Notes: generated by a model from the letters alone, not told the origin. A stretch of 60,342 nt of DNA from Pirellulales bacterium (GCA_044237545.1 JBIIFB010000001.1:1-60342), one strand, 5' to 3'. Shown: positions 1 through 60,342, numbered from the stretch's first letter. A program made the numbers and translations.

Positions 1-3000
1 AACACCGCGGGCGACAACACTCCGGGGAACAAGGACGCAATCCGCCTGGTGGCCTTCGAGTGGAATGCGCCGATCTACGAGCGCGGCGGCGAGGGGGTCG
101 TGTCGGTGCGGTTTCGCCAATCCCAGGACCATCCGTCGCTGACGCAGCCGGAGGTGCGGGCGGAGTGGAGCCCCTACCAGCCGTCGAACCCCATGGCCCG
201 CAACTGGCAGCCGGTCGAGGTGCTCGACTGGCAGGCCGGCGGCGATCGCGGCCCGCTCAGGTTCCTCGTGCCGGACGTGCCGTTTCAATATGCCGTCTTC
301 CGCCTGGCCGTGTGCGAAAAGGGGGACACGCGTCCGTTCCCGCCACTGGCTGCTGAGATCCAGAGCTGCATCGTCGACCGCGGCCAGCGGGGCTCGGCGA
401 GTGTCGTCTCCAATCGGGGCCGCAATGCCTTCGTGGCCGGCGAGCCCATCGCGCTTGAGGTCGTGCTGCGGTCAGCGGAGCCCCGACCGGCCGGTCGGCG
501 CACGATTCTTCTCACCCATCCCGACGGCCGCGAGGACAGGCTCCCCTTCGACGACCCCGGCGCCGCCTGGTGGAGTCAGCCGTGCGACCTGCCCGCCATG
601 CGAACCGCCCGGCTCGAGAGCGGCTCCTACACGATCACCGTGGCCGACCTACCGACGGGTATCGCGGCGATGCCCTGGCAGTTCGACATCGCCACCGCCG
701 AACGGCCGAGTCTCTTTCACGTCGTCAAGCCGTCGAAATACACGAAGGCCATGAACAACCTGGAGCCGAGTCATACGAGCGACAGGGTGCCACTGATCGA
801 CCTCGACCGCGCCGTCGACACGCTCTCCCGGCTGGGCTACACCCGCGTCGACTTGATGACGTATTCGACGAACCACCACCTCCGCGGCCACGCCTGGCGG
901 GAGCGGCTCTCCGAAGTCGACCCGCGTCTGCCGCCGCCGGACGCGGTCTACACGCCCACGCCGCGTGAGCAGATCCTCAACGCCTGCGTCCGCCACGGCA
1001 TGCAATACAGCGACGTTTGGCTGAGCTACAACGATTTTCATCTGCCGCGGCGAATCGAGCCCTACATCCGGGCGAGCGAACGCTGGATCGCCCGCGAGAC
1101 CCAGGCCATGCGGCATTCGCCCGCCTTCGACGGCATGATGCTCTACGACGAGATGTACGAGTCGGCCGTGTCGGGGCTCGTGCCGCACCATCAGAAATAC
1201 TTCGGCGCGACCCGCATCCGGCTCGCCGAGGAAAAGTTCGGCGTGCCGCCGTCGAAGATCGAGCAGGCCTTCTCCCGCTACCTCCAACGGCCGCTGGCAC
1301 AGCGCGATCCGGCCGTCCTGCAGCAGTATATCGCCTATCAGGACTGGCAGCAGCACGGCTGGGCCGAATACATCGACAGGGTCGTCGATGTGGCGCGGGG
1401 GATCGCCCCGGCCGCGCGGTTCGGCACCTACCATCGCACCTGGATGGCGCCGGGCACCTGCGACGACATCTACAACGGCTACGCGCCGGACCTGTTTCGC
1501 AATCTCGACATCATCAGCCACGTGCACTACGCCGACAACATCACCGGCTGGGTGCATGCGCCGCTGATGGCCAGCATCCTGCGGACGGGCCGCGGCAAGA
1601 CGCTCTACCTCAACATGCCGCTGACGCATGAATCCAGCTCCGACTTCGACGGCCAATACACGCGGCAGATGGCGTTGTCGGTGCTGTCGCTCGGGGTCAA
1701 CGGCGTCGCGCAATATGGCCTGCCCCACTCGTTCGACGATGGTCCCAATCCGGGCACGGCACTGGCCAACGAGACGACCCGCGTGCTCAACCGCGAGATC
1801 CTCCGTCCGTTCGGTGCGATCAACGATCACACCACCGACGGCTACCGCCGGGTCGGCATCGTCAGCACGCTTGCCCAGCATGCGACCAGCCGGTTCAAGC
1901 CGATCGCCGTCGGCTGCCAGACCGAGGGGATCGCGGTCGCCTGCTGGCGGCTGGGCTACCCGGCCACGTTCCTCCGCGAAGAGACGCTCGAGGAGCCGCT
2001 CGACGGCTTCGCCGTGATCTTCGTGCCGGGCATCCACTTCGAGGGCGAGCTCTCAGAGACGGTCATGCAGCGGCTCAAGGCGGCGGTGGATCAGGGCATC
2101 AAGGTGGTGGTCGAGGGCGATAGCCAGCTGCAGTTGCCCGGCGTGATGAAGCTCAGCGACTGGAAACTCGACAGCTACTTCATCGGCGACAACTACTTCG
2201 CCACCTGGGAGGACGACGAACTCAACAAGATCTACCGGGCCAGCCAGCCGATCGTCGATTTCCTGGGGCCGAAGCTGGCCGAGTGGGGCGTCGAGCCCGC
2301 CGCGCGTGGCGATTTCCGCGTCGGCCCCAACTGGCGCAGCGGCGGCGACATCCAGTATCTCATCCACGCCAACTTCGACGATCCGCCCTATCGCCATTCC
2401 GTCAAGCAGTCGCAGGTACTCCCCAAGGTGCAACGGCTCCAGGTGCCGCGGCACCGCGGCACCGCGGCCTACGACCTGCTGGCCCAGCAGCCGCTGGAGA
2501 TCAGGCCGGCCGACGGGCCGCACGCCGACCGCGAGCAGGCGATCGACCTCGACCTGCGGAGGCTGCAGGGCGCGATCGTCGCCTTCACGCCGGAGCCCGT
2601 CGCGAAACTCGAGACAAGTCTTGCCTGGAAGGCCGACGCGGGCCACCTGCGTCTGCGGGGAGAACTCCGCGGTGTGTCGGGCAGACCGATCAAGGGCGTG
2701 TTTCCGGTGCGGATCACGCTCCGCCAGAGTGGCACCGCGCGGGAGTTCGACCGCGTGCTGGGAGCCGACACGGCGGCGGAGTTTACGCTGCCGCAGGGGG
2801 CCGCCGACCGCGACACCACGATCGAGGTTCGCGAGGCCCTCACCGGCCGCATGGCCTCGCACACGATCATCGTTCCGGCGCGGGCTGCCTTGCCGCTCGA
2901 ACTCGCAGGCCCGCAGGCCGTCGCCATGCCCTATCCGGCCGAGGTGGCGAGATTCATCGAATCGAAGAAGGCGTCCAAGCAGGCCGTCACGATCGCCGTT

Positions 3001-6000
3001 GCCAGGAGCGTGGCGGGGGCCGACGCCGTGGCGAGCGATCTCATTCGGAAGCTGAAAGACCGCGGTATCGCCGCCCGGGTCGCACCGGAGGCGAGCGTGT
3101 ATCGCCGTCCGGTCGGCGATCCGAAGTCGGAAGACCCGCTCGGCGACGGCTTCCACACCTGGCGGGGCTCACAGCCGCTGATCGGCCCCGGGCTGGTCGT
3201 CGATGGGCCACTCGTGGTGCTCGGCGCGGCCCGCGGATCACTCCTGATCGACGCGCTTGCCGAGCATGGCTACCTCTCCCACCGGCCGCTCGGACAGCCG
3301 GGCGAACGCTGCCGGCCGAGCGTGCAGGTCGCCACGAAGGGTCTTCACTTCGCGCATGACACACTCTGCCTGATCGCCAACGACGCGGCGGGCATGCAGG
3401 CCGCTGTCGACTCCCTCTTCGCGGCCGCCGCACCACCAGCGGCGGAGGCCGGCGCGCGACAGGCGGGGGCCGTCGAACGCACCGTGGCCGACACCGGCGC
3501 GACGGCGGCGGTGCCGGTGACCACGAAGATGGGCACCAACGAAATGATCGAACATCTCAAGTTCGATGCCGCCGGCAATCTCTATCTGGGCACGTGGGGC
3601 CACGGCAACAATTTCTATTCGCTCGACAAGAACGGCGCGGTCCGCTTCGCGCGGCGGCTGCCGGAGATGGGCATTCGCCGTCTGGAGGTGACCGACGATC
3701 GCGTGCTGGCCTACACCGCCGCGGGGGCGCGGCTCTACCAGTTCACCCACGACAACAAGCCGCTCTCGCAGGCGCGGATCAATCTCGATCCGGGCGGCAC
3801 GCTCGCCGACGACGACTACTCCCTCTCCGACGCTGATTTCCTCTGGCTTGCCGGGCCGCGCCGGCTGCTCCACAACCTGGGTGACAGGTTCCGGCTGTTC
3901 GACGAGCAGGGAACGGTCGTCGCCGAATGGGAGGGAGAGCCCTACGAGGACAAGGACGTGGCCGACAAGACACTCCGACGGCAGTTGCACGGCTACGCGC
4001 TCAGTCCCGACGGCAGCCGGATCGCGCAGCTGGAATCGAGCCGGTATTACACGAAGAAGGCCTACGAGGACGCGGTCGTGTACGACGTGCATCTGGTCGT
4101 CCGCGATCTGCGTGGCGGCCTCGTGCACGAGTTTAAGGAGATCGACAACGGCAAAGAGGTGACGGCGAGTGTGGCGTGGCCTGCCGATGCGGCAGGACCC
4201 GTCGTGAATGCCCCCAATGCCATGCTGGCCGAGGGGCATGAGCGGTGGCTCTTCGATCCCACCTTGAAGCTGCTGGCGAAGGTGCCGTATCGGCAGGGGA
4301 TGCTGTCGCTCGGGGTTGAACGGCGGCTGGTTCGCGACGGCGCGATGCTGCTCTACTACGACACAGCCGACCGGCTCGTCTGCCGGATCGGACCCTTTGT
4401 GACCGCACCGACGTTCGCGGCCGTCAGCCGCGACGGCGGCCATCTGGCCACGCTCGACGAATATGGCCGGCTGCAGATCTTCGCGACGGTTGACGGCCGC
4501 AGGCGTGCCGACACGATGGTGCCGGAACTGGGGAGCGCGATCGCCTTCACCCCTGATGGCAGCCAACTGGTGCTGGGCGGCGCACGTGGCACGGTCCTCG
4601 CGCTGGATCTCGATGGCAAGCCCGTCTGGCGTCAGGAGTTGTCGCAGTCGAACCCAACGCTCGGCGGCGACCTGCCCGAACGTGATCCGTCGTTCCCAGA
4701 TCTGACGGCCCGCCTCTGGCCCGAGACACGCGACGAGCCGGGCCAGCTCGACAAGCTCGTGCGGCTCGGGCCCAACCGGCTCGTCAACGGCGATGCGGAG
4801 GAGCAGACCGGCTGGCAGACTCCGCGGGTCGAATACCGTGGCCCGGGTCATGAGAGCAGCCGCGGCCTCGCCGTCGGCCCAACACCCGTCACGCAACAGG
4901 TGAGCGGCTATCTCGGCACCCACGCCACCTGGGTGCTTGAATTCTTTTACCGCGCTGCCGACCCCAAGACGCCGGTTGAACTGCTCGCCGGCCTGATGGG
5001 GGACGGCCGGTTTCGCGAGTCGACCGCGGTGCGGCTGTCGGCCGAGGCGCAGTGGCGGTTCGCCCGCGTGGCCTTCAAGAATGGCGAGCAGTGCGGCACG
5101 CTGACGGTCGGCTTCTCGGCGGCGGCCGGAGGCTGCCTCGTCGATCGGGTCAGCCTGCGTCAGATCCGGTTCCCGAGCATCAACCACGTGCTCAGCGAGC
5201 CGCTCTACCCGATCACGCCGATTGTCCTCGAAAACCCGCTCTATGCGCAGCAATACGACCCGGTCGGCAACCTGCGGGAGCAGGCGGTCAGCCGCGTGCT
5301 CATCCCCCCGCTGCACACCGGCAGCCTCAATCTCGTCGAGAATGCCTGGATGCAGAACGGCCGGCTCAACGACACGTCGGACCACTGGTACATCCAGCCC
5401 TTCAGCCGCGAGAGCCCCGAACTCCCGATTTCGCTGTCGCTCCGCGAGCCGCGCTGGATCTCGATGCTGGCGGTCTATTTCAACCAGCGTCGCCCCGACC
5501 AGGTCGCACCGCACTTCGACGTCTACGGGGTCGATCCCGAGACAGGCAAGGACCGACTGCTGGCAAGCGTTCGCAACAACGCGCAGGTGTTCCGGCTCGT
5601 GAAGTTTTCGCCGATCAAGACGACGCTTGTGAAGCTCGTGCTCGTCAACTCAATCGAGCGTCACCGCACCGTGAGCGAGATCGAGTTGTACGGTCCCCTC
5701 TCGGGCCGGGAGGGACAGCCCGCGTTCCTCGATCCCGAAGGCCAGAACACCTATATGGGCGACTTCACCCGCGTCGACAAGCGGCTCAAATCCCTCGCCG
5801 ACGACTACCTGCCGCCGCTCATGCGGGGCCTCGTTCACGACGAGGCGGTCGTCTGGCACGCGCCGATCACGCAGCCGCTGCTGGCCGAGGGCCGCATGTA
5901 TCTGGGCCGCACGTTCGGCCAGAACACCTCGCACACGCTGGCCGAGCCGCTCAAGGATGTCTCCAGGGGTCGCGCCGGCGGCTTCGGCTACACCCCCTAT

Positions 6001-6918
6001 GGCACGCTCTACGCCGGGCTGATCCTGCGAACCGGCAACGACGGCAAGCTCTACTGCCTGAATCCCGACACGGGCACCGAGCTCTGGTCAGCTCCGCTCG
6101 GAAACCGGCTCTTCGGCTGCTCGGTCTGCATCGGAGAGGACGTCTATGTGGCCAACGACCTGGGCAAACTCTTCCAGCTCGATCTGGCCAGCGGCCAGAT
6201 CATGAAGGAGGCCCCGATCGGCGGGCTGGTGCTCGGCTCGCTGGCGACCGACGGCCGCACGCTCGTGTTCATCACCGACGACGGACGGCTGAGCGCCGTC
6301 GATGCTGCGACGTTCAAGACGCTCTGGCAGCTCCCGATCGCGGCGGCGACCGACTCGACCCCCGCGGTCGATCAGGGCACGGTCTACCTGGCCGACCAAA
6401 AGGGGCTCGCTCAGGCGGTGGACCTTGCCACCGGCCGGCCGCGGTGGGCCACGCCGCTGGGAGATGAATTCGCCCGCTGCCCCGTCGTCGGCGCGAACGT
6501 GGTGGTGTATGGCTGCCGCGGCGGAACGCTGGCCGCGGTCGACCGCGCGACGGGAAGGATCCTCTGGAAGCAGCAGGTCGAGAGCCGGTTCGAGTATGAG
6601 CCGCTGCTGACTCAGAGCGGTCTGCTCTTCTTCAGTGGCGGCACGGCCATGCTCGCCAGGCTCGACACCGGCGCATCGATCCCGTGGCAGCCGATGGCTG
6701 CCAGCCGCGGCAAGCCCGCGCTGCTCGCGCCGCCATTCACGCTGCCGAACGATCCCGTGGTGCCGCTGAGCTACTACCGCGGACGGCTCGCGTTCATCGA
6801 GCGGCCGGCCGACAAATCGCACCAGACATTCCAGATGAATTTCGCCTGGCACCTGCTCGGCGGCTCCTACACCGTGCTCGCGCCCGCCGACAAACCAGCC
6901 GCGGAGGCCAAGCCATGA
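1..6918 (+). CDS. Very large secreted multidomain protein: glycosidase-like TIM barrel, beta-propeller repeats, F5/8 type C (discoidin)-like module, C-terminal PQQ/BamB-like propeller. Probably truncated at the 5' window edge.
   Basis: Frame 1 is open from nt 1, with no stop before the track's GTG at 49. There is no signal peptide at 49. The long ORF has G/C-rich third positions. Recognisable repeats include ALSPDGSRIAQ, FTPDGSQLVLGG, GKLYCLNPDTGTELW, ATGRPRW and ATGRILW. A discoidin-like segment ends SEIELYGP. Confidence 0.85.
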   Translation, partial: NTAGDNTPGNKDAIRLVAFEWNAPIYERGGEGVVSVRFRQSQDHPSLTQPEVRAEWSPYQPSNPMARNWQPVEVLDWQAGGDRGPLRFLVPDVPFQYAVFRLAVCEKGDTRPFPPLAAEIQSCIVDRGQRGSASVVSNRGRNAFVAGEPIALEVVLRSAEPRPAGRRTILLTHPDGREDRLPFDDPGAAWWSQPCDLPAMRTARLESGSYTITVADLPTGIAAMPWQFDIATAERPSLFHVVKPSKYTKAMNNLEPSHTSDRVPLIDLDRAVDTLSRLGYTRVDLMTYSTNHHLRGHAWRERLSEVDPRLPPPDAVYTPTPREQILNACVRHGMQYSDVWLSYNDFHLPRRIEPYIRASERWIARETQAMRHSPAFDGMMLYDEMYESAVSGLVPHHQKYFGATRIRLAEEKFGVPPSKIEQAFSRYLQRPLAQRDPAVLQQYIAYQDWQQHGWAEYIDRVVDVARGIAPAARFGTYHRTWMAPGTCDDIYNGYAPDLFRNLDIISHVHYADNITGWVHAPLMASILRTGRGKTLYLNMPLTHESSSDFDGQYTRQMALSVLSLGVNGVAQYGLPHSFDDGPNPGTALANETTRVLNREILRPFGAINDHTTDGYRRVGIVSTLAQHATSRFKPIAVGCQTEGIAVACWRLGYPATFLREETLEEPLDGFAVIFVPGIHFEGELSETVMQRLKAAVDQGIKVVVEGDSQLQLPGVMKLSDWKLDSYFIGDNYFATWEDDELNKIYRASQPIVDFLGPKLAEWGVEPAARGDFRVGPNWRSGGDIQYLIHANFDDPPYRHSVKQSQVLPKVQRLQVPRHRGTAAYDLLAQQPLEIRPADGPHADREQAIDLDLRRLQGAIVAFTPEPVAKLETSLAWKADAGHLRLRGELRGVSGRPIKGVFPVRITLRQSGTAREFDRVLGADTAAEFTLPQGAADRDTTIEVREALTGRMASHTIIVPARAALPLELAGPQAVAMPYPAEVARFIESKKASKQAVTIAVARSVAGADAVASDLIRKLKDRGIAARVAPEASVYRRPVGDPKSEDPLGDGFHTWRGSQPLIGPGLVVDGPLVVLGAARGSLLIDALAEHGYLSHRPLGQPGERCRPSVQVATKGLHFAHDTLCLIANDAAGMQAAVDSLFAAAAPPAAEAGARQAGAVERTVADTGATAAVPVTTKMGTNEMIEHLKFDAAGNLYLGTWGHGNNFYSLDKNGAVRFARRLPEMGIRRLEVTDDRVLAYTAAGARLYQFTHDNKPLSQARINLDPGGTLADDDYSLSDADFLWLAGPRRLLHNLGDRFRLFDEQGTVVAEWEGEPYEDKDVADKTLRRQLHGYALSPDGSRIAQLESSRYYTKKAYEDAVVYDVHLVVRDLRGGLVHEFKEIDNGKEVTASVAWPADAAGPVVNAPNAMLAEGHERWLFDPTLKLLAKVPYRQGMLSLGVERRLVRDGAMLLYYDTADRLVCRIGPFVTAPTFAAVSRDGGHLATLDEYGRLQIFATVDGRRRADTMVPELGSAIAFTPDGSQLVLGGARGTVLALDLDGKPVWRQELSQSNPTLGGDLPERDPSFPDLTARLWPETRDEPGQLDKLVRLGPNRLVNGDAEEQTGWQTPRVEYRGPGHESSRGLAVGPTPVTQQVSGYLGTHATWVLEFFYRAADPKTPVELLAGLMGDGRFRESTAVRLSAEAQWRFARVAFKNGEQCGTLTVGFSAAAGGCLVDRVSLRQIRFPSINHVLSEPLYPITPIVLENPLYAQQYDPVGNLREQAVSRVLIPPLHTGSLNLVENAWMQNGRLNDTSDHWYIQPFSRESPELPISLSLREPRWISMLAVYFNQRRPDQVAPHFDVYGVDPETGKDRLLASVRNNAQVFRLVKFSPIKTTLVKLVLVNSIERHRTVSEIELYGPLSGREGQPAFLDPEGQNTYMGDFTRVDKRLKSLADDYLPPLMRGLVHDEAVVWHAPITQPLLAEGRMYLGRTFGQNTSHTLAEPLKDVSRGRAGGFGYTPYGTLYAGLILRTGNDGKLYCLNPDTGTELWSAPLGNRLFGCSVCIGEDVYVANDLGKLFQLDLASGQIMKEAPIGGLVLGSLATDGRTLVFITDDGRLSAVDAATFKTLWQLPIAAATDSTPAVDQGTVYLADQKGLAQAVDLATGRPRWATPLGDEFARCPVVGANVVVYGCRGGTLAAVDRATGRILWKQQVESRFEYEPLLTQSGLLFFSGGTAMLARLDTGASIPWQPMAASRGKPALLAPPFTLPNDPVVPLSYYRGRLAFIERPADKSHQTFQMNFAWHLLGGSYTVLAPADKPAAEAKP

Positions 6919-9900
6919 TCGCCCAGATGCTGCTTGCGGTCTGCCTGCTTGCGACCGCCACCACCGATCGCGTCGATCTCGCCGTCGCGTGGGTGGAGGG
7001 CAAGCCGCAGGCGAAGCTTGTGGTTCGCGATCTGCCGGCGGAACTGCCCGAGCCGCCGTCGGTGGCCTGGTCGGTACTCGATCCGCAGGACAAGCCGCTC
7101 GCGGGCGGCGTGGTGAAACTTGCCCGCGTCGATGGCACGTGGCAGGCCGCCATCCCGCTCGACGCGATCAAAGACCCGAAGAAAACGCATCGGCTGGAAC
7201 TCTCGCTTCGCGATTCCGTCGCGAGTCTCGACTATGCCGCGCGGGCGACGCTCGTGGGCGAGGCGGCGAGCGTGCCGTGGTATGCGATCGCGGGCGAGGG
7301 CGTCTGGCCCGATCGCAGCGTGGCCTTCGTGGTCTCGCTGCCGGGCGACAAGTCGGCCCAGCCGCGTGACATCCCGGTGGCCCTGACGGTCCGCGACGGC
7401 GATGACGCGGTCGCCTTCCAGCGCGAGCTTCGCCTGCCGCCCGACGCTGATCGCAGCGTGCACCGCATCCTCGTCACGCCCGACACTGCGGCGAGCGTGG
7501 GCCCCTACCTGGCCGAGCTCGACATCGACAGCGAGGTGCACGGCCTTTCGTTCCGCACGCAGGAGCGGTTCGCGCAGGCCTGCGCCGAGATTCCGCTGAG
7601 CAGTTTCGAGCGGGGACAGCGTGGTGACTGGTTCACCGCCGATGGCCAGCCGCAGGGCTATCGCTCGCTGCAGTATTACTACTCCGGGCATCTCCAGGAT
7701 CTCCAGCAGCGCGACTACCCACGGATTGCCTACGACCCTGCAGAAAAGCACGCCGGCCGCCAGTCGCTCCGCATCGGCTACGAGAGCGGCAAGCCGGCCC
7801 ATGTCTGGTCGCAGCAGGTGCTGCCGGGCAAGCCGACGGCGCTCTCCATCTGGGTCAAGGGCAACAACACGACCGACGAATTGCTGGTGTCGTTCGAGGA
7901 CCACATCAACTTCTCACTGCCCGCCTGGCAACGGAATGCCAACTTCGCCGAGGCGAAGGTCTGCACGCTCGACTTCGAAGGCTGGCGCCGGTTTACGGTG
8001 CCCGTTCTCGGTGCGGGGCTGCAGGCCACCGGCAGCAAGGGTTCCACCACCGACATCGATGCGCCGGTGAAGATCCTCGCGGTATCGGTCCGTACGACGG
8101 TGGCCAAGGGGCAGCAGGCCGGCGAGCCGCGGCAGGTGTGGCTCGACGACCTCTCGGTGCAGACGCAGGCGGCCGAAAATGGCCGGCTCTCGCTCGAACT
8201 CGGCTCGAATCGCGCCGACGGCTCCCTGGCGAAAGATGCAGTGATGGTCGTCAGCCTCGGCAACGGCCGCGGCGTCGACCTGCCGCGTGGCAGGCTCAGC
8301 CTCGCCGCCCGCGATGCCGAGGGAAGGTCCGTCTGGTCGCAGACGCTTGATCTGCCGGCGAAGGCCGGGCAGTTCACGTCTGTCGAGGTGCCGCTCGACG
8401 AACTCGCCGGCAAGACGATGGACGGACCGCTCGACATCGACGCGACGTTCACCGATGCGAGCGTGCCCGGAGCCCGCATCACCGGCCGGCAGGCCTGGAA
8501 GTTCCCCATGCAGGCGGCAGTCGTGCACGACTTCGAACACCGCGAGACCTACAGCGGCTACGCGGCCGGCGCAGTGACCATATCGAGGGCGACCGTCGTC
8601 GACGGTGGCGCCGACGGCAGCAAGGGTTCGCTCGCGCTCAACGTCGTGCCCGGTCAGGTCGACAACTCGGTGCTCCTGCACCCGGCGCTGCCAGGCAAGC
8701 TCGACCGGGTTGAACTGATGGTGCACGGCGGCCCCCATCCGGTGACCCTGCAGCCCTGGTTCATCGACGCGGCCGCCACGGGCGTCTGGCTGCGAAAACA
8801 CAACCTCTTCTGGGCCGAGCCGATCACGGTCGACTGGCAGGGCTGGCGAAAGGTGACGGTTGCGGCTCCGCCGATTCCTGTGGGACACGCGGAAAAATCG
8901 CGGTCGTTCCTCTTCGAGCCCGCCTATCCACTCAATCTGGCGTTCAACGCCCAGACGACCGGCGACCAGCCCGTCGAGGTGCGATTCGACAACGTGCGGG
9001 CTGTTACGCACCTGCCCCGCGACCAGTGGCACCGCATCGAGATCGAGTATGCCGACGAGAGCCGCATGCACGCCCCCGGCGCCCCGCTCACGGCGATCGT
9101 CACCAACTTCGCATCCGAGCCGGCGACGTTTGCGGTTTCGTTTCAGCTGCGGCAGGCACAGGGCTTCGTCGCCCGGCAGGGCACCGTGCCGCTGGAGATC
9201 AAGGCCGGGGAGCGGCGGCACGTGACGCTCATCGACAGTCTCGCGCCGGGTGTCTACGACCTCGAGCTCGCGGGTGTCGGTTCGCAGCCCGTCCGCGGGC
9301 CGCTCGCGGTGCTTCCGGCGGCCGGCTTCTTTGGCCCGCAACCTGTGACGATGCTCGGCGATCCGCTCGCGTTGCGCCGCCAACTGGGCCTCACCAACGA
9401 GCGGATCTATCTCGACTGGGACAACGTCGAGCCGGCCCCCTACGTGCGGCATTTCACCTGGTTTGAAATGGAGTCCGGCAAGCGGCGAGAACTGCCCGTG
9501 ATGCCCGCGGAGCTGCGGCCGCTGGCCGAGGCGAAGGAGAAGACGGCCGCCGCCGTGCCCGCCGCCGTGACAACCGTGACGGCGCTCCAGGCGGAGGTCG
9601 GCAAACAGGCGGCCGCGCGGCAGCAGGCGGCCCGCAACGTCGAGGCGGCGCAGAAGAACGTCGATGCGGCCGCGGCGGAACTCGCGCCGCTGGCAGCGGC
9701 CGACCAGACGGCGGCGAAGGCCGTACGGGAGTCGGAGGAGATCCTGGCCAAGGCCCGGCTCGACCATGCGGAGGCCGTGAAGCTCGTCGCGGAGAAGACG
9801 GCCCAGATCCAGCGGCTGAAGGACACACCGGAACCGCCGGCGGAGACGCCTCCGCCAAACACGTTGGAGACGCTGGCGGCCGAATTGGCCGCCGCGCAAA

Positions 9901-12119
9901 AGACCGTTGAGCAGTCACAGGCCGGCATGGCCGAGCGTGAAAAGGCGTTGGCTCCTCTCACCGCCAACCGGGCGAAGACAAGGCAGGCTGCCGAGGCGAT
10001 CGAAAAGAAGCTGGCGGCGGCCCGCACGGTGTTCGAGAACAATCGGCTGCCGCTCGCGGCGGCGGAGCAGGCGATCCGCGACACCGAAAAGGCGATTGCA
10101 CACGGGGCCGTCGACCACGCGCGGCTGGAGGCCGAGGCGGCGGCGGCCGCCAAGGCGTTCGAGGCGGCCAAGCTGCCGTTCTCGCTCACCCTCGACCCGG
10201 TCGTCGGCTTCGCCGCCGACTGGGCCGGCCCCGAGGCCCGCGACGCGCTGGCGAAAGGCGTCTACACGCGGTATATCCCCAACATCCTGCAGGTTCCCGA
10301 CCGGCTCATCGACTGGAGCCTGTTCGTGCGGGAACTGCAGCGGGAATACCGGGGCCGGTTCGATCGCTGGGTGTTTTGGGAAAATCCCGATCTCGACCAG
10401 GCGCCGCAGAACATTCCGCCGGAGCGGTACCGGCCGCTGCTCGAGATCTTTCATCGATGGGTGAAACTCTACAACCCGCGGTCGCGGGTGATCGCCGGCG
10501 GATTCAACTTCGACAAGGCGATCGAGTATCTGAGGAAGATTCCCGATCCGCAGACGCTGCCGTTCGACGAGATTGCGCTGCAGGTGAATCTCGGTGAACT
10601 CTCCCCAGAGACGGGCGACATGGAGGGTTTCCTCGACGATCTGGACGACCTGCTCAAGCTCCGCGAGACACGTCGGACCGTCTCGATCACGGAGCTCGAC
10701 TGGGGCATCGGGCCGCTGGTCTCGCCGGTCGAGCAGGCGGCCTACCACGCGCGGGCCGCGCTCCTGCTCCACTCGCGGGCCGCGGCGGCCCACCAGTTCC
10801 AGCTGGTCAACACCGGCTTCGCGCTCGACGGCTACGGCGTCTTCTACCGGCTCCCCTACGGCAACTCCGGCGACCTGCAGACGTTCAAGCCGTCCTACGT
10901 GCCCAAGCCCGCCTACTTCGCGCTGATGGAGACGCGGCGGTTCCTCTCGCAGTGGCAGTACGTGACGGGCGTGTCACTCGCCGACCGCAGCCTCGACGAC
11001 CAGCGGGCGTTTGTCTATCGCAACGGGCAGCAGCAGTTGGCGACGGTTATCTGGCGGGCGGTCGACGGCGAACGGATCTATACAGTGCCGCCGGCTTGGC
11101 GGGGCGCCGACATCCGCGACGCCTTCAACATTCCGGCCGACGCGACCGCCGGCCTGCGGGTGACCCCGCTGCCGCTGTTCATCACCCTGCCGGCTGGCTA
11201 CCAGCTCGACCAGTTGCTCGAAGACCTCAGGCGGCTCGCGGCGGCCGACGGCAGTCATCCGGTCTGGCTCGACCTTCATCTGGCGGCAGCCGACAGCCGC
11301 ACCCGCTGCAACTACCAGGCGCAGGGTCAACTCACGCTGGCCGACCATGGTGGCCAGTTGCCAGGCTCGCGGACGGTGCGGGAGCCGTTCGTCGCGGGCA
11401 TCCAGCAGGAGCAGTTCACCTTCGTCGCCCCGCAGGCCGGCGCGGCCCTACTGCGACGGCGGTGGCACTTCGACGGCATCGGTCAGGTGCTCCAGGTGTC
11501 GCTCAACGGCGGCGCGGAGCAGACCTGGAACCTGGGGCCCGGGCAGGACAACGCCCTCGGTGTGCGGGAGACGATGTTCGTGCTCTCCGGCTGCCGGGCG
11601 GGGGAGAACCGCGTGTCCATCCGATACGGCGCCCCGGGCAATGCGGCCGGTTATCGCGTCGAACCGTTGGCCGGCGACGAGGTGCCGCTGAGTCGCTTGG
11701 GCGCGATCAATGCACGCCAATCCCGCGGCCGGTTCTTGAACCACACGAATGCCGCCGGCGCACCGCTCTCGATCGGCAAGACGACCTATGATGACGGGAT
11801 CGGCACCCATGCCACGTCGTTCATCGAGTATCCGCTCGACGGGCTGTTCGAGCGGTTCGAGGCGACCGTCGGCATCGACGGCAGCACCGAGGGACGGGGC
11901 AGCGTCGTGTTTCGCGTCTACGTCGACGGCAAGCTGCGGGCCGACTCGGGCGTCGTCAACGGCTTCGACGCGGCCAAGACGCTCTCAGTCGACGGCCTCG
12001 ATAAGGCCGGGCGAATGATCCTGTCGGTCACCGACGCCGGTGACGGCGATCGCAACGACCTGGCGAACTGGGTGGACGGTAAACTGGTGCTGAAGACCCG
12101 CACGAAGACGGAGAAGTGA
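6915..12119 (+). CDS. Large secreted protein: signal peptide, beta-sandwich-like N-terminal part, glycosidase-like TIM barrel interrupted by an Ala/Glu/Lys-rich coiled coil, C-terminal NPCBM-like carbohydrate-binding module.
   Basis: ATG 6915 overlaps the upstream stop (ATGA). Signal-like N-terminus is MIAQMLLAVCLLATATT. WVFWENPD is a glycosidase-like motif. The C-terminus (GIGTHATSFIEYPL...VFRVYVDGKL...NDLANWVDGKLV) resembles the NPCBM module. Confidence 0.85.
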   Translation: MIAQMLLAVCLLATATTDRVDLAVAWVEGKPQAKLVVRDLPAELPEPPSVAWSVLDPQDKPLAGGVVKLARVDGTWQAAIPLDAIKDPKKTHRLELSLRDSVASLDYAARATLVGEAASVPWYAIAGEGVWPDRSVAFVVSLPGDKSAQPRDIPVALTVRDGDDAVAFQRELRLPPDADRSVHRILVTPDTAASVGPYLAELDIDSEVHGLSFRTQERFAQACAEIPLSSFERGQRGDWFTADGQPQGYRSLQYYYSGHLQDLQQRDYPRIAYDPAEKHAGRQSLRIGYESGKPAHVWSQQVLPGKPTALSIWVKGNNTTDELLVSFEDHINFSLPAWQRNANFAEAKVCTLDFEGWRRFTVPVLGAGLQATGSKGSTTDIDAPVKILAVSVRTTVAKGQQAGEPRQVWLDDLSVQTQAAENGRLSLELGSNRADGSLAKDAVMVVSLGNGRGVDLPRGRLSLAARDAEGRSVWSQTLDLPAKAGQFTSVEVPLDELAGKTMDGPLDIDATFTDASVPGARITGRQAWKFPMQAAVVHDFEHRETYSGYAAGAVTISRATVVDGGADGSKGSLALNVVPGQVDNSVLLHPALPGKLDRVELMVHGGPHPVTLQPWFIDAAATGVWLRKHNLFWAEPITVDWQGWRKVTVAAPPIPVGHAEKSRSFLFEPAYPLNLAFNAQTTGDQPVEVRFDNVRAVTHLPRDQWHRIEIEYADESRMHAPGAPLTAIVTNFASEPATFAVSFQLRQAQGFVARQGTVPLEIKAGERRHVTLIDSLAPGVYDLELAGVGSQPVRGPLAVLPAAGFFGPQPVTMLGDPLALRRQLGLTNERIYLDWDNVEPAPYVRHFTWFEMESGKRRELPVMPAELRPLAEAKEKTAAAVPAAVTTVTALQAEVGKQAAARQQAARNVEAAQKNVDAAAAELAPLAAADQTAAKAVRESEEILAKARLDHAEAVKLVAEKTAQIQRLKDTPEPPAETPPPNTLETLAAELAAAQKTVEQSQAGMAEREKALAPLTANRAKTRQAAEAIEKKLAAARTVFENNRLPLAAAEQAIRDTEKAIAHGAVDHARLEAEAAAAAKAFEAAKLPFSLTLDPVVGFAADWAGPEARDALAKGVYTRYIPNILQVPDRLIDWSLFVRELQREYRGRFDRWVFWENPDLDQAPQNIPPERYRPLLEIFHRWVKLYNPRSRVIAGGFNFDKAIEYLRKIPDPQTLPFDEIALQVNLGELSPETGDMEGFLDDLDDLLKLRETRRTVSITELDWGIGPLVSPVEQAAYHARAALLLHSRAAAAHQFQLVNTGFALDGYGVFYRLPYGNSGDLQTFKPSYVPKPAYFALMETRRFLSQWQYVTGVSLADRSLDDQRAFVYRNGQQQLATVIWRAVDGERIYTVPPAWRGADIRDAFNIPADATAGLRVTPLPLFITLPAGYQLDQLLEDLRRLAAADGSHPVWLDLHLAAADSRTRCNYQAQGQLTLADHGGQLPGSRTVREPFVAGIQQEQFTFVAPQAGAALLRRRWHFDGIGQVLQVSLNGGAEQTWNLGPGQDNALGVRETMFVLSGCRAGENRVSIRYGAPGNAAGYRVEPLAGDEVPLSRLGAINARQSRGRFLNHTNAAGAPLSIGKTTYDDGIGTHATSFIEYPLDGLFERFEATVGIDGSTEGRGSVVFRVYVDGKLRADSGVVNGFDAAKTLSVDGLDKAGRMILSVTDAGDGDRNDLANWVDGKLVLKTRTKTEK

Positions 12120-12120
12120 C

Positions 12121-12978
12121 ATGCGCTACAATCCGACGGTCGGCCAGATGGGGCTCGTGCTGCTCGCAGCGGTGCTGGTGCCGGTGCTCGGCCCACCGCT
12201 GGGCCTGTCACCCCGGCCGGCCGCCGCGCAGGAAAACTGGCTCGACAAGGCGGCCAACCAGACGATCGCCACGTTCGACGGCACAGGCACGGGCGGCCAG
12301 GAAGAATCGACCCAGGATCGGCGCGGCAAGGTGATCGTGCGGCGGATCAAGCCGCAGGCGAAGAGCGACTGGAATACCGACCCTACCGCCCTGCCCTACT
12401 TCTTCTACCAGATCCGCGAGCGGACCCAGGGCCGCTTCCCGGTTTATCTCGACAACGAGGGGATCGAGCTGACCGGCGACGAGATCTTCGAGCACCCGAT
12501 CATCTACTTCACCAGCCACTTTCCGTTTCTGTTCGGCGATGATGAGCGGGACAACCTCAAGAAATTCCTGGCCCGCGGGGGCACGCTGCTGCTGGACGAC
12601 TGCACGGGCTCCGGCCCATTTGTCGACGCGGTACCGGTGAACGTGCAGCGGATCATCCCCGGAGCCGAGCTCAAGCTGATGCTCAAGGACACAAAGGAAT
12701 TCGGAGGTTTGTTCGACCTCGTCTACAAGCTCGAGGGCATGCCGGATCTGAAGGAGCAGTTCATGCAGCCCTTCCAGGCGGCGCTGCTCAACGGGCGGCC
12801 GGCGATCTTGGTCTGCCCCAACGACTACGGCTGCTACTGGGAGGTGTCGTCGCCGCCGACGGCGCTCAACCCGCTGGGCAACGCGGCCCACAGCGAGACG
12901 AGCCCCACGGTGCAGAAGGGCCGCGAGGAGGTCTACCAGCTCAGCATCAACTGGCTCTTCTACGCCCTGACCCACTGA
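12121..12978 (+). CDS. DUF4159 domain-containing protein
   Basis: ATG lies 1 nt after the upstream TGA. It has an N-terminal signal/TM segment. The segment FEHPIIYFTSHFPFLFGDDERDNLKKFLARGGTLLLDDC matches my memory of the DUF4159 signature. Confidence 0.82.
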   Translation: MRYNPTVGQMGLVLLAAVLVPVLGPPLGLSPRPAAAQENWLDKAANQTIATFDGTGTGGQEESTQDRRGKVIVRRIKPQAKSDWNTDPTALPYFFYQIRERTQGRFPVYLDNEGIELTGDEIFEHPIIYFTSHFPFLFGDDERDNLKKFLARGGTLLLDDCTGSGPFVDAVPVNVQRIIPGAELKLMLKDTKEFGGLFDLVYKLEGMPDLKEQFMQPFQAALLNGRPAILVCPNDYGCYWEVSSPPTALNPLGNAAHSETSPTVQKGREEVYQLSINWLFYALTH

Positions 12979-13925
12979 CGCGCCCGGTGGGGCTTTTGGG
13001 CGAAGGTGCTGCGCGGTTATCAGGGCGCGGGATACAGATTGGCGGTCGGGACACGGGCTCGCTCTCGAGCCGGGTGTTGGCGAAGGAGGCGGCCGAAAGC
13101 CCCGTGCCGGTGGACGCCGCATGCGGCGGCGGATCCTCGAGCGTGATCGAGCCCTGCTGCCGCTCCCGGTTTTTCCAGCCCGTCACGCGATAGACAGCCG
13201 TGGCGCTCTCCCCATTCGCCATCCAGATCACGTCGCCATCCGGCCGAGGCACGATCGAGCCGCCGACCCATACGGGAGCCTTCGCGCCGGCCGCCGCGCG
13301 ATTCGGCAGGCACACCCACGGCGTACCGGTTCCGCTCTGGCCGACATACAGATTCCACGAGTCGTCCACGGAGCAGTTGCCTTCGGCCTGGGAGACCGGT
13401 TTGCCCGCGAGGCAAAACTCCTCCGACTGAAACTCGCCATCGCCGTTGAGATCCGACCAGGTGTAGGCCCCGGTGAGCTTCGCGGGATCCAGCCCCTGGG
13501 CGGCGACGGCCTCCATCCATGGCTTGGGCTTGTTTCTTGTTGCCCACGGCTTCGGCGATCGCCCAGGGCACGAGCCGATTCCTTGCTTCGTCGAGCCGCA
13601 GGATGACGCCGCCGTCATTGACGAGATAGGTGACGCCCTCCCGCGTGCGGGCATGCCAGTGCTTGAGCGGATTGTGCGTGGGAAACAACCCGTCGCCAAA
13701 CGGCTGGAGCGTGTAGCAGGCGATCGGCTCCCACGAGCGGTTGTCGAAATTCATCCGTGCCACGCCCAGGCAGGCACCGCCCGCCTCATACCAGATCTCG
13801 TTTGGCTTTTCCGTCGTCGCACTCGCGCTATTGAAGAAGGGCGACCCGCCGAACCATTGACCGAGCAGCTTGCCCTCGCGGTCGAATTCGGCAGTGCGGC
13901 GCAGCGACGCGTGCCCCTCGCTCAT
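12947..13925 (-). pseudogene. Frameshifted, N-terminally truncated gene remnant (hypothetical secreted/propeller-like protein with a DLNGDGEF Ca-binding-like loop)
   Basis: Two overlapping minus-strand ORFs each look coding over only part of their length. The 13020..14126 frame is convincing from MSEGHASL (13925) down to ...AIAEAVGNKK (~13530). The 12947..13699 frame is convincing from KPKPWMEAVAAQGLDP downward. The switch needs a 1-nt shift in aacaagaaacaagccc (~13520-13535). Confidence 0.45.
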
Positions 13926-13953
13926 CAGGAAGCCGCCGTGCTGCGTCCCCTTT

Positions 13954-14433
13954 TCAGTCCCCCAGCGGCGTCCAGCGGTCGAAGGTAGCGGCCTGGCCGC
14001 GGTGCATGCCTGCACTATCGACCAAGTTCCAGATGATCGCCTGCTCGATCCGGAATCGCCGGCCTGACTGCGAGATGCGGATGCCCGCATAGTCGTCGAC
14101 GTAGCCGTCGCGGCGGGTTCGCTCAAGCAGCCGGGCCCGTTCGTCGCGATGTATCGGCTCGGCCGTGAGCCGTGAGGGGGTCTGCACGAACGTGGCCCAG
14201 TTCATCTCCCAAAGCGCGAGCGCCGTGGCGTTGCCGTAGTTGAGGACCGGGTCGGCCTCCGTGCCGTGCGAGACGACGACGAACGGCGCCTCGAAGATTC
14301 TCCGGGCCTGATCGGCCGGAGAAGCATCGCGGGGAACAAGACCGCGGCCGAGCAGCCGCGCGAACGAGTCGAGCAGCACCTGAACGTGGTTGATCTGATC
14401 GGGGCAAGACCAGGGCGTGTCGGCGTGTGTCAT
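13954..14433 (-). CDS. MEKHLA (PAS-like) domain-containing protein
   Basis: FVVVSHGTEADPVLNYGNATALALWEMNWATFVQTPSRLTAEPIHRDERARLLERTRRDGYVDDYAGIRISQSGRRFRIEQAIIWNL is a typical bacterial MEKHLA sequence. ATG 14433 overlaps the SDR stop (ATGA). Confidence 0.8.
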   Translation of the reverse strand: MTHADTPWSCPDQINHVQVLLDSFARLLGRGLVPRDASPADQARRIFEAPFVVVSHGTEADPVLNYGNATALALWEMNWATFVQTPSRLTAEPIHRDERARLLERTRRDGYVDDYAGIRISQSGRRFRIEQAIIWNLVDSAGMHRGQAATFDRWTPLGD

Positions 14434-15338
14434 TGGTCGACCACCCGGGCCAGGATCCTGCGGCCCCACTCCGGAAACCACTCGATGAGGCCCGCCAAGA
14501 GCCGCGCCTTCCCGGGCACGACGAGCTCGCTTCGCCGACTCGCGCAGGCCGCGAACACCTGCGCGGCCAGCCGGTCGGGATCGAGTTGCCTGAGTGCCCC
14601 GGTGCCGCCCGGGCGGACCGCCTCGGCGGGCAGTCCGGCACTCGCAACGTCGGCAGCGTAGCGGTCGGCCGCATCGGCCGACCGGGGGTCGTCGTCGTCG
14701 CGACGGATCGGCCCCGGCGAGACCAGCAGCACATGCACGCCGCGTGGTGCCATCTCCAGCCGCACCGCGTCGACGTAGGCCGCCAGCGCCGACTTCGCGA
14801 CGCAGTAGGAACCCATGAAGGGCGTGACGAGCTTGCCTGCCAGGCTGCCGACATACACCATGTGGCCGCCGGCCGCCGCCACGTCATCGGCCACGGCCTG
14901 CGTGATCTCGACGGCGGTCGAAACGTTGGCGTCAAAAGAGTCACGGAGAGCCTCGACGCCCGTCTTCAGGATCGCCCCCCTGCCCGACCGGCCCACGCAG
15001 AAAAAGAGATCGTCGACGCCGCCAAGGATCCGCAACGCCTCCCCGACCACCCGGCCTCCTTCGCCAGACCGGGCCAAATCTGCCGTGATACCCCGCACCC
15101 GGCTGTCGCGCCGGGAGAAAAGGGGACGCAGCTCTTTTCGGGAGGGACAGGGGGAGAAAAGAGCTGCGTCCCCTTTTCTCTCGCAGGCGGCGAGGCCCTG
15201 CCGAACGCCCTCGCTCGAGCGGCCCACGATCAGCACGCGGGCTCCCGCGGCGTCGAGCTGCTTCGCCAACGCCAGTCCGAAGCCGGCCGTGCCGCCCGCC
15301 ACGATCACCTTCCGGTCATGCCACATGCGTGTCGTCAT
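14430..15338 (-). CDS. SDR family oxidoreductase carrying a 22-codon palindromic insertion
   Basis: It has a Rossmann motif (VAGGTAGFG) and a catalytic YCVAK (YxxxK). The start is taken at MTTRMWHDRK (15338) because the longer ORF start would overlap pyk. Confidence 0.85.
   Translation of the reverse strand: MTTRMWHDRKVIVAGGTAGFGLALAKQLDAAGARVLIVGRSSEGVRQGLAACERKGDAALFSPCPSRKELRPLFSRRDSRVRGITADLARSGEGGRVVGEALRILGGVDDLFFCVGRSGRGAILKTGVEALRDSFDANVSTAVEITQAVADDVAAAGGHMVYVGSLAGKLVTPFMGSYCVAKSALAAYVDAVRLEMAPRGVHVLLVSPGPIRRDDDDPRSADAADRYAADVASAGLPAEAVRPGGTGALRQLDPDRLAAQVFAACASRRSELVVPGKARLLAGLIEWFPEWGRRILARVVDQ
15115..15180. repeat. Perfect inverted repeat: 25-bp arms, 16-nt loop, 66 bp total, lying in frame inside the SDR CDS
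   Basis: GAGAAAAGGGGACGCAGCTCTTTTC (15115-15139) is the exact reverse complement of GAAAAGAGCTGCGTCCCCTTTTCTC (15156-15180). Confidence 0.95.
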
Positions 15339-15430
15339 CGGCCGGAGTCTAACGCAAATCGGTCGGCTTGCAGTATTCTTCGGGCCCCGCCCCCACCCCG
15401 TCCGCCCCACCCCGCCCGAGGACGCCAGCC

Positions 15431-16933
15431 ATGTCACTTGCCACGCCGATCCCCTCCGCGATCGTCCGCACCAAGATCGTCGCCACAGTCGGTCCCGCCT
15501 GCCGCGCCGAGGCCGGTCTTCGCAGCCTGGTCGATGCGGGCGTCGATGTGTTCCGCCTGAATATGGCCCACGGCTCGATGCCGGAACATCAGGAAACGCT
15601 CGACCGGGTGCGACGGGTGGCGGAGGCCGTCGGGCGTCCGATTGGCGTGCTCGTCGATCTGGCCGGGCCGAAGATCCGGCTGGGGGAGATTCCCGGTGGC
15701 GCGGTGGAATGCGCCGAGGGGGCGGTCTTCAAGTTCATCCGTGGCACCGAGAGCGGGCAGCCGGATGAGTTCACGACCACCTACGAACGGCTCATCGACG
15801 AACTGGCCGTGGGCGATGCGGTGATGCTCGCCGATGGCACGATCAGCCTGGTGGTTGAAACACGTTCCGCGAACGAGGCCCGCTGCCGGGTCGTGCAGGG
15901 CGGGCTGCTTCGCAGCCGTCAGGGGGTGAACCTGCCGGGCGTGAAACTCTCGGTGGCCGCCATGAGCGCCGCCGACTGGCAGCACGCCGAATGGGCCGCC
16001 TCCGCCGGGGCCGACTTTGTGAGCCTCTCGTTTGTGCGAAGCGCGGTGGAGGTCAAGCTGCTCAAGGAACTGCTACGGACCCGCGGTTCGAAGGCCCGTG
16101 TCGTCGCCAAGATCGAGAAGCGGGAGGCGATCGACAACCTCGATTCGATCGTGGAGGCGGCCGACGCCGTGATGGTGGCCCGTGGCGACCTCGGCGTGGA
16201 GATCGACGTGGCCAGCATGCCGATGATGCAGAAGCAGATCATCCGCGCCTGCCAGCGGTATCAGAAGCCGGTGATCGTGGCGACGCAGATGCTCGACAGC
16301 ATGCAGCACTCCCGGCGGCCCACGCGGGCGGAGACGACCGACGTGGCCAACGCGATCCTCGACGGCGCCGACGCCTGCATGCTCTCCGGCGAAACGGCGA
16401 TCGGCGAGCATCCGCGGCTCGTGGTGGAGATGATGCGCCGGATCGCCAGCGCCACGGAGAAGCAGTATTTGCAGGACCGCAGGCAGTTTCTCGTGGATTC
16501 CCTCGGCAAGAGCCGGGCGGCGGTCTCGGCGGGCGAATTTCTGCCGCAGCCGGAGTTTCTCTTTGAAGGCCTGCACCCGATTACTCAGGCCGTGGTCGAC
16601 GGCGCCAGCCGGATTGCCGCGGAGCTCGACGCGAAGCTCGTGGTCGTGGCCAGCAAAAGCGGCGTGACGGCGATTGCCCGGTCGAAGCGGCGTGGGGCGG
16701 TGCCCACCGTCGGCGTCAGCGACGACCCGGCCACGCTCCGGCAGATGTCGCTCTACTGGGGCGTCACCCCGCTGGCCGCGGTCGAGGGGGGGGACATCAA
16801 CACGCTTCTGGAGCATGTCAGCTCCTGGGGCCTTCGCGAGGGGCGGCTTCAGCGTGGCGACCGGATTCTGCTGGTGGCGGGTATCGGATTTGGCACCGGC
16901 GGGCACAATATGGCCCTCGTCCACGAGGTGTGA
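15431..16933 (+). CDS. pyk: Pyruvate kinase
   Basis: RTKIVATVGPA...VDVFRLNMAHG...DLAGPKIRLG...MVARGDLGVEI...ATQMLDSM are canonical pyruvate kinase motifs. ATG is at 15431 (MSLATP). Confidence 0.95.
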   Translation: MSLATPIPSAIVRTKIVATVGPACRAEAGLRSLVDAGVDVFRLNMAHGSMPEHQETLDRVRRVAEAVGRPIGVLVDLAGPKIRLGEIPGGAVECAEGAVFKFIRGTESGQPDEFTTTYERLIDELAVGDAVMLADGTISLVVETRSANEARCRVVQGGLLRSRQGVNLPGVKLSVAAMSAADWQHAEWAASAGADFVSLSFVRSAVEVKLLKELLRTRGSKARVVAKIEKREAIDNLDSIVEAADAVMVARGDLGVEIDVASMPMMQKQIIRACQRYQKPVIVATQMLDSMQHSRRPTRAETTDVANAILDGADACMLSGETAIGEHPRLVVEMMRRIASATEKQYLQDRRQFLVDSLGKSRAAVSAGEFLPQPEFLFEGLHPITQAVVDGASRIAAELDAKLVVVASKSGVTAIARSKRRGAVPTVGVSDDPATLRQMSLYWGVTPLAAVEGGDINTLLEHVSSWGLREGRLQRGDRILLVAGIGFGTGGHNMALVHEV

Positions 16934-16962
16934 GGAATCAAAAGAGTCATCAGGAGAAGACG

Positions 16963-18180
16963 ATGAAGAAGAAGTGCGTGCTGGCATATTCAGGTGGTCT
17001 CGACACCTCCGTGATCCTCGGCTGGCTCATCGAGCAGGGCTACGAGGTGATCGCGGTCTACGTCGATCTCGGCCAGCCCTGCGAGGATCGGGAGGCCACG
17101 CTCGCCAAGGCGCGAACCTGCGGCGCCGCGAAGGCGATGATTGTCGATGTCCGCGAGGAACTCTGCCGCGACTTCGCTTTTCCTGTCATGCAGTGGCAGG
17201 CCCGCTACGAGGGCACCTATCTGCTCGGCACCTCGATCGCCCGGCCCCTGATCAGCAAGGTCTGCGTGGAGATCGCGCATGCGGAGGGGGCCACCGTCTA
17301 TGCCCACGGCGCCACCGGCAAGGGCAATGACCAGTGCCGCTTCCAGCTCGCCGCCGAGGCGATCGATCCGACAATTCATGTGCTCGCGCCGTGGCGGATC
17401 GCGGAGTTCCGGGCCAGGTTCCCCGGCCGAAAGGAGCTCATCGAGTTCTGCGAGGAAAAAAACATCCCCGTGAAGGCGTCGAAGGGAAAGCCCTACAGCT
17501 CCGACGAAAACTGCCTGCACACCAGCTACGAGGCCGGCCTGCTCGAAGAACTCACGACCGACGGCTTCGCGCTCGTCGACTTCGGCATGACCGTCTCGCC
17601 GCAGGCGGCCCCCGACACGCCCGAGACGGTGCGGCTCGACTTCGAGGCGGGCGTGCCCGTACGGTTGAACGGCCGGCCGCTCAAGGCCCACGACATGGTG
17701 CTGGCCCTCAACGAGATCGGCGGCCGCCACGGCATCGGACGGACCGACATCGTGGAGAACCGGCTCGTCGGCATGAAGAGCCGTGGCGTCTATGAGGCGC
17801 CGGGCATGACGCTGCTCTACGAGGCCCACCGGCTCGTCGAGCAGATGACGCTCGACCGCGACCTCGTGCATCTCCGCGACCGGCTGTCTCCCGAGGTGGC
17901 GGAGATGGTGTACTACGGCTTCTGGTATGTGGCGAAGATGGACGCCCTGATGGCGTTCATTCGCGAGACACAGAAGCCTGTCACGGGCACCGTCGAGCTC
18001 AACCTCTATAAGGGCAACATGCTTGTGAAGAGCCGGGAGAGCAGCCAGAGCCTCTACGACGCGGCGATCGCGTCGATGGAGGGGGGCGGCTCCTCGTATG
18101 ATCAGACAGATGCCGAGGGCTTCCTGCGGATTCTCGGTTTACCGTCGCGGGTGCAGGGGCACGTCCGGCCGCGGGGATAG
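16963..18180 (+). CDS. argG: Argininosuccinate synthase
   Basis: MKKKCVLAYSGGLDTSV...ATGKGNDQCRF...ENRLVGMKSRGVYE. A GGAG lies about 8 nt upstream of ATG 16963. Confidence 0.95.
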   Translation: MKKKCVLAYSGGLDTSVILGWLIEQGYEVIAVYVDLGQPCEDREATLAKARTCGAAKAMIVDVREELCRDFAFPVMQWQARYEGTYLLGTSIARPLISKVCVEIAHAEGATVYAHGATGKGNDQCRFQLAAEAIDPTIHVLAPWRIAEFRARFPGRKELIEFCEEKNIPVKASKGKPYSSDENCLHTSYEAGLLEELTTDGFALVDFGMTVSPQAAPDTPETVRLDFEAGVPVRLNGRPLKAHDMVLALNEIGGRHGIGRTDIVENRLVGMKSRGVYEAPGMTLLYEAHRLVEQMTLDRDLVHLRDRLSPEVAEMVYYGFWYVAKMDALMAFIRETQKPVTGTVELNLYKGNMLVKSRESSQSLYDAAIASMEGGGSSYDQTDAEGFLRILGLPSRVQGHVRPRG

Positions 18181-18195
18181 GTTTATCCCGTTCCC

Positions 18196-18465
18196 ATAGA
18201 AGCCCCCGGCGTAAGCCGGGGGATCGGATGCCACGGAATCCCATCGCTCACGCTCCGGGCTTTTATGGGCAATGGGAATCCCGTCGCTTTTACTCCCATA
18301 CAAGCCCCCGGCGTGAGCCGGGGGATCGGATGCCAAAAAACGCGTCGCCACGTCAAACGTCGCGCCGATCCCATCGCTTACGCTCCGGGCTTGCATAGGT
18401 CTTGCGGTAACGCATCCCCCATGCGGTTCATCCCAATACAAGCCCCCGGCGTAAGCCGGGGGAAC
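18196..18465. repeat. Cluster of six REP-like units (GTAAGC-core hairpin family) in both orientations
   Basis: Units are at about 18196-18233(+), 18238-18269(-), 18278-18300(-, degenerate), 18298-18335(+), 18367-18398(-) and 18436-18465(+). The v1 unit contains the perfect hairpin CCCCCGGC-GTAA-GCCGGGGG. Confidence 0.9.
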
Positions 18466-18520
18466 ACCTGCGTGACGGGAACGCGACGGGGCATTGTCAT
18501 CGGTCAATTGTGAGAGATCC

Positions 18521-19891
18521 ATGCAACGTGCTTCCGCCCAGGCCGCCATCCTGAGAGTCTGCTGCGGCATCGACTTCCGGCGGCCGGCCTCGTGGATCGC
18601 ACTTGCTCAAGGAGGCTGGGCGGGCTGGTGGTGGGTTGTGATGGCCACCGCAGATCCGGTGATCGCAGTTGGCATGGGGCTCCTTGCGGCGGCCGTGGCA
18701 ACCGTGGCGGCACTCGGCGACATGCCGCTGGAACTCTGCTCGCAGGTCGCGTGTTGCCCGCCACGAACCGCGGGGCAGAACCCCCTCCACAGCCTGCGAC
18801 AGTCGGCCGCGTGGATCTGGGCCTGCGAGCGAACAGCCTGGCCGCTCGTTGGAGTCGTCTTGGGGGTGGCCGCCGCCGGCGGAACGCAAGAACTGCTCGA
18901 GGCGTTGGCCGTCTCGGTGGTCGGGGCCATGCTGGCGGCCCTCACGGTGCTGGCCAGCAGAGCCGCGAACGCCAAGGCCGCCGACGCCGCCAGCCTGACG
19001 CTGCTTGTGGCCACCGCCAGTGCCGCGGCCGCCGCGTGTGTCGCACGACCAGCGATGGCCTTGCCGGCCGCCACGGCGGTGTGGCTGGTGCTCGTCGGTC
19101 TTGCCTGGGCCGTGTCGCGGAGACTCTCGGCCCCAGTCGATGTGGTTTCCTTCCAGGCTCAGGCCCAGGCTTCAGGGTTTGGCGGTCGCGTGCTGTCTCG
19201 CGGTGGCAGTGATGTTCTTCACCTCGATGCACTTCCGGCCAGCGGACCGCTGCGGCAGATCCTCTCCAGGCTGGCGATGGTGATGTCACTCGCGGCCATG
19301 GCCGGATGGCTCGTGCTGATGCCTGCCCCGATGGGCGGCCACGAGGAGATCACTGCCAAGACAGGCATGGAAGCACGCGGGTCGGAGGCCTCTTCGGTGG
19401 CGGTGGCCTGGGCGTTGCTCTCAGCGGCCTGGTTCATCTGCCTGGCTGTGCCACAGGCAACGCTGCAGGATGGCGCTGCCGGCAGTGCGGGCTGGGAGCG
19501 TCTTCTCAGGACTGCGGCCCGGGCGGGCCACCGCGGCCCGTCGTGGCGGAAGCTTTTTACCATCCCTCGTCCTACCCTACCTCGTCTTGGCCTTGTCCGG
19601 TTTGCCGGCGGTGTTGCCCTGTCACAGGCGGCGATCCTCTGCTGGCCGGCGGTCGTGTGCGTGGTGCTGTCGCTGCCCGCGCGGTCCAGCAGCGGCGTGC
19701 CGCTCGGCATCGTGATCGGCCTGGGGGCCGCTGCGACCGTGGTCACGGCCGGCATGGCGATTGGTGCCGCGGTGGGGACTACGCGGGAGACCGTGTTTGC
19801 CGGACTCCTGGCCCTCGTGGTCGGTATCCTCGCGATCGTTGCGTTCTCTCCCATCCACATCGGCCCGACTCATATCGGCCCGACGTGGTAG
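18521..19891 (+). CDS. Hypothetical Ala-rich polytopic membrane protein
   Basis: It is the longest ORF in the region, with G/C-rich third positions and many hydrophobic segments. It ends with a duplicated HIGPT HIGPT. I recognise no family. Confidence 0.55.
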   Translation: MQRASAQAAILRVCCGIDFRRPASWIALAQGGWAGWWWVVMATADPVIAVGMGLLAAAVATVAALGDMPLELCSQVACCPPRTAGQNPLHSLRQSAAWIWACERTAWPLVGVVLGVAAAGGTQELLEALAVSVVGAMLAALTVLASRAANAKAADAASLTLLVATASAAAAACVARPAMALPAATAVWLVLVGLAWAVSRRLSAPVDVVSFQAQAQASGFGGRVLSRGGSDVLHLDALPASGPLRQILSRLAMVMSLAAMAGWLVLMPAPMGGHEEITAKTGMEARGSEASSVAVAWALLSAAWFICLAVPQATLQDGAAGSAGWERLLRTAARAGHRGPSWRKLFTIPRPTLPRLGLVRFAGGVALSQAAILCWPAVVCVVLSLPARSSSGVPLGIVIGLGAAATVVTAGMAIGAAVGTTRETVFAGLLALVVGILAIVAFSPIHIGPTHIGPTW

Positions 19892-20193
19892 TCGGTCGTG
19901 GCATCCGGTTGTGCCTTGCAGCCGCCTAGCCCGATCCACCCCAATGCAACCACCCCAGTCCGCCCAGTTCGCCGCCGCCGCGCTGGCAGCGACCGGGATG
20001 CGGGTGGCCTGAGGGTTTCGTGTTGATCGAAATAGCCTCCACCTGCGAGACTCCGCGGTTTGGGTCGAGAAATCGAGCCCGGATGCACGATACAAGAGAC
20101 GAGCCGTGCCGGTCATCCGGATCATGCTCGTCATGCGGATTGTGCCGATTCGCCGTGACACACCGCCGTGCCAAGTCGCAAGGAGATTTTTTC

Positions 20194-22221
20194 GTGGACG
20201 GAACCAGCTGCCGCCGATCGATCTGTTCACTCCGCCGTGTCATGGTCGTCGTGACGGTCTCACTTGCCGCGGCCGCCACGGGCCTGCTTCTGCCGGAGGG
20301 CATCGCAGCCGCCGACGGCAGCTTTCCCGCGAGCGAGCAGATCTTCCCCGCCACCACACGGGGTTGGGTCAGCATCTCCAACGGGCCCGAATTCCGGCAG
20401 CGTTTCAACCGCTCGCAATACGGGCTCCTGCTCAAGGATCCGAGCATGAAGCCCTTCATCGAGAGCGTCCGCAAGCAGTTTGAGAGCTCAAACAGCAGTC
20501 GCCTCGGCCGCCTGGGGCTCACGCTCGATGATCTGCTCGAGGTCGCCGGCGGCGAATATGCGCTCGGGGCGGTCGAGTCGCCCGGGGGCAAACTGGCCAC
20601 CGTCGTGCTGGTCGACACCACCGGCCACGAGGACGAGGCCCGCGGCCTGATCGAGAAGATGAATCAACGGATGGTGGATCAAAAAGGCACGAAGGTCGCT
20701 GCCAACGGCGAGAGCAGCCTGACCGTCTATCAGTTTGCAGCCGCGGAGAACTCCGGCCGAACAGGCGACCAGCGGGTGGCCTTCGCACTGTCGGGCAACG
20801 CACTCGTTGTCGGCGATGATCCCGCCCTGATCACGCAGGTCATGGGCACGCTCGGTCAGGGCCGCGGCGACTGTGTGGGGTCGTTGCCCGCCTTCACCGC
20901 CGTCATGGACCGCTGCCAGGGGCAGGCGCCGGCCAAGGCCGCGGCCGTCCGCTGGTATGTCGATCCGCTCCCGTTCGCCAAGGCCTACCAGGCCACCAAC
21001 CCGCCCCGCGAGAAGCGGAAGGGGCCCGACTATGTGGCGATCCTCGGCCGGCAGGGCTTCGACGCCGTCAAGGGGGCCGGTGGCGTCGTTGTGTTCGACG
21101 ATGGTGGCCACTCGCTGCGTCACCAGACGATGGTCTATGCCCCCCCGCTCGCCGGCCGGCAGCCGTCGTCGGTGGAGCGGTTCAATCTCGCCGCCCGCAT
21201 GCTGCAGTTTCCGGACGTCGACGCCATCAGCCCGCAGCCGTGGGTGCCACGGGATATCTCCGGCTGGACATCGCTGCAATTCGATCTCCGCAACGCCTTC
21301 GTCACCGTCGAGTCGCTCGTCGACGACCTCGTCGGTGAGAAGGGTGTCTACGACGACGTGATCGCCTCGGTGAAGGAGGATCCGGACGGCCCGCAGATCG
21401 ATCTGGAAAAGGATCTCGTGGCCTGCCTCGGCAATCGCATGACGCTCATCAACGACCATGCCACGCCGATCGGTGACGACAGCGAGCGACTGGTGATCGC
21501 CGTGGAAGCGATCGACCCCGAGCGGGTCGCCGCCACCGTGGCCAAGAGCATGTCGATCGACCCCGACATGGCCAAGATCGATGTGCAGGGCAACGTCGCC
21601 TGGGAACTCATCGATCGTTCGATGGCGATTCCCCAGCTGGAGATCGAGACCCCCGGCGGTGCTGTTGTCCACGCCGACGAGGACGACACCCAGCGGCGTC
21701 GGTCGAAACTGCGTGAGCGTGACGAAAAGCTGCTACCCCATTCGGTCGTGACCGTGGCCCGCGGGCATCTGTTTGTGGCGTCGCACCGCGACATCCTCGA
21801 GCGGGTGCTGGCGACGAACGAGGGCGTGGAGTCGTTGGGCTCCACGGCCGACTATGCGAAGGTCGCCGCAGAACTGGACAGGCTGTTGCCGGGCAAGGCC
21901 GCCACGCGGTCGTTCACGCGTGAGGAGGAGGCCATCCGCCCCGCCTATGAAATGCTGCGACAGGGGTCGATGCCCAAGTCGAAGAGTCTGACCGGTCAAC
22001 TGCTCAACGGCATTCTGGGTGACGGCAAGCCGGGGACGGTGCGGACGCAGCGGCTGGATGGCAGCACCCTGCCCGATTTCGAGATGATTCGGCGTTACTT
22101 CGGCACCGTGGGCGTGGGCATGCAGTCGCTGTCCGACGGCTGGTACATCACCGGCATGACCCTGCCCCGAAGCCAGAAGGAGCCAGAGGTGGCCCGCAGG
22201 CCGGTCAGCCAGCCGCAGTAG
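20194..22221 (+). CDS. Hypothetical secreted protein
   Basis: GTG 20194 sits 8 nt after AGGAG (20181-20185). It has a signal-like VMVVVTVSLAAAATGLLL. I recognise no family. Confidence 0.72.
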   Translation: MDGTSCRRSICSLRRVMVVVTVSLAAAATGLLLPEGIAAADGSFPASEQIFPATTRGWVSISNGPEFRQRFNRSQYGLLLKDPSMKPFIESVRKQFESSNSSRLGRLGLTLDDLLEVAGGEYALGAVESPGGKLATVVLVDTTGHEDEARGLIEKMNQRMVDQKGTKVAANGESSLTVYQFAAAENSGRTGDQRVAFALSGNALVVGDDPALITQVMGTLGQGRGDCVGSLPAFTAVMDRCQGQAPAKAAAVRWYVDPLPFAKAYQATNPPREKRKGPDYVAILGRQGFDAVKGAGGVVVFDDGGHSLRHQTMVYAPPLAGRQPSSVERFNLAARMLQFPDVDAISPQPWVPRDISGWTSLQFDLRNAFVTVESLVDDLVGEKGVYDDVIASVKEDPDGPQIDLEKDLVACLGNRMTLINDHATPIGDDSERLVIAVEAIDPERVAATVAKSMSIDPDMAKIDVQGNVAWELIDRSMAIPQLEIETPGGAVVHADEDDTQRRRSKLRERDEKLLPHSVVTVARGHLFVASHRDILERVLATNEGVESLGSTADYAKVAAELDRLLPGKAATRSFTREEEAIRPAYEMLRQGSMPKSKSLTGQLLNGILGDGKPGTVRTQRLDGSTLPDFEMIRRYFGTVGVGMQSLSDGWYITGMTLPRSQKEPEVARRPVSQPQ

Positions 22222-22224
22222 AAT

Positions 22225-22435
22225 TCGACGCGACGCCATGTGTGGCATCCGATCCCCCGGCTTACGCCGAGGGCTTGTATAGGGCGGGCGAGCGATCGTG
22301 TGCGTTAACGCAAGACGCATAGAAGCCCGGAGCGTAAGCGATGGGGTCGGCGCGACGATCGACGCGACGCCATGTGTGGCATCCGATCCCCCGGCTTACG
22401 CCGAGGGCTTTTATGGGGAGCGTGAGCGATGGGTC
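22225..22435. repeat. REP-like cluster containing a perfect 52-bp direct repeat
   Basis: 22225-22276 equals 22359-22410 base for base. Units are at 22243-22283(-), 22318-22347(+) and 22377-22418(-), with a partial unit at 22415-22435(+). Confidence 0.92.
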
Positions 22436-22602
22436 ACGAGCCGGTTCTCCATGGCGGCAACGCGGGTACCCGGTCTGCTCGGCTCGCTGAAGCGATCCCT
22501 GCGGTAGTTCCGTCTGCCCCGTGCGCCTGACCCGTGCGCCTGACCGGTCTGGCTTACTTTTGTCCGGCGTGCTTCAGCCAGCTTCTTTCAGTCCGGCGTG
22601 CT

Positions 22603-24996
22603 TCAGTCGGGGCCGGACGGCCGCTTCTCCCAGTCGATCACCGCCCAGAAGGGATGCTGGCGATCGGCCCGCAGTCGCAGGTCTTCGAGCAGCAGCCGCT
22701 TGTCGGGAACAACCGGATCTTTCCAGAGCCGGCGGCCGTCGAGTGTGACCGTCACCGGCCGGGTAAAGTCGACCAAATCGGGCGAGAGCCAGATCCGCAC
22801 CCGGTCGGCGCCGCAGTGCACCGAGAGCATGCTGGCCGGCAGACTGTTGGCCGGCAGGGTCTTGGCGTCGATCGCAAACGGCCGGATGGCCGGAGGCGGC
22901 GGCCACTGTGAGGGCAGCACCATCGTGCGGGCCGGTGGCCGCTCCATCTCGACCCACCAGAAGAAGCGATCCCACGGCCGCATCGACACCGCATCGATCG
23001 TCGCTGGAAAAAACGTCCGCTGCCGCCGACTCATCCAGTCGAAGATCCGCAGGATCTCGTCCGAGAAATGCTCGTGACCCCGGCCGCGATACTCCACGTA
23101 GGTCGCGTCGAATCCCTTGGCGAAGTAGCGGTCGAGGTCCATGGTGTTGCGGCTGAAACAGCCGGCGTCGAGCTCGCCGGCCACGAGGTAGAGCGGCAGC
23201 GTCCGGGCGTTGTGCCAGTAGTGGTTGACATATTTGCCGGCGGCGGGAGAGATCGCCACGAGCCCGGCCCAGAGATCGGGATGGGCAAGCGCGATGTCCC
23301 AGGCTGCATCGCCTCCCGTCGAGTGGCCGGAGAGAAACACCCGGTCGGTGTCGATCGAAAACCGTCGCAGCGATTCCCGCAGGCTCCCGAGCACCGCGGC
23401 ATGCTCCCGCGCCGAGTATTCGTAGGCCGTCTGCTGCTCGCGGGCCCATGCCGGGGCGATCACGATCGTGCCATTGCGGGCCGCCTGACCGCGACGCTGG
23501 CCATCGGGGCCCGGCAGGCCAGCCCACCACTCGATCTGGTTGAGTGGCGTGGACCAGGCCGCATGCAACGAGACGACCGCGGGGTATTTCCGCAGCGGAT
23601 CGTATTCGGGAGGCAGTTGCACAAGGCAGCGCAGACTCCCCTCCCCTTCCAGGCCGGGCACCGCAAGTTCGTAGAGCCCTGGGGCGATCTCCGCGGGTGG
23701 GTCGAATGGAGGCCGCATCTGTCGGGCTATTGCCGCGAGCGTTGGTGCATCGAAGGCCTCTTCCTGTTCGAGGCTCGCATGGATGCGGTCCCGCTCCTTC
23801 TGGTCTCCCGCGCGGAGATAGTCGCCGACGAGTGTCCGCAGCCGCACGGACGAAAGGGCGAGCTTGAGGTTGCGGTCGGCGCTGGCCGCCCCTTGAAGCC
23901 AGCCATTAATCGCCATCGCGACGGCGCTACTGGCCGGCATGTCAGCGTCGGTTCCCAGCCGGTCGAACGTCGCCAGCCGGTCGAGCGACGCAAACGAGAG
24001 CCCCTGTTCGATCTCGTCGATGATGGTCGATGCCTCGCGGCGATCTGCCTCCTCCTCGAGTTGCCCCTCCCGCCGCCGCAGTTCGTCGATGAGCCGGCGG
24101 GCCGACTCCTGCCGCTCGCGATAGCGGTCGCGGGCTTCGCGGACCGACTCCACCGTTTCGCTGCCGGCATCGTCGGCCGGAAACTGCTCGAGAAGATCGA
24201 GCGCCAACCGATCCTGGCCGACGCGACCGCGAATCAGCACTTCGTCGAGCAGTTTGGCGGCGGCCAGGGCGGCAAGATCCTTTCGTTGCTGGGCCAATTC
24301 GGCCAGATCGGGGAAATCTCGCAGGACTTCGTCGAGTTCCTGCCGGGCGTCGTCGTAGCGGTCCGCCTGCAGAAAAAGACGCACTACCCGCAGCCGGTCA
24401 TCAGGATTGGTGCGATCGAGGTGCTGATCGATGACCCGCTTGAGCACGTCCCGCGGAATCGACGACGTGGCGATTCGCATGTCGAGCAGATGTGGGCGTT
24501 CGGTGAGGATGCCTTCGACACTGGTCCACCGGGCGGCGATCTGCGTGATGCCCTGCACAATGTCGAGCCGCCCGCTGGCTGTGCCCAGCGAGAGGATGCG
24601 GCGTCCGTATTCATCGAAAGGAGTCGCCCCGAGGATCTGTCCGACACCAACCACGCGACGGCCGTTGTCGGGAATCCGCTGCGGAATCCGGATCCGCTCT
24701 TGCCCGGGATCGCCCTGGCCGGGTTCGGCTTTCACCACCCGACGCTTGGAGACCATGGTGCGGGTCAGTTCGTCGTCACACATCAGGATCGTCGTTCCAC
24801 CCGAAGGCTTTGCCCCCCCCTCGGCCTCCGGGGTGATCGCCACGCCCGGCAAGAGCACAAACCGCCCGTAGAGCACGCGGCCGTCGGCCAGCTCAACCTG
24901 GTCGGCCGCAGCAGGCGTCGGCGAGCAGACGGCGACGAGCATCGGCACGACCGCCCAGGCGATGCTGCCCACTAGCGACCTCATGCGGTGCTCCAT
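22603..24996 (-). CDS. Secreted alpha/beta-hydrolase (esterase/peptidase-like) protein with a helical-repeat N-terminal region
   Basis: Signal peptide is MEHRMRSLVGSIAWAVVPMLVAVC. A nucleophile-elbow-like motif is FLSGHSTGGDAAWDIAL. The start is chosen at 24996 (alternative 24984) because the longer ORF reads through intergenic tandem repeats. Confidence 0.8.
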   Translation of the reverse strand: MEHRMRSLVGSIAWAVVPMLVAVCSPTPAAADQVELADGRVLYGRFVLLPGVAITPEAEGGAKPSGGTTILMCDDELTRTMVSKRRVVKAEPGQGDPGQERIRIPQRIPDNGRRVVGVGQILGATPFDEYGRRILSLGTASGRLDIVQGITQIAARWTSVEGILTERPHLLDMRIATSSIPRDVLKRVIDQHLDRTNPDDRLRVVRLFLQADRYDDARQELDEVLRDFPDLAELAQQRKDLAALAAAKLLDEVLIRGRVGQDRLALDLLEQFPADDAGSETVESVREARDRYRERQESARRLIDELRRREGQLEEEADRREASTIIDEIEQGLSFASLDRLATFDRLGTDADMPASSAVAMAINGWLQGAASADRNLKLALSSVRLRTLVGDYLRAGDQKERDRIHASLEQEEAFDAPTLAAIARQMRPPFDPPAEIAPGLYELAVPGLEGEGSLRCLVQLPPEYDPLRKYPAVVSLHAAWSTPLNQIEWWAGLPGPDGQRRGQAARNGTIVIAPAWAREQQTAYEYSAREHAAVLGSLRESLRRFSIDTDRVFLSGHSTGGDAAWDIALAHPDLWAGLVAISPAAGKYVNHYWHNARTLPLYLVAGELDAGCFSRNTMDLDRYFAKGFDATYVEYRGRGHEHFSDEILRIFDWMSRRQRTFFPATIDAVSMRPWDRFFWWVEMERPPARTMVLPSQWPPPPAIRPFAIDAKTLPANSLPASMLSVHCGADRVRIWLSPDLVDFTRPVTVTLDGRRLWKDPVVPDKRLLLEDLRLRADRQHPFWAVIDWEKRPSGPD

Positions 24997-25100
24997 CGCC
25001 CACTCCCTATGCGCCGCAGCGTCCATGCCAGAGGTATGCCGGAGGTATGCCAGAGGCAGTTTGTCGAGAGCCCGTGGCAGGCGGCATTCTGTCGTCGGAG

Positions 25101-25157
25101 GCAGTCTACCGGCCAGTAGCAGCAGTCTACCGACAGGTAGCAGTCTACCGACAGGTA
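25101..25157 (+). repeat. Three tandem copies of an 18-mer, GCAGTCTACCG(A/G)C(A/C)(G/A)GTA, in a divergent intergenic region
   Basis: Copies are at 25101-25118, 25122-25139 and 25140-25157, and the last two are identical. An adjacent 11-mer pair (A/G)GAGGTATGCC lies at 25030-25051. Confidence 0.9.
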
Positions 25158-25280
25158 GCAGTGGCTGCCGGGCACAGCGGGCGGCCTTGCTTGACTGCGG
25201 CACGGCGGGTGGCCGACAATGGATAGAAGTTTCCATGCGTCGTGGTTTCAGGTCGTGTTCTTGCACGGTGTTCGGTGGGA

Positions 25281-25592
25281 ATGGATGCGGTTGTCATGCC
25301 GGTAGATTCAGGCGGGAACGTGCGAGAAACAGTTCGTCGGTGTCTGGCGTTTGCAGTACTGATGACGCTCCTGCTGCCGATGGTGATCGCGGTCGTGCTG
25401 GGACTCGGCGGTCTGCTTGCGTCTCTGGGCGACGAGGTGGGGGCTGCGGCCTGCCGCCGGGTTGGGCTGATCGTCGGAGCGGTCTGGTTCATCGCGCTTG
25501 CCGGCACCGCGACGGCCAGCGGGATCATGGCGCTTGAGAGCGGTGGATTTCGTCCCGAAAAGTCGGACAGCCCCCCGGCTGACCACTCGTGA
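25281..25592 (+). CDS. Hypothetical small membrane protein (two predicted TM helices)
   Basis: The ORF has two hydrophobic helices (AFAVLMTLLLPMVIAVVLGLGGLL and VGLIVGAVWFIALAG). The start is uncertain (25242 or 25281). Confidence 0.45.
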   Translation: MDAVVMPVDSGGNVRETVRRCLAFAVLMTLLLPMVIAVVLGLGGLLASLGDEVGAAACRRVGLIVGAVWFIALAGTATASGIMALESGGFRPEKSDSPPADHS

Positions 25593-25627
25593 GGCCGGCC
25601 GGCGGACCCGGGATCGGATAAGCACGT

Positions 25628-26119
25628 ATGCCGATCGGATTCCGTTGCACAGGCTGCCGTTCCCGGCTGCATGTTCCCAGCCGGTGGGCTGGAAACACCG
25701 TGCCCTGCCCGAAGTGCGGCACCCGCGTGGTCGTGCCCGCGTCGGCCCGCGGGGATGGCCAGACGACCGACCTCGAGGCTGAACCGACTGCGTTCGCAGA
25801 CGCCGGTATCGAGCGGTCGATCGCGTCGCTGCAGGTTTCACGGGCGGTGACACCCGGGGGAATATTCGCCGATGATTCGTTCGAACTCCCTTTGCCAGAC
25901 GATGGTGCCTCGGCAATGCCGATACGGGAAGGTGGCCGGGGTGGTCTCACGCTTTCACGCCGTGCGGTTTATGCTTATGGAGTGCTGCTCCTGCTGGTCA
26001 TTTTGGTCCTGTTAGTCGTGGCGTTTTTCCTCGGATGCTGGTGGGCCGCGTCTGGCGGCCGCTGGATAAGCACCCGGGATCCAGCGGAAACACCGCCCCC
26101 TTACTCCCTGAAAGAATGA
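25628..26119 (+). CDS. Zinc-ribbon membrane protein
   Basis: CTGC...CPKC are paired CxxC motifs at the N-terminus. The C-terminal TM helix is LLLLVILVLLVVAFFLGCWW. Confidence 0.7.
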   Translation: MPIGFRCTGCRSRLHVPSRWAGNTVPCPKCGTRVVVPASARGDGQTTDLEAEPTAFADAGIERSIASLQVSRAVTPGGIFADDSFELPLPDDGASAMPIREGGRGGLTLSRRAVYAYGVLLLLVILVLLVVAFFLGCWWAASGGRWISTRDPAETPPPYSLKE

Positions 26120-26120
26120 C

Positions 26121-28217
26121 ATGCAGGCCCGCTTGACGATGCGTTGTGGCTGGAAGGGCCGGGCGGGCCGCCGTCCGTTCCGGTTGAATCTGATCGCTGT
26201 CCGCGCGGTCTCTGCGATGTGTCTGCTCGTGTTGTGGAATGTGGTCGTGGCCGTTGGCCCGGCCTCCGCGGAGCCGGCGGCCGCCGAGGCCTCTGGTAAG
26301 GAGGCCTCTGACAAAGAGATCTCTGTCAAAGAGATCAAGGAGCTTCTGGATACGGCCCACACGCTCCTCGAGGAAGGCAAGCCCGGGAAGGCGGCGACCC
26401 GTGTGGCGGAGGCGTCCAAGGCAATCGAACAGATTGCCGCGGGCGGAACCACGCCGGCTGGCCTGCGAATCCTCTGGGAACGGTGCCGTTCGCTGCGAAA
26501 CGACCTCGATCTCGAAGGCGTCGACGTGAGCGATATTTCGCAGGCCCCACTCAGGCCGTCGTCAGCGAAACCGGCTGGTAAAAGTGCTGGCATGCCGCCG
26601 GTCGCCTCCCGTTCCACTGCAGCCGCCAACCCCGCTGCCAAGCCCCCTGCCACCACCAAGCCGGCCGCGGCTGCCAAGCCCGCGCTGACATTCACCGCGA
26701 GTGTGGCTCCGATCCTTTCCCGGCACTGCGGCGGCTGTCATATCGCCGGCCGCAAGGGGGGCTTTCAGATGGTCTCCCATGCAGGGCTGATGAAGACGGG
26801 CATGGTACAGCCGGGCATGGGGGAGGCCAGCAGGCTGGTGGAGGTGATTCTCAGCGGCGACATGCCGCGGGGAGGCGGTAAGGTGTCGCCGGAGGACCTG
26901 GGCGTGTTGATGAAGTGGATCGACGCCGGGGCCCCCTTCGACGGTCCCGATCCCACGGCCCCGATCGATGTGATGGCGAGGCAGGCCGCGGCTGGCCCCG
27001 CCCCGGTTCCCCCCAGGTCGATCGTGGCCGTGAAGCTCAAGCCGGGCGAGGTGTCGTTCGCTGCGGACATCGCCCCCATCCTCCTTGAACAGTGCGCGGG
27101 CTGCCACGACGCCGTCCAGCCGGAGGGAAACCTGAGCATGGTCACGCTCGAGCGGCTGCTGCGTGGCGGCCGCGGCGGCGCGGCGATCGTGCCGGGCCAA
27201 GGCATCGACAGCCTGCTGGTGAAGAAAATCAAAGGATCGGGGATCGAAGGACAACGCATGCCGCTGGGCAAGCAGCCGCTGTCGGCTGAAGTGATCGCGA
27301 CGATCCAGAAATGGATCGATCAGGGGTCCAAGCTCGATTTGCTTACGCCGAAAACCGACCTCGAAACCGTTGCCGCGGCCGGACGGTCCCAACAGCTTTC
27401 GCATGACGACCTCAGGAAGGTGCGCTTTCAGGCCGGCCGCGGACTCTGGGCCCGGGCGATTCCGGACGATACGCCGGTCTTTTCCGAGCAGGGTGACATG
27501 CTGGTGGTCAGCAACCTGTCGGCCACGCGGATGGTCGAACTGACCGAGACGGCCAAGGCCGTGGAGCGTCGCCTGCAGGAGCAGATGCTGGGCGAGAAAG
27601 CGGCCGCACATAAAACGCCGCTCGTCAAAGGCGGCATCGTCGTCTACGGCTTCGCCAAGAGCTACGACCTGTCGAGCTTCTGGCAGACGGTGTTTTCAGA
27701 CGATCGTCCCAAGGCTGTGACGGCGGGGGCCGGGGCGTCGGGCGATGTCGTCTTTGCGGCGGTTGTACCGGCGGCAGCAGACACGCCCGAAGCCGCCACC
27801 GATGCACGGGCTATTCTCACCGAGCAGATGGCGGCGGCCACCCTGCTTGGCCGCGGCGTGCCAGCCTGGTTTGCCAGGGGCGCGGGCCGGGCCTTGGCGA
27901 TGAAAGCCGAACCCAAGTCGTCGCTCGTGCAGACCTGGCGGCGTGAACTGCCGGCAGCGCTGCACAACTGTGGCTCACCGGCTGATTTTTTCGCCGGGCA
28001 CGACGATCCCGTGGCGGCAGCCGTGGTGGGGGGCGGGTTTGTCAGCGTGATCATGCCCAATGCCAGCCGGCTGGAAATCCTCGTGCAGCATCTCGACGAG
28101 GGAATGCCATTCGATCAGGCGTTTGCGACCGTGTTTCGGAGCCCGCCCCAGACCCTCTTTGAGTCGTGGGTTGCCCAGGCTGCACGTCCCGCGGCTGGAA
28201 AAAGCCCGCGGCGATAA
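26121..28217 (+). CDS. Secreted protein with two planctomycete cytochrome c (PSCyt1) domains
   Basis: ATG lies 1 nt after the upstream stop. There are two heme-binding CxxCH contexts (ILSRHCGGCHIAGRKGG and ILLEQCAGCHDAVQPEGN) and a signal peptide. Confidence 0.85.
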   Translation: MQARLTMRCGWKGRAGRRPFRLNLIAVRAVSAMCLLVLWNVVVAVGPASAEPAAAEASGKEASDKEISVKEIKELLDTAHTLLEEGKPGKAATRVAEASKAIEQIAAGGTTPAGLRILWERCRSLRNDLDLEGVDVSDISQAPLRPSSAKPAGKSAGMPPVASRSTAAANPAAKPPATTKPAAAAKPALTFTASVAPILSRHCGGCHIAGRKGGFQMVSHAGLMKTGMVQPGMGEASRLVEVILSGDMPRGGGKVSPEDLGVLMKWIDAGAPFDGPDPTAPIDVMARQAAAGPAPVPPRSIVAVKLKPGEVSFAADIAPILLEQCAGCHDAVQPEGNLSMVTLERLLRGGRGGAAIVPGQGIDSLLVKKIKGSGIEGQRMPLGKQPLSAEVIATIQKWIDQGSKLDLLTPKTDLETVAAAGRSQQLSHDDLRKVRFQAGRGLWARAIPDDTPVFSEQGDMLVVSNLSATRMVELTETAKAVERRLQEQMLGEKAAAHKTPLVKGGIVVYGFAKSYDLSSFWQTVFSDDRPKAVTAGAGASGDVVFAAVVPAAADTPEAATDARAILTEQMAAATLLGRGVPAWFARGAGRALAMKAEPKSSLVQTWRRELPAALHNCGSPADFFAGHDDPVAAAVVGGGFVSVIMPNASRLEILVQHLDEGMPFDQAFATVFRSPPQTLFESWVAQAARPAAGKSPRR

Positions 28218-28465
28218 GTTTTCCACCGCAATGCCGTGGCGCCGTGTGATGCGGAGAGCTCGTTTTAAAAAACAGACGGGGGTGCCTTGGATTCCGGGGC
28301 ATGTGATCCGAGCGGTTTTCCCGTGGGGGGTCAGTTTCCCGACCGACCAGGGAGCCTTCGGCTATACACGCGACCAGAGCCATAAATCGGCCCCCAACGA
28401 GCCTCGTTAAGAGCTCACCGACATGGATCGACGCATCACGAACATGACAGAAAACTTATCGCCGC
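28208..28465. repeat. Perfect 16-bp inverted repeat bracketing a 226-bp lower-GC non-coding segment
   Basis: GCGGCGATAAGTTTTC (28208-28223) is the exact reverse complement of GAAAACTTATCGCCGC (28450-28465). The left arm contains the TAA stop of the upstream gene. Confidence 0.9.
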
Positions 28466-28525
28466 AGACTCTTCTCTCAGTATACCGCTCTCTCGACAGT
28501 TGGGCTGCCGGTTTGGGCTAAGAGA

Positions 28526-29731
28526 TCACTCCTGTTGATCGCGTCCTGCCGGGCCCATCGACTTGGTGTTGCGTTCCACCGCCATCACGACCGTCTGCCG
28601 CGATGCTCCATCAGCCGTACTGGCGACGATCGGCAGCACCTGCCTCCGATTCGGCATCTCCACCCGGACGCGGAACGTGCCGTCAGCATGCACCTTGACC
28701 GGTTCACCCTGCAAGGTGACGTAGGCTCCCGCCTGTGTCACGCCGTACACCACCATCTCGGCATCGACGTCGAGTTGGAAGGGAGCGACCCCCTCCTCGG
28801 CGTCTTCATCATCCACGCCGCTGCTCCGCGCCGCCGGCGGACCCATCGGCCGCCGCAGCCTCTCCTCGAAGAGTTCCTGCAGCTCTGTGCTCGAGTGCTC
28901 GGCCGAAAAGCCACCGCTCATGGCGTAGATTCGCTCGCAATCGTCGACGATCTCACCCCAATGTGCGTCCAGCGTGTCGCCTTGCGTGGTGGTCGGCATC
29001 GTGACGGCATTGCTCCGCACCAGAGCATGAAACCGTCCCGACACGGCCAGGTAGCCGATCTCGCAGCGGTAGCGGTGCGGCTCCCGGATATCGATGAACC
29101 AGTTCTTGACGCCGCCATGCACGGCGATCTCACGGACCACGCGCTCGGACGGGGAGGCATTGAGCCCGCTCTCCAGTTCGAGCAGCCGCAGAGTCGGCCG
29201 GGCACCATGCCACTCCTGCCCCAGAGCCGCCTGTGCACGGGCGATGCTGCGGGCGGTGAGTTCCCAGAACACGTGGAGCCAGTGAGGGCCGCGAACCATC
29301 AGCACCATGCGATCCCTGACGGGACGAGGCGAGCGGCCGCCTTCGGGGGGCGTGGTGAGATTCTTGGCCTTCAGCAGGCGTTGACGGGCCTGCTCGAGCC
29401 GCAGGGCGACGGCGGCATCCTGCGGAGCCACTGCCCGGGGCACTCCTGCCACGTTCAGCGTGGCCAGGCTGCCGCGGGCGGACTGGCCCCCGTGGGCCGA
29501 TTGGCTGCCGAGCACCGCCTTGGCGACCAATTGCCCATCACGGACGCCCTGCCGCATGGGAACCGCGACACTTCTGGCCGCAGCGGCGACCGGGGGCCGC
29601 GCTCGAGCCTTCCGAACCAGGGCGCGGATGAGTTGGTCCTTCCGCATGGCATGCCAGCCTGCAACGCCATGTTGCTTGGCGAGGCGGGCGAGATCGCGGA
29701 CAGGCTTTTCCTTCAGGCTGGCTGACGTCAT
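28526..29731 (-). CDS. Rho_N domain / DUF4912 domain-containing protein
   Basis: The N-terminal KPVRDLARLAKQHGVAGWHAMRKDQLIRALV resembles the Rho termination factor N-terminal domain. HWLHVFWELT... resembles DUF4912. The start is at MTSASL (29731). Confidence 0.82.
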   Translation of the reverse strand: MTSASLKEKPVRDLARLAKQHGVAGWHAMRKDQLIRALVRKARARPPVAAAARSVAVPMRQGVRDGQLVAKAVLGSQSAHGGQSARGSLATLNVAGVPRAVAPQDAAVALRLEQARQRLLKAKNLTTPPEGGRSPRPVRDRMVLMVRGPHWLHVFWELTARSIARAQAALGQEWHGARPTLRLLELESGLNASPSERVVREIAVHGGVKNWFIDIREPHRYRCEIGYLAVSGRFHALVRSNAVTMPTTTQGDTLDAHWGEIVDDCERIYAMSGGFSAEHSSTELQELFEERLRRPMGPPAARSSGVDDEDAEEGVAPFQLDVDAEMVVYGVTQAGAYVTLQGEPVKVHADGTFRVRVEMPNRRQVLPIVASTADGASRQTVVMAVERNTKSMGPAGRDQQE

Positions 29732-29835
29732 CCGATGGTGCTTCCCGGTGGGATCGCAGTCGGAAGCGGCCTCCGCCGGAGCCCTGGCATTCCAACTGCC
29801 TGGTTCAACGGTACCGGGAACCGCCGCAGAACGCA

Positions 29836-29864
29836 AACAAAAACCCCCTCAAAGGGGTGGGGTA
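29836..29864 (-). terminator. Second, weaker intrinsic-terminator-like hairpin
   Basis: Minus strand reads CCCC-TTTGA-GGGG(G) followed by TTTTTGTTT. Confidence 0.4.
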
Positions 29865-29869
29865 TGCCG

Positions 29870-29892
29870 AAAAAGCCCTGTAAGAAAGGGCT
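29870..29892 (-). terminator. Intrinsic terminator after the alpha-CTD/TPR gene
   Basis: Minus strand reads AGCCCT-TTCTTAC-AGGGCT followed by TTTTT. Confidence 0.6.
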
Positions 29893-29963
29893 CGAAAACC
29901 TGATTCAGAGGACACCCTGATTCAGAAAACACGAGCAGTCTGCAGGCAGCCCCTGGGGGGCCA

Positions 29964-31316
29964 TCAGTCTCCGCGGAGCTTCAGGCCCCGCTCGGACAGC
30001 TTTTCCCGAACCTCATTCAGGCTCGTCACGCCAAAGTTCTTGCACTCCATCAGATCCTCGGCCGTTCGGCGGACGAGTTCGGAGATGGCATGAATGCCCA
30101 ATTTCGTGGTGCATTTCCGGGCTCGAACGGAGAGATTGAGTTCGGTGATCGGTTGTGAGAGCAGTTCCTGCTCGTCGGCAGAAGGCTCGGCCAACTCGGG
30201 CTCAGGCTCCTCGACCGGGGCTGGGGCGGCGAACTGTCCGAGGGAAAGCCCCTTGGAGGCGAGCATGTCCTTGATTTCCACCAGACTCGTCTCGCCGAAA
30301 TTCTTGCTCGCCAGAATCTCCGCCTCGCTGGTTTTCGCCAGGTCGCCTAGCGTGTTGATGCCCATCTTTTGCAGGCAGTTCCGGCTTCGCACGGAGAGCT
30401 CAAAATCGCTGACCGGCAGGTTCATGACCAGCTCGATTCGGTCACGCTGCTTCTGCTCCTGCTCCTCTGTCCGGAGGTCGCCCGCCGCGGAAGAATCCTT
30501 CATAAAAAGGCGGGCCCGCGGGTGATCCGGAATCGCCTCCAGAATCCGTCGGTAGCACTGCTGCGCCTTGGCGAAGTCGTTGCGATCCTCGTGCATGATG
30601 CCAAGATTGAGCAACGCTCCCAATGAGGCCGGATACCGTTCGAGCGAACGCTCGTAGCAGGCCCGCGCCTCGTCGTCGTTGCCGGCCCTGTCGTTGAGCA
30701 CGCCGAGCGCAAACAGGGCGTGTGAATGGCCGGGGTCGAGGGCGATCGCCTTTTCAAACGCCTCGGCGACTTCGTTCGCTGGGAAACCACGGTCGGCGAG
30801 GATTGCCCCCTTGACCGCCCAGTAGTCGGCCGACAGTGTTGCAGCCTCGCCATCCTTGCCCGCTGCCATCTCTTCGAGGGCTTTCGTGGCCTGGTCGTGA
30901 TGGCCGGCCGCCCGGAGGGCATCGGCCGCAGCCACGCCGCAGGCAATGGCGTCGTAGCCTGATTTTTTCGCGGCTTCAAAGGCCTCTCGGGCCTTGTCAA
31001 ACGCCTCGAGGGCAACGTGAGCGAGGCCTTGGTGATAGAGGGCCAGAGCTCCGCCGTCAGCCGACCGCAGCGTGTCGAGCGCGTCGCGGTAGCGGCCGAG
31101 CAAGTGCTGGCACACCCCCAGCCTGGCAGACGAAGCCGGGCTGCGATCGCTCATCTGCTCCAGTTCGCGAACCGCGCCGCGGACATCCCGGTGGGCCGAG
31201 GCATCACCCCCCAGGGCCTGGGTCAGCCCACGGATTTCGGCCGGACCGAAGGGGCCCGTACCGGTAATGAGTTCACGAATATCGAGGCCGTGAGCAATCT
31301 TTGCGGGGGCGACCAT
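29964..31316 (-). CDS. TPR-repeat protein with two RNA polymerase alpha-subunit C-terminal (alpha-CTD) domains
   Basis: Two copies resemble E. coli alpha-CTD (LELTVRSANCL...NLGKKSLTEIK). They are ELSVRSRNCLQKMGINTLGDLAK..KNFGETSLVEIKDML and NLSVRARKCTTKLGIHAISELVR..KNFGVTSLNEVREKL. The start at MVAPAK (31316) avoids overlap with the tRNA. Confidence 0.88.
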   Translation of the reverse strand: MVAPAKIAHGLDIRELITGTGPFGPAEIRGLTQALGGDASAHRDVRGAVRELEQMSDRSPASSARLGVCQHLLGRYRDALDTLRSADGGALALYHQGLAHVALEAFDKAREAFEAAKKSGYDAIACGVAAADALRAAGHHDQATKALEEMAAGKDGEAATLSADYWAVKGAILADRGFPANEVAEAFEKAIALDPGHSHALFALGVLNDRAGNDDEARACYERSLERYPASLGALLNLGIMHEDRNDFAKAQQCYRRILEAIPDHPRARLFMKDSSAAGDLRTEEQEQKQRDRIELVMNLPVSDFELSVRSRNCLQKMGINTLGDLAKTSEAEILASKNFGETSLVEIKDMLASKGLSLGQFAAPAPVEEPEPELAEPSADEQELLSQPITELNLSVRARKCTTKLGIHAISELVRRTAEDLMECKNFGVTSLNEVREKLSERGLKLRGD

Positions 31317-31358
31317 GAAAGGCCCTTTGTCAAAAGGAGGCAGAAGACGGCAACTGAG

Positions 31359-31432
31359 AGCCAGCGGTGGGAATCGAACCCACAACCCCCGCATTACGAA
31401 TGCGGTGCTCTGCCAATTGAAGCTACGCTGGC
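31359..31432 (-). tRNA. tRNA-Thr (anticodon CGU)
   Basis: The 74-nt cloverleaf folds by hand: acceptor GCCAGCG/CGCTGGC, D arm GCTT..GAGC, anticodon stem CCGCA/TGCGG with loop TTCGTAA, T arm GTGGG-TTCGATT-CCCAC, discriminator T. CCA is not encoded. Confidence 0.93.
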
Positions 31433-31490
31433 CCGACGGGACGGGAAACACGCTCGAGAAGGGCGGATTTCCAGTCTTCCGGAATCCCGC

Positions 31491-31520
31491 ACAGTAGCGC
31501 ACCGAACCGACAATAGTCAA
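31491..31520 (-). promoter_or_regulatory. Possible sigma70-like promoter for tRNA-Thr
   Basis: Minus strand reads TTGACT, 18 nt, TACTGT, about 55-85 nt upstream of the tRNA 5' end. This is a motif match only. Confidence 0.25.
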
Positions 31521-31572
31521 GAGTCAACGGGTGAAAAGCCCCTAGAAGAGAAAAGGGAACAGAAAAGGGAAC

Positions 31573-31672
31573 AAAAAAAGTGGGGCCTCTGACCCGACAG
31601 GAGCACCCTGTCTTGGTCGCACGGGTCAGGGGCTTGAGACCGTGTGACCGGGGATGGTCGGAGGCCCCACTT
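31573..31672 (-). terminator. Branched structure closed by a 12-bp helix and followed by a U-tract (atypical terminator or structured RNA)
   Basis: aagtggggcctc (31578-31589) is the reverse complement of gaggccccactt (31661-31672). Nested helices are tgacccg/cgggtca, acagg/cctgt and gacc/ggtc. On the minus strand the closing helix runs into T7 (31573-31579). Confidence 0.4.
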
Positions 31673-31681
31673 CGATAGTGC

Positions 31682-31941
31682 GGTGGGGGCGGGGACTCGA
31701 ATCCCCGGCGGAGACCCAGATATGCAACTCGCATGCCAAAACATCCTGTCCGGACTGGTGGCCCCACAAACGGCCGGCAGATTCGAGCCAGTCCCGTCAG
31801 AGAAGCGGCCTGGACGGCGGCTTGGGCGGTGGAAAATGAAGTGTGCGGTGGTGTGGCCGGGCCCTGTCGAGCGGGGCGGATTGCGGCGCGCGTTGCGAAT
31901 TGCAACGCGTCTGTCGAGCCGCGACAGGGGGTCGCCCCCAC
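31682..31941 (-). ncRNA. Candidate structured RNA with a tRNA-like terminal domain (identity unresolved; tmRNA-like but atypical)
   Basis: On the minus strand, the 5' GUGGGGG (31941-31935) can pair with CCCCCAC (31689-31683). That is directly preceded by the T-arm-like CGGGG-AUUCGAGU-CCCCG (31707-31690). The 5' region contains GGCUCGACAG, similar to the tmRNA GGAUUCGAC box. An 8-bp hairpin CGCGUUGC-AAUUC-GCAACGCG is present. No convincing ORF covers the region. Confidence 0.35.
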
Positions 31942-32041
31942 AATGCCCGGTCCGAAATATATGATCACACGGGTATGATTCGCCGGGCAGGCTCCGCCGA
32001 AACAGGCCGGCCTACCACCAGACCCATGTGAGGGACGCCTC

Positions 32042-32893
32042 GTGAACACCCGACTTCCCGCGATCATCTGCCCCCACCAGTGCGGTCCCGGCTGCCCGAT
32101 GCTGCTCATTGCCGGCCCGTGCGTTATCGACGACGAAGGCCTCTGCATGCGGATTGCCGACATGCTGGCCGGCCTGGCCACCAAACTCCCGATCAACGTT
32201 GTCTTCAAGGCGTCGTTCGACAAGGCAAACCGGACGAGCATGACGTCCTACCGCGGGCTCGGCCTCGACGAGGGACTGGCGGTCCTCGAGCGGGTGCGGG
32301 CCGCGACGGGGCTGCCGATTACCACCGACGTGCACCTACCCGAGCAGGCCACCGCAGCGGGGCAGGTCTGTGATCTGCTCCAGATCCCGGCTTTTCTCTG
32401 CAGGCAGACCGATCTCTTGTTGGCGGCTGCCGCCACCGGCAAGGCAGTCAACGTCAAGAAGGGCCAGTTCGTCGCGCCCACCGACATGAAGCACGTGGTT
32501 GCGAAACTGCTCGCCGGCGGCTGCCGGGACGTGCTGCTCTGCGAACGGGGCACGTTCTTCGGCTACGGCAGGCTGGTCAATGATTTCGGTGGCCTGATCA
32601 CGATGCGGGCCATGGGCGTGCCGGTGATCTTCGACGCCACACATTCCGTGCAACAGCCGGCCAGCCGGGGCGACTCGACCGGAGGTGACCGGGCACTCGT
32701 AGAACCGCTGGCGCGGGCCGCGGCCGCCGTGGGTATTGACGGCCTGTTCCTCGAGACGCACCCTGCCCCGGATCAGAGTCCGAGCGATGGCGCCAACATG
32801 GTGCCGCTGGAGCATCTGAGGGGCGTTGTGGAACGGGTGCTGCTCATCCACGAGGCCCGGTTGCAGGGGCTCTCAGGCATGGAGGCGACGTGA
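32042..32893 (+). CDS. kdsA: 3-deoxy-8-phosphooctulonate (KDO8P) synthase
   Basis: [11 protein letters not shown]...[27 protein letters not shown]...ITTDVH...[14 protein letters not shown]...FDATHSVQ align well with E. coli KdsA from memory. The start is GTG 32042. Confidence 0.93.
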
Positions 32894-34719
32894 TGGTCTT
32901 CTGGATGGGGGGCATGGAAGCGAGTCGGCCGACGGGGTCGCGCCCCGGCCGTCGGCCACCACTCTGGAAGAGTCTCATGGCCGGCTGGAGCAGTCTCGGC
33001 TGCGCGGCGGCGGTGCTGGTCGGCTGCGGGCGGGCCGTCCCGCCCGAACTGCCTCCGCAGGCAGAGCCCGGGCAGGAAGTGCGGGTGATGCCGGCTGTGT
33101 CGGATGACGTTCGGGAAAAGCTGCTCGATGGCGCCGTGGCGGTGCTCGACCGGCTGGACGACTACGACGAGGCGTCGGCCTTTGCGCAGGTTTTCGACCG
33201 GCTCAACCAGTGGAGCCATGCGGCCGTGATTGCCGGGGTGACCTCCGCGGCCCCGTGGCAGCTCGATCCGCTGTTTTCCACCCTGCCCGCCCGTCTGCGG
33301 GCCGGTGTCACGCCTGAGTCTTTGGGCAGTGCTGTGTTCGATGCGACGCAGGACATCACGGCGCTGCGGGATCAACGGTGGCTGGCCGACATCGCCGCCA
33401 GTGCCACCGGCGACGCCGTCGAGGATCTCGACATCGCCGTCAATCTCTTCCGGTGGACAGTCCGATCGCTGGCACTTGTCAGCGATCCGCCGATGGTGGC
33501 AACGGAAGGCACGACGGCCGCCCGCTGGTTTCTGCCTGGCGAGATTCTGCTCTCAGGCCGGGCCAGCCCGGCGCAGCGGGCCTGGATCTTTCTCGAATTG
33601 CTACGGCATGCCGGACTCGACGGCGTGATGCTCGCGACCGGTGATCCTGACCGGGGAGGTGTTCGCGCCTGGGTTCCGGCGGTCATCGCCGAGGGAGAGG
33701 CATGGCTCTTCGAGCCGACCTATGGCATGCCGATCGCGGGGCCGGATGGAGTCGGCGTCGCCACGGCCCGGCAGGCGGCCGCCGACCCCGCCATCCTCAA
33801 GCGGCTTTCGTTTCCCGACCGCGGCTATCCGGTGCAATCGGGTGACATTGCCGGGCTCTCGGTGCTCGTGGCGGCTGATCCGTGGAATCTCTCGCGGCGG
33901 ATGCGGGTCGTCGATGAACAACTCGTGGGCTCTCGGGGCATGAAACTCGCCGTCGATGCCCAGGCGCTCGGAGCCCGTGCCCGTCGGGCCCTGACCGCGG
34001 CCGAGGCGAAGGACGGCCAGCCAAATGAGCAACCGGCGGGCGAGCCGCGAGTCGGGCTCTGGGAGTTTCCCTGGGAGGTTCTGGCACAGCGACAGGGCAA
34101 CGGGGCTCGCGTGCAGGCGGCTGTCGGCAGGGAACTCGCAGGGATGTCGGTGACTGTGGCGCAGCCGACGGGTGGCGATGCCGTAGGTGGGCGGCGGGGC
34201 ACGCGGCTCGTGCGGCCGCTCTATGCGGCCCGGCTGCGGGAATTCCGCGGCGACCTCGATGGCCCCGAGGGGGCGAAGGTGAGCTACCTGGCGGCCAGGC
34301 CGGGAAAGCAGGCGATCGCCGCCGCCCTCCAGGGAGCACCCCCCGCGCAGGCCGAGGCCGGAAAGCGGCTTTTCGAACAGATGAAAGAGGATGCGACCTA
34401 TTGGCTGGGCGTGGTCACCCTCGCCGAGGGTGAAAACGCCACCGCAGTCGATTATCTCGGTCGGATGACGCTGGAGGCGGCTCCCGACAGCCGTTGGACC
34501 GACGCAGCAAGGGTCAATCTTGCCCGGGCGCTGGTTGGCTTGGGCCGCACGGCGGAGGCCGTCAAACTGCTGCGGGAGGATGCCTCTCCGCAACGGTTTG
34601 GCAGCCGACTTCTCGCAGACGAATTGGAAAAAGCGGAGCGGGGCTCGGAAAAAGGGGAGCCGGACTTGGAAAAAGGGGAGCGGGACGAGGGGGCACTCCG
34701 GGCCACGCCAGCGGGGTGA
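32893..34719 (+). CDS. Hypothetical lipoprotein with a TPR-like C-terminal region
   Basis: ATG overlaps the kdsA stop (TGATG). A lipobox-like AAAVLVGC is present. The start is uncertain (32890, 32893 or 32977). Confidence 0.72.
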   Translation: MVFWMGGMEASRPTGSRPGRRPPLWKSLMAGWSSLGCAAAVLVGCGRAVPPELPPQAEPGQEVRVMPAVSDDVREKLLDGAVAVLDRLDDYDEASAFAQVFDRLNQWSHAAVIAGVTSAAPWQLDPLFSTLPARLRAGVTPESLGSAVFDATQDITALRDQRWLADIAASATGDAVEDLDIAVNLFRWTVRSLALVSDPPMVATEGTTAARWFLPGEILLSGRASPAQRAWIFLELLRHAGLDGVMLATGDPDRGGVRAWVPAVIAEGEAWLFEPTYGMPIAGPDGVGVATARQAAADPAILKRLSFPDRGYPVQSGDIAGLSVLVAADPWNLSRRMRVVDEQLVGSRGMKLAVDAQALGARARRALTAAEAKDGQPNEQPAGEPRVGLWEFPWEVLAQRQGNGARVQAAVGRELAGMSVTVAQPTGGDAVGGRRGTRLVRPLYAARLREFRGDLDGPEGAKVSYLAARPGKQAIAAALQGAPPAQAEAGKRLFEQMKEDATYWLGVVTLAEGENATAVDYLGRMTLEAAPDSRWTDAARVNLARALVGLGRTAEAVKLLREDASPQRFGSRLLADELEKAERGSEKGEPDLEKGERDEGALRATPAG

Positions 34720-34871
34720 AGGCTGCTTTTCTGCGGTCTCCGCTTCCCGCGTTGCCTGCCGGAAGCGAAGCGGGTATTCTTGGTCGTTTCCCCGGATGGT
34801 GGCGAGAAGTTGTTATCAGTCCGAAGTTTTGTTGAGCCAGCGTTACGCCAGCGTTATCAAGAGAGATCATC

Positions 34872-35132
34872 ATGAAAGAGGGCATTCACCCGAAGTATCT
34901 CGACACCGTTGTCCGTTGTGGATGTGGGAACACGTTCATGACGCACAGCACCGTTCCTGAGATCAAGGTCGACATCTGCAACGTCTGCCACCCCTTCTTC
35001 ACGGGCAAGCTGAAGTTTGTCGACACCGCAGGGCGGATCGAGAAGTTCAAGTCGAAGTTTGCCACGGCGGGCTATGCCAGCCTGAAGAAGCCCAAGAAGC
35101 CGGTCGCTGCGGCCGACGCGCCAGCGTCCTGA
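34872..35132 (+). CDS. rpmE: 50S ribosomal protein L31
   Basis: MKEGIHPKY...CGCGN...CHPFFTGK...DTAGRIEKF is the canonical L31 sequence. Confidence 0.95.
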
Positions 35133-35181
35133 TCGGCATCCTGATCGGCGTCTCAGCACGGGAGGGCGGTTTTCCGGATCC

Positions 35182-36267
35182 ATGCGCGATCAACTCGAAG
35201 CCAAGCTTTCCCGGTTCGAGGCTCTCGAACGCGCGATGGTCGATCCCGGGGTGCTGTCTGACCAGACGCGGCTTTCGGCCGTGGCCCGTGAGCATGGGAC
35301 GCTGGCGAGGGTCGCGCTGAGATACCGTCAGTTCGTCGCGCTCGAGCGGGAAATCGCAGAGCATGTCGAGATGGCGACGGGCGCTGATCGTGACCTGAAG
35401 GATCTCGCCGAGTCGGAACTGCCCAGCTTGCGGCAGCGGCGGGAGCAGGAATGGGACGAGCTGCTTGAACTCTGCTCCGACGATGAGGATGCCGACCGGG
35501 CCCGCTGCATCATGGAACTGCGGGCCGGCACGGGCGGCGACGAAGCGGCGCTTTTTGTTCGCGACCTCTACGAGATGTATCGTCGCTACGCTGCCGAGCA
35601 GGGCTGGGAGATCGAGGTGCTCGATGCGAGCCCTACCGAACTCGGCGGCTTCAAGGATCTTGTGCTGGGGCTGTCGGGCACCGCGATCTACCGCAAGCTG
35701 CAGTATGAGAGCGGCGGGCATCGCGTGCAGCGGGTGCCAGACACCGAGACGAAGGGGCGTATTCACACCTCGGCCGCCACCGTCGCGGTGCTGCCGGAGC
35801 CCGAGGACGTGGAGGTGTCGCTGTCGCCTGATGACTACCGCAAGGATCTTTTTTGTGCGAGTGGTCCGGGAGGACAGCACGTCAACAAGACGGCCTCGGC
35901 AGTCCGGCTCACCCACCTCGAAACCAACATCGTCGTCCAGTGCCAGGACGAGAAGAGCCAGCACAAAAATCTGGCCAAGGCACTCCGCGTGCTCAAGACC
36001 AGGCTGTATGAATACCGCCGTAGCATTGAGCACGAGAAACGGGCCTCGGAACGGCGGACGCTCGTGGGCTCGGGTGACCGCAGCCAGCGGATCCGTACCT
36101 ATAATTTCCCGCAGAACAGGCTCACCGATCATCGAATCAACGAGAGTTTCACGCTCGATCAGGTGATGGTCGGGCGGCTGGGCCTGGTCATCGACGCGAT
36201 CGAGCGGCATGCCCGCGAGCTCAGGAAAAGCGAGATGGAGCGTTCCGCCCGGGTCGGGGCGACCTGA
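35182..36267 (+). CDS. prfA: Peptide chain release factor 1
   Basis: The GGQ motif context is [33 protein letters not shown] is RF1-type. The gene sits next to prmC. Confidence 0.96.
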
Positions 36268-36328
36268 TCGGTGCGACCTGATCGGGGCGACCTGATCGGG
36301 GCGACCTGATCGGGGCGACCTGATCGGT
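36259..36328 (+). repeat. Five tandem copies of the 14-mer GCGACCTGATCGG(G/T), beginning at the prfA stop codon
   Basis: Copies start at 36259, 36273, 36287, 36301 and 36315. The prfA TGA (36265-36267) lies inside copy 1. An inverted partial copy, gatcgccccgatcg, follows at about 36337-36350. Confidence 0.95.
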
Positions 36329-36458
36329 TGTGGAGAGATCGCCCCGATCGTCCGGCCGCTGCTTCACTTGATCGCTTGCCCCATCAGGCCCCGCATCACA
36401 CTTCCCATCATCCCCCACCAACCGGATCGCCCCCGACCACCCCGGACGGAGAGTCACC

Positions 36459-37364
36459 ATGGCCGTTGAAGAGCCGAAAGACATTTGGACGGTGGGCCGA
36501 CTGCTCACCTGGACGACCGAGTGGTTGACCTCCCGTGGGAGTGATTCTCCACGGCTCGATGCGGAGGTGCTCCTGGCATCGGTCCGCGGCTGCCCCCGCA
36601 TCGCGCTTTACACGGCGTTCGACGTGCCGGTGAACGACGACGAGCGGGCCCGGTTTCGGTCCGTGGTGAAGCGGCGGGGCGAAGGGGAACCGGTGGCCTA
36701 TCTGGTTGGCAACAAGGAGTTTTTCTCGCTGTCGTTCGCCGTGAGCCCGGCGGTGCTGGTGCCCCGGCCCGAAACAGAGGGGCTCGTCGTCCGCGTGCTC
36801 GATCTCCATCCATCGGCAGAACCCAAGGGCCCGCGGCTACGCATCGTCGACGTTGGCACCGGATCGGGGGCGATTGCCGTGACCCTGGCTGCGACCTTGG
36901 CGAAGCGGCTCCAGCAGGCGGAGTTTGTCGCCACCGACATCTCCTCAGCGGCTCTCTCGGTGGCCCGCGAGAATGCCCAGCGGCATGGGGTCGCGGATCA
37001 GATCGAGTTTGTCGAATGCGATCTGCTCGACGATCCGCGGGTGGCGGGCCCGTGGGATGTGATCGTGAGCAACCCACCCTACATCCGCGAGGATGAATTC
37101 GACGCCCTGCCCCGTGACGTGCGGCTGCACGAGCCGAGGACGGCGCTCGTCGCAGGGCCGACCGGGGTGGAGGTCATCGCCCGGCTGGTCGCCGCGGCAG
37201 CCCAGAAACTCGCACCGGGGGGCTGGCTGGTGATGGAGGTGGGGCCGGCGACGGCCAGTGCGGCCGAGGCGATCGTCGTTGCGGAGTCGGAGCTCGTGCT
37301 CGAACCCACGCTCAAGGACATGGCAGGACTGCCAAGGATCGTGCAGGCCCGCCGCCGCGGGTGA
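36459..37364 (+). CDS. prmC: Release factor glutamine N5-methyltransferase (PrmC/HemK)
   Basis: It has the NPPY motif (IVSNPPYI) and the SAM-binding VDVGTGSGAI, and lies downstream of prfA. Confidence 0.92.
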   Translation: MAVEEPKDIWTVGRLLTWTTEWLTSRGSDSPRLDAEVLLASVRGCPRIALYTAFDVPVNDDERARFRSVVKRRGEGEPVAYLVGNKEFFSLSFAVSPAVLVPRPETEGLVVRVLDLHPSAEPKGPRLRIVDVGTGSGAIAVTLAATLAKRLQQAEFVATDISSAALSVARENAQRHGVADQIEFVECDLLDDPRVAGPWDVIVSNPPYIREDEFDALPRDVRLHEPRTALVAGPTGVEVIARLVAAAAQKLAPGGWLVMEVGPATASAAEAIVVAESELVLEPTLKDMAGLPRIVQARRRG

Positions 37365-37460
37365 CCAAGGGCCCATTTGCCCCCGCTCGCCGCCGCGCTC
37401 GCCATGAAGGGTATGGGAGACGCGCCACAGTTCGTGCCGATGGGCCTTACAATGGGCCAG

Positions 37461-37520
37461 GAGCTGCGCCATGAGCTGCGCCGTGAGCTGCGCCGGGAGC
37501 TGGGCCGGGAGCTGCGCCGG
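37461..37520 (+). repeat. Five tandem copies of the 12-mer GAGCTG(C/G)GCC(A/G)(T/G)
   Basis: The copies run from 37461 to 37520 in 12-nt steps. In the comEC frame they read ELRH ELRR ELRR ELGR ELRR. Confidence 0.95.
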
Positions 37521-37547
37521 GCGTTCGTCGCATGGCTCGGCAGCTGC

Positions 37548-40343
37548 ATGCGGCGGGAGCCGTTGCCCGACCGGCCGCTCGTGGCTGTTGCCGTTGGGCT
37601 GGCGGTCGGCAGTGCGATCGGGGGTATGGTCACTCTTTCACCGCTCGTCTGGTGGCTCTTCGCCGTGATCGCGATTGTGGCATGGGGAGGACTGGCCCGC
37701 GTGGCGTGGCCGGGCTGGTCATCACTGGCCCTGCTGGTCGCAGTCGGTTGCGGTGGCGCGGGCTGGTGTGCGGTCCGTTCCAATCTGTTTTCCCACGACG
37801 ATCTGGCGTGGAACCTGACATCGTCTCCCCAGCCGGTGGCGATCGAGGGCCTCGTGGTGGAGTCCCCCCGGCGGCTATCGGCACCGATGCTCGACCCGTT
37901 GCGGAGCCAGGCTGCGCAGGCGGCGATGCACCGGCCCTCGAGCGAGTGTGTCGTGGCGATACGAGCTGTTCGCCGCGGCTCGAAGTGGCATCCTGCCGCC
38001 GGCCGGGCTGCGTTGATCGTAGACGGCGAACCGCCCGACCTGATTGCCGGGTGCCGGGTGCGGGTGTTTGGGCGTGGCATGCGGCCTCCGACCCCGCTCA
38101 ATCCCGATGAATTCGATTTTCGGGCGCGGGCGAGATCCTTGCGATGCCTCTCCATTGTGCGGGCCCATTCGACGGAGTGCATCCGCGTGCTCTCCCGACC
38201 CGGGGCATGGTCGGCCATGGCATGGCTCGACCGGCTCCGAAACAACGGAGCGAGTGTCTTGCATCGCCATCTTTCCCCTGAGCGGGCGCCGCTGGCGGCG
38301 GCCTTGCTGCTCGGCAGTCGGGAATCACTGCCGCGGGAGGAGTCGCTCGAATTTCTGGTCACAGGCACGATCCACATCCTGTCGATCTCAGGGCTCCACG
38401 TCGGCTTCCTGTCGTTGGCACTCTTCAAGGTGCTTCGGCTGCTTGCGCTGCCCCGCAACTGGTCGCTCGTGGCCGTGGCCTGTACGACCGGGCTCTACAT
38501 GATTCTCGTGCGGGCCGAGACGCCCGTCGTGCGGGCGACGTTGCTCATCTGGCTGACCTGCCTGGGGGCGGCGCTGGGGAGGCGATCGCTGGCGGCCAAT
38601 TCGCTGGCCTTGGCGGCGATCCTCGTGCTTCTTTGGCATCCTCCCGAACTCTTCCGGATCGGCTCGCAGTTGTCGTTTCTTTCGACGGCCGTGCTGATCG
38701 GGGCGTCGGCCGCCCTGCCCCGCACCGATCCAAACGACCCGATCGAGAGGCTCATCGAACGCAGCCGGTCGCCGCTGGAGCGACGCCTCCGTCGGATCGG
38801 TCGGCAGGGGCTGGAGATGGTGATCACGGGCGCCGCGGTCTGGGCTGTGACGGCGCCGGTGGTGGCTGCACGGTTTCACCTGGTCAGCCCGGTGGGGCTG
38901 GTCCTCAATCCCGTGATTGCCCCATTGGTGGCCGTGGCCATGGCCTGGGGGTTTCTCTGTCTGGTGGCCGCGACGGTGTCGGCAACGCTCGCGGCAGCCT
39001 GCGGTTTTGCCTGCGACGCCACGCTGCGTTGCATCGGGGCCGTGGTGGCCTGGGCCGCCGGACTGCCGGGTGGATATTTCTGGGTGGCCGGACCTCCAGA
39101 CTGGTGGGTGGCGGGCTGGTATGCAGTGCTGGCCGCCACGCTGCTCATTGCGTCGCGGGAGCGGCTGACCCGCGTCAGCACGTGGGTTGTGGTGGCGGCG
39201 GCATGGGTGGGCGTGGGATGGGTCGGTCTGGCCGCGCAGCGGCTGATCTATCAACAGCACGCCGAAACGCGTGTGGTGGTGACGGCAATGGGGCATGGCT
39301 GCGGGATCGTGGTCAGGAGCCCGACTGGCCGATGCCTTGTCTACGACGCCGGCCGGCTCGGCGCCCCATCGGCGGCACGACGGGCCATCACTGCCGTGCT
39401 CTGGCACGAGGGCGTGCACCGCATCGACACGCTCGTTCTTTCCCATGCGGACACCGACCATTTCAATGCCGTGCCGGAACTGCTCGATCGCTTCGACGTG
39501 GGGGAGATCGTCGTGCCGCCTCCGTTTCTTGCCAGCGATTCGTGGGCGGTGGCGGAGGTGCTGCGGCAGGCCCACACGGCGGGCATTCCGGTGCGGACCA
39601 CGCAGGCCGGGGACTCGTTCGCCCTCGATCCGCACTGCCGTATCCGCGTGTTGCATCCGTCGCCCGGAATCGCGGGCGTGCCCGTGCGGGACGTGGCGTT
39701 GAACGAGGCCGTGGCGACAGACAACGAGACGAGCCTCGTGCTCGCGGTCGAGTCGGCGGGCCGCCGGATGCTGCTCACCGGTGACATTGAGGGGGAGGCG
39801 CTGGCTCGATTTCTTGACTCCGCTCCGGGGAGTTGCGACGTGCTCTTGGCGCCGCATCATGGCAGTCGCACGAGCCTGCCCGCCACCATCGGGCGAGTCA
39901 CGGCGGCCGATTGGGTGATCGTCAGCGGCGCGGGAGCCGCCGGTTGGCCGGACGTCCGCGACGCCTACGCCGTGGCCCGCGGGGATGGCGGTCGCATTCC
40001 CGTCGTGAAGACGGGCTCCGACGAGGCGTCGACGGGCGGCGCCATCGCGGTGGTGCTCACGGCTTCAGCCGTGCGGGTGACGCAGTTCGTCAATGGACGA
40101 TGGCAGGATGTGCCAGCCGGCCTTGGGCAAGAAGCCCCCCCAACAAAGGAAAGCGGCGGAAGCCGGGGGACTCCGTGCGGAAGCCGGCGCTTGCATGGGA
40201 CCGTTCATACAAGCCCGGAGCGTGAGCGATGGGATTCCCCGTCGCTGCTCGACCGTGTGAGCGCCCAGCCGGCCGCGATCACAAACAACTGGCTGGCCAC
40301 AAAGCCTGCGAGCAGCAGCAACACGCCGCTGGTAAACCCGTAA
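37548..40343 (+). CDS. comEC: ComEC/Rec2 family DNA internalization protein with a C-terminal metallo-beta-lactamase domain
   Basis: It has a polytopic competence domain (FLVTGTIHILSISGLHVGF) and MBL motifs (LVLSHADTDHF, LLAPHHGS). The start is uncertain (37548 preferred; the ORF is open from 37377). The 3' tail runs through a REP unit into the convergent gene. Confidence 0.85.
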   Translation: MRREPLPDRPLVAVAVGLAVGSAIGGMVTLSPLVWWLFAVIAIVAWGGLARVAWPGWSSLALLVAVGCGGAGWCAVRSNLFSHDDLAWNLTSSPQPVAIEGLVVESPRRLSAPMLDPLRSQAAQAAMHRPSSECVVAIRAVRRGSKWHPAAGRAALIVDGEPPDLIAGCRVRVFGRGMRPPTPLNPDEFDFRARARSLRCLSIVRAHSTECIRVLSRPGAWSAMAWLDRLRNNGASVLHRHLSPERAPLAAALLLGSRESLPREESLEFLVTGTIHILSISGLHVGFLSLALFKVLRLLALPRNWSLVAVACTTGLYMILVRAETPVVRATLLIWLTCLGAALGRRSLAANSLALAAILVLLWHPPELFRIGSQLSFLSTAVLIGASAALPRTDPNDPIERLIERSRSPLERRLRRIGRQGLEMVITGAAVWAVTAPVVAARFHLVSPVGLVLNPVIAPLVAVAMAWGFLCLVAATVSATLAAACGFACDATLRCIGAVVAWAAGLPGGYFWVAGPPDWWVAGWYAVLAATLLIASRERLTRVSTWVVVAAAWVGVGWVGLAAQRLIYQQHAETRVVVTAMGHGCGIVVRSPTGRCLVYDAGRLGAPSAARRAITAVLWHEGVHRIDTLVLSHADTDHFNAVPELLDRFDVGEIVVPPPFLASDSWAVAEVLRQAHTAGIPVRTTQAGDSFALDPHCRIRVLHPSPGIAGVPVRDVALNEAVATDNETSLVLAVESAGRRMLLTGDIEGEALARFLDSAPGSCDVLLAPHHGSRTSLPATIGRVTAADWVIVSGAGAAGWPDVRDAYAVARGDGGRIPVVKTGSDEASTGGAIAVVLTASAVRVTQFVNGRWQDVPAGLGQEAPPTKESGGSRGTPCGSRRLHGTVHTSPERERWDSPSLLDRVSAQPAAITNNWLATKPASSSNTPLVNP

Positions 40344-43300
40344 CTGTGGAGGCCGATGCCGAGCTGGTTGGTGCCAAACCAACTCCAGGCCGTGATGATG
40401 TTGCCGCCGATGGCAAAGAGTGCGAAGCCCCGGGGGCCGAGCCAGCGGTCCCACCGGGCGTGGAGGGCGGCCGCGTTCCAGAGCACGATCATCAGCGCAC
40501 CGTTTTCCTTCGGATCCCAGCCCCAGAAGCGGCCCCAGCTGTCGTCTGCCCAGAGGCCGCCGAGCACCGTGCCGATGAAGCTGAAGAAGAGGGCGAAGCA
40601 GACCACGCCGTAGGTCATGCGATAGAGCTGATCCTGCGACTGCCGGGCGGCGAGCCGTTGCTGCTCGGTCGACGTCGATGCCGTCCATCCGGCGGCGATC
40701 CGTTGCACGACCGAGAAGATGCCAAGCACGCCGGCCAGAAAGGTGGCACCGTAGCCGAGCGTGACCGTGATCACGTGTGTGGAAAGCCAGAACTGCGTGT
40801 CGAGAACCGCCTGCAAGACGTGCATGGTGTCGCCCGAATCGAGGCCATAGGCCACCATGAGCGTGAGCCCTCCGCTGAGGGCCGCCACCAGGTTGCCGAT
40901 GCCGTTGGCATGCAGTCCCTCGAGGGCCAGGCCCGCCAGCACGCAGGCCCAGCCGATAAAGACGGCGGAGGAATAGAGATTCACCACCGGCGGGCGGCCA
41001 GTGAGGTAGACGCGGCTGCCGAGGGCGAACGTGTGGAGCAGCAGAATGCCGACCAGCATCCAGAACACGAACCGGTTCAGTGGGCGTCGGCCGACCAGAA
41101 AGCTGGAAAAGCAGATGATCCCTGACAGCACGTAGAGCCACTTCGCCAGATCGGTGGGATTGAACCGGTTGAGCCAGGCCTCGAAGGCAGCCTTGTCGGC
41201 CGTGCTGCGAACCTCGGGCAATGAAGCCGTCGACGCCTTGAAAGCATCGAGGGCCCGGTTGAAGTCGGCCGGGGTTCGGGTCACCGCGCCAAGCAGTTCG
41301 GTCAACGGCAGCAGGCCGGGATGGACCTCGAAGGCCGGCTGTCCGGGCCGGCCAGCCAAAAGCTTGCTGACGATCGCAGATACCCAGGCCGGATAGAGCG
41401 ATTGCCATTGCCCATCGCTTTCGCGGGTCGACGACGCTCCCGCCATCGGCTTCGGGGGAAGTGCCGCCGGCGGATGACTGGCCTCGATCCGCCGGGCCAT
41501 CTGCATGACGCGCTCCATCTCGCCGAGCATTTCCTTCCGCGCCTCTTCCCCTTCCCCTGGATCGGGTAGCCGTGGGGTTTCGTAGCTGTAACGAAGCAGG
41601 TCGTAGGCCATCAGTTTCTGGTTGATCTCGGAGAACTTTTTCTGGGTGAAACTGAACTGTTCCGGCGGCACGTCCCGCATCGACTCCAACTGCGTGCGGA
41701 GTCTGGGAAGGCCGGCGTCGAGTTCGGCATGGCTGTAGCGATGCCCCTTTCGCCGCGTGAGGTCGAACAGGTCGGTGACCTCCTGCGCGTCGATGCGAAA
41801 CACCGGCGCATGCTCCACCCATTCCGCCCCTGCCATCATCCCGAGCATCCACCGCGCCGCCGAGACCGTGCCGACGGGCAGATCGGCGGGAGGCCGCGCG
41901 GCACCAACTTTGGCATCCCCGCCTGCCTGGGCCTCGCCTGCCTTCGGCATGATTACGCTCGTGCGGTTGCCGAGCAGTTGCAGCGTGTTGCGGGCCACGG
42001 TGTCGAGTGGCTTGATGCGTCCTTCGTGCAGCACCGGCAGGGCCGCCGCACTCCGCCAGTCGCGGGTGTCGTCTCGCGGTGACCGGTCGTAGTTCGCCAT
42101 CAGGCAGAACAAGGCCACGCACGACAGGGCAAGGACCGGAATGAGGAGTTCGGCTACCGGCGTTGCCGGCTGGCGAACCGTGCCCTCTGCCGATGCAAGC
42201 CGCTCCCCGGCGCGGCGGGCCGCCCGCCGTTGATTGCGACTCGCTCCCGCTTGTCCCCCCACGGTCGATGTTTCCACGGCATGAGCGGACCGGTCAGCAT
42301 GCACGTCATCCAGATCGCGGGGGCCGGTCAGGCCACGGTCGTAACGGTCCGCAAACCGCAGGAAAGTGCCGCCGAAGTGGGCGAGCATGCCCCACAGGGC
42401 CAGCACGCAGGCAACGTAGGGAATCAGCCAGCCGGCATTCTCCACGACCTGCAGGCCGGTCATCTCGCTCCGCGTGCCGTCGGGAAGCTCGACGGTCGAA
42501 TACTGGCTCTGGTAGAAGGTTTCGCCGCGGTAGCGGACCGGGTTGTTCATCCAGATCCGGCCGTCCTGCTGTGCATGCGTGGCGGTGTCGGTAAAGGTGA
42601 CGTAGGAGGAGTAGTCACGGGGCGTCTCGCTCGCGCCGTAGTTGATCCGGCGGACGTCCGTGAGCGCGACGGAGTAGGGTTTGTATTCGCGACGATACCG
42701 CAACTGGAGACGGTACGGCGTGCCGTCCACCTCGACGGTGTCGACCTCGTCACCACCGGCACCCATGAAGAGCTGTGCCTGGTCGTTGAGGTATTGGCTG
42801 ACCAGAAACGTGCCCAGATCGGCTCCGGTGGCCCGGTTCACAAGGTTCACATAGGCCGAAGAGATGTTGGGCTTGGAGCTAGCGCCCCCCTCTGGGGCTT
42901 TGTTCGTCGCCAGCCAACTCCTGCCGATCCCGGTCGTGGCCTGGTTCGGCGCCACCGGACCCACACGCATCACGCCGGAATTCGGAAAGAAGGAGAGCAC
43001 CCGCACGTCGAACGGCAGGCCATCCGGTTTGATCGGGTCGCCGCCGGTCCGGGCCTTGAGAAGGCGGCCGGAGATGACCGTCACCTGATCGTTGGCCGCA
43101 TCGGAAGACTGGATCACGGCCAGTTCGGTCTCGTCCGTACGCAGCGCCATGCTGCTCGACTGTCCCTCGATCAGCGCCATGCGCTCCTCGATCTGGCGGT
43201 CGCCAAAGGCAAACTGACCCAGCATGAGCAGTCCCACACCGAGATGGATCAGCACGTTGCCGCCACGGCTGCCGAACACCATGATCAGGCCCGCCAGCAG

Positions 43301-44044
43301 GATCAGCGATGCCACGCTCGACTGGATGAGTTGCCACATGATCCGCAGGCCCGGCTCACTCATCCGCCACCCCTCGCCGCCGAAGAGGCTGATCGCTGCC
43401 ACCGTGGCGGCGGATGCCGCGGCCACCCAGAGCACGATCCGGGTCAGCCGGCTGACATCACGCCCGGCGACCGCGGCCCAGCCCAGCCCTCCGGCCAGCG
43501 TTACAGCCGCGGCCTGCACAAGGCGCCAGACGGTCGCGTAGTCGATCGGCGGCCGGCCCTGCAATCCGTCGGCATAGTGGCCGCTCAGGATCACCAGCAG
43601 CGTCAAGAGGCCGCCCACCAGCGACACAATGGTGCCCGCCAGAAGCCTCGATCCGGTGGCATGGACTTGAAAACGGGTCAGCTTCGCGGCAATCAGGTTG
43701 ACCAGGAGCACCAGGCCGATCGTCGCCCCGCCCGGAAAGGGAAACCAGCCAGTGAGTGTCGATGGCCCAAAAACCGTGACGGGGAAAAAGTCGGAGAACG
43801 GCACCTGCGCGACCCAGCTGTTGAAATACTCCTGCTTCACCTCCGGCAGGTTTTTTTCGTCCTGCGCGAGCGTGCCGACGAACAGCACGAAGATGCCGGC
43901 GAGAAACATCACCACCGTGATCTTGAGTGATCCGGCCGCCCGAAGGGCCTGCCACGCAAGTGATCCGTCGCCGCGAGACGCGGTGCGGGCGGTGGCCCGT
44001 GTCGCCTGAGCGAAGCCATGCGAGTCGAGACTGCCAGTGGCCAT
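40205..44044 (-). CDS. ccsBA: Fused system II cytochrome c biogenesis protein (ResB/Ccs1-like N-terminal part plus CcsA C-terminal part)
   Basis: The ResB-like N-terminus is LKITVVMFLAGIFVLFVGTLAQ. The CcsA WWD motif is WGRFWGWDPKENGALM. ATG 44044 is preferred, and GTG 44098 would overlap the upstream stop. Confidence 0.86.
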   Translation of the reverse strand: MATGSLDSHGFAQATRATARTASRGDGSLAWQALRAAGSLKITVVMFLAGIFVLFVGTLAQDEKNLPEVKQEYFNSWVAQVPFSDFFPVTVFGPSTLTGWFPFPGGATIGLVLLVNLIAAKLTRFQVHATGSRLLAGTIVSLVGGLLTLLVILSGHYADGLQGRPPIDYATVWRLVQAAAVTLAGGLGWAAVAGRDVSRLTRIVLWVAAASAATVAAISLFGGEGWRMSEPGLRIMWQLIQSSVASLILLAGLIMVFGSRGGNVLIHLGVGLLMLGQFAFGDRQIEERMALIEGQSSSMALRTDETELAVIQSSDAANDQVTVISGRLLKARTGGDPIKPDGLPFDVRVLSFFPNSGVMRVGPVAPNQATTGIGRSWLATNKAPEGGASSKPNISSAYVNLVNRATGADLGTFLVSQYLNDQAQLFMGAGGDEVDTVEVDGTPYRLQLRYRREYKPYSVALTDVRRINYGASETPRDYSSYVTFTDTATHAQQDGRIWMNNPVRYRGETFYQSQYSTVELPDGTRSEMTGLQVVENAGWLIPYVACVLALWGMLAHFGGTFLRFADRYDRGLTGPRDLDDVHADRSAHAVETSTVGGQAGASRNQRRAARRAGERLASAEGTVRQPATPVAELLIPVLALSCVALFCLMANYDRSPRDDTRDWRSAAALPVLHEGRIKPLDTVARNTLQLLGNRTSVIMPKAGEAQAGGDAKVGAARPPADLPVGTVSAARWMLGMMAGAEWVEHAPVFRIDAQEVTDLFDLTRRKGHRYSHAELDAGLPRLRTQLESMRDVPPEQFSFTQKKFSEINQKLMAYDLLRYSYETPRLPDPGEGEEARKEMLGEMERVMQMARRIEASHPPAALPPKPMAGASSTRESDGQWQSLYPAWVSAIVSKLLAGRPGQPAFEVHPGLLPLTELLGAVTRTPADFNRALDAFKASTASLPEVRSTADKAAFEAWLNRFNPTDLAKWLYVLSGIICFSSFLVGRRPLNRFVFWMLVGILLLHTFALGSRVYLTGRPPVVNLYSSAVFIGWACVLAGLALEGLHANGIGNLVAALSGGLTLMVAYGLDSGDTMHVLQAVLDTQFWLSTHVITVTLGYGATFLAGVLGIFSVVQRIAAGWTASTSTEQQRLAARQSQDQLYRMTYGVVCFALFFSFIGTVLGGLWADDSWGRFWGWDPKENGALMIVLWNAAALHARWDRWLGPRGFALFAIGGNIITAWSWFGTNQLGIGLHSYGFTSGVLLLLAGFVASQLFVIAAGWALTRSSSDGESHRSRSGLV
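40206..40237 (+). repeat. Single REP-like unit (v2 type) between or within convergent gene ends
   Basis: catacaagcccggagcgtgagcgatgggattc matches the family consensus. Confidence 0.85.
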
Positions 44045-44088
44045 GGGCGTGGGTTCCGTGCTGTGCTGTGGCGGTGGGTGTCGGTGGG

Positions 44089-44784
44089 TCACTTCCACCG
44101 GATCGAGCGGATGAACTCCGTGAACGGTTCACGGAGGCTGCGGGCGAGACCGGCGGATCCCTTGAATTTGACGAACAGCGACACCGACTCTTCCAGCGGA
44201 ATCATGGCGGCAAGAATTGCCTGCTGTTTCTCCGGGCTCTTATCTTCGGGGCTCTGGTCTTCCGGGCTCTGGTCTTCCGGGCTCTGGCTCTCCGGAAGCC
44301 GGCTCTCCGGGCTCTGGTCGAGGAGCAGGATGATGGTGCCCTCCACGCCGTTGACTGAAACTTTTTCAGCCTGCTCGATGGCTCGCGACACCAGTTCGGG
44401 GCCCGCACCAGGGGTCAGTTGCTCCTGCCAGCGGGCGGCGTTGCCCTGGAGCGTGCCCGAAGCCGGAATGATCGTGATCTCGCCACCCCCCCCCGCGGCA
44501 TCGGAGCCTATTGTGAGCGTAGCCAGACGCATGCCGCTGGCTCCCAGGTCCGTCCAGCCAGCAGGCAGGTCGTACTCGAGCGCAAGTCCGCCGGGAGCCG
44601 CCATGGTCCCCCGGCCGGCAGGCGGTGACGGCCCGCCGATCGCGGTCCGCGGGGCCTTCTCCACCGACCGGGGCACGGTGTAGGTTCGCAGGTCGTTCGG
44701 CTGGATGTCGGCAGAGGGACGGCAGGAGGCCGCCGACCCGGCAACGATCACACAGTACAGCCAACGGCTCGAGGAACACATCAT
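44089..44784 (-). CDS. Hypothetical lipoprotein with a SPEDQ-type acidic repeat linker
   Basis: Signal and lipobox are MMCSSSRWLYCVIVAGSAASC. It contains the SPESRLPESQSPEDQSPEDQSPEDKSPE repeats. It lies directly upstream of the cytochrome c synthase gene. Confidence 0.68.
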   Translation of the reverse strand: MMCSSSRWLYCVIVAGSAASCRPSADIQPNDLRTYTVPRSVEKAPRTAIGGPSPPAGRGTMAAPGGLALEYDLPAGWTDLGASGMRLATLTIGSDAAGGGGEITIIPASGTLQGNAARWQEQLTPGAGPELVSRAIEQAEKVSVNGVEGTIILLLDQSPESRLPESQSPEDQSPEDQSPEDKSPEKQQAILAAMIPLEESVSLFVKFKGSAGLARSLREPFTEFIRSIRWK

Positions 44785-44830
44785 GCCAGTATCGTAGCAC
44801 GGGGGCCCGATGCCGGGGATTCTGGAGTCC

Positions 44831-46066
44831 CTACCGCCAGCCAAAAACCGAGGAAAGTGGATTCAAAAGAGGGCTCGACAGGCTCAGTTCGCCCGGGCTA
44901 CCGATGGTTCGCATCAGGTCGAACATCACAAAGCCGCCAGTCATCAACAGGAGGGCGCAGCAGACCAGCCCGCAGATCTGCAAGACGCTGAAGCGTGTGT
45001 CACGGACCACATCCACGGCGTCGATCTCGCCGAGATCGGTCCCGGCTGCAACCCCGTCTGCCGGCATGTCACCACTGAAGTCGGAGCTTTCGCTCGCCTC
45101 AATGGGGAAGAAGCTCGAGTCACCCGACTCAGGTTCCACGGCGACAACCGAGCCATCATCCTCGTCGCCGTCAAGGTCGCCAAGGTCGAACTCATCTCCC
45201 GCCAGAGCGGTGGCGCCGTCTTCGTCGAGATCACCTCCCTCCAACATCCCAATGTCGATTCCCGACACGGCTGCGTCGCCATCCTCCAGCGAGAGCCCGC
45301 TGTCGAGCGCCCCTGAGAGGGCGGCTCCGGCGTTGGTCAGCGGGCCCGAGAGCACCGCAGGGTCGACGTCCGAACCGAGTACCAGCGAACCTGTGGCATT
45401 CGAGCCGACGGCGTTGCTGGGCTGCGAACCGATTCCAATACCGGAAAGGTCGATCGCAAGTGTGCCGGAATCGGCCGGGGCAGCGGGCTTGCCCGCCGTC
45501 GGCTTTCCTGCCGGTTTGTCCAGAGAGACCGGCAGGGCAGATGCCGATGCGGCGAGCGATGGCGATGAAATACCGACGATGGAATCGAGATCGAGATCCA
45601 TGGCGTCGAGCCCGAACGCCTCGCCCGTGCCCAGCATCGTCTGCGCAAGATCGTCCTGTGCGGCAGTCCCGCCGCCAAAGATCGACTCTCCCGCAGGGGC
45701 CAACCCAGATCCGCCGCCACCGCCCGTGGGACTGTCATCCGCCAGGCCGATGCCTGACAGGTCGAGGTCGACAGTCTGTCCGGGGCCGGCGACCGGTGCG
45801 GAAGGGAGCGGTGTTGCCGCAGCGATCGACTCGTGTGGCGGCCCGGCAGCCACGTCATCCAGGTCGAGTTCCAAACCCAAACCGGATGGCTCGCCTGCGT
45901 CAGCACCTTCTGCCGAGAGCCGCTCGATCTCGTCGATCTTGAATTTGAGCGTTGCCCCGTCGCGGAGTGGATAGAGCTTTTTTCGCTCAACGAGACGATG
46001 CACCTCGTCGACGGAAACGCCGAGTTGGCGGGCAGCTTCTTCGATCAGGAGGAATTTTCCGGCCAT
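44831..46066 (-). CDS. Helix-turn-helix (excisionase/MerR-like) protein with a long acidic disordered region and a C-terminal TM anchor
   Basis: The N-terminus FLLIEEAARQLGVSVDEVHRLVERKKLYPLRDG is typical of the HTH_17/excisionase type. The C-terminal hydrophobic helix is ICGLVCCALLLMTGGFVMF. Confidence 0.75.
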   Translation of the reverse strand: MAGKFLLIEEAARQLGVSVDEVHRLVERKKLYPLRDGATLKFKIDEIERLSAEGADAGEPSGLGLELDLDDVAAGPPHESIAAATPLPSAPVAGPGQTVDLDLSGIGLADDSPTGGGGGSGLAPAGESIFGGGTAAQDDLAQTMLGTGEAFGLDAMDLDLDSIVGISSPSLAASASALPVSLDKPAGKPTAGKPAAPADSGTLAIDLSGIGIGSQPSNAVGSNATGSLVLGSDVDPAVLSGPLTNAGAALSGALDSGLSLEDGDAAVSGIDIGMLEGGDLDEDGATALAGDEFDLGDLDGDEDDGSVVAVEPESGDSSFFPIEASESSDFSGDMPADGVAAGTDLGEIDAVDVVRDTRFSVLQICGLVCCALLLMTGGFVMFDLMRTIGSPGELSLSSPLLNPLSSVFGWR

Positions 46067-46091
46067 GGTACCTTCGGATTCACAAAAACCG

Positions 46092-46143
46092 GCGATCGGA
46101 CCTAGCGATCGGATCTAGCTATCAGACCTTGCGATCGAACGTT
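46092..46143. repeat. Four tandem 13-mers, GC(G/T)ATC(G/A)(G/A)A(C/T)(C/G)T(A/T), upstream of the HTH gene
   Basis: The copies are GCGATCGGACCTA, GCGATCGGATCTA, GCTATCAGACCTT and GCGATCGAACGTT at 46092, 46105, 46118 and 46131. They lie 26-77 nt upstream of ATG 46066. Confidence 0.88.
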
Positions 46144-46269
46144 GGATGCTCGAGGCCGCACGCCTCTTCGCTCCCCACTCCTCCATTGTCGACGATCAGC
46201 CTGGGAGAGTCCACCGTGGCCAACCGATGTGGTCTCAGCCGACATTGCCGGCAGGGCCGTCGCGGCCGG

Positions 46270-46704
46270 TTATTTCGGCATTTCGAGCATTTTCTTCAGG
46301 GCCGCTGGTTTTGGTTCCTGCGCGTTGAAGTCCTCGACCATCAGATCCCAGCGAACGTCTCGTGTGCTCTTGAGGGTGAGCGTGCCGCTGGAAGGGTCGA
46401 CGTGGTAGATGGCCAGAGCCCGGTTTTGCTGGTCGACCATCAACAGCATCTGTCGGCCATCTTCGAGGGGCGTTGCCTGAATCCAGAGAGAGCCCATCTG
46501 GTCGCTCGGTCCGACGGGCAGCGGACGCCCGGCCCGCTGTGCGGCCAGCCCGCCGCTCCCGAGCATCGCGGCAAGGGCGACCCCCGCACACACGCAGCCC
46601 GAGGCAATGAGAACCTGTCGGACTCCACTGCGGGCATTCCAGAAACGTCCCACAGCATGAATCGCGGGTCGAAGCACGGGAATCCAGCCGCTCGGGTTCT
46701 GCAT
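46270..46704 (-). CDS. Hypothetical small secreted or membrane-anchored protein
   Basis: The ORF has G/C-rich third positions. The start at MQNPSGW (46704) gives the signal anchor VLIASGCVCAGVALAAMLG. Confidence 0.55.
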   Translation of the reverse strand: MQNPSGWIPVLRPAIHAVGRFWNARSGVRQVLIASGCVCAGVALAAMLGSGGLAAQRAGRPLPVGPSDQMGSLWIQATPLEDGRQMLLMVDQQNRALAIYHVDPSSGTLTLKSTRDVRWDLMVEDFNAQEPKPAALKKMLEMPK

Positions 46705-47021
46705 GGGGTTCTGCCTGGGATGGGCAGTCCGGGGTGGGGGCAAGTGGATGAGGCCGGGGAGGCAGGCTTGAACACCGCACCAGCACGGGAAAAGTCTACG
46801 GTCGCTCACACGCAGGCGACAAGCGAGCGATGCCAACATAGGACCGCCTGCGGCTGCCCAGATTGCCTTGTCTGCCAGGGCCGTTCCGCCTCACGCACTG
46901 TTTCGGTTTGTCGGATGTTTCGATTCAATCGGTCGGGCAGAGTCTACCGATGGAAGAGGGACGTCGGTACGACTATGCGTTCCGGCATCGTCGCTTCCCG
47001 CCGTTTCGGAGGACATTCCAC

Positions 47022-48335
47022 GTGTCGAAACTCAATGCCGTCGCGACCCTTCTGATTCGCTCGCCCTTGCTGTGGGGAGGGGCGATCTCCTTCTGCTTCT
47101 TCGCCATGATTCACGGGGGTGTCATCACCGACGTCAACGTGGTGCGGTATCTGGCGGGCCACTGGGTCGAGTATGTCGAAGTCGTGATGTTCTGCGTCGG
47201 CCTGTCGGCCCTACTGCTGATGGTCGCCGACTTTGCCAGACAGCGGCGGCACGTCGGTCGGCAGTGGCTCGAGCCGATTCCGGAGGGGGGGCAGAACCCG
47301 GCCGATGCCCCCGCCCTCGCCGCAGTCCTCGACACGGCCGCTGACGAGGGCGGGCCGGCCGCGTCGGGCTACCTCGTCCGCAGGCTTCGCGAGGCCGTCG
47401 ATCTGGTGGTGCGGACGGGCTCGGCCGACTCGCTCGAGGACCATCTCAAGTATCTGTCCGATCTCGATGCGGCCCGGGCCGCGCAGAACTACGGCCTGGT
47501 GCGGTTCGTGATCTGGGCCATCCCGATCATGGGCTTCCTGGGCACCGTGATCGGCATCACCGTGGCCATTGCCTGCCTCTCGCCGACACAGTTGGAAAAC
47601 ATCTCCGGCGTGGTGGCCGGCCTCGGGACCGCGTTCGACACCACGGCGACCGCCCTGGGACTGTCGATGGTGCTGATGTTCATGCAGTTCATCATCGATC
47701 GCTACGAGCAGTCGTTGTTGGCGGAGGTGGACTCGGCGGCATGGTCAGCACTGGCAGGCCGGTTTCAATCGCTCGCCGGGGACGGTGGTGCGACGCTGGC
47801 GGTCGCGCGGCTCAGCGAAACCGTCAGCCGCAGCTCGGCTCGGCTGCTCGAGGCGCAGGAACAATCGTGGCGTTCGCTCGAGCGGACCGCTGCAGGGAAC
47901 CTCTCGAAGGTGCTCGACGATGCGGGCCGCACGCTGAATCAATCGCTCTCGCAGTCGCTCGACGGCACGCTGGCCAAGTGGAGCGACTCGCTCGTGGCGG
48001 CCCACGAGAGTCTGATCTCAAGGCGTGAGGATCGCTGGACGCAGGCAGCCGAGTCGCTGGCGGCCGCAGTCCGCGGACTCGAACACCATCATGGCAGCAT
48101 CGCCGACCAGACGGCACTGCTCGGGAAGGTGGTCGAGGCCACCCGCGACATCGCGACGCTCGAGCGGTCTCTCGACGCCAACCTGAACACGCTGGCGACG
48201 ACGGGCCGTTTCGACGAGACCCTGGCGACGTTGGCCGCGGCGGTGCAATTGTTGGCGGCACGCGCCGGCGACGTCACCGGCGAATCGCGTCGCATTGAGC
48301 TGCAGCCCGCCCGTCGCGTCGGAAAGGTTGCATGA
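47022..48335 (+). CDS. MotA/TolQ/ExbB proton-channel family protein with an extended helical C-terminal tail
   Basis: GTG 47022 sits 9 nt after GGAGG (47008-47012). The channel signature is FVIWAIPIMGFLGTVIGI...GLGTAFDTTATALGLSMVLMFMQFIIDR. A Leu/Ala/Ser-rich tail of about 170 aa follows. Confidence 0.85.
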   Translation: MSKLNAVATLLIRSPLLWGGAISFCFFAMIHGGVITDVNVVRYLAGHWVEYVEVVMFCVGLSALLLMVADFARQRRHVGRQWLEPIPEGGQNPADAPALAAVLDTAADEGGPAASGYLVRRLREAVDLVVRTGSADSLEDHLKYLSDLDAARAAQNYGLVRFVIWAIPIMGFLGTVIGITVAIACLSPTQLENISGVVAGLGTAFDTTATALGLSMVLMFMQFIIDRYEQSLLAEVDSAAWSALAGRFQSLAGDGGATLAVARLSETVSRSSARLLEAQEQSWRSLERTAAGNLSKVLDDAGRTLNQSLSQSLDGTLAKWSDSLVAAHESLISRREDRWTQAAESLAAAVRGLEHHHGSIADQTALLGKVVEATRDIATLERSLDANLNTLATTGRFDETLATLAAAVQLLAARAGDVTGESRRIELQPARRVGKVA

Positions 48336-50290
48336 GCCGCAAACAACCCGCTGCCGGGCCGACCATATCGCTGTTTCCGTTTCTGGCCGTGCTGCTCTGC
48401 ACGATGGGCGCGCTGCTGGTGCTGCTCGTCCTGTTCAGCAGGTCTGCCAAACATGGCGAGACTGCCGAGGCAACCCGTGAACGCGAACAGCTCGAGCAGG
48501 AACTGGAGCTCGCGCGGGACAGCCTCGCCTGGCGGCGGGATCAGTTGGCCGGCGTTCGCGAGCGGACGGCCGAGGAATTGGCCAAGGCCCGGATTCAACT
48601 GGCTGGCGTCGAGGAGAACACCCGCGGCCTCCAGGACGAACTCGAGAAGCTCGGCCGCACGGCAGCGGCCTTGGCGTCAAACACGGGCGTGATCGCGGCG
48701 GACGAAGAGACACTCCGCGGGCTCGAAAAGAAGCTGACCAACGCGCGGGAATCGCTCGACAAGGCCCGTGCCGACCAGAAAACGAAGGCTCCTGCCTACG
48801 CCGTCGTGCCCTATGACGGCCGCAACGGCACGCACCGTCGTCCCCTCTACATCGAGTGCTGCGGCGATGGCGTCTTTCTGCAGCCCGAAGGAATCCGGCT
48901 GAGTCCGGGTGACTTCGAGGGGCCGCCGGGGCCCGGCAATCCGCTGGCGAGTGCGTTGCGGGCGGCACGGGAACACGTCGTTGCGTTGCAGGCAGGCACG
49001 AACGATCCGGCAGCGCAGCCCTATCCCCTGCTGCTGGTACGGCCGTCGGGGGTGATGGCCTACTACGCCGCTCGGGAGGCGATCCAGTCGTGGGGCAGCG
49101 ACTTCGGCTATCAGCTCATCGACGAGGATTGGACGCTCACCTTCCCGCCCCCCGATTCCACGCTGGCCCAGGTGGAGAGGCGGGCGATCGAGGAATCACG
49201 GGCGCGGCTGGCATGGCTGGCGGAAGTGCGGCCGACGCGGCCTGTCAAGCCGCCGCAACAGTACAGGGCCGCACCGACCCGCGGCGGCGTGGTCGCCGAC
49301 GGCGGCCCGAGCGTGCTCGGCGATCAGTCCCGTTGGGACTGGAAGAATTCGGCACAGGCAGGAGGCTCTGTGGCCGGCGGCAGCCCCCGTCCGGGAGGCG
49401 GTGGCGGGGGACTTGGCAGCGGTGGCGATGGCTCAGGTGAGGGCGGCTCAGGCGGCAGTCGGGGCGACGGAAGAGGGCCCGCCGGTGCGGGTGGCTCGGC
49501 AGGCGCTTCGGGGTGGGGCCAACAGGGTGGGGCCACCGCCGGCGGCAATCCCGCAGGCGGCACGGCCGCGGTTGGTGATCGTTACAGCGGCACTTCGACG
49601 TTTGCCGGTGGCGGTGCAGGATCGGCCGGTAGCGGTGGTGACAGCGCTACGGGCAGCCTGGCTGCGACTGGCAGTGCGGGAGGGACGAGTGCCGCGGGAG
49701 GGCCTGGTAGCGCGGGGGCGGCTGGCACTGCGACGAGCCCAGGTGGCACGGGGAACGGCACCAATTCACAGGGCGGCTCCTCGGGCGGCGGGAGCGGCCC
49801 TGCCATGCCGGGCCTTCACCAGGCCGGGGGCAGCGCCGCCGGACAGGCCGGTGCTGCGGCAGCAGGCGGTTCGGCGTCGTTGTCGCAATCGCGCGGCAGA
49901 AACTGGGCCAGCCTCGCCACGCAGGATCGCCCGATCCCGCTCACGCGACCGATCCGCCTCGAATGCGGGCTCAACGAATTCAGGATGCTCGACGACACGG
50001 GCCGCCGCGTGGAATACCGCATCCCACTATCAGGCGACACCGCGGCGGCCATCGATCCGCTCGTGGCGGCGATCCATGCGAGGGTGAACACCTGGGGCAT
50101 CGCGGGAGATCGCATGTACTGGAAGCCGCAGTTGGTGCTCTCCGAGACGGCCGACGGCAGGTCGCGGCGCGAGGATCTCGAACGGCTGCTGGCCGAAAGC
50201 GGCATCGACACACGATCCAAAGACACTCGCGACCAGATCCGTCCCCTGCCCCCGATCGAACGGACCTCTGCAGTCGTGCCCGCCCGTTGA
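48332..50290 (+). CDS. Hypothetical single-pass membrane protein: coiled coil, globular module, Gly/Ser/Ala-rich spacer, C-terminal module
   Basis: ATG overlaps the upstream stop (ATGA). The N-terminal TM is ISLFPFLAVLLCTMGALLVLLVLF. A heptad-like region is EQLEQELELARDSL...LEKKLTNARESLDKA. Confidence 0.75.
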   Translation: MSRKQPAAGPTISLFPFLAVLLCTMGALLVLLVLFSRSAKHGETAEATREREQLEQELELARDSLAWRRDQLAGVRERTAEELAKARIQLAGVEENTRGLQDELEKLGRTAAALASNTGVIAADEETLRGLEKKLTNARESLDKARADQKTKAPAYAVVPYDGRNGTHRRPLYIECCGDGVFLQPEGIRLSPGDFEGPPGPGNPLASALRAAREHVVALQAGTNDPAAQPYPLLLVRPSGVMAYYAAREAIQSWGSDFGYQLIDEDWTLTFPPPDSTLAQVERRAIEESRARLAWLAEVRPTRPVKPPQQYRAAPTRGGVVADGGPSVLGDQSRWDWKNSAQAGGSVAGGSPRPGGGGGGLGSGGDGSGEGGSGGSRGDGRGPAGAGGSAGASGWGQQGGATAGGNPAGGTAAVGDRYSGTSTFAGGGAGSAGSGGDSATGSLAATGSAGGTSAAGGPGSAGAAGTATSPGGTGNGTNSQGGSSGGGSGPAMPGLHQAGGSAAGQAGAAAAGGSASLSQSRGRNWASLATQDRPIPLTRPIRLECGLNEFRMLDDTGRRVEYRIPLSGDTAAAIDPLVAAIHARVNTWGIAGDRMYWKPQLVLSETADGRSRREDLERLLAESGIDTRSKDTRDQIRPLPPIERTSAVVPAR

Positions 50291-50307
50291 ACCGTGGAGT
50301 CCGCGTG

Positions 50308-51303
50308 ATGCCGCGTCCCAGGCCAGAAGATATCAGCTCCGCCGGTCAGGACTCGTTCCTCGACGTGGTCACCAACATCGTCGGCATCCTCATCATTCTG
50401 GTGATGGTGATCGGCGGCCGGGTGCAACAGATCATTCTCACCGCACCGCCAGCCACGTCCTCGCGTGTGCAGGGCCTTGAAAAAGAAGTGGAGCTGCTCG
50501 ATCAGCAGGTCGCCCTCGCGGAGAGCGACGTTCACGAGTTGGCCGTCCAGGGGCGCACGGTGGCGACGGCCGCCGCCTTCGCGGGCGAGGCGCGATTGCA
50601 ACTCGCCACGGCCGTGTCGGCCGCCACGCTGGAGGTCGAGCGAGTCAAGCAGGAGACGGACGTCGTGAAGGTGAAGGCGGCAGAGTCGGCGGCACGACGC
50701 AAGGAACTGGAAGCGGAGGTCGAACGCTGCAAGCTCGAGGCCGAGGGGCTCGCGCACGTGCCGGCCACGACGAAGGAGGTGCTGGCCTATCCGACGCCGG
50801 TGGGCCGCACCGTCAACGGCGAAGAGATTCATTTCCGGCTGGGCGAGGGGCGGATCGCGTTCATACCGATCGAGGACCTCTTCGAACTGGCGAAGTCGCA
50901 GACGCGGCGGCATTCCGGCTCGCTTGCCGAGATGGCTTCGCGGATCGAGTCGGTCGGCCCTGTGCAGGGGTTTTCGCTCGATTACGTCATCGAGGCGAAG
51001 GTGGACCAGTCACGGGGGCAGGTGCTGATCCGGTCGCGAGAGTGGGTGGTTCGGCCGGTCGGCACGGGCACCGGGGAGACCTCTGACGAGGCGCTTTCGC
51101 CCCACTCGAAGTTTCGCCTGATTCTGGCGGCGGTGACGCCCGAGACAACGGTCACGCTCTGGTGCTATCCCGACAGCTTCGACGTCTACCGCAAGGTCCG
51201 CGAGGAGTTGCACCGCCAGGGCATCCCCGCGGCCTGCCGGCCCATGCCCGAGGGGGCCCCGATCGGCGGTTCCACCGAAGGCAGCAAGTCGGTCGTGCAG
51301 TAG
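50308..51303 (+). CDS. Hypothetical single-pass membrane protein with an ExbD/TolR-like TM anchor and a coiled coil
   Basis: ATG 50308 follows GGAG (50296-50299). The TM is DSFLDVVTNIVGILIILVMVIGG. The coiled coil is LEKEVELLDQQVALAESDV.... Confidence 0.75.
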   Translation: MPRPRPEDISSAGQDSFLDVVTNIVGILIILVMVIGGRVQQIILTAPPATSSRVQGLEKEVELLDQQVALAESDVHELAVQGRTVATAAAFAGEARLQLATAVSAATLEVERVKQETDVVKVKAAESAARRKELEAEVERCKLEAEGLAHVPATTKEVLAYPTPVGRTVNGEEIHFRLGEGRIAFIPIEDLFELAKSQTRRHSGSLAEMASRIESVGPVQGFSLDYVIEAKVDQSRGQVLIRSREWVVRPVGTGTGETSDEALSPHSKFRLILAAVTPETTVTLWCYPDSFDVYRKVREELHRQGIPAACRPMPEGAPIGGSTEGSKSVVQ

Positions 51304-51454
51304 GCCGCGGCAGGCCGAGGACCAGGGGGCGGTCCATGGTGGTTCCAGCGATCCACGGCGGCGGATTGAGCCGGGGGAATTGAGCTTCCCGGAGACCGAC
51401 GGGATTTCCTAAACTCCCGACGTTGGCAGCCGCTCACTGAGGGAGACCGTTGGC

Positions 51455-52522
51455 ATGACAGACACGATGGCAGGCCATTCCTGGCCGGTGGCAGGGGTGT
51501 TTACGAGGGTGTTTGCCGGTCTGCTCCTTGTCGGCGGAGTATGCTCCGCCGGACTGGCCGGGGCGGCAGATGCCCCGCCGTCGGTGCCGGCGACCAATCC
51601 TTTGGCTGAATTGGTCACCCTCCCCTACCAGCCGCGGGCCAGCACGCAGGGGGCGATCCGGCTGGTGGGATCGACAACGCTCCAACAGGCGGCAGCCCAC
51701 TGGGTGCAGGGGTTTCAACGGATCCACCCGCAGGCAAGGTGCTCGATCGAGACTGCCGGCTCCGAGGTGGGCTGGAAGGCGCTCGCCGAGGGGAAGGCCG
51801 ACATGGCCCTGCTGAGCCGGCCTGTCAGCGACGCAGAGAAGGCGGCCTGGAGCCAGGGGCATAAGAGCAGGCTTGCGGTCGTGGTCGCCGGCTTCGAGCG
51901 GTTGGTCTGGATCGTGCACCCATCCAATCCCGTTCGCGAACTCATCTGGTCTCCCGAGACCGGCATCCTGCAGGCAGCAGTCCAAGGCGGTAGCGTGACG
52001 CCCGAGTCGCTGGCAGCGACGCACTGGGACCGTCTGAATGGAGACACCTCCTGGAGCGACGTGCCCATCCGGGTGCACGGCCGAGGGCTGACTTCTGGAA
52101 CACGTTGGCACATCGATCGGATGCTCACCGGCGCGGTGCCTTGTCAACTCACGATGATCGAGCACAAGGCCGGGGCCGAGTTGGCCGAGGCCGTGGCTGC
52201 GGACCGCGGCGGCCTCGGGCTCGTCGGCGAGGAGCATGCCAGTCGGCCCGACGTGAAGCGTCTGCCGGTGCTGATCACTCCCCAGGCGGCGGCCTTGGCC
52301 GATGCCGTGGTGGGTTCGGATCGCAGCCCCGACTGCCGGCCGCTGTTCCTCGCAGTGGCTATTCCCCCCGAGGGGGAGATGGCAGCTGAACTGCGGGAAT
52401 TTCTTGAGTATGTGCTCAGCTACTCGGGGCAGTTAGATGTGGCCAAAGATGGTCTGCTGCCGCTGTCGCGTGGTGAGATCCATGCCCAGAAAGAGCTGCT
52501 CGGGTGGTCGATAGCGAGGTAG
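51455..52522 (+). CDS. PstS-like periplasmic phosphate/anion-binding protein (PBP family)
   Basis: It has a signal peptide. IRLVGSTTLQQAAAHWVQGFQRIHP...IETAGSEVGWKALAEGKADMALLSRP is a typical PstS-family core. Confidence 0.82.
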   Translation: MTDTMAGHSWPVAGVFTRVFAGLLLVGGVCSAGLAGAADAPPSVPATNPLAELVTLPYQPRASTQGAIRLVGSTTLQQAAAHWVQGFQRIHPQARCSIETAGSEVGWKALAEGKADMALLSRPVSDAEKAAWSQGHKSRLAVVVAGFERLVWIVHPSNPVRELIWSPETGILQAAVQGGSVTPESLAATHWDRLNGDTSWSDVPIRVHGRGLTSGTRWHIDRMLTGAVPCQLTMIEHKAGAELAEAVAADRGGLGLVGEEHASRPDVKRLPVLITPQAAALADAVVGSDRSPDCRPLFLAVAIPPEGEMAAELREFLEYVLSYSGQLDVAKDGLLPLSRGEIHAQKELLGWSIAR

Positions 52523-52531
52523 TGGGAGCCA

Positions 52532-52729
52532 GTAGAAGCCCTGAGAGTAAGCGACGGGATCGGAATAGAAGCCCTGAGCGTAAGCGACGGGATGAGAATA
52601 GAAGCCCTGAGCGTAAGCGACGGGATCGGAATAGAAGCCCTGAGCGTAAGCGACGGGATCGGGATAGAAGCCCTGAGCGTAAGCGACGGGATCGGAATAG
52701 AAGCCCTGAGCGTAAGCGACGGGATCGGA
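52532..52729 (+). repeat. Six head-to-tail copies of the 33-nt REP-like unit ATAGAAGCCCTGAGCGTAAGCGACGGGATCGGA
   Basis: Copies start at 52532, 52565, 52598, 52631, 52664 and 52697. There are a few point differences and no spacers. Confidence 0.97.
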
Positions 52730-52773
52730 ATGAACAGACTCTTCCAGGCTCAACAGGAGCTTATGTTTCACAT

Positions 52774-53922
52774 ATGACTTCCATCGGTGATCGTTGTTCG
52801 TCGTTCGTTGGGTTCCGATTGGCCCGTATGCGGCCGGTCGTCGCGCTCGCCTGCCTCGCCTCGGTTGGCTTGGGAACGGGCCCGGCGCAATCAATGGCGC
52901 AGGACGTCCGCACGCGAGATGCCGGTAGTGTCGTCGCGGGGTACTCCTCTGGCGCCGCTGTTGCCACTGCTCCCGCTGTTCCACGGCCCGCGCCGCTTCC
53001 ACTGGGCATCATGGCACGCAACACGGCCAACGGTGTCGAGGTGGTCAATGTGAATCCAGGCTCGGTGGCCCAAGCCTCGGGCCTGCAGGCGGGCGACACG
53101 ATCATCAACGTCGCTGGCTATCAGGTCGGTATGGTTGAAGACCGGCTCTACGACGTCGGGGACGAGGTGGCCAGACACCTGAATGCATCCGGTCAGGTGC
53201 CGCTTCTGGTGCGCAACGGTCGGACCGGAGCTCTCGTGACCATGCCCGCACAGTTCGGCACGGCGTCGCGGGCGATCAGCGGCGTGCTCAATGCACCGCA
53301 GGGGCTGCAGGTGCCGTCGACCGCCGTGATCACGGTGCGGCTGCTTGACGTCACCGAGCCGCAATGGCGGGACGTCGCCCTGACCCAGGGCCAACTGCCG
53401 GCGGCGCGGGGCTTTCCTGTCTCGTATCGGCTCGATCCGCCGGTGCCCACCGCGGGGCATCGCTACGCGGTCGATGCCCGGGTGGAGGATGGTGGTCGCC
53501 TGCTGTTGCAGACGGCCACGCCGGTGCCGCTGGCGGCGCTCGACCGAGAACAGCGTGTCGATCTCGCGCTTGTGCAGGCGGCTGCGCCACCGACGGCGGT
53601 CTCGGTCGTGCCGAGTGCCCAGATTCAGCAATGGATCCAGACCTATCTCGGCCGCCCGCCGCGGCCCTACGAAACGGAGGTCTGGCTGGCTGACCTGCAG
53701 CAGGGCAAGTCACTCGCCGACGTGCAGGCGGGCATTCTGAGCAGTTCGGAATATTTCGAGCGGCAGCGGTCCAGCCGTGATGTCTACGTTGCCGAGGTGT
53801 TTCGGCAGCTCTACGGCACGCCGCCGACGCCGGCGCAGCTTGCCGACATGCAGCGGCGGTACGACAGCGTGCAGGGTGTGCGGTTGCAGTTCGTGCAGCA
53901 GTTGCTTCAGCAGTCGCGTTAG
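52774..53922 (+). CDS. Secreted PDZ domain protein with a YbaY-like segment and a DUF4214-like C-terminus
   Basis: The start is placed after the repeat array (MTSIGD 52774, alternative MRPVVALACL 52828). The PDZ segment is GVEVVNVNPGSVAQASGLQAGDTIINVAG. The C-terminal SSSEYFERQ...FRQLYGTPPTPAQL resembles DUF4214. Confidence 0.78.
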   Translation: MTSIGDRCSSFVGFRLARMRPVVALACLASVGLGTGPAQSMAQDVRTRDAGSVVAGYSSGAAVATAPAVPRPAPLPLGIMARNTANGVEVVNVNPGSVAQASGLQAGDTIINVAGYQVGMVEDRLYDVGDEVARHLNASGQVPLLVRNGRTGALVTMPAQFGTASRAISGVLNAPQGLQVPSTAVITVRLLDVTEPQWRDVALTQGQLPAARGFPVSYRLDPPVPTAGHRYAVDARVEDGGRLLLQTATPVPLAALDREQRVDLALVQAAAPPTAVSVVPSAQIQQWIQTYLGRPPRPYETEVWLADLQQGKSLADVQAGILSSSEYFERQRSSRDVYVAEVFRQLYGTPPTPAQLADMQRRYDSVQGVRLQFVQQLLQQSR

Positions 53923-54189
53923 AGCAGGTTTTTCTGTCGTGCCGCTGGGGGCGTCGCAGTCCAGATGCCCGGCCGTCTTGCCGGCGGGCCTCACTGTGTC
54001 AGGCCGCGTCACCGCGGTGGCCCATGCGAATGCGGGCATGCTCGTCATCGGCGCAGGTCCGTTGCGGGCATTGGGGGCGGCCATCCCCCGCCGAATGGCT
54101 AGATCGTCGAGCGAACGGCCGACGGCAGCCCCTTCGGCAAGGCCAGCGGCACGGCCACGCAAACCGTGATGGAAGGCGGGATCGTTTGA

Positions 54190-55449
54190 TCACTCCTCCT
54201 TGTCGGCCGGCCAGCAGGCCAGCAGAATCGCCAGCGCCACGGCGGGGGCACATCCGGCCAGGGCCAGCCCCGTATCGAATGATCCGGTCTGGTCGACGAG
54301 CCGGCCGAAGATCTTTTGAAAGGGCGAGGCCACCAGCGAGCCGATCGCCGCCAGCAGTCCCGACGTTTTTCCGAGATGCCGCGGGCTCACCTCCTGCGCG
54401 AGCGAGTAGTAGCAGGGGAAGAGGCCCATGGCGCCGGCGCCGATCACCAAGAGCGTGGCATAGAGGCCGTAGCCCAGCGGCAGAGTCGCTGCGAGCAGCG
54501 TCACCGCCGAGCAGCAGGCGCAGGCGGCCACGATGGTTATCCGGGAGCGGTGCACCTCCATCCCCCGCTTCACGAGCCAGAGGCTCGCGGCTCCCGCGGC
54601 GATGCAGCCGATGTCGGCGGCGCCGTAGTAGAGGGCGTTGAAGAAGAGCGACTCGGCCTCCGTCGCGCCGCGGCCCTGCTGCAAGAATTTCGGCAGCCAG
54701 GCCCGCAGCAGGTGCCACGTGATGTTGATGCAGACGACCATCGGCACGAGCGCCCAGAACCGGCGGTTGGCGGCGCAGGCCTCCCACCAGACGTTTTGCG
54801 TGGATGGCGGTGACACTCCCCCCTGCTCGGCGTCCTCAGGACGCGTGTTCAGATCCCCTGCGCGGATCGTGGCCATCCAGCCGGCCACCCATGCCAGCCC
54901 CACGAGGCCGATGACGACGAAGGGCGGCCGCCAGGCGCCTGTGCTCGTGTCGTTGCCGACGATCGCGCGGATCACCAGCGGCGTGATGATCGCGCCAAAC
55001 GCGCCGCCGCTCTGCAGCAGGCTGTTGCCCATCATGCGGTCTTTTCGCGCGAGCACGGCCTGGGTCGTCCGGAGGGCGCAGGGCCAGTGCCCCGCCTCGA
55101 AAAATCCCAGGAGCGTCCGGCAGACGAGCAGCGAGCCGTAGCCCTGCGAGAATCCGGTGAGCACGCCGACTGCCGACCAGCCGATCACGACGGCCGGGTA
55201 AAGCCATCGCACCGGCAGTTTGTCGGCGAGGATGCCGAAGGCGAGCGAGCCTGCGGCGAACGCCCAGCCGAAGGCCAGTTCCAGGTCGCCATACCGCTCC
55301 TGCGAGAGCGAGAGTTCGTCGGTGATCCGCACCGAGAGGTTGGCCAGCGTCTGCCGGTCCATGTAGTTGAGCATCGTGGCCAGGAGCAACAGTCTACTCA
55401 CCCACCACTGCCAGGCACGGAGTGGCTGTCTGTCGTCGGACGAGGTCAT
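54190..55449 (-). CDS. MFS transporter (hexuronate/anion:cation symporter-like)
   Basis: It has twelve hydrophobic segments. LLLATMLNYMDRQTLANLSV is typical of the ACS/ExuT-like subfamily. ATG 55449 overlaps the upstream stop (ATGA). Confidence 0.88.
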   Translation of the reverse strand: MTSSDDRQPLRAWQWWVSRLLLLATMLNYMDRQTLANLSVRITDELSLSQERYGDLELAFGWAFAAGSLAFGILADKLPVRWLYPAVVIGWSAVGVLTGFSQGYGSLLVCRTLLGFFEAGHWPCALRTTQAVLARKDRMMGNSLLQSGGAFGAIITPLVIRAIVGNDTSTGAWRPPFVVIGLVGLAWVAGWMATIRAGDLNTRPEDAEQGGVSPPSTQNVWWEACAANRRFWALVPMVVCINITWHLLRAWLPKFLQQGRGATEAESLFFNALYYGAADIGCIAAGAASLWLVKRGMEVHRSRITIVAACACCSAVTLLAATLPLGYGLYATLLVIGAGAMGLFPCYYSLAQEVSPRHLGKTSGLLAAIGSLVASPFQKIFGRLVDQTGSFDTGLALAGCAPAVALAILLACWPADKEE

Positions 55450-56255
55450 AGTCGCGGGGGAAACTCCCACGAGTGGCCGTCCCAGGCAATCCCTTTTTTG
55501 AGGAAGGCCTCCACGCCGGCCGCGTAGTGCGTGAAGAGGTATTCGCCCTTTTCGGCGGAGGCATGCCGCGGGTCGCCCAGATGGCCGGGAGCGTCGGCGG
55601 CGTTTGGCCGGCGTTCCTGCGTGATCCAGCCGCGGTAGGCGGGCTCGAAGCTGTAGCCCATGTCGCGGTTTTCAAGCGACTCAAATGGCTTCACGAGGTC
55701 GGGCCGGATGGCGAGCATCATCGACGTCTCCCATTCGCAGGCATGGCCGACCGCCGACTGCACGAGGTCGTCGCGGCCATGCTCCGGCTTCGCAAAATCC
55801 CAGTAGCTGGCGAAGAGCAGGAGCAGGTCGGCGCGGGAGCGGTGCCGCTGGCGGGCCTCGAAGATCGCCTGCTTGCCCGGCGTGATGTTGCCGCCGTGGC
55901 CGTTCAAGAACAGGATCCGGCGGAAGCCGTGGGTGAGCAGGTTTTCGAGCAGGTCGCTCAAGAGATCGAGATAGACCCGCGGGCCCGCCGAGAGCGTGCC
56001 GGCGTATTCGAGGTGGTGGTGCGAGTTACCGAGCCACTGCAGTGGGCAGAAAAGCACCTGATCGTACAGCCGCGGCTCGACGCGGCGGACCACCTCGCCC
56101 AGGAGCATGCTGTCGGTCGCCAGTGGCAGGTGCCGCCCGTGCTGCTCCATGGCCGCGATCGGCACGACGACGGGCGTGTGCGGGGCGAGTGCGGCGATCT
56201 CGGGCCAGGTGAGTTCGGCGAGATTCATGGGGCGGTTAGCGTGAGGAAGCTTCAT
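55446..56255 (-). CDS. Creatininase family (creatinine amidohydrolase-like) protein
   Basis: MNLAELTWPEI...VPIAAMEQHGRHLPLATD...FLNGHGGN are family motifs. The true start may be M10 (56228). Confidence 0.87.
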   Translation of the reverse strand: MKLPHANRPMNLAELTWPEIAALAPHTPVVVPIAAMEQHGRHLPLATDSMLLGEVVRRVEPRLYDQVLFCPLQWLGNSHHHLEYAGTLSAGPRVYLDLLSDLLENLLTHGFRRILFLNGHGGNITPGKQAIFEARQRHRSRADLLLLFASYWDFAKPEHGRDDLVQSAVGHACEWETSMMLAIRPDLVKPFESLENRDMGYSFEPAYRGWITQERRPNAADAPGHLGDPRHASAEKGEYLFTHYAAGVEAFLKKGIAWDGHSWEFPPRL

Positions 56256-56352
56256 GATCCGTTCGGGGACGGAAGAGAATGCAATCCCGCCACCGAAGCT
56301 GTCCTAAGTGCAGTGAAAATCGCTTCCGTTCCAGGAGTGTCGGCTGGTGGTC

Positions 56353-56420
56353 GATCCCGTCGCTTACGCTCAGGGCTTGTATTGATCCCATACAAGCCCC
56401 CGGCGTAAGCCGGGGGATGC
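56353..56420. repeat. Inverted pair of REP-like units (v3 minus, v1 plus)
   Basis: gatcccgtcgcttacgctcagggcttgtat is at 56353-56382 and atacaagcccccggcgtaagccgggggatgc is at 56390-56420. The unit ends GGGCTTGTAT and ATACAAGCCC pair. Confidence 0.9.
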
Positions 56421-56428
56421 TGCGACTG

Positions 56429-57946
56429 CTACTTCGTGGGCCAGGCGTGGAGTTGGCCGGCCGAGTCGCCGGCCAGTAGGAAGGAGCCGTCGGCTGAGAG
56501 GGCGACCCGCGTGGGCAGGAGCTTCACGCCGGGGGTAGCCTTCGCTTGCGCGTCGGCAATCGGAAAGCTCTTCAGCTCTTTGCCGTCGGCCGCCCAGAGC
56601 TTCGCCTGGCCGTCGCGGCCGCAGCTGGCCAATTCGCCCGCGGGGCCAAACACCACGTCGAGCACGCCGCCGCCATGGGCATTGGGCTTGTTCATCACCG
56701 GCCAGCCGTCTTTCACATCCCACCAGACGATCGTGCCATCTTCGCCACAGGAGGCCACGACGCCGCTGTCGCTCCGCCAGGAGAGCGCACGCACCGATTT
56801 CTTATGCTCTGAAAGAGGCAGCACCACGCCGCCGCTCTTCGCATCCCAGAGATGGATGTTGCCGATCCGGTCGCCAGTGGCCAGGAGCTTGCCATCGGGG
56901 CGGAAGGCGACCGCCGTCACCCAGTCGGTGTGCTTCGTGAGCGTGTGCAGGAGTTTGCCAGTTTCGGTGGAAAAGATCTTCACGATTCGGCTCGAGCCGC
57001 CGATCGCGATCTGCGACTCATCGGGCGAGAGATCGGCCGCCATCACGGCGTCAGATTCGTCGCCGACCGACGCCAGCCGCTTGCCGGTCGCCACGTCGAA
57101 GAGCACCGCGGCGCCGTTTTGCACCGGCTTGCCCCCCGCCGCCAGGAGCACGCGGCCGGAGGGGCTGAACTTCAGCACGAGCGGCTCCCCTTCCGGAAAC
57201 GCGATCGCGCCGTAGCTCTTGTCGGGCGATGCCATCAGGTCGATCGCCCCGTAGGAGGCCTTGGCCGCAAGCGGCGCTCGCGGGCTCGCGGCCAGCGCCA
57301 GCACGGGATACGGGCGGATCGTCTTGGGCCGTTCGAAGGCCGGGAGCTTGTCGGGCTGCGGTACCGGCGGAGGTCCGCTTGCCGCCTGCTGCGGGGCCGC
57401 GGGCTTGAAGCCGAGCGTGCGCATCTCCGCGATCGAACTGCCGGCGTTCTCACGTAGGCCGGTGTCGATCCAAGTCTTGATGAGAGCCACCTGATCGGCC
57501 GGAACGCGGTCACCCTCCGGGGGCATCCGGTCGCCGTCGTCGGGGGCCGTGATCACCTCGATGAGCCGGCTGCTGCCGGAGCGGCCCGCCGCCACGATCT
57601 CGCCGCCGCCGGCGCCCTTCATGACGCCGGCGTAATTCACGAGGGAGAGACCGCCCTCCTGCTTGCCGTCGCCGTGGCAGGTGGCGCAGTGCTTCTTGAG
57701 GATCGCCGCGACATGATCCTCGTAGGTGATCGGCTTCGATTCCTCGCCGCGGGCGACATTGGAGGTGAGAACCAGCAGTGCGCAGATCAGTTGAAAAACA
57801 TGGATCCCAACGGAGTCCCCCGGCTTCCGCCGGGGGCTTCTTGTCCAGCGGTGCGCACCATCCCCCAGAAAGCCCCGGGCGGAAGCCCGGGGACACCGTG
57901 TGCCAACGGACTCAGAGCTAGTGGTTGAAATTGAATTCCGTGGCAT
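56429..57946 (-). CDS. PSCyt1 (planctomycete cytochrome c) domain plus WD40 repeat protein
   Basis: The heme motif context is [21 protein letters not shown]40-like repeats are [34 protein letters not shown] and [11 protein letters not shown]. The only canonical in-frame start upstream of the signal peptide is ATG 57946. Confidence 0.82.
57814..57896. repeat. Inverted pair of REP-like hairpins with GGAA loops
   Basis: gtcccccggcttccgccgggggcttcttg is at 57814-57842 (-) and cagaaagccccgggcggaagcccggggacac is at 57866-57896 (+). Confidence 0.85.
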
Positions 57947-60155
57947 TGAGCATGCTCCAGAGGATGTCTTCGTAGACGGCCGGGTCTTTGACCTGTTCGC
58001 CCACGAGCTCTCGGAGGGCGGTCATCTCGTCGGTCTTCGGCCGGCGTGAAAGGGTGCGGATGAACAGCCCGTCGAGGATGTCCTCGGGCGTCGACTTCGT
58101 CTCGATGAGCTTCTTGATCACGCCCCCGGCCGCGAGCCGGTCGCGGATGGTCTGGCCCACCTCCATGTGGAGCGCCTGCGAGAGCGTGGGATTCTGTTTG
58201 GTCTCGCAGGCACAGATCGTCGCCCGCGTCGAACGGCCAAACGTCTCGAAGAACGAGTCGCCTGTCCGTGGCCCCCCCGTGCCGCCGTCGGTAATGGGAA
58301 AATAGTCGATGGCACGCGTGCCTTCGGGGAAGGCGTTGGCGCTCGAGAAGTGGTACGGAACGCCCGTCACCGTGACGATCGAGTCGATCAGCACGTCGGC
58401 CCGCAGCTTCCGCAGATGGGCGTGGGAGAATTGCCGGGTGTCACGATCGTTTGACTGATTCGGCTTCGCGGCCAGCTGATAGACCCGCGAGTTGCAGATG
58501 TCGCGGACGAGGCTCCGCAGGTTGAATTTCGACTCGACCAGTCGCTTCGAGAGAGCGTCGAGCAGCGGCGCATTCACCGGCGGATTGCTCGCCCGCACGT
58601 CATCGACCGGCTCGACGACGCCCCGGCCGAGGAGCTGCGCCCAGATGCGATTGGCCAGGTTGCGGCTGAATAGCTCGTTCTCGGGAGCCGTCAGCCACGC
58701 GGCGAGCGCCGGCCGCGGATCGCCGCCCGCCGGCACTGGCTCGACACTGCCGAGTACCTTCGCCGGCATCGGACGGCCATCGACGAGATGCTTCGATGGA
58801 GCCGCCTTCGGGTTGTAATAGATCCGACGCTCCCGCGACTCGACGCCCGGCTTCCGCTCCATGCCGGTGAAGAAGCTCGTGAAGGAGTAGTAGTCGTCCA
58901 TCGTCCAGCGGTCGAACGGATGGTTGTGGCACTCGGCGCACTGGATCTGCACGCCGAGAAACACCTGCGAAACGTCGGCCGCGAAGGCCTTCGGCTCGAG
59001 CTTCGGCTTGTGGACGAGCATCGTGTAGAGATTCACCGGGCCGTCGGAGATGTTGCTGCCCGATGCGGCCACCATCTCCGCCACGAACTCGTTGAGCGGC
59101 CGGTCCGACCGCATCTGCTCCCGAATCCATTCGTAGAACGTGTGGGCCGCCTTCACGTGGGTGGCTTCGGGAGCGTATTGCCCGCCGATCACGCGGAGCT
59201 GTTCCGCCCAGAGGGCGGTCCAGAAGTCGGCGAAGTCGTCGGTGGCGAGCAGTTGGTCGATCGTCTTCGCCCGCTTGTCCGTGGCGGTGTCGGTCATGAA
59301 GGCGTGGTATTCCTCGACGGTCGGCGGCCGGGCCACGAGGTCGAGCATGACGCGGCGGAGAAAGGTCTCGTCGTCACAGAGCTCCGACGGGATGATGCGA
59401 AGCTTCTGGAGCCGGTCGAAGACGAGGGTGTCGATGAAGTTGTTGGTCGGCGGATTCGGCCAGGCGAAGCCTTCGTCTGGCGGCAGCACGATCACCTCGG
59501 CGCCGACGGTGAACCGGCTGTAGCGGGCGAAGACGTTCGTATCGCCCGGGCCGGCGGCGGTGACCACGCCATTGCTATCGATCGTGGCGACGCTGGGGTT
59601 GTTGGAAAAGAACCTCGCGAGGTTCGTGACGTCGTGGGAGGTGCCGTCGCTGTAGGTCGCGGTGACGTGGGCGGTGCCGTGGCCGCCCACCTTGTTGAAC
59701 ACCACGCTCTCCTTCGGCAGCGAGATGCCGACGACCTCGGGCGGCATGACGGAGTCGTCGGGGGCGCCCGCCGCGATCCAGCGGTGAAGTGTTTTGTAGT
59801 AGTCGCTGTCGTGATCGAAGAGCTTGCCGCCGGTGTGGGGCACTGCGCCGACAGCCTTGAGCAGGAGCAGGCTCTCCTCGGGGATTGCCGCGTTGACGCG
59901 GCGGCCGGCGATGTCTGTGACGACGCGGTCGTAGTCGCCCTTCGGGTCGTAGCCGAAGAGGGAGAGCATGAAGCCGTCCTTGCCGCGGGCCGAACCGTGG
60001 CAGGTGCCGGCATTGCAGCCGGCCCGGAAGAAGACCGGCATCACGTCGCTGCGGAAGCTCGGCGGTGCCGCGGCCGGCGGTGCGTCATCGGCGGCGGCTG
60101 CGCCTGCCACGACCATCACAAGAACCGTCACGACCGCACACGATTTAAATATCAT
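57918..60155 (-). CDS. DUF1549/DUF1553 (PSCyt2/PSD1) domain protein with a Big_2-like Ig domain
   Basis: The signal peptide is [43 protein letters not shown] and [19 protein letters not shown] are DUF1549 motifs. The DUF1553-like C-terminus is [17 protein letters not shown]. Confidence 0.9.
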
Positions 60156-60274
60156 CAGGTCACTACTTTTGCCTTTCGCCTGCTGTTTTCCGATTTCCGC
60201 TTTCCCGCCGTGCCCGTAAATGGGGACGGGATCAATCCTGTTCGGCACAGGACTCGCCTTCCCCCGTGGCGGCA

Positions 60275-60324
60275 AGTTTTTAACTTGTCCGTGTCCCTGG
60301 CATCGATTCCACAAGTTAAAAACT
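60275..60324. promoter_or_regulatory. AT-rich 14-bp inverted repeat upstream of the DUF1549/DUF1553 gene (operator-like)
   Basis: agtttttaacttgt (60275-60288) is the exact reverse complement of acaagttaaaaact (60311-60324). The spacer is 22 nt. The repeat lies 120-170 nt upstream of ATG 60155. The repeat is certain; the regulatory role is inference. Confidence 0.3.
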
Positions 60325-60342
60325 CGTGGCCACGGATCGAAC

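Follow-up and report, generated by a model that had tools for sequence, protein, structure and literature searches.

The three genes analyzed here lie on the plus strand at positions 47022-51303 of a 60,342-nt stretch of DNA from a Pirellulales bacterium (GCA_044237545.1 JBIIFB010000001.1:1-60342; the whole stretch is termed the window below). They are co-directional and tightly packed, and are designated g1 (47022-48335), g2 (48332-50290), and g3 (50308-51303). The first-pass annotation had described an ATGA overlap at 48332 and a 17-nt gap between the second and third genes, and the start and stop positions agree with that description. g1 starts with GTG at 47022, the position at which the majority of its homologues (437 aa) begin as M/VSKLN, and its TGA (48333-48335) overlaps the ATG of g2 at 48332. 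g2 stops with TGA at 50288-50290, GGAG is found in the gap at 50296-50299, and g3 runs from ATG at 50308 to TAG at 51301-51303. Hundreds of conserved protein homologues were found for each of the three genes, and the third-position GC of their frames was high (0.76-0.82). Thus, we regard g1, g2, and g3 as real genes, not chance ORFs of high-GC DNA. The window is made of housekeeping genes. A scan of the larger ORFs over its 60 kb detected no gene for TonB, TolA, Pal, a MotB/OmpA-like protein, a flagellar component, or a nuclease/helicase, in line with what the first-pass annotation had stated for the adjacent genes. No defence gene was found in the window, either.

g1 (437 aa) was assigned to the MotA/TolQ/ExbB family of channel subunits based on Pfam, phmmer, hydropathy, and the family alignment A5. 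The match to MotA_ExbB (PF01618) spanned residues 122-232 with an E-value of 1.7e-10 and 41.2 bits, above the cut-off of 22.9, and the channel signature noticed at first pass is thereby secured. Hydropathy recognized four hydrophobic segments (residues 17-35, which is weak, 54-72, 169-187, and 207-225). In the phmmer alignment, residues 18-188 of E. coli ExbB paired with residues 51-217 of g1, and GTVIGI and ATALGL of g1 corresponded to GTVWGI and ATAIGL of ExbB. The core (residues 122-232; 47385-47717) contains Thr175 and Thr207/208 in its two pore-lining helices, and both LGT175V.GI and AFD-T207-T208-A were invariant in A5 down to 28% identity. The top matches in NCBIfam and PDB were ExbB but weak, with 21 bits for the ExbB/TolQ equivalogs (cut-offs of 135-402), and MotA and PomA scored 9-14 bits (cut-offs of 340-380).

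The last transmembrane helix of g1 is followed by a tail of ~210 aa (residues 226-437; 47697-48332), which is putatively cytoplasmic and, judging from its hydrophobic periodicity of 3.6-3.65 and composition, probably helical. Beyond the aligned core, ~220 residues remain in g1 and ~56 in E. coli ExbB. The extra tail proposed at first pass is thus present, but its length exceeds the ~170 aa given there. All of the 19 members aligned in A5 (19/19) possess the tail, with Q279, W283, and L309 conserved, and its length was 209-266 aa across all relatives examined. The PADLOC ZorA models matched g1 weakly (E-values of 1.6e-4 to 3e-3), and part of these matches fell in the tail (~5e-4). The tail is not a trait of a characterized subfamily containing g1; the NCBIfam ZorA score was 10.5 bits (cut-off of 500).

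g2 (652 aa) is a single-pass protein assigned to no family in Pfam, NCBIfam, or PADLOC and matching none of the PDB sequences. Its single hydrophobic helix (residues 17-35 by hydropathy) belongs to a transmembrane helix at residues 14-36 (48371-48439), ISLFPFLAVLLCTMGALLVLLVL, in which Ala19 of the local F17-L18-A19 stands at the position of Asp19 in g3. Ala19 was found in 121/121 sequences, the helix bears neither His nor any other charged residue, and residues 14-29 were almost invariant across 7 diverse lineages. Then come a coiled-coil stalk (residues ~40-152; 48449-48787), for which AF2 predicted helices at 15-115 and 125-151 and a periodicity of 3.50 was detected, α/β module 1 (residues ~153-335; 48788-49336), highly conserved in alignment A2 (YAVVPY.G..GTHRRPLYIEC...), a linker (residues ~340-515; 49349-49876), and α/β module 2 (residues ~520-625; 49889-50206), for which AF2 predicted a β-β-β-α-β-α order. 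The linker corresponds to the Gly/Ser/Ala spacer recognized at first pass; Gly accounts for 39% of its residues, Ala for 20%, and Ser for 14%, and it is predicted to be disordered (pLDDT below 40, 30-40), and falls in variable columns of A2. g2 has 1249 homologues. The linker is 178-300 aa long in close relatives and shorter in some distant ones, the distant proteins being 515-768 aa in total. Modules 1 and 2 were homologous in hhalign (84% probability, E-value of 8e-6), demonstrating at the level of profile comparison that module 2 is a duplicate of module 1. The AF2 confidence was low for module 1 and ~80 in pLDDT for residues 540-625, and Foldseek retrieved no significant match to module 2 in PDB.

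g3 (331 aa) is likewise a single-pass protein without family assignment in Pfam, NCBIfam, or PADLOC, and its relatives amount to 1363 clusters (50% identity, E<=1e-3), nearly all full length. The transmembrane helix at residues 15-37 (50350-50418), DSFLDVVTNIVGILIILVMVIGG, contains the only hydrophobic helix (residues 17-35 by hydropathy), and carries F17-L18-D19, with the Asp19 codon at 50362-50364. Asp19 was kept in 258/261 full-length relatives, and D15, S16, F17, L18, D19, N23, and G26 were each at least 93% conserved among 61 diverse members. The coiled-coil stalk (residues ~50-146; 50455-50745) was predicted by AF2 as a helix at 51-145 and has a 3.50-residue periodicity matched by 2/500 shuffles. 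The α/β domain (residues ~155-312; 50770-51243; AF2 pLDDT of 70-85) includes the conserved YPTP...HFRL and W-x-YPDSF, with P164, V169, P218, W285, Y287, and P312 invariant in alignment A3, and found no significant Foldseek match in PDB. The C-terminal peptide R-P-[LM]-P-x-G-x-P-I-[GS]-G-S-x-x-G-S-[KR]-S-x-x-Q (51238-51300) was near-invariant in A1 and A3, and is predicted to be disordered (pLDDT <50).

The first-pass annotation had expected in each partner one N-terminal transmembrane helix, with Asp in g3 and not in g2, leading into a long coiled coil and globular modules, and the residue-19 counts, the AF2 models (of moderate to low confidence, with pLDDT of 67 and 54), and the 3.50 periodicity over ~100 residues in both stalks agree with this layout. 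hhalign aligned the two helices with 85-93% probability and E-values of 6e-6 to 2e-7, in the same register and with F17-L18-X19 and G26 in common, which establishes by profile alignment that they are paralogous. In both helices ~16 consecutive residues are conserved on all faces, as expected of helices enclosed by protein. Neither protein matched ExbD/TolR, MotB, ZorB, or TonB/TolA, and searches of Pfam, NCBIfam, PADLOC, PDB sequences, and Foldseek gave no significant match. A confident match to ordinary ExbD/TolR profiles had been set beforehand as an argument against the proposed reading; PF02472 matched 0/61 diverse g3 relatives and no fragment, and the g3 profile retrieved no ExbD or TolR chain from PDB. 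Of the ExbD/TolR-like anchor suggested for g2 and g3, the single helix stands, but the likeness is confined to the motif level and a profile relationship is not seen (hhalign probability <4%). The α/β segments had also been likened to the periplasmic fold of ExbD, and this likeness received no statistical support from the profile and Foldseek comparisons.

The paired stalk lengths of the two partners in 7 lineages were 156/159, 162/163, 162/161, 160/156, 167/157, 241/216, and 215/216 (Pearson r of 0.97, Spearman p of 0.09), a covariation that in essence goes back to only one or two independent cases of lengthening (in L148 and L149). A crude count of e/g salt bridges gave 10 attractive and 2 repulsive pairs for a g3 homodimer, and 6 attractive and 3 repulsive pairs for the best g2:g3 register (55% register agreement), and does not favor a g2:g3 heterodimer. 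The trio was intact in 82/82 loci with enough flank to be evaluated, at g3 identities of 28-99%, and the syntenic block anticipated for planctomycete genomes is therefore real. The flanking genes vary by lineage and are housekeeping genes, and the synteny at 60-99% identity is order-wide and vertical. Vertical inheritance in Planctomycetia best explains this distribution.

Altogether, the trio appears, on sequence and predicted structure, to belong with the small proton-driven rotary motors as a relative not described before, with partners outside the known families, and the core of the first-pass reading, a MotA/ExbB-type channel with two dedicated, non-canonical single-pass coiled-coil partners, holds. 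From the family membership and the conserved residues, we infer an ion-driven machine. We give about an even chance to the three proteins building a single inner-membrane complex, a 5:2 rotary motor of the MotA/ExbB/TolQ kind with g3 as the axle and g2 as the arm, for which we infer the stoichiometry, the topology, the rotation, and an output directed into the periplasm, together with its target. g1 would be a pentameric proton channel and rotor ring, and the N-terminal helix of g3 would lie inside its pore with Asp19 as the proton-binding carboxylate opposite Thr175 and Thr207/208. In the arrangement we prefer, with confidence just short of even, the Ala19 helix of g2, the paralogue of the g3 helix, would be the second axle helix. 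Against such an axle, we know of no characterized precedent for a single-carboxylate pore dimer. g2 and g3 side by side may form a heptad coiled-coil stalk of ~15 nm in the periplasm, which would hold the g3 α/β domain and g2 module 1 well above the membrane, and the flexible linker (~60-300 residues) would let module 2 reach a wall or outer-membrane partner. Proton flow would turn the ring and the axle against each other, and the turning would twist or reel the linker and pull on that partner. In effect, g2 would join a transpore helix of the ExbD type to an arm of the TonB/TolA type, and the five g1 tails may constitute a cytoplasmic extension bracing or regulating the ring. The periplasmic modules gave no match that would point to a target.

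We favor the motor because g1 passes PF01618, aligns with the ExbB pore motifs, and keeps LGTV.GI and AFDTTA, because Asp19 of g3 and Ala19 of g2 are conserved in helices that are homologous and in register, and because both helices are conserved on all faces and continue into heptad stalks with tracking lengths. The duplicated g2 modules with a variable low-complexity linker, the synteny of the trio amid changing flanks, and a window of housekeeping genes without defence genes point in the same direction. Precedent comes from published AF3 models, in which heterologous transpore-helix protein pairs with non-ExbD periplasmic domains lie directly in TolQ-like pentamers, albeit with one Asp kept per monomer (PMC12204202).

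Possible, but at fairly low probability, is that a g3 homodimer with two Asp19 is the axle in the g1 pentamer and g2 docks outside the ring like TonB/TolA. In that arrangement, the g2 stalk would pack along the coiled coil of g3, the g2 linker would transduce force as an arm together with the terminal module, and the trio would amount to a Q-R-A triad like Ton/Tol, made from unrelated or paralogous parts. However, the g2 helix is paralogous to that of g3 and shares its register, its conservation covers all faces and not one, and it has neither the SHLS motif nor the His through which TonB and TolA bind the motor. This docking would retain the two-carboxylate mechanism known from all solved 5:2 motors, accords with the homodimer-friendly e/g pattern of the g3 stalk, and easily explains the universal loss of Asp from g2 if its helix is off the proton path. 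g2 also mirrors TonB/TolA in its order of transmembrane helix, long linker, and C-terminal domain, the layout of the force transducers in PMC12204202. That the family signature of g1 survives in a scaffold or channel that is static, with g2 and g3 serving as structural spacers or tethers of the envelope that fix the inner membrane-to-wall distance without use of the proton gradient, is improbable. Matched stalks of ~15 nm akin to molecular rulers such as Lpp, a carboxylate in only one of the two helices, and no output partner identifiable by Foldseek or PDB sequence comparisons would suit such a role, but the strict conservation of Asp19 and of LGTV and FDTTA in g1 down to 28-30% identity is difficult to account for if protons are not coupled, and an Asp in mid-membrane helix is costly unless used.

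We find it quite improbable that the trio works like Zorya, with periplasmic modules anchoring to or sensing the wall, a turning g1 ring, and a tail that passes the signal to partners in the cytoplasm, encoded at other loci, in phage defence or in signalling of envelope stress. ZorA has as its hallmark an A subunit with a long helical tail at the C-terminus; g1 shares such a tail, which is kept in every member and in which the weak PADLOC matches partly fall. Nonetheless, g1 is far under the ZorA cut-off, an OmpA-like ZorB is absent (the sole match of g2 to a ZorB model, with an E-value of 0.056, lies in the coiled coil), genes for ZorC, ZorD, ZorE-like proteins, nucleases, and helicases are missing from the larger ORFs of the window and from the distant loci, and the order-wide vertical synteny in a housekeeping setting is unlike patchy defence systems. 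Very improbable, and largely refuted, is an ordinary ExbBD/TolQR system with fast-evolving ExbD/TolR genes and TonB or TolA encoded elsewhere. The best, if weak, matches of g1 are ExbB, and FLDV of g3 lines up with PFIDV of ExbD and LLDV of TolR, but the g1 score is far below the equivalog cut-offs, PF02472 matches no g3 member, the partners reach 331 and 652 aa and contain coiled coils compared with ~140 aa for ExbD and TolR, and a search of 1.48 Mb of related contigs retrieved no canonical ExbD/TolR (E<1e-3).

The apparent relatives of the trio are proton-driven rotary motors serving flagella, nutrient uptake, and outer-membrane upkeep, and the trio is distinct from Zorya, Ton, Tol, and the flagellar stator. 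It resembles ExbB-ExbD-TonB and TolQ-TolR-TolA in the Pfam family and the GTV.GI and TA.AL.L pore motifs of g1, in a small adjacent partner with Asp early in a single transmembrane helix (g3), in a third protein (g2) whose transmembrane helix leads through a long linker to a C-terminal domain, and in the three-gene operon. It differs from them in the four hydrophobic segments and the tail of g1, in partners that fall outside ExbD/TolR by any profile and carry ~100-residue coiled-coil stalks and unrelated α/β modules, and in an arm protein that has an ExbD-register helix lacking Asp where Ton and Tol have the SHLS/His helix; genes for a TonB-dependent receptor, TolB, or Pal are not linked to the trio. 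ZorA shares the MotA/ExbB-family A subunit with a long helical cytoplasmic tail, which is much longer than that of g1, whereas the trio has neither the PG-binding ZorB nor the ZorC, ZorD, and ZorE effectors. MotA-MotB and PomA-PomB share a four-segment A subunit and a partner with a helix Asp, whereas the trio has no OmpA-like PG-binding domain or flagellar genes, and the g1 pore motifs are of the ExbB/TolQ type. The likeness to GldL-GldM/PorL-PorM of type IX secretion and gliding is one of concept only, a proton-driven motor whose single-pass partner is a long dimeric periplasmic shaft; GldL is outside PF01618, GldM forms homodimers built from four globular domains and not a coiled coil, and no T9SS or gliding genes accompany the trio. 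The TolQ-like motors in which transpore-helix vWA proteins form heterologous pairs (PMC12204202, Mol Biol Evol 2025, section 8) share with the trio a TolQ-like gene without an adjacent ExbD/TolR gene, two different adjoining single-pass proteins whose N-terminal helices are proposed to lie inside the pentamer, and periplasmic parts unrelated to ExbD. Unlike those motors, the trio has coiled coils and novel α/β modules in the periplasmic parts, Asp in only one of the pair, and a long cytoplasmic tail on the A subunit, and it is found in Planctomycetia, whereas the vWA family is mainly of Proteobacteria and Verrucomicrobia.

The trio is real and conserved, and appears to be a branch of the 5:2-type proton motors (five channel subunits around two partner helices), undescribed as far as we found, with unusual partners. 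The three genes lie on the forward strand of the window, in which GC content is approximately 67%. The gene for the channel subunit, g1 (47022-48335), begins with a GTG codon, at which most of its homologues also begin, and encodes 437 aa, the length of most homologues as well. The ATG of the second gene, g2 (48332-50290), overlaps the stop codon of g1 as ATGA, and the third gene, g3 (50308-51303), starts 17 nt past the stop codon of g2, its ATG being preceded by a GGAG at a distance of 8 nt. The arrangement described in the first-pass annotation, i.e., three tightly packed same-strand genes with an ATGA overlap and a 17-nt gap, is therefore confirmed. All three reading frames showed the third-position GC bias typical of real genes, and hundreds of conserved homologues were found for each of g1, g2, and g3. 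A scan for promoters and terminators gave no signal exceeding the shuffled expectation. The proteins are listed in the databases only as "hypothetical protein," no paper describing the trio was found in our literature searches, and the main text of a TraDIS study of Planctopirus limnophila makes no mention of its genes (PMC10632474).

The g3 family comprises 1363 clusters at 50% identity (E<=1e-3), nearly all of which are full length. Scanning genome and metagenome contigs gave mostly close relatives (57-99% identity), and the distant loci were reached via the contigs encoding representative proteins. The closest relatives in GTDB were metagenome-assembled genomes of Pirellulales and Planctomycetia from freshwater. 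Across the 64 loci from GTDB and the 80 from metagenomes, the trio was found together in every case where the contig allowed it to be judged. By tblastn, g1 and g2 were detected upstream in 81 of the 82 evaluable loci, and the gene table of the remaining one (L149) contains a PF01618 gene. Co-location in 82/82 evaluable loci shows the trio to be conserved as a block in the loci compared, a point that the first-pass annotation had asked to be checked. Seven distant relatives were located, six of them in loci with enough flanking sequence (one belonging to Thermoguttaceae), and the gene order was the same in all six: a MotA_ExbB gene (436-502 aa) comes first, followed by an unannotated gene (515-768 aa) and then by the g3 relative. 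The flanks vary by lineage, with CcsA/ResB and an HTH protein in the window and UbiA or glycosyltransferases elsewhere; three loci have GatCAB with L28 downstream of the trio. The flanks of the compared loci revealed no further partner conserved alongside the three genes. In two metagenome-assembled genomes (MAGs), JBIIOM01 (L017 and L025) and JBGTKO01 (L057 and L063), the trio was found on two contigs each; in a two-contig case, the g3 sequences shared 71% and 66% identity with the query. Such pairs could arise from a genuine second copy, from mixed strains, or from contamination of the bin.

The g1 protein matched Pfam PF01618 (MotA_ExbB) at residues 122-232 with 41.2 bits (cut-off 22.9; E 1.7e-10), and this domain was present in all 120 g1 homologues among the matches listed. 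Escherichia coli ExbB was the only sequence relative of g1 in PDB with E < 0.01, and their alignment pairs GTVIGI with GTVWGI and ATALGL with ATAIGL. T175 (in LGTV.GI) and T207/T208 (in AFDTTA) are invariant in the g1 alignment, which includes members only 28-43% identical, and these are the pore-lining threonine positions of ExbB, TolQ, and MotA, with one site per helix in the final two transmembrane (TM) helices. Hydropathy revealed four hydrophobic segments in a MotA-like topology. Past the last of these, g1 bears a conserved tail of approximately 210 residues (209-266 in other members) with a hydrophobic periodicity of 3.6-3.65 and several Gly breaks; the tail is probably helical and cytoplasmic. 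Both the channel signature and the C-terminal tail noticed in the first-pass annotation stand, but the tail exceeds the length of about 170 aa given there. In L148 and L149, two of the distant loci, the tail is approximately 45 residues longer than that of the g1 in the window. The g1 scores fell far below every NCBIfam equivalog cut-off examined, namely those of exbB2 (21.2 bits against 135), exbB (16.1 against 206), tolQ (14.6 against 221), MotA/PomA (9-14 against 340-380), and antiphage_ZorA_4 (10.5 against 500), and the PADLOC models of ZorA gave only partial matches with E 1.6e-4 or weaker. We therefore regard g1, on the basis of these profile scores, as a distinct branch of the MotA/TolQ/ExbB superfamily.

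Hydropathy revealed one hydrophobic helix each in g2 and g3 (residues 17-35 in both), as the first-pass annotation had predicted. The g3 helix (DSFLD19VVTNIVG26ILIILV) retains Asp19 in 258/261 full-length relatives, whereas that of g2 (SLFPFLA19VLLCTMG26ALLV) has Ala19 in 121/121 sequences and contains neither His nor any charged residue; an Asp in the third gene and none in the second had likewise been pointed out earlier. Members of the superfamily have an adjacent partner whose only TM helix, at the N-terminus, bears a conserved carboxylate, and g3 presents this trait from the same operon as g1 in 82/82 loci. The N-terminal regions of g2 and g3 matched each other by hhalign with a probability of 93% (E 2e-7), and the helices alone with 85% (E 6e-6) in the same register, albeit composition may inflate these figures. 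The two helices are homologous to each other and in one register. In both of them, conservation extends to all faces over approximately 16 consecutive residues. Cys23 in the TM helix of g2 is invariant. The motifs line up in register with those of E. coli ExbD/TolR, namely SFLDV with PFIDV and ISLFPFLAV with INVTPFIDV, and g3, but not g2, has an Asp within the first third of its TM helix, as ExbD/TolR do. The hhalign probability against ExbD and TolR was below 4% and not significant, with a template of only two sequences. The likeness to ExbD/TolR is one of motifs and offers no evidence of membership.

Past the helix, g2 and g3 each continue into a heptad coiled coil of approximately 100 residues with a periodicity of 3.50, and the AF2 models placed helices at residues 15-115 and 125-151 of g2 and 51-145 of g3, in agreement with the long coiled coils proposed in the first-pass annotation. 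The stalk lengths of g2 and g3 covary in seven lineages (r 0.97), in which only one or two independent events are represented; the joint lengthening amounts to approximately 60-80 residues in L148 and L149. A Pro/Glu/Val-rich extended insert lies directly past the TM helix in both g2 and g3 of these two loci. The stalk of g3 is followed by an α/β domain (residues ~155-312; AF2 pLDDT 70-85) and a near-invariant C-terminal peptide, RP[LM]PxGxPI[GS]GSxxGS[KR]SxxQ, that is predicted to be disordered and may serve as a docking peptide. The peptide (residues 311-331; 51238-51300 in the window) is conserved down to approximately 30% overall identity. In g2, a highly conserved module (module 1; residues 153-335) is connected by a linker (residues 340-515; 39% Gly, 20% Ala, and 14% Ser) to module 2 (residues 520-625; AF2 pLDDT ~80). 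The Gly/Ser/Ala spacer noted previously is thus present; it measures 178-300 aa among close relatives, and some of the distant ones have a shorter spacer. Module 2 duplicates module 1 (hhalign 84%, E 8e-6). An invariant Cys occupies the equivalent spot of each module (Cys176 in YIEC and Cys545 in RLEC); these two and Cys23 may serve in a disulfide, in metal binding, or in some other way. The g3 domain showed no significant similarity to the g2 modules by hhalign (2-4% probability).

The searches against Pfam, NCBIfam, and PADLOC with whole g2 and g3 and five fragments, and those against Pfam with 61 diverse g3 relatives, detected nothing other than coiled-coil noise; neither PF02472 (ExbD/TolR) nor a vWA domain was matched by any of these sequences. 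The PDB sequence searches with the g3 family, g2 family, and TM-helix-only profiles also returned coiled-coil noise only, including no chain of ExbD, TolR, or MotB. Foldseek against PDB, with AF2 models of moderate-to-low confidence, found no match at E <=1e-3 (best E 0.08 for g3 and 0.16 for g2), and the weak top matches were RNase-H-like folds of the order β-β-β-α-β-α (integrase, RuvC, S11, and ASKHA) with no ExbD, TolR, TonB, or TolA among them. The order β-β-β-α-β-α predicted for module 2 of g2 is compatible with an ExbD-type fold. Nevertheless, the claim that the α/β segments of g2 and g3 recall ExbD was not substantiated by either hhalign or Foldseek.

Since the defining features of ExbBD, TolQR, MotAB, and Zorya were looked for and not found, we place the trio outside these families. 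The profile searches suggested in the first-pass annotation had the outcome that g1 passed PF01618, g2 and g3 had no PF02472 match, and ZorA remained far from its cut-off. For ExbB/TolQ proper, g1 fell under the equivalog cut-offs and has no linked PF02472 gene; no canonical ExbD/TolR gene was detected in 1.48 Mb of planctomycete contigs. TonB and TolA carry the SHLS/His helix. The g2 helix lacks His, and the scan of the window's larger ORFs detected neither TonB nor TolA. Membership of g2 and g3 in ExbD/TolR was rejected on the Pfam, PDB, and hhalign results. Neither an OmpA-like domain nor flagellar genes were found in the profile scans of the trio and the larger ORFs of the window, and MotAB/PomAB was rejected together with the low bit scores. 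Zorya was likewise rejected, as g1 scored 10.5 bits against 500, no OmpA-like ZorB domain was present, and no effector-like genes (ZorC/D or ZorE) occurred in the window or the distant loci; the long, Gly-broken tail of g1 may nevertheless be a likeness to ZorA. The scans across the larger ORFs of the window bear out the earlier remark that TonB/TolA, OmpA-like, flagellar, and effector genes are absent nearby. The nearest precedent is an AF3-based proposal of TolQ-like pentamers with pairs of heterologous transpore-helix vWA proteins (PMC12204202). The trio resembles that system in having a TolQ-like gene, no ExbD/TolR gene, and two different adjacent single-pass partners, but differs from it in that the two partners there possess vWA periplasmic domains and Asp in both, while the trio lacks vWA and g2 has Ala19. 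The trio probably works like an energiser of the Ton/Tol type or the transpore-helix type.

We tentatively favor, at slightly short of an even chance, a g2:g3 heterodimer in the pore, because their helices are paralogous, in identical register, and conserved on all faces, and their stalks are matched. The g1 pentamer would enclose an axle containing g3, and proton flow via Asp19 and the threonine ring would turn the ring and the axle against each other. The stalks would keep the modules approximately 15 nm above the membrane, and the g2 linker would let the last module reach a partner in the wall or outer membrane, with rotation reeling or twisting the linker. In such a design, g2 would combine an ExbD-type helix with an arm of the TonB/TolA type in one protein. 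Two observations run against the heterodimer, namely that it would leave one carboxylate only, a pore dimer for which we know of no characterized precedent, and that the e/g salt bridges, counted with a crude register assignment, were 10 attractive and 2 repulsive in a g3 homodimer stalk and 6 and 3 in the best g2:g3 register, i.e., the g3 stalk may suit a homodimer at least as well. The main rival is therefore a g3 homodimer acting as the canonical axle, in which case g2 would attach to the outside of the ring in the manner of TonB/TolA. The paralogy and identical register of the two helices and the all-face conservation of the g2 helix argue against this arrangement, which we consider less likely than the heterodimer. 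The minor remainder of our confidence is shared among Zorya-like, non-motor, and ordinary-Ton readings. The ZorA-like tail of g1 is the one feature pointing to a cytoplasmic output. A role in defence is made unlikely by the vertical synteny throughout the order, the housekeeping neighbourhood, and the lack of effectors.

The 5:2 proton motors are a small class comprising MotAB, ExbBD, TolQR, GldLM, and ZorAB, and each new branch has so far revealed another use of the same engine. The trio is unusual in its paralogous transpore helices with one carboxylate, long coiled-coil periplasmic stalk, and putative TonB-like arm on an axle-type helix, as well as in the ZorA-like predicted cytoplasmic tail in a housekeeping setting, and is a natural test case for whether one Asp can run a 5:2 motor. 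To our knowledge, planctomycetes lack FtsZ-based division. A survey (PMC8871954) describes the Tol-Pal system of Planctomycetes as largely reduced. The two circumstances together make the trio a testable candidate for the unexplained envelope or budding functions, and a putative role in envelope maintenance or budding is an attractive idea. The boldest form of this idea, to which we assign a low probability, is that planctomycetes have in the trio a trans-envelope force generator of their own, of the 5:2 type, with an obligate heterodimer axle in which one Asp alone carries protons and with an integral TonB/TolA-like arm, doing in FtsZ-less budding the outer-membrane tethering or constriction job that falls to Tol-Pal elsewhere. 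If so, the two-carboxylate rule of 5:2 motors would not be universal, and the trio would supply a part so far missing from the envelope and division biology of planctomycetes.

The genes in the window are of housekeeping nature (pyruvate kinase, argininosuccinate synthase, RF1, PrmC, and ComEC), and proteins with PSCyt1, PSCyt2, and PSD1 domains, encoded nearby, mark the DNA as planctomycete. Divergent from g1, a gene on the reverse strand (46270-46839) encodes a protein of at most 189 aa with one hydrophobic segment and no family assignment, and is syntenic throughout the close clade. A further gene (44831-46066, reverse strand) encodes a protein of 411 aa, with an N-terminal HTH_17 DNA-binding domain, approximately 300 acidic/Gly-rich low-complexity residues, and a C-terminal hydrophobic anchor, that looks like a tail-anchored DNA-binding protein. 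Nearly all of the close loci, and the distant L147, have this gene upstream of the trio; L145, L146, L148, L149, and L151 do not. Downstream of the trio, a gene with PDZ and YscW-like lipoprotein-chaperone domains (51455-52522) and a PBP_like_2 (phosphate-binding-protein-like) gene (52504-53922), both on the forward strand, are syntenic in the closest relatives only and are therefore probably unrelated to the trio. Farther away, two giant forward-strand ORFs mostly without domain assignment, one with a BamB-like PQQ β-propeller (1-6918; at least 2305 aa) and the other with an NPCBM domain (6600-12119; at least 1839 aa), are followed by a gene for a DUF4159 protein (12094-12978, forward strand). 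On the reverse strand, we detected a ResB-like and CcsA-like fusion of 1297 aa for system II cytochrome c assembly (40205-44098), a protein in which a Rho_N domain is followed by DUF4912 (28526-29848), and a 519-aa protein of unusual architecture that combines TPR with two RNA-polymerase alpha-subunit C-terminal domains (29964-31523; E 1.5e-41).
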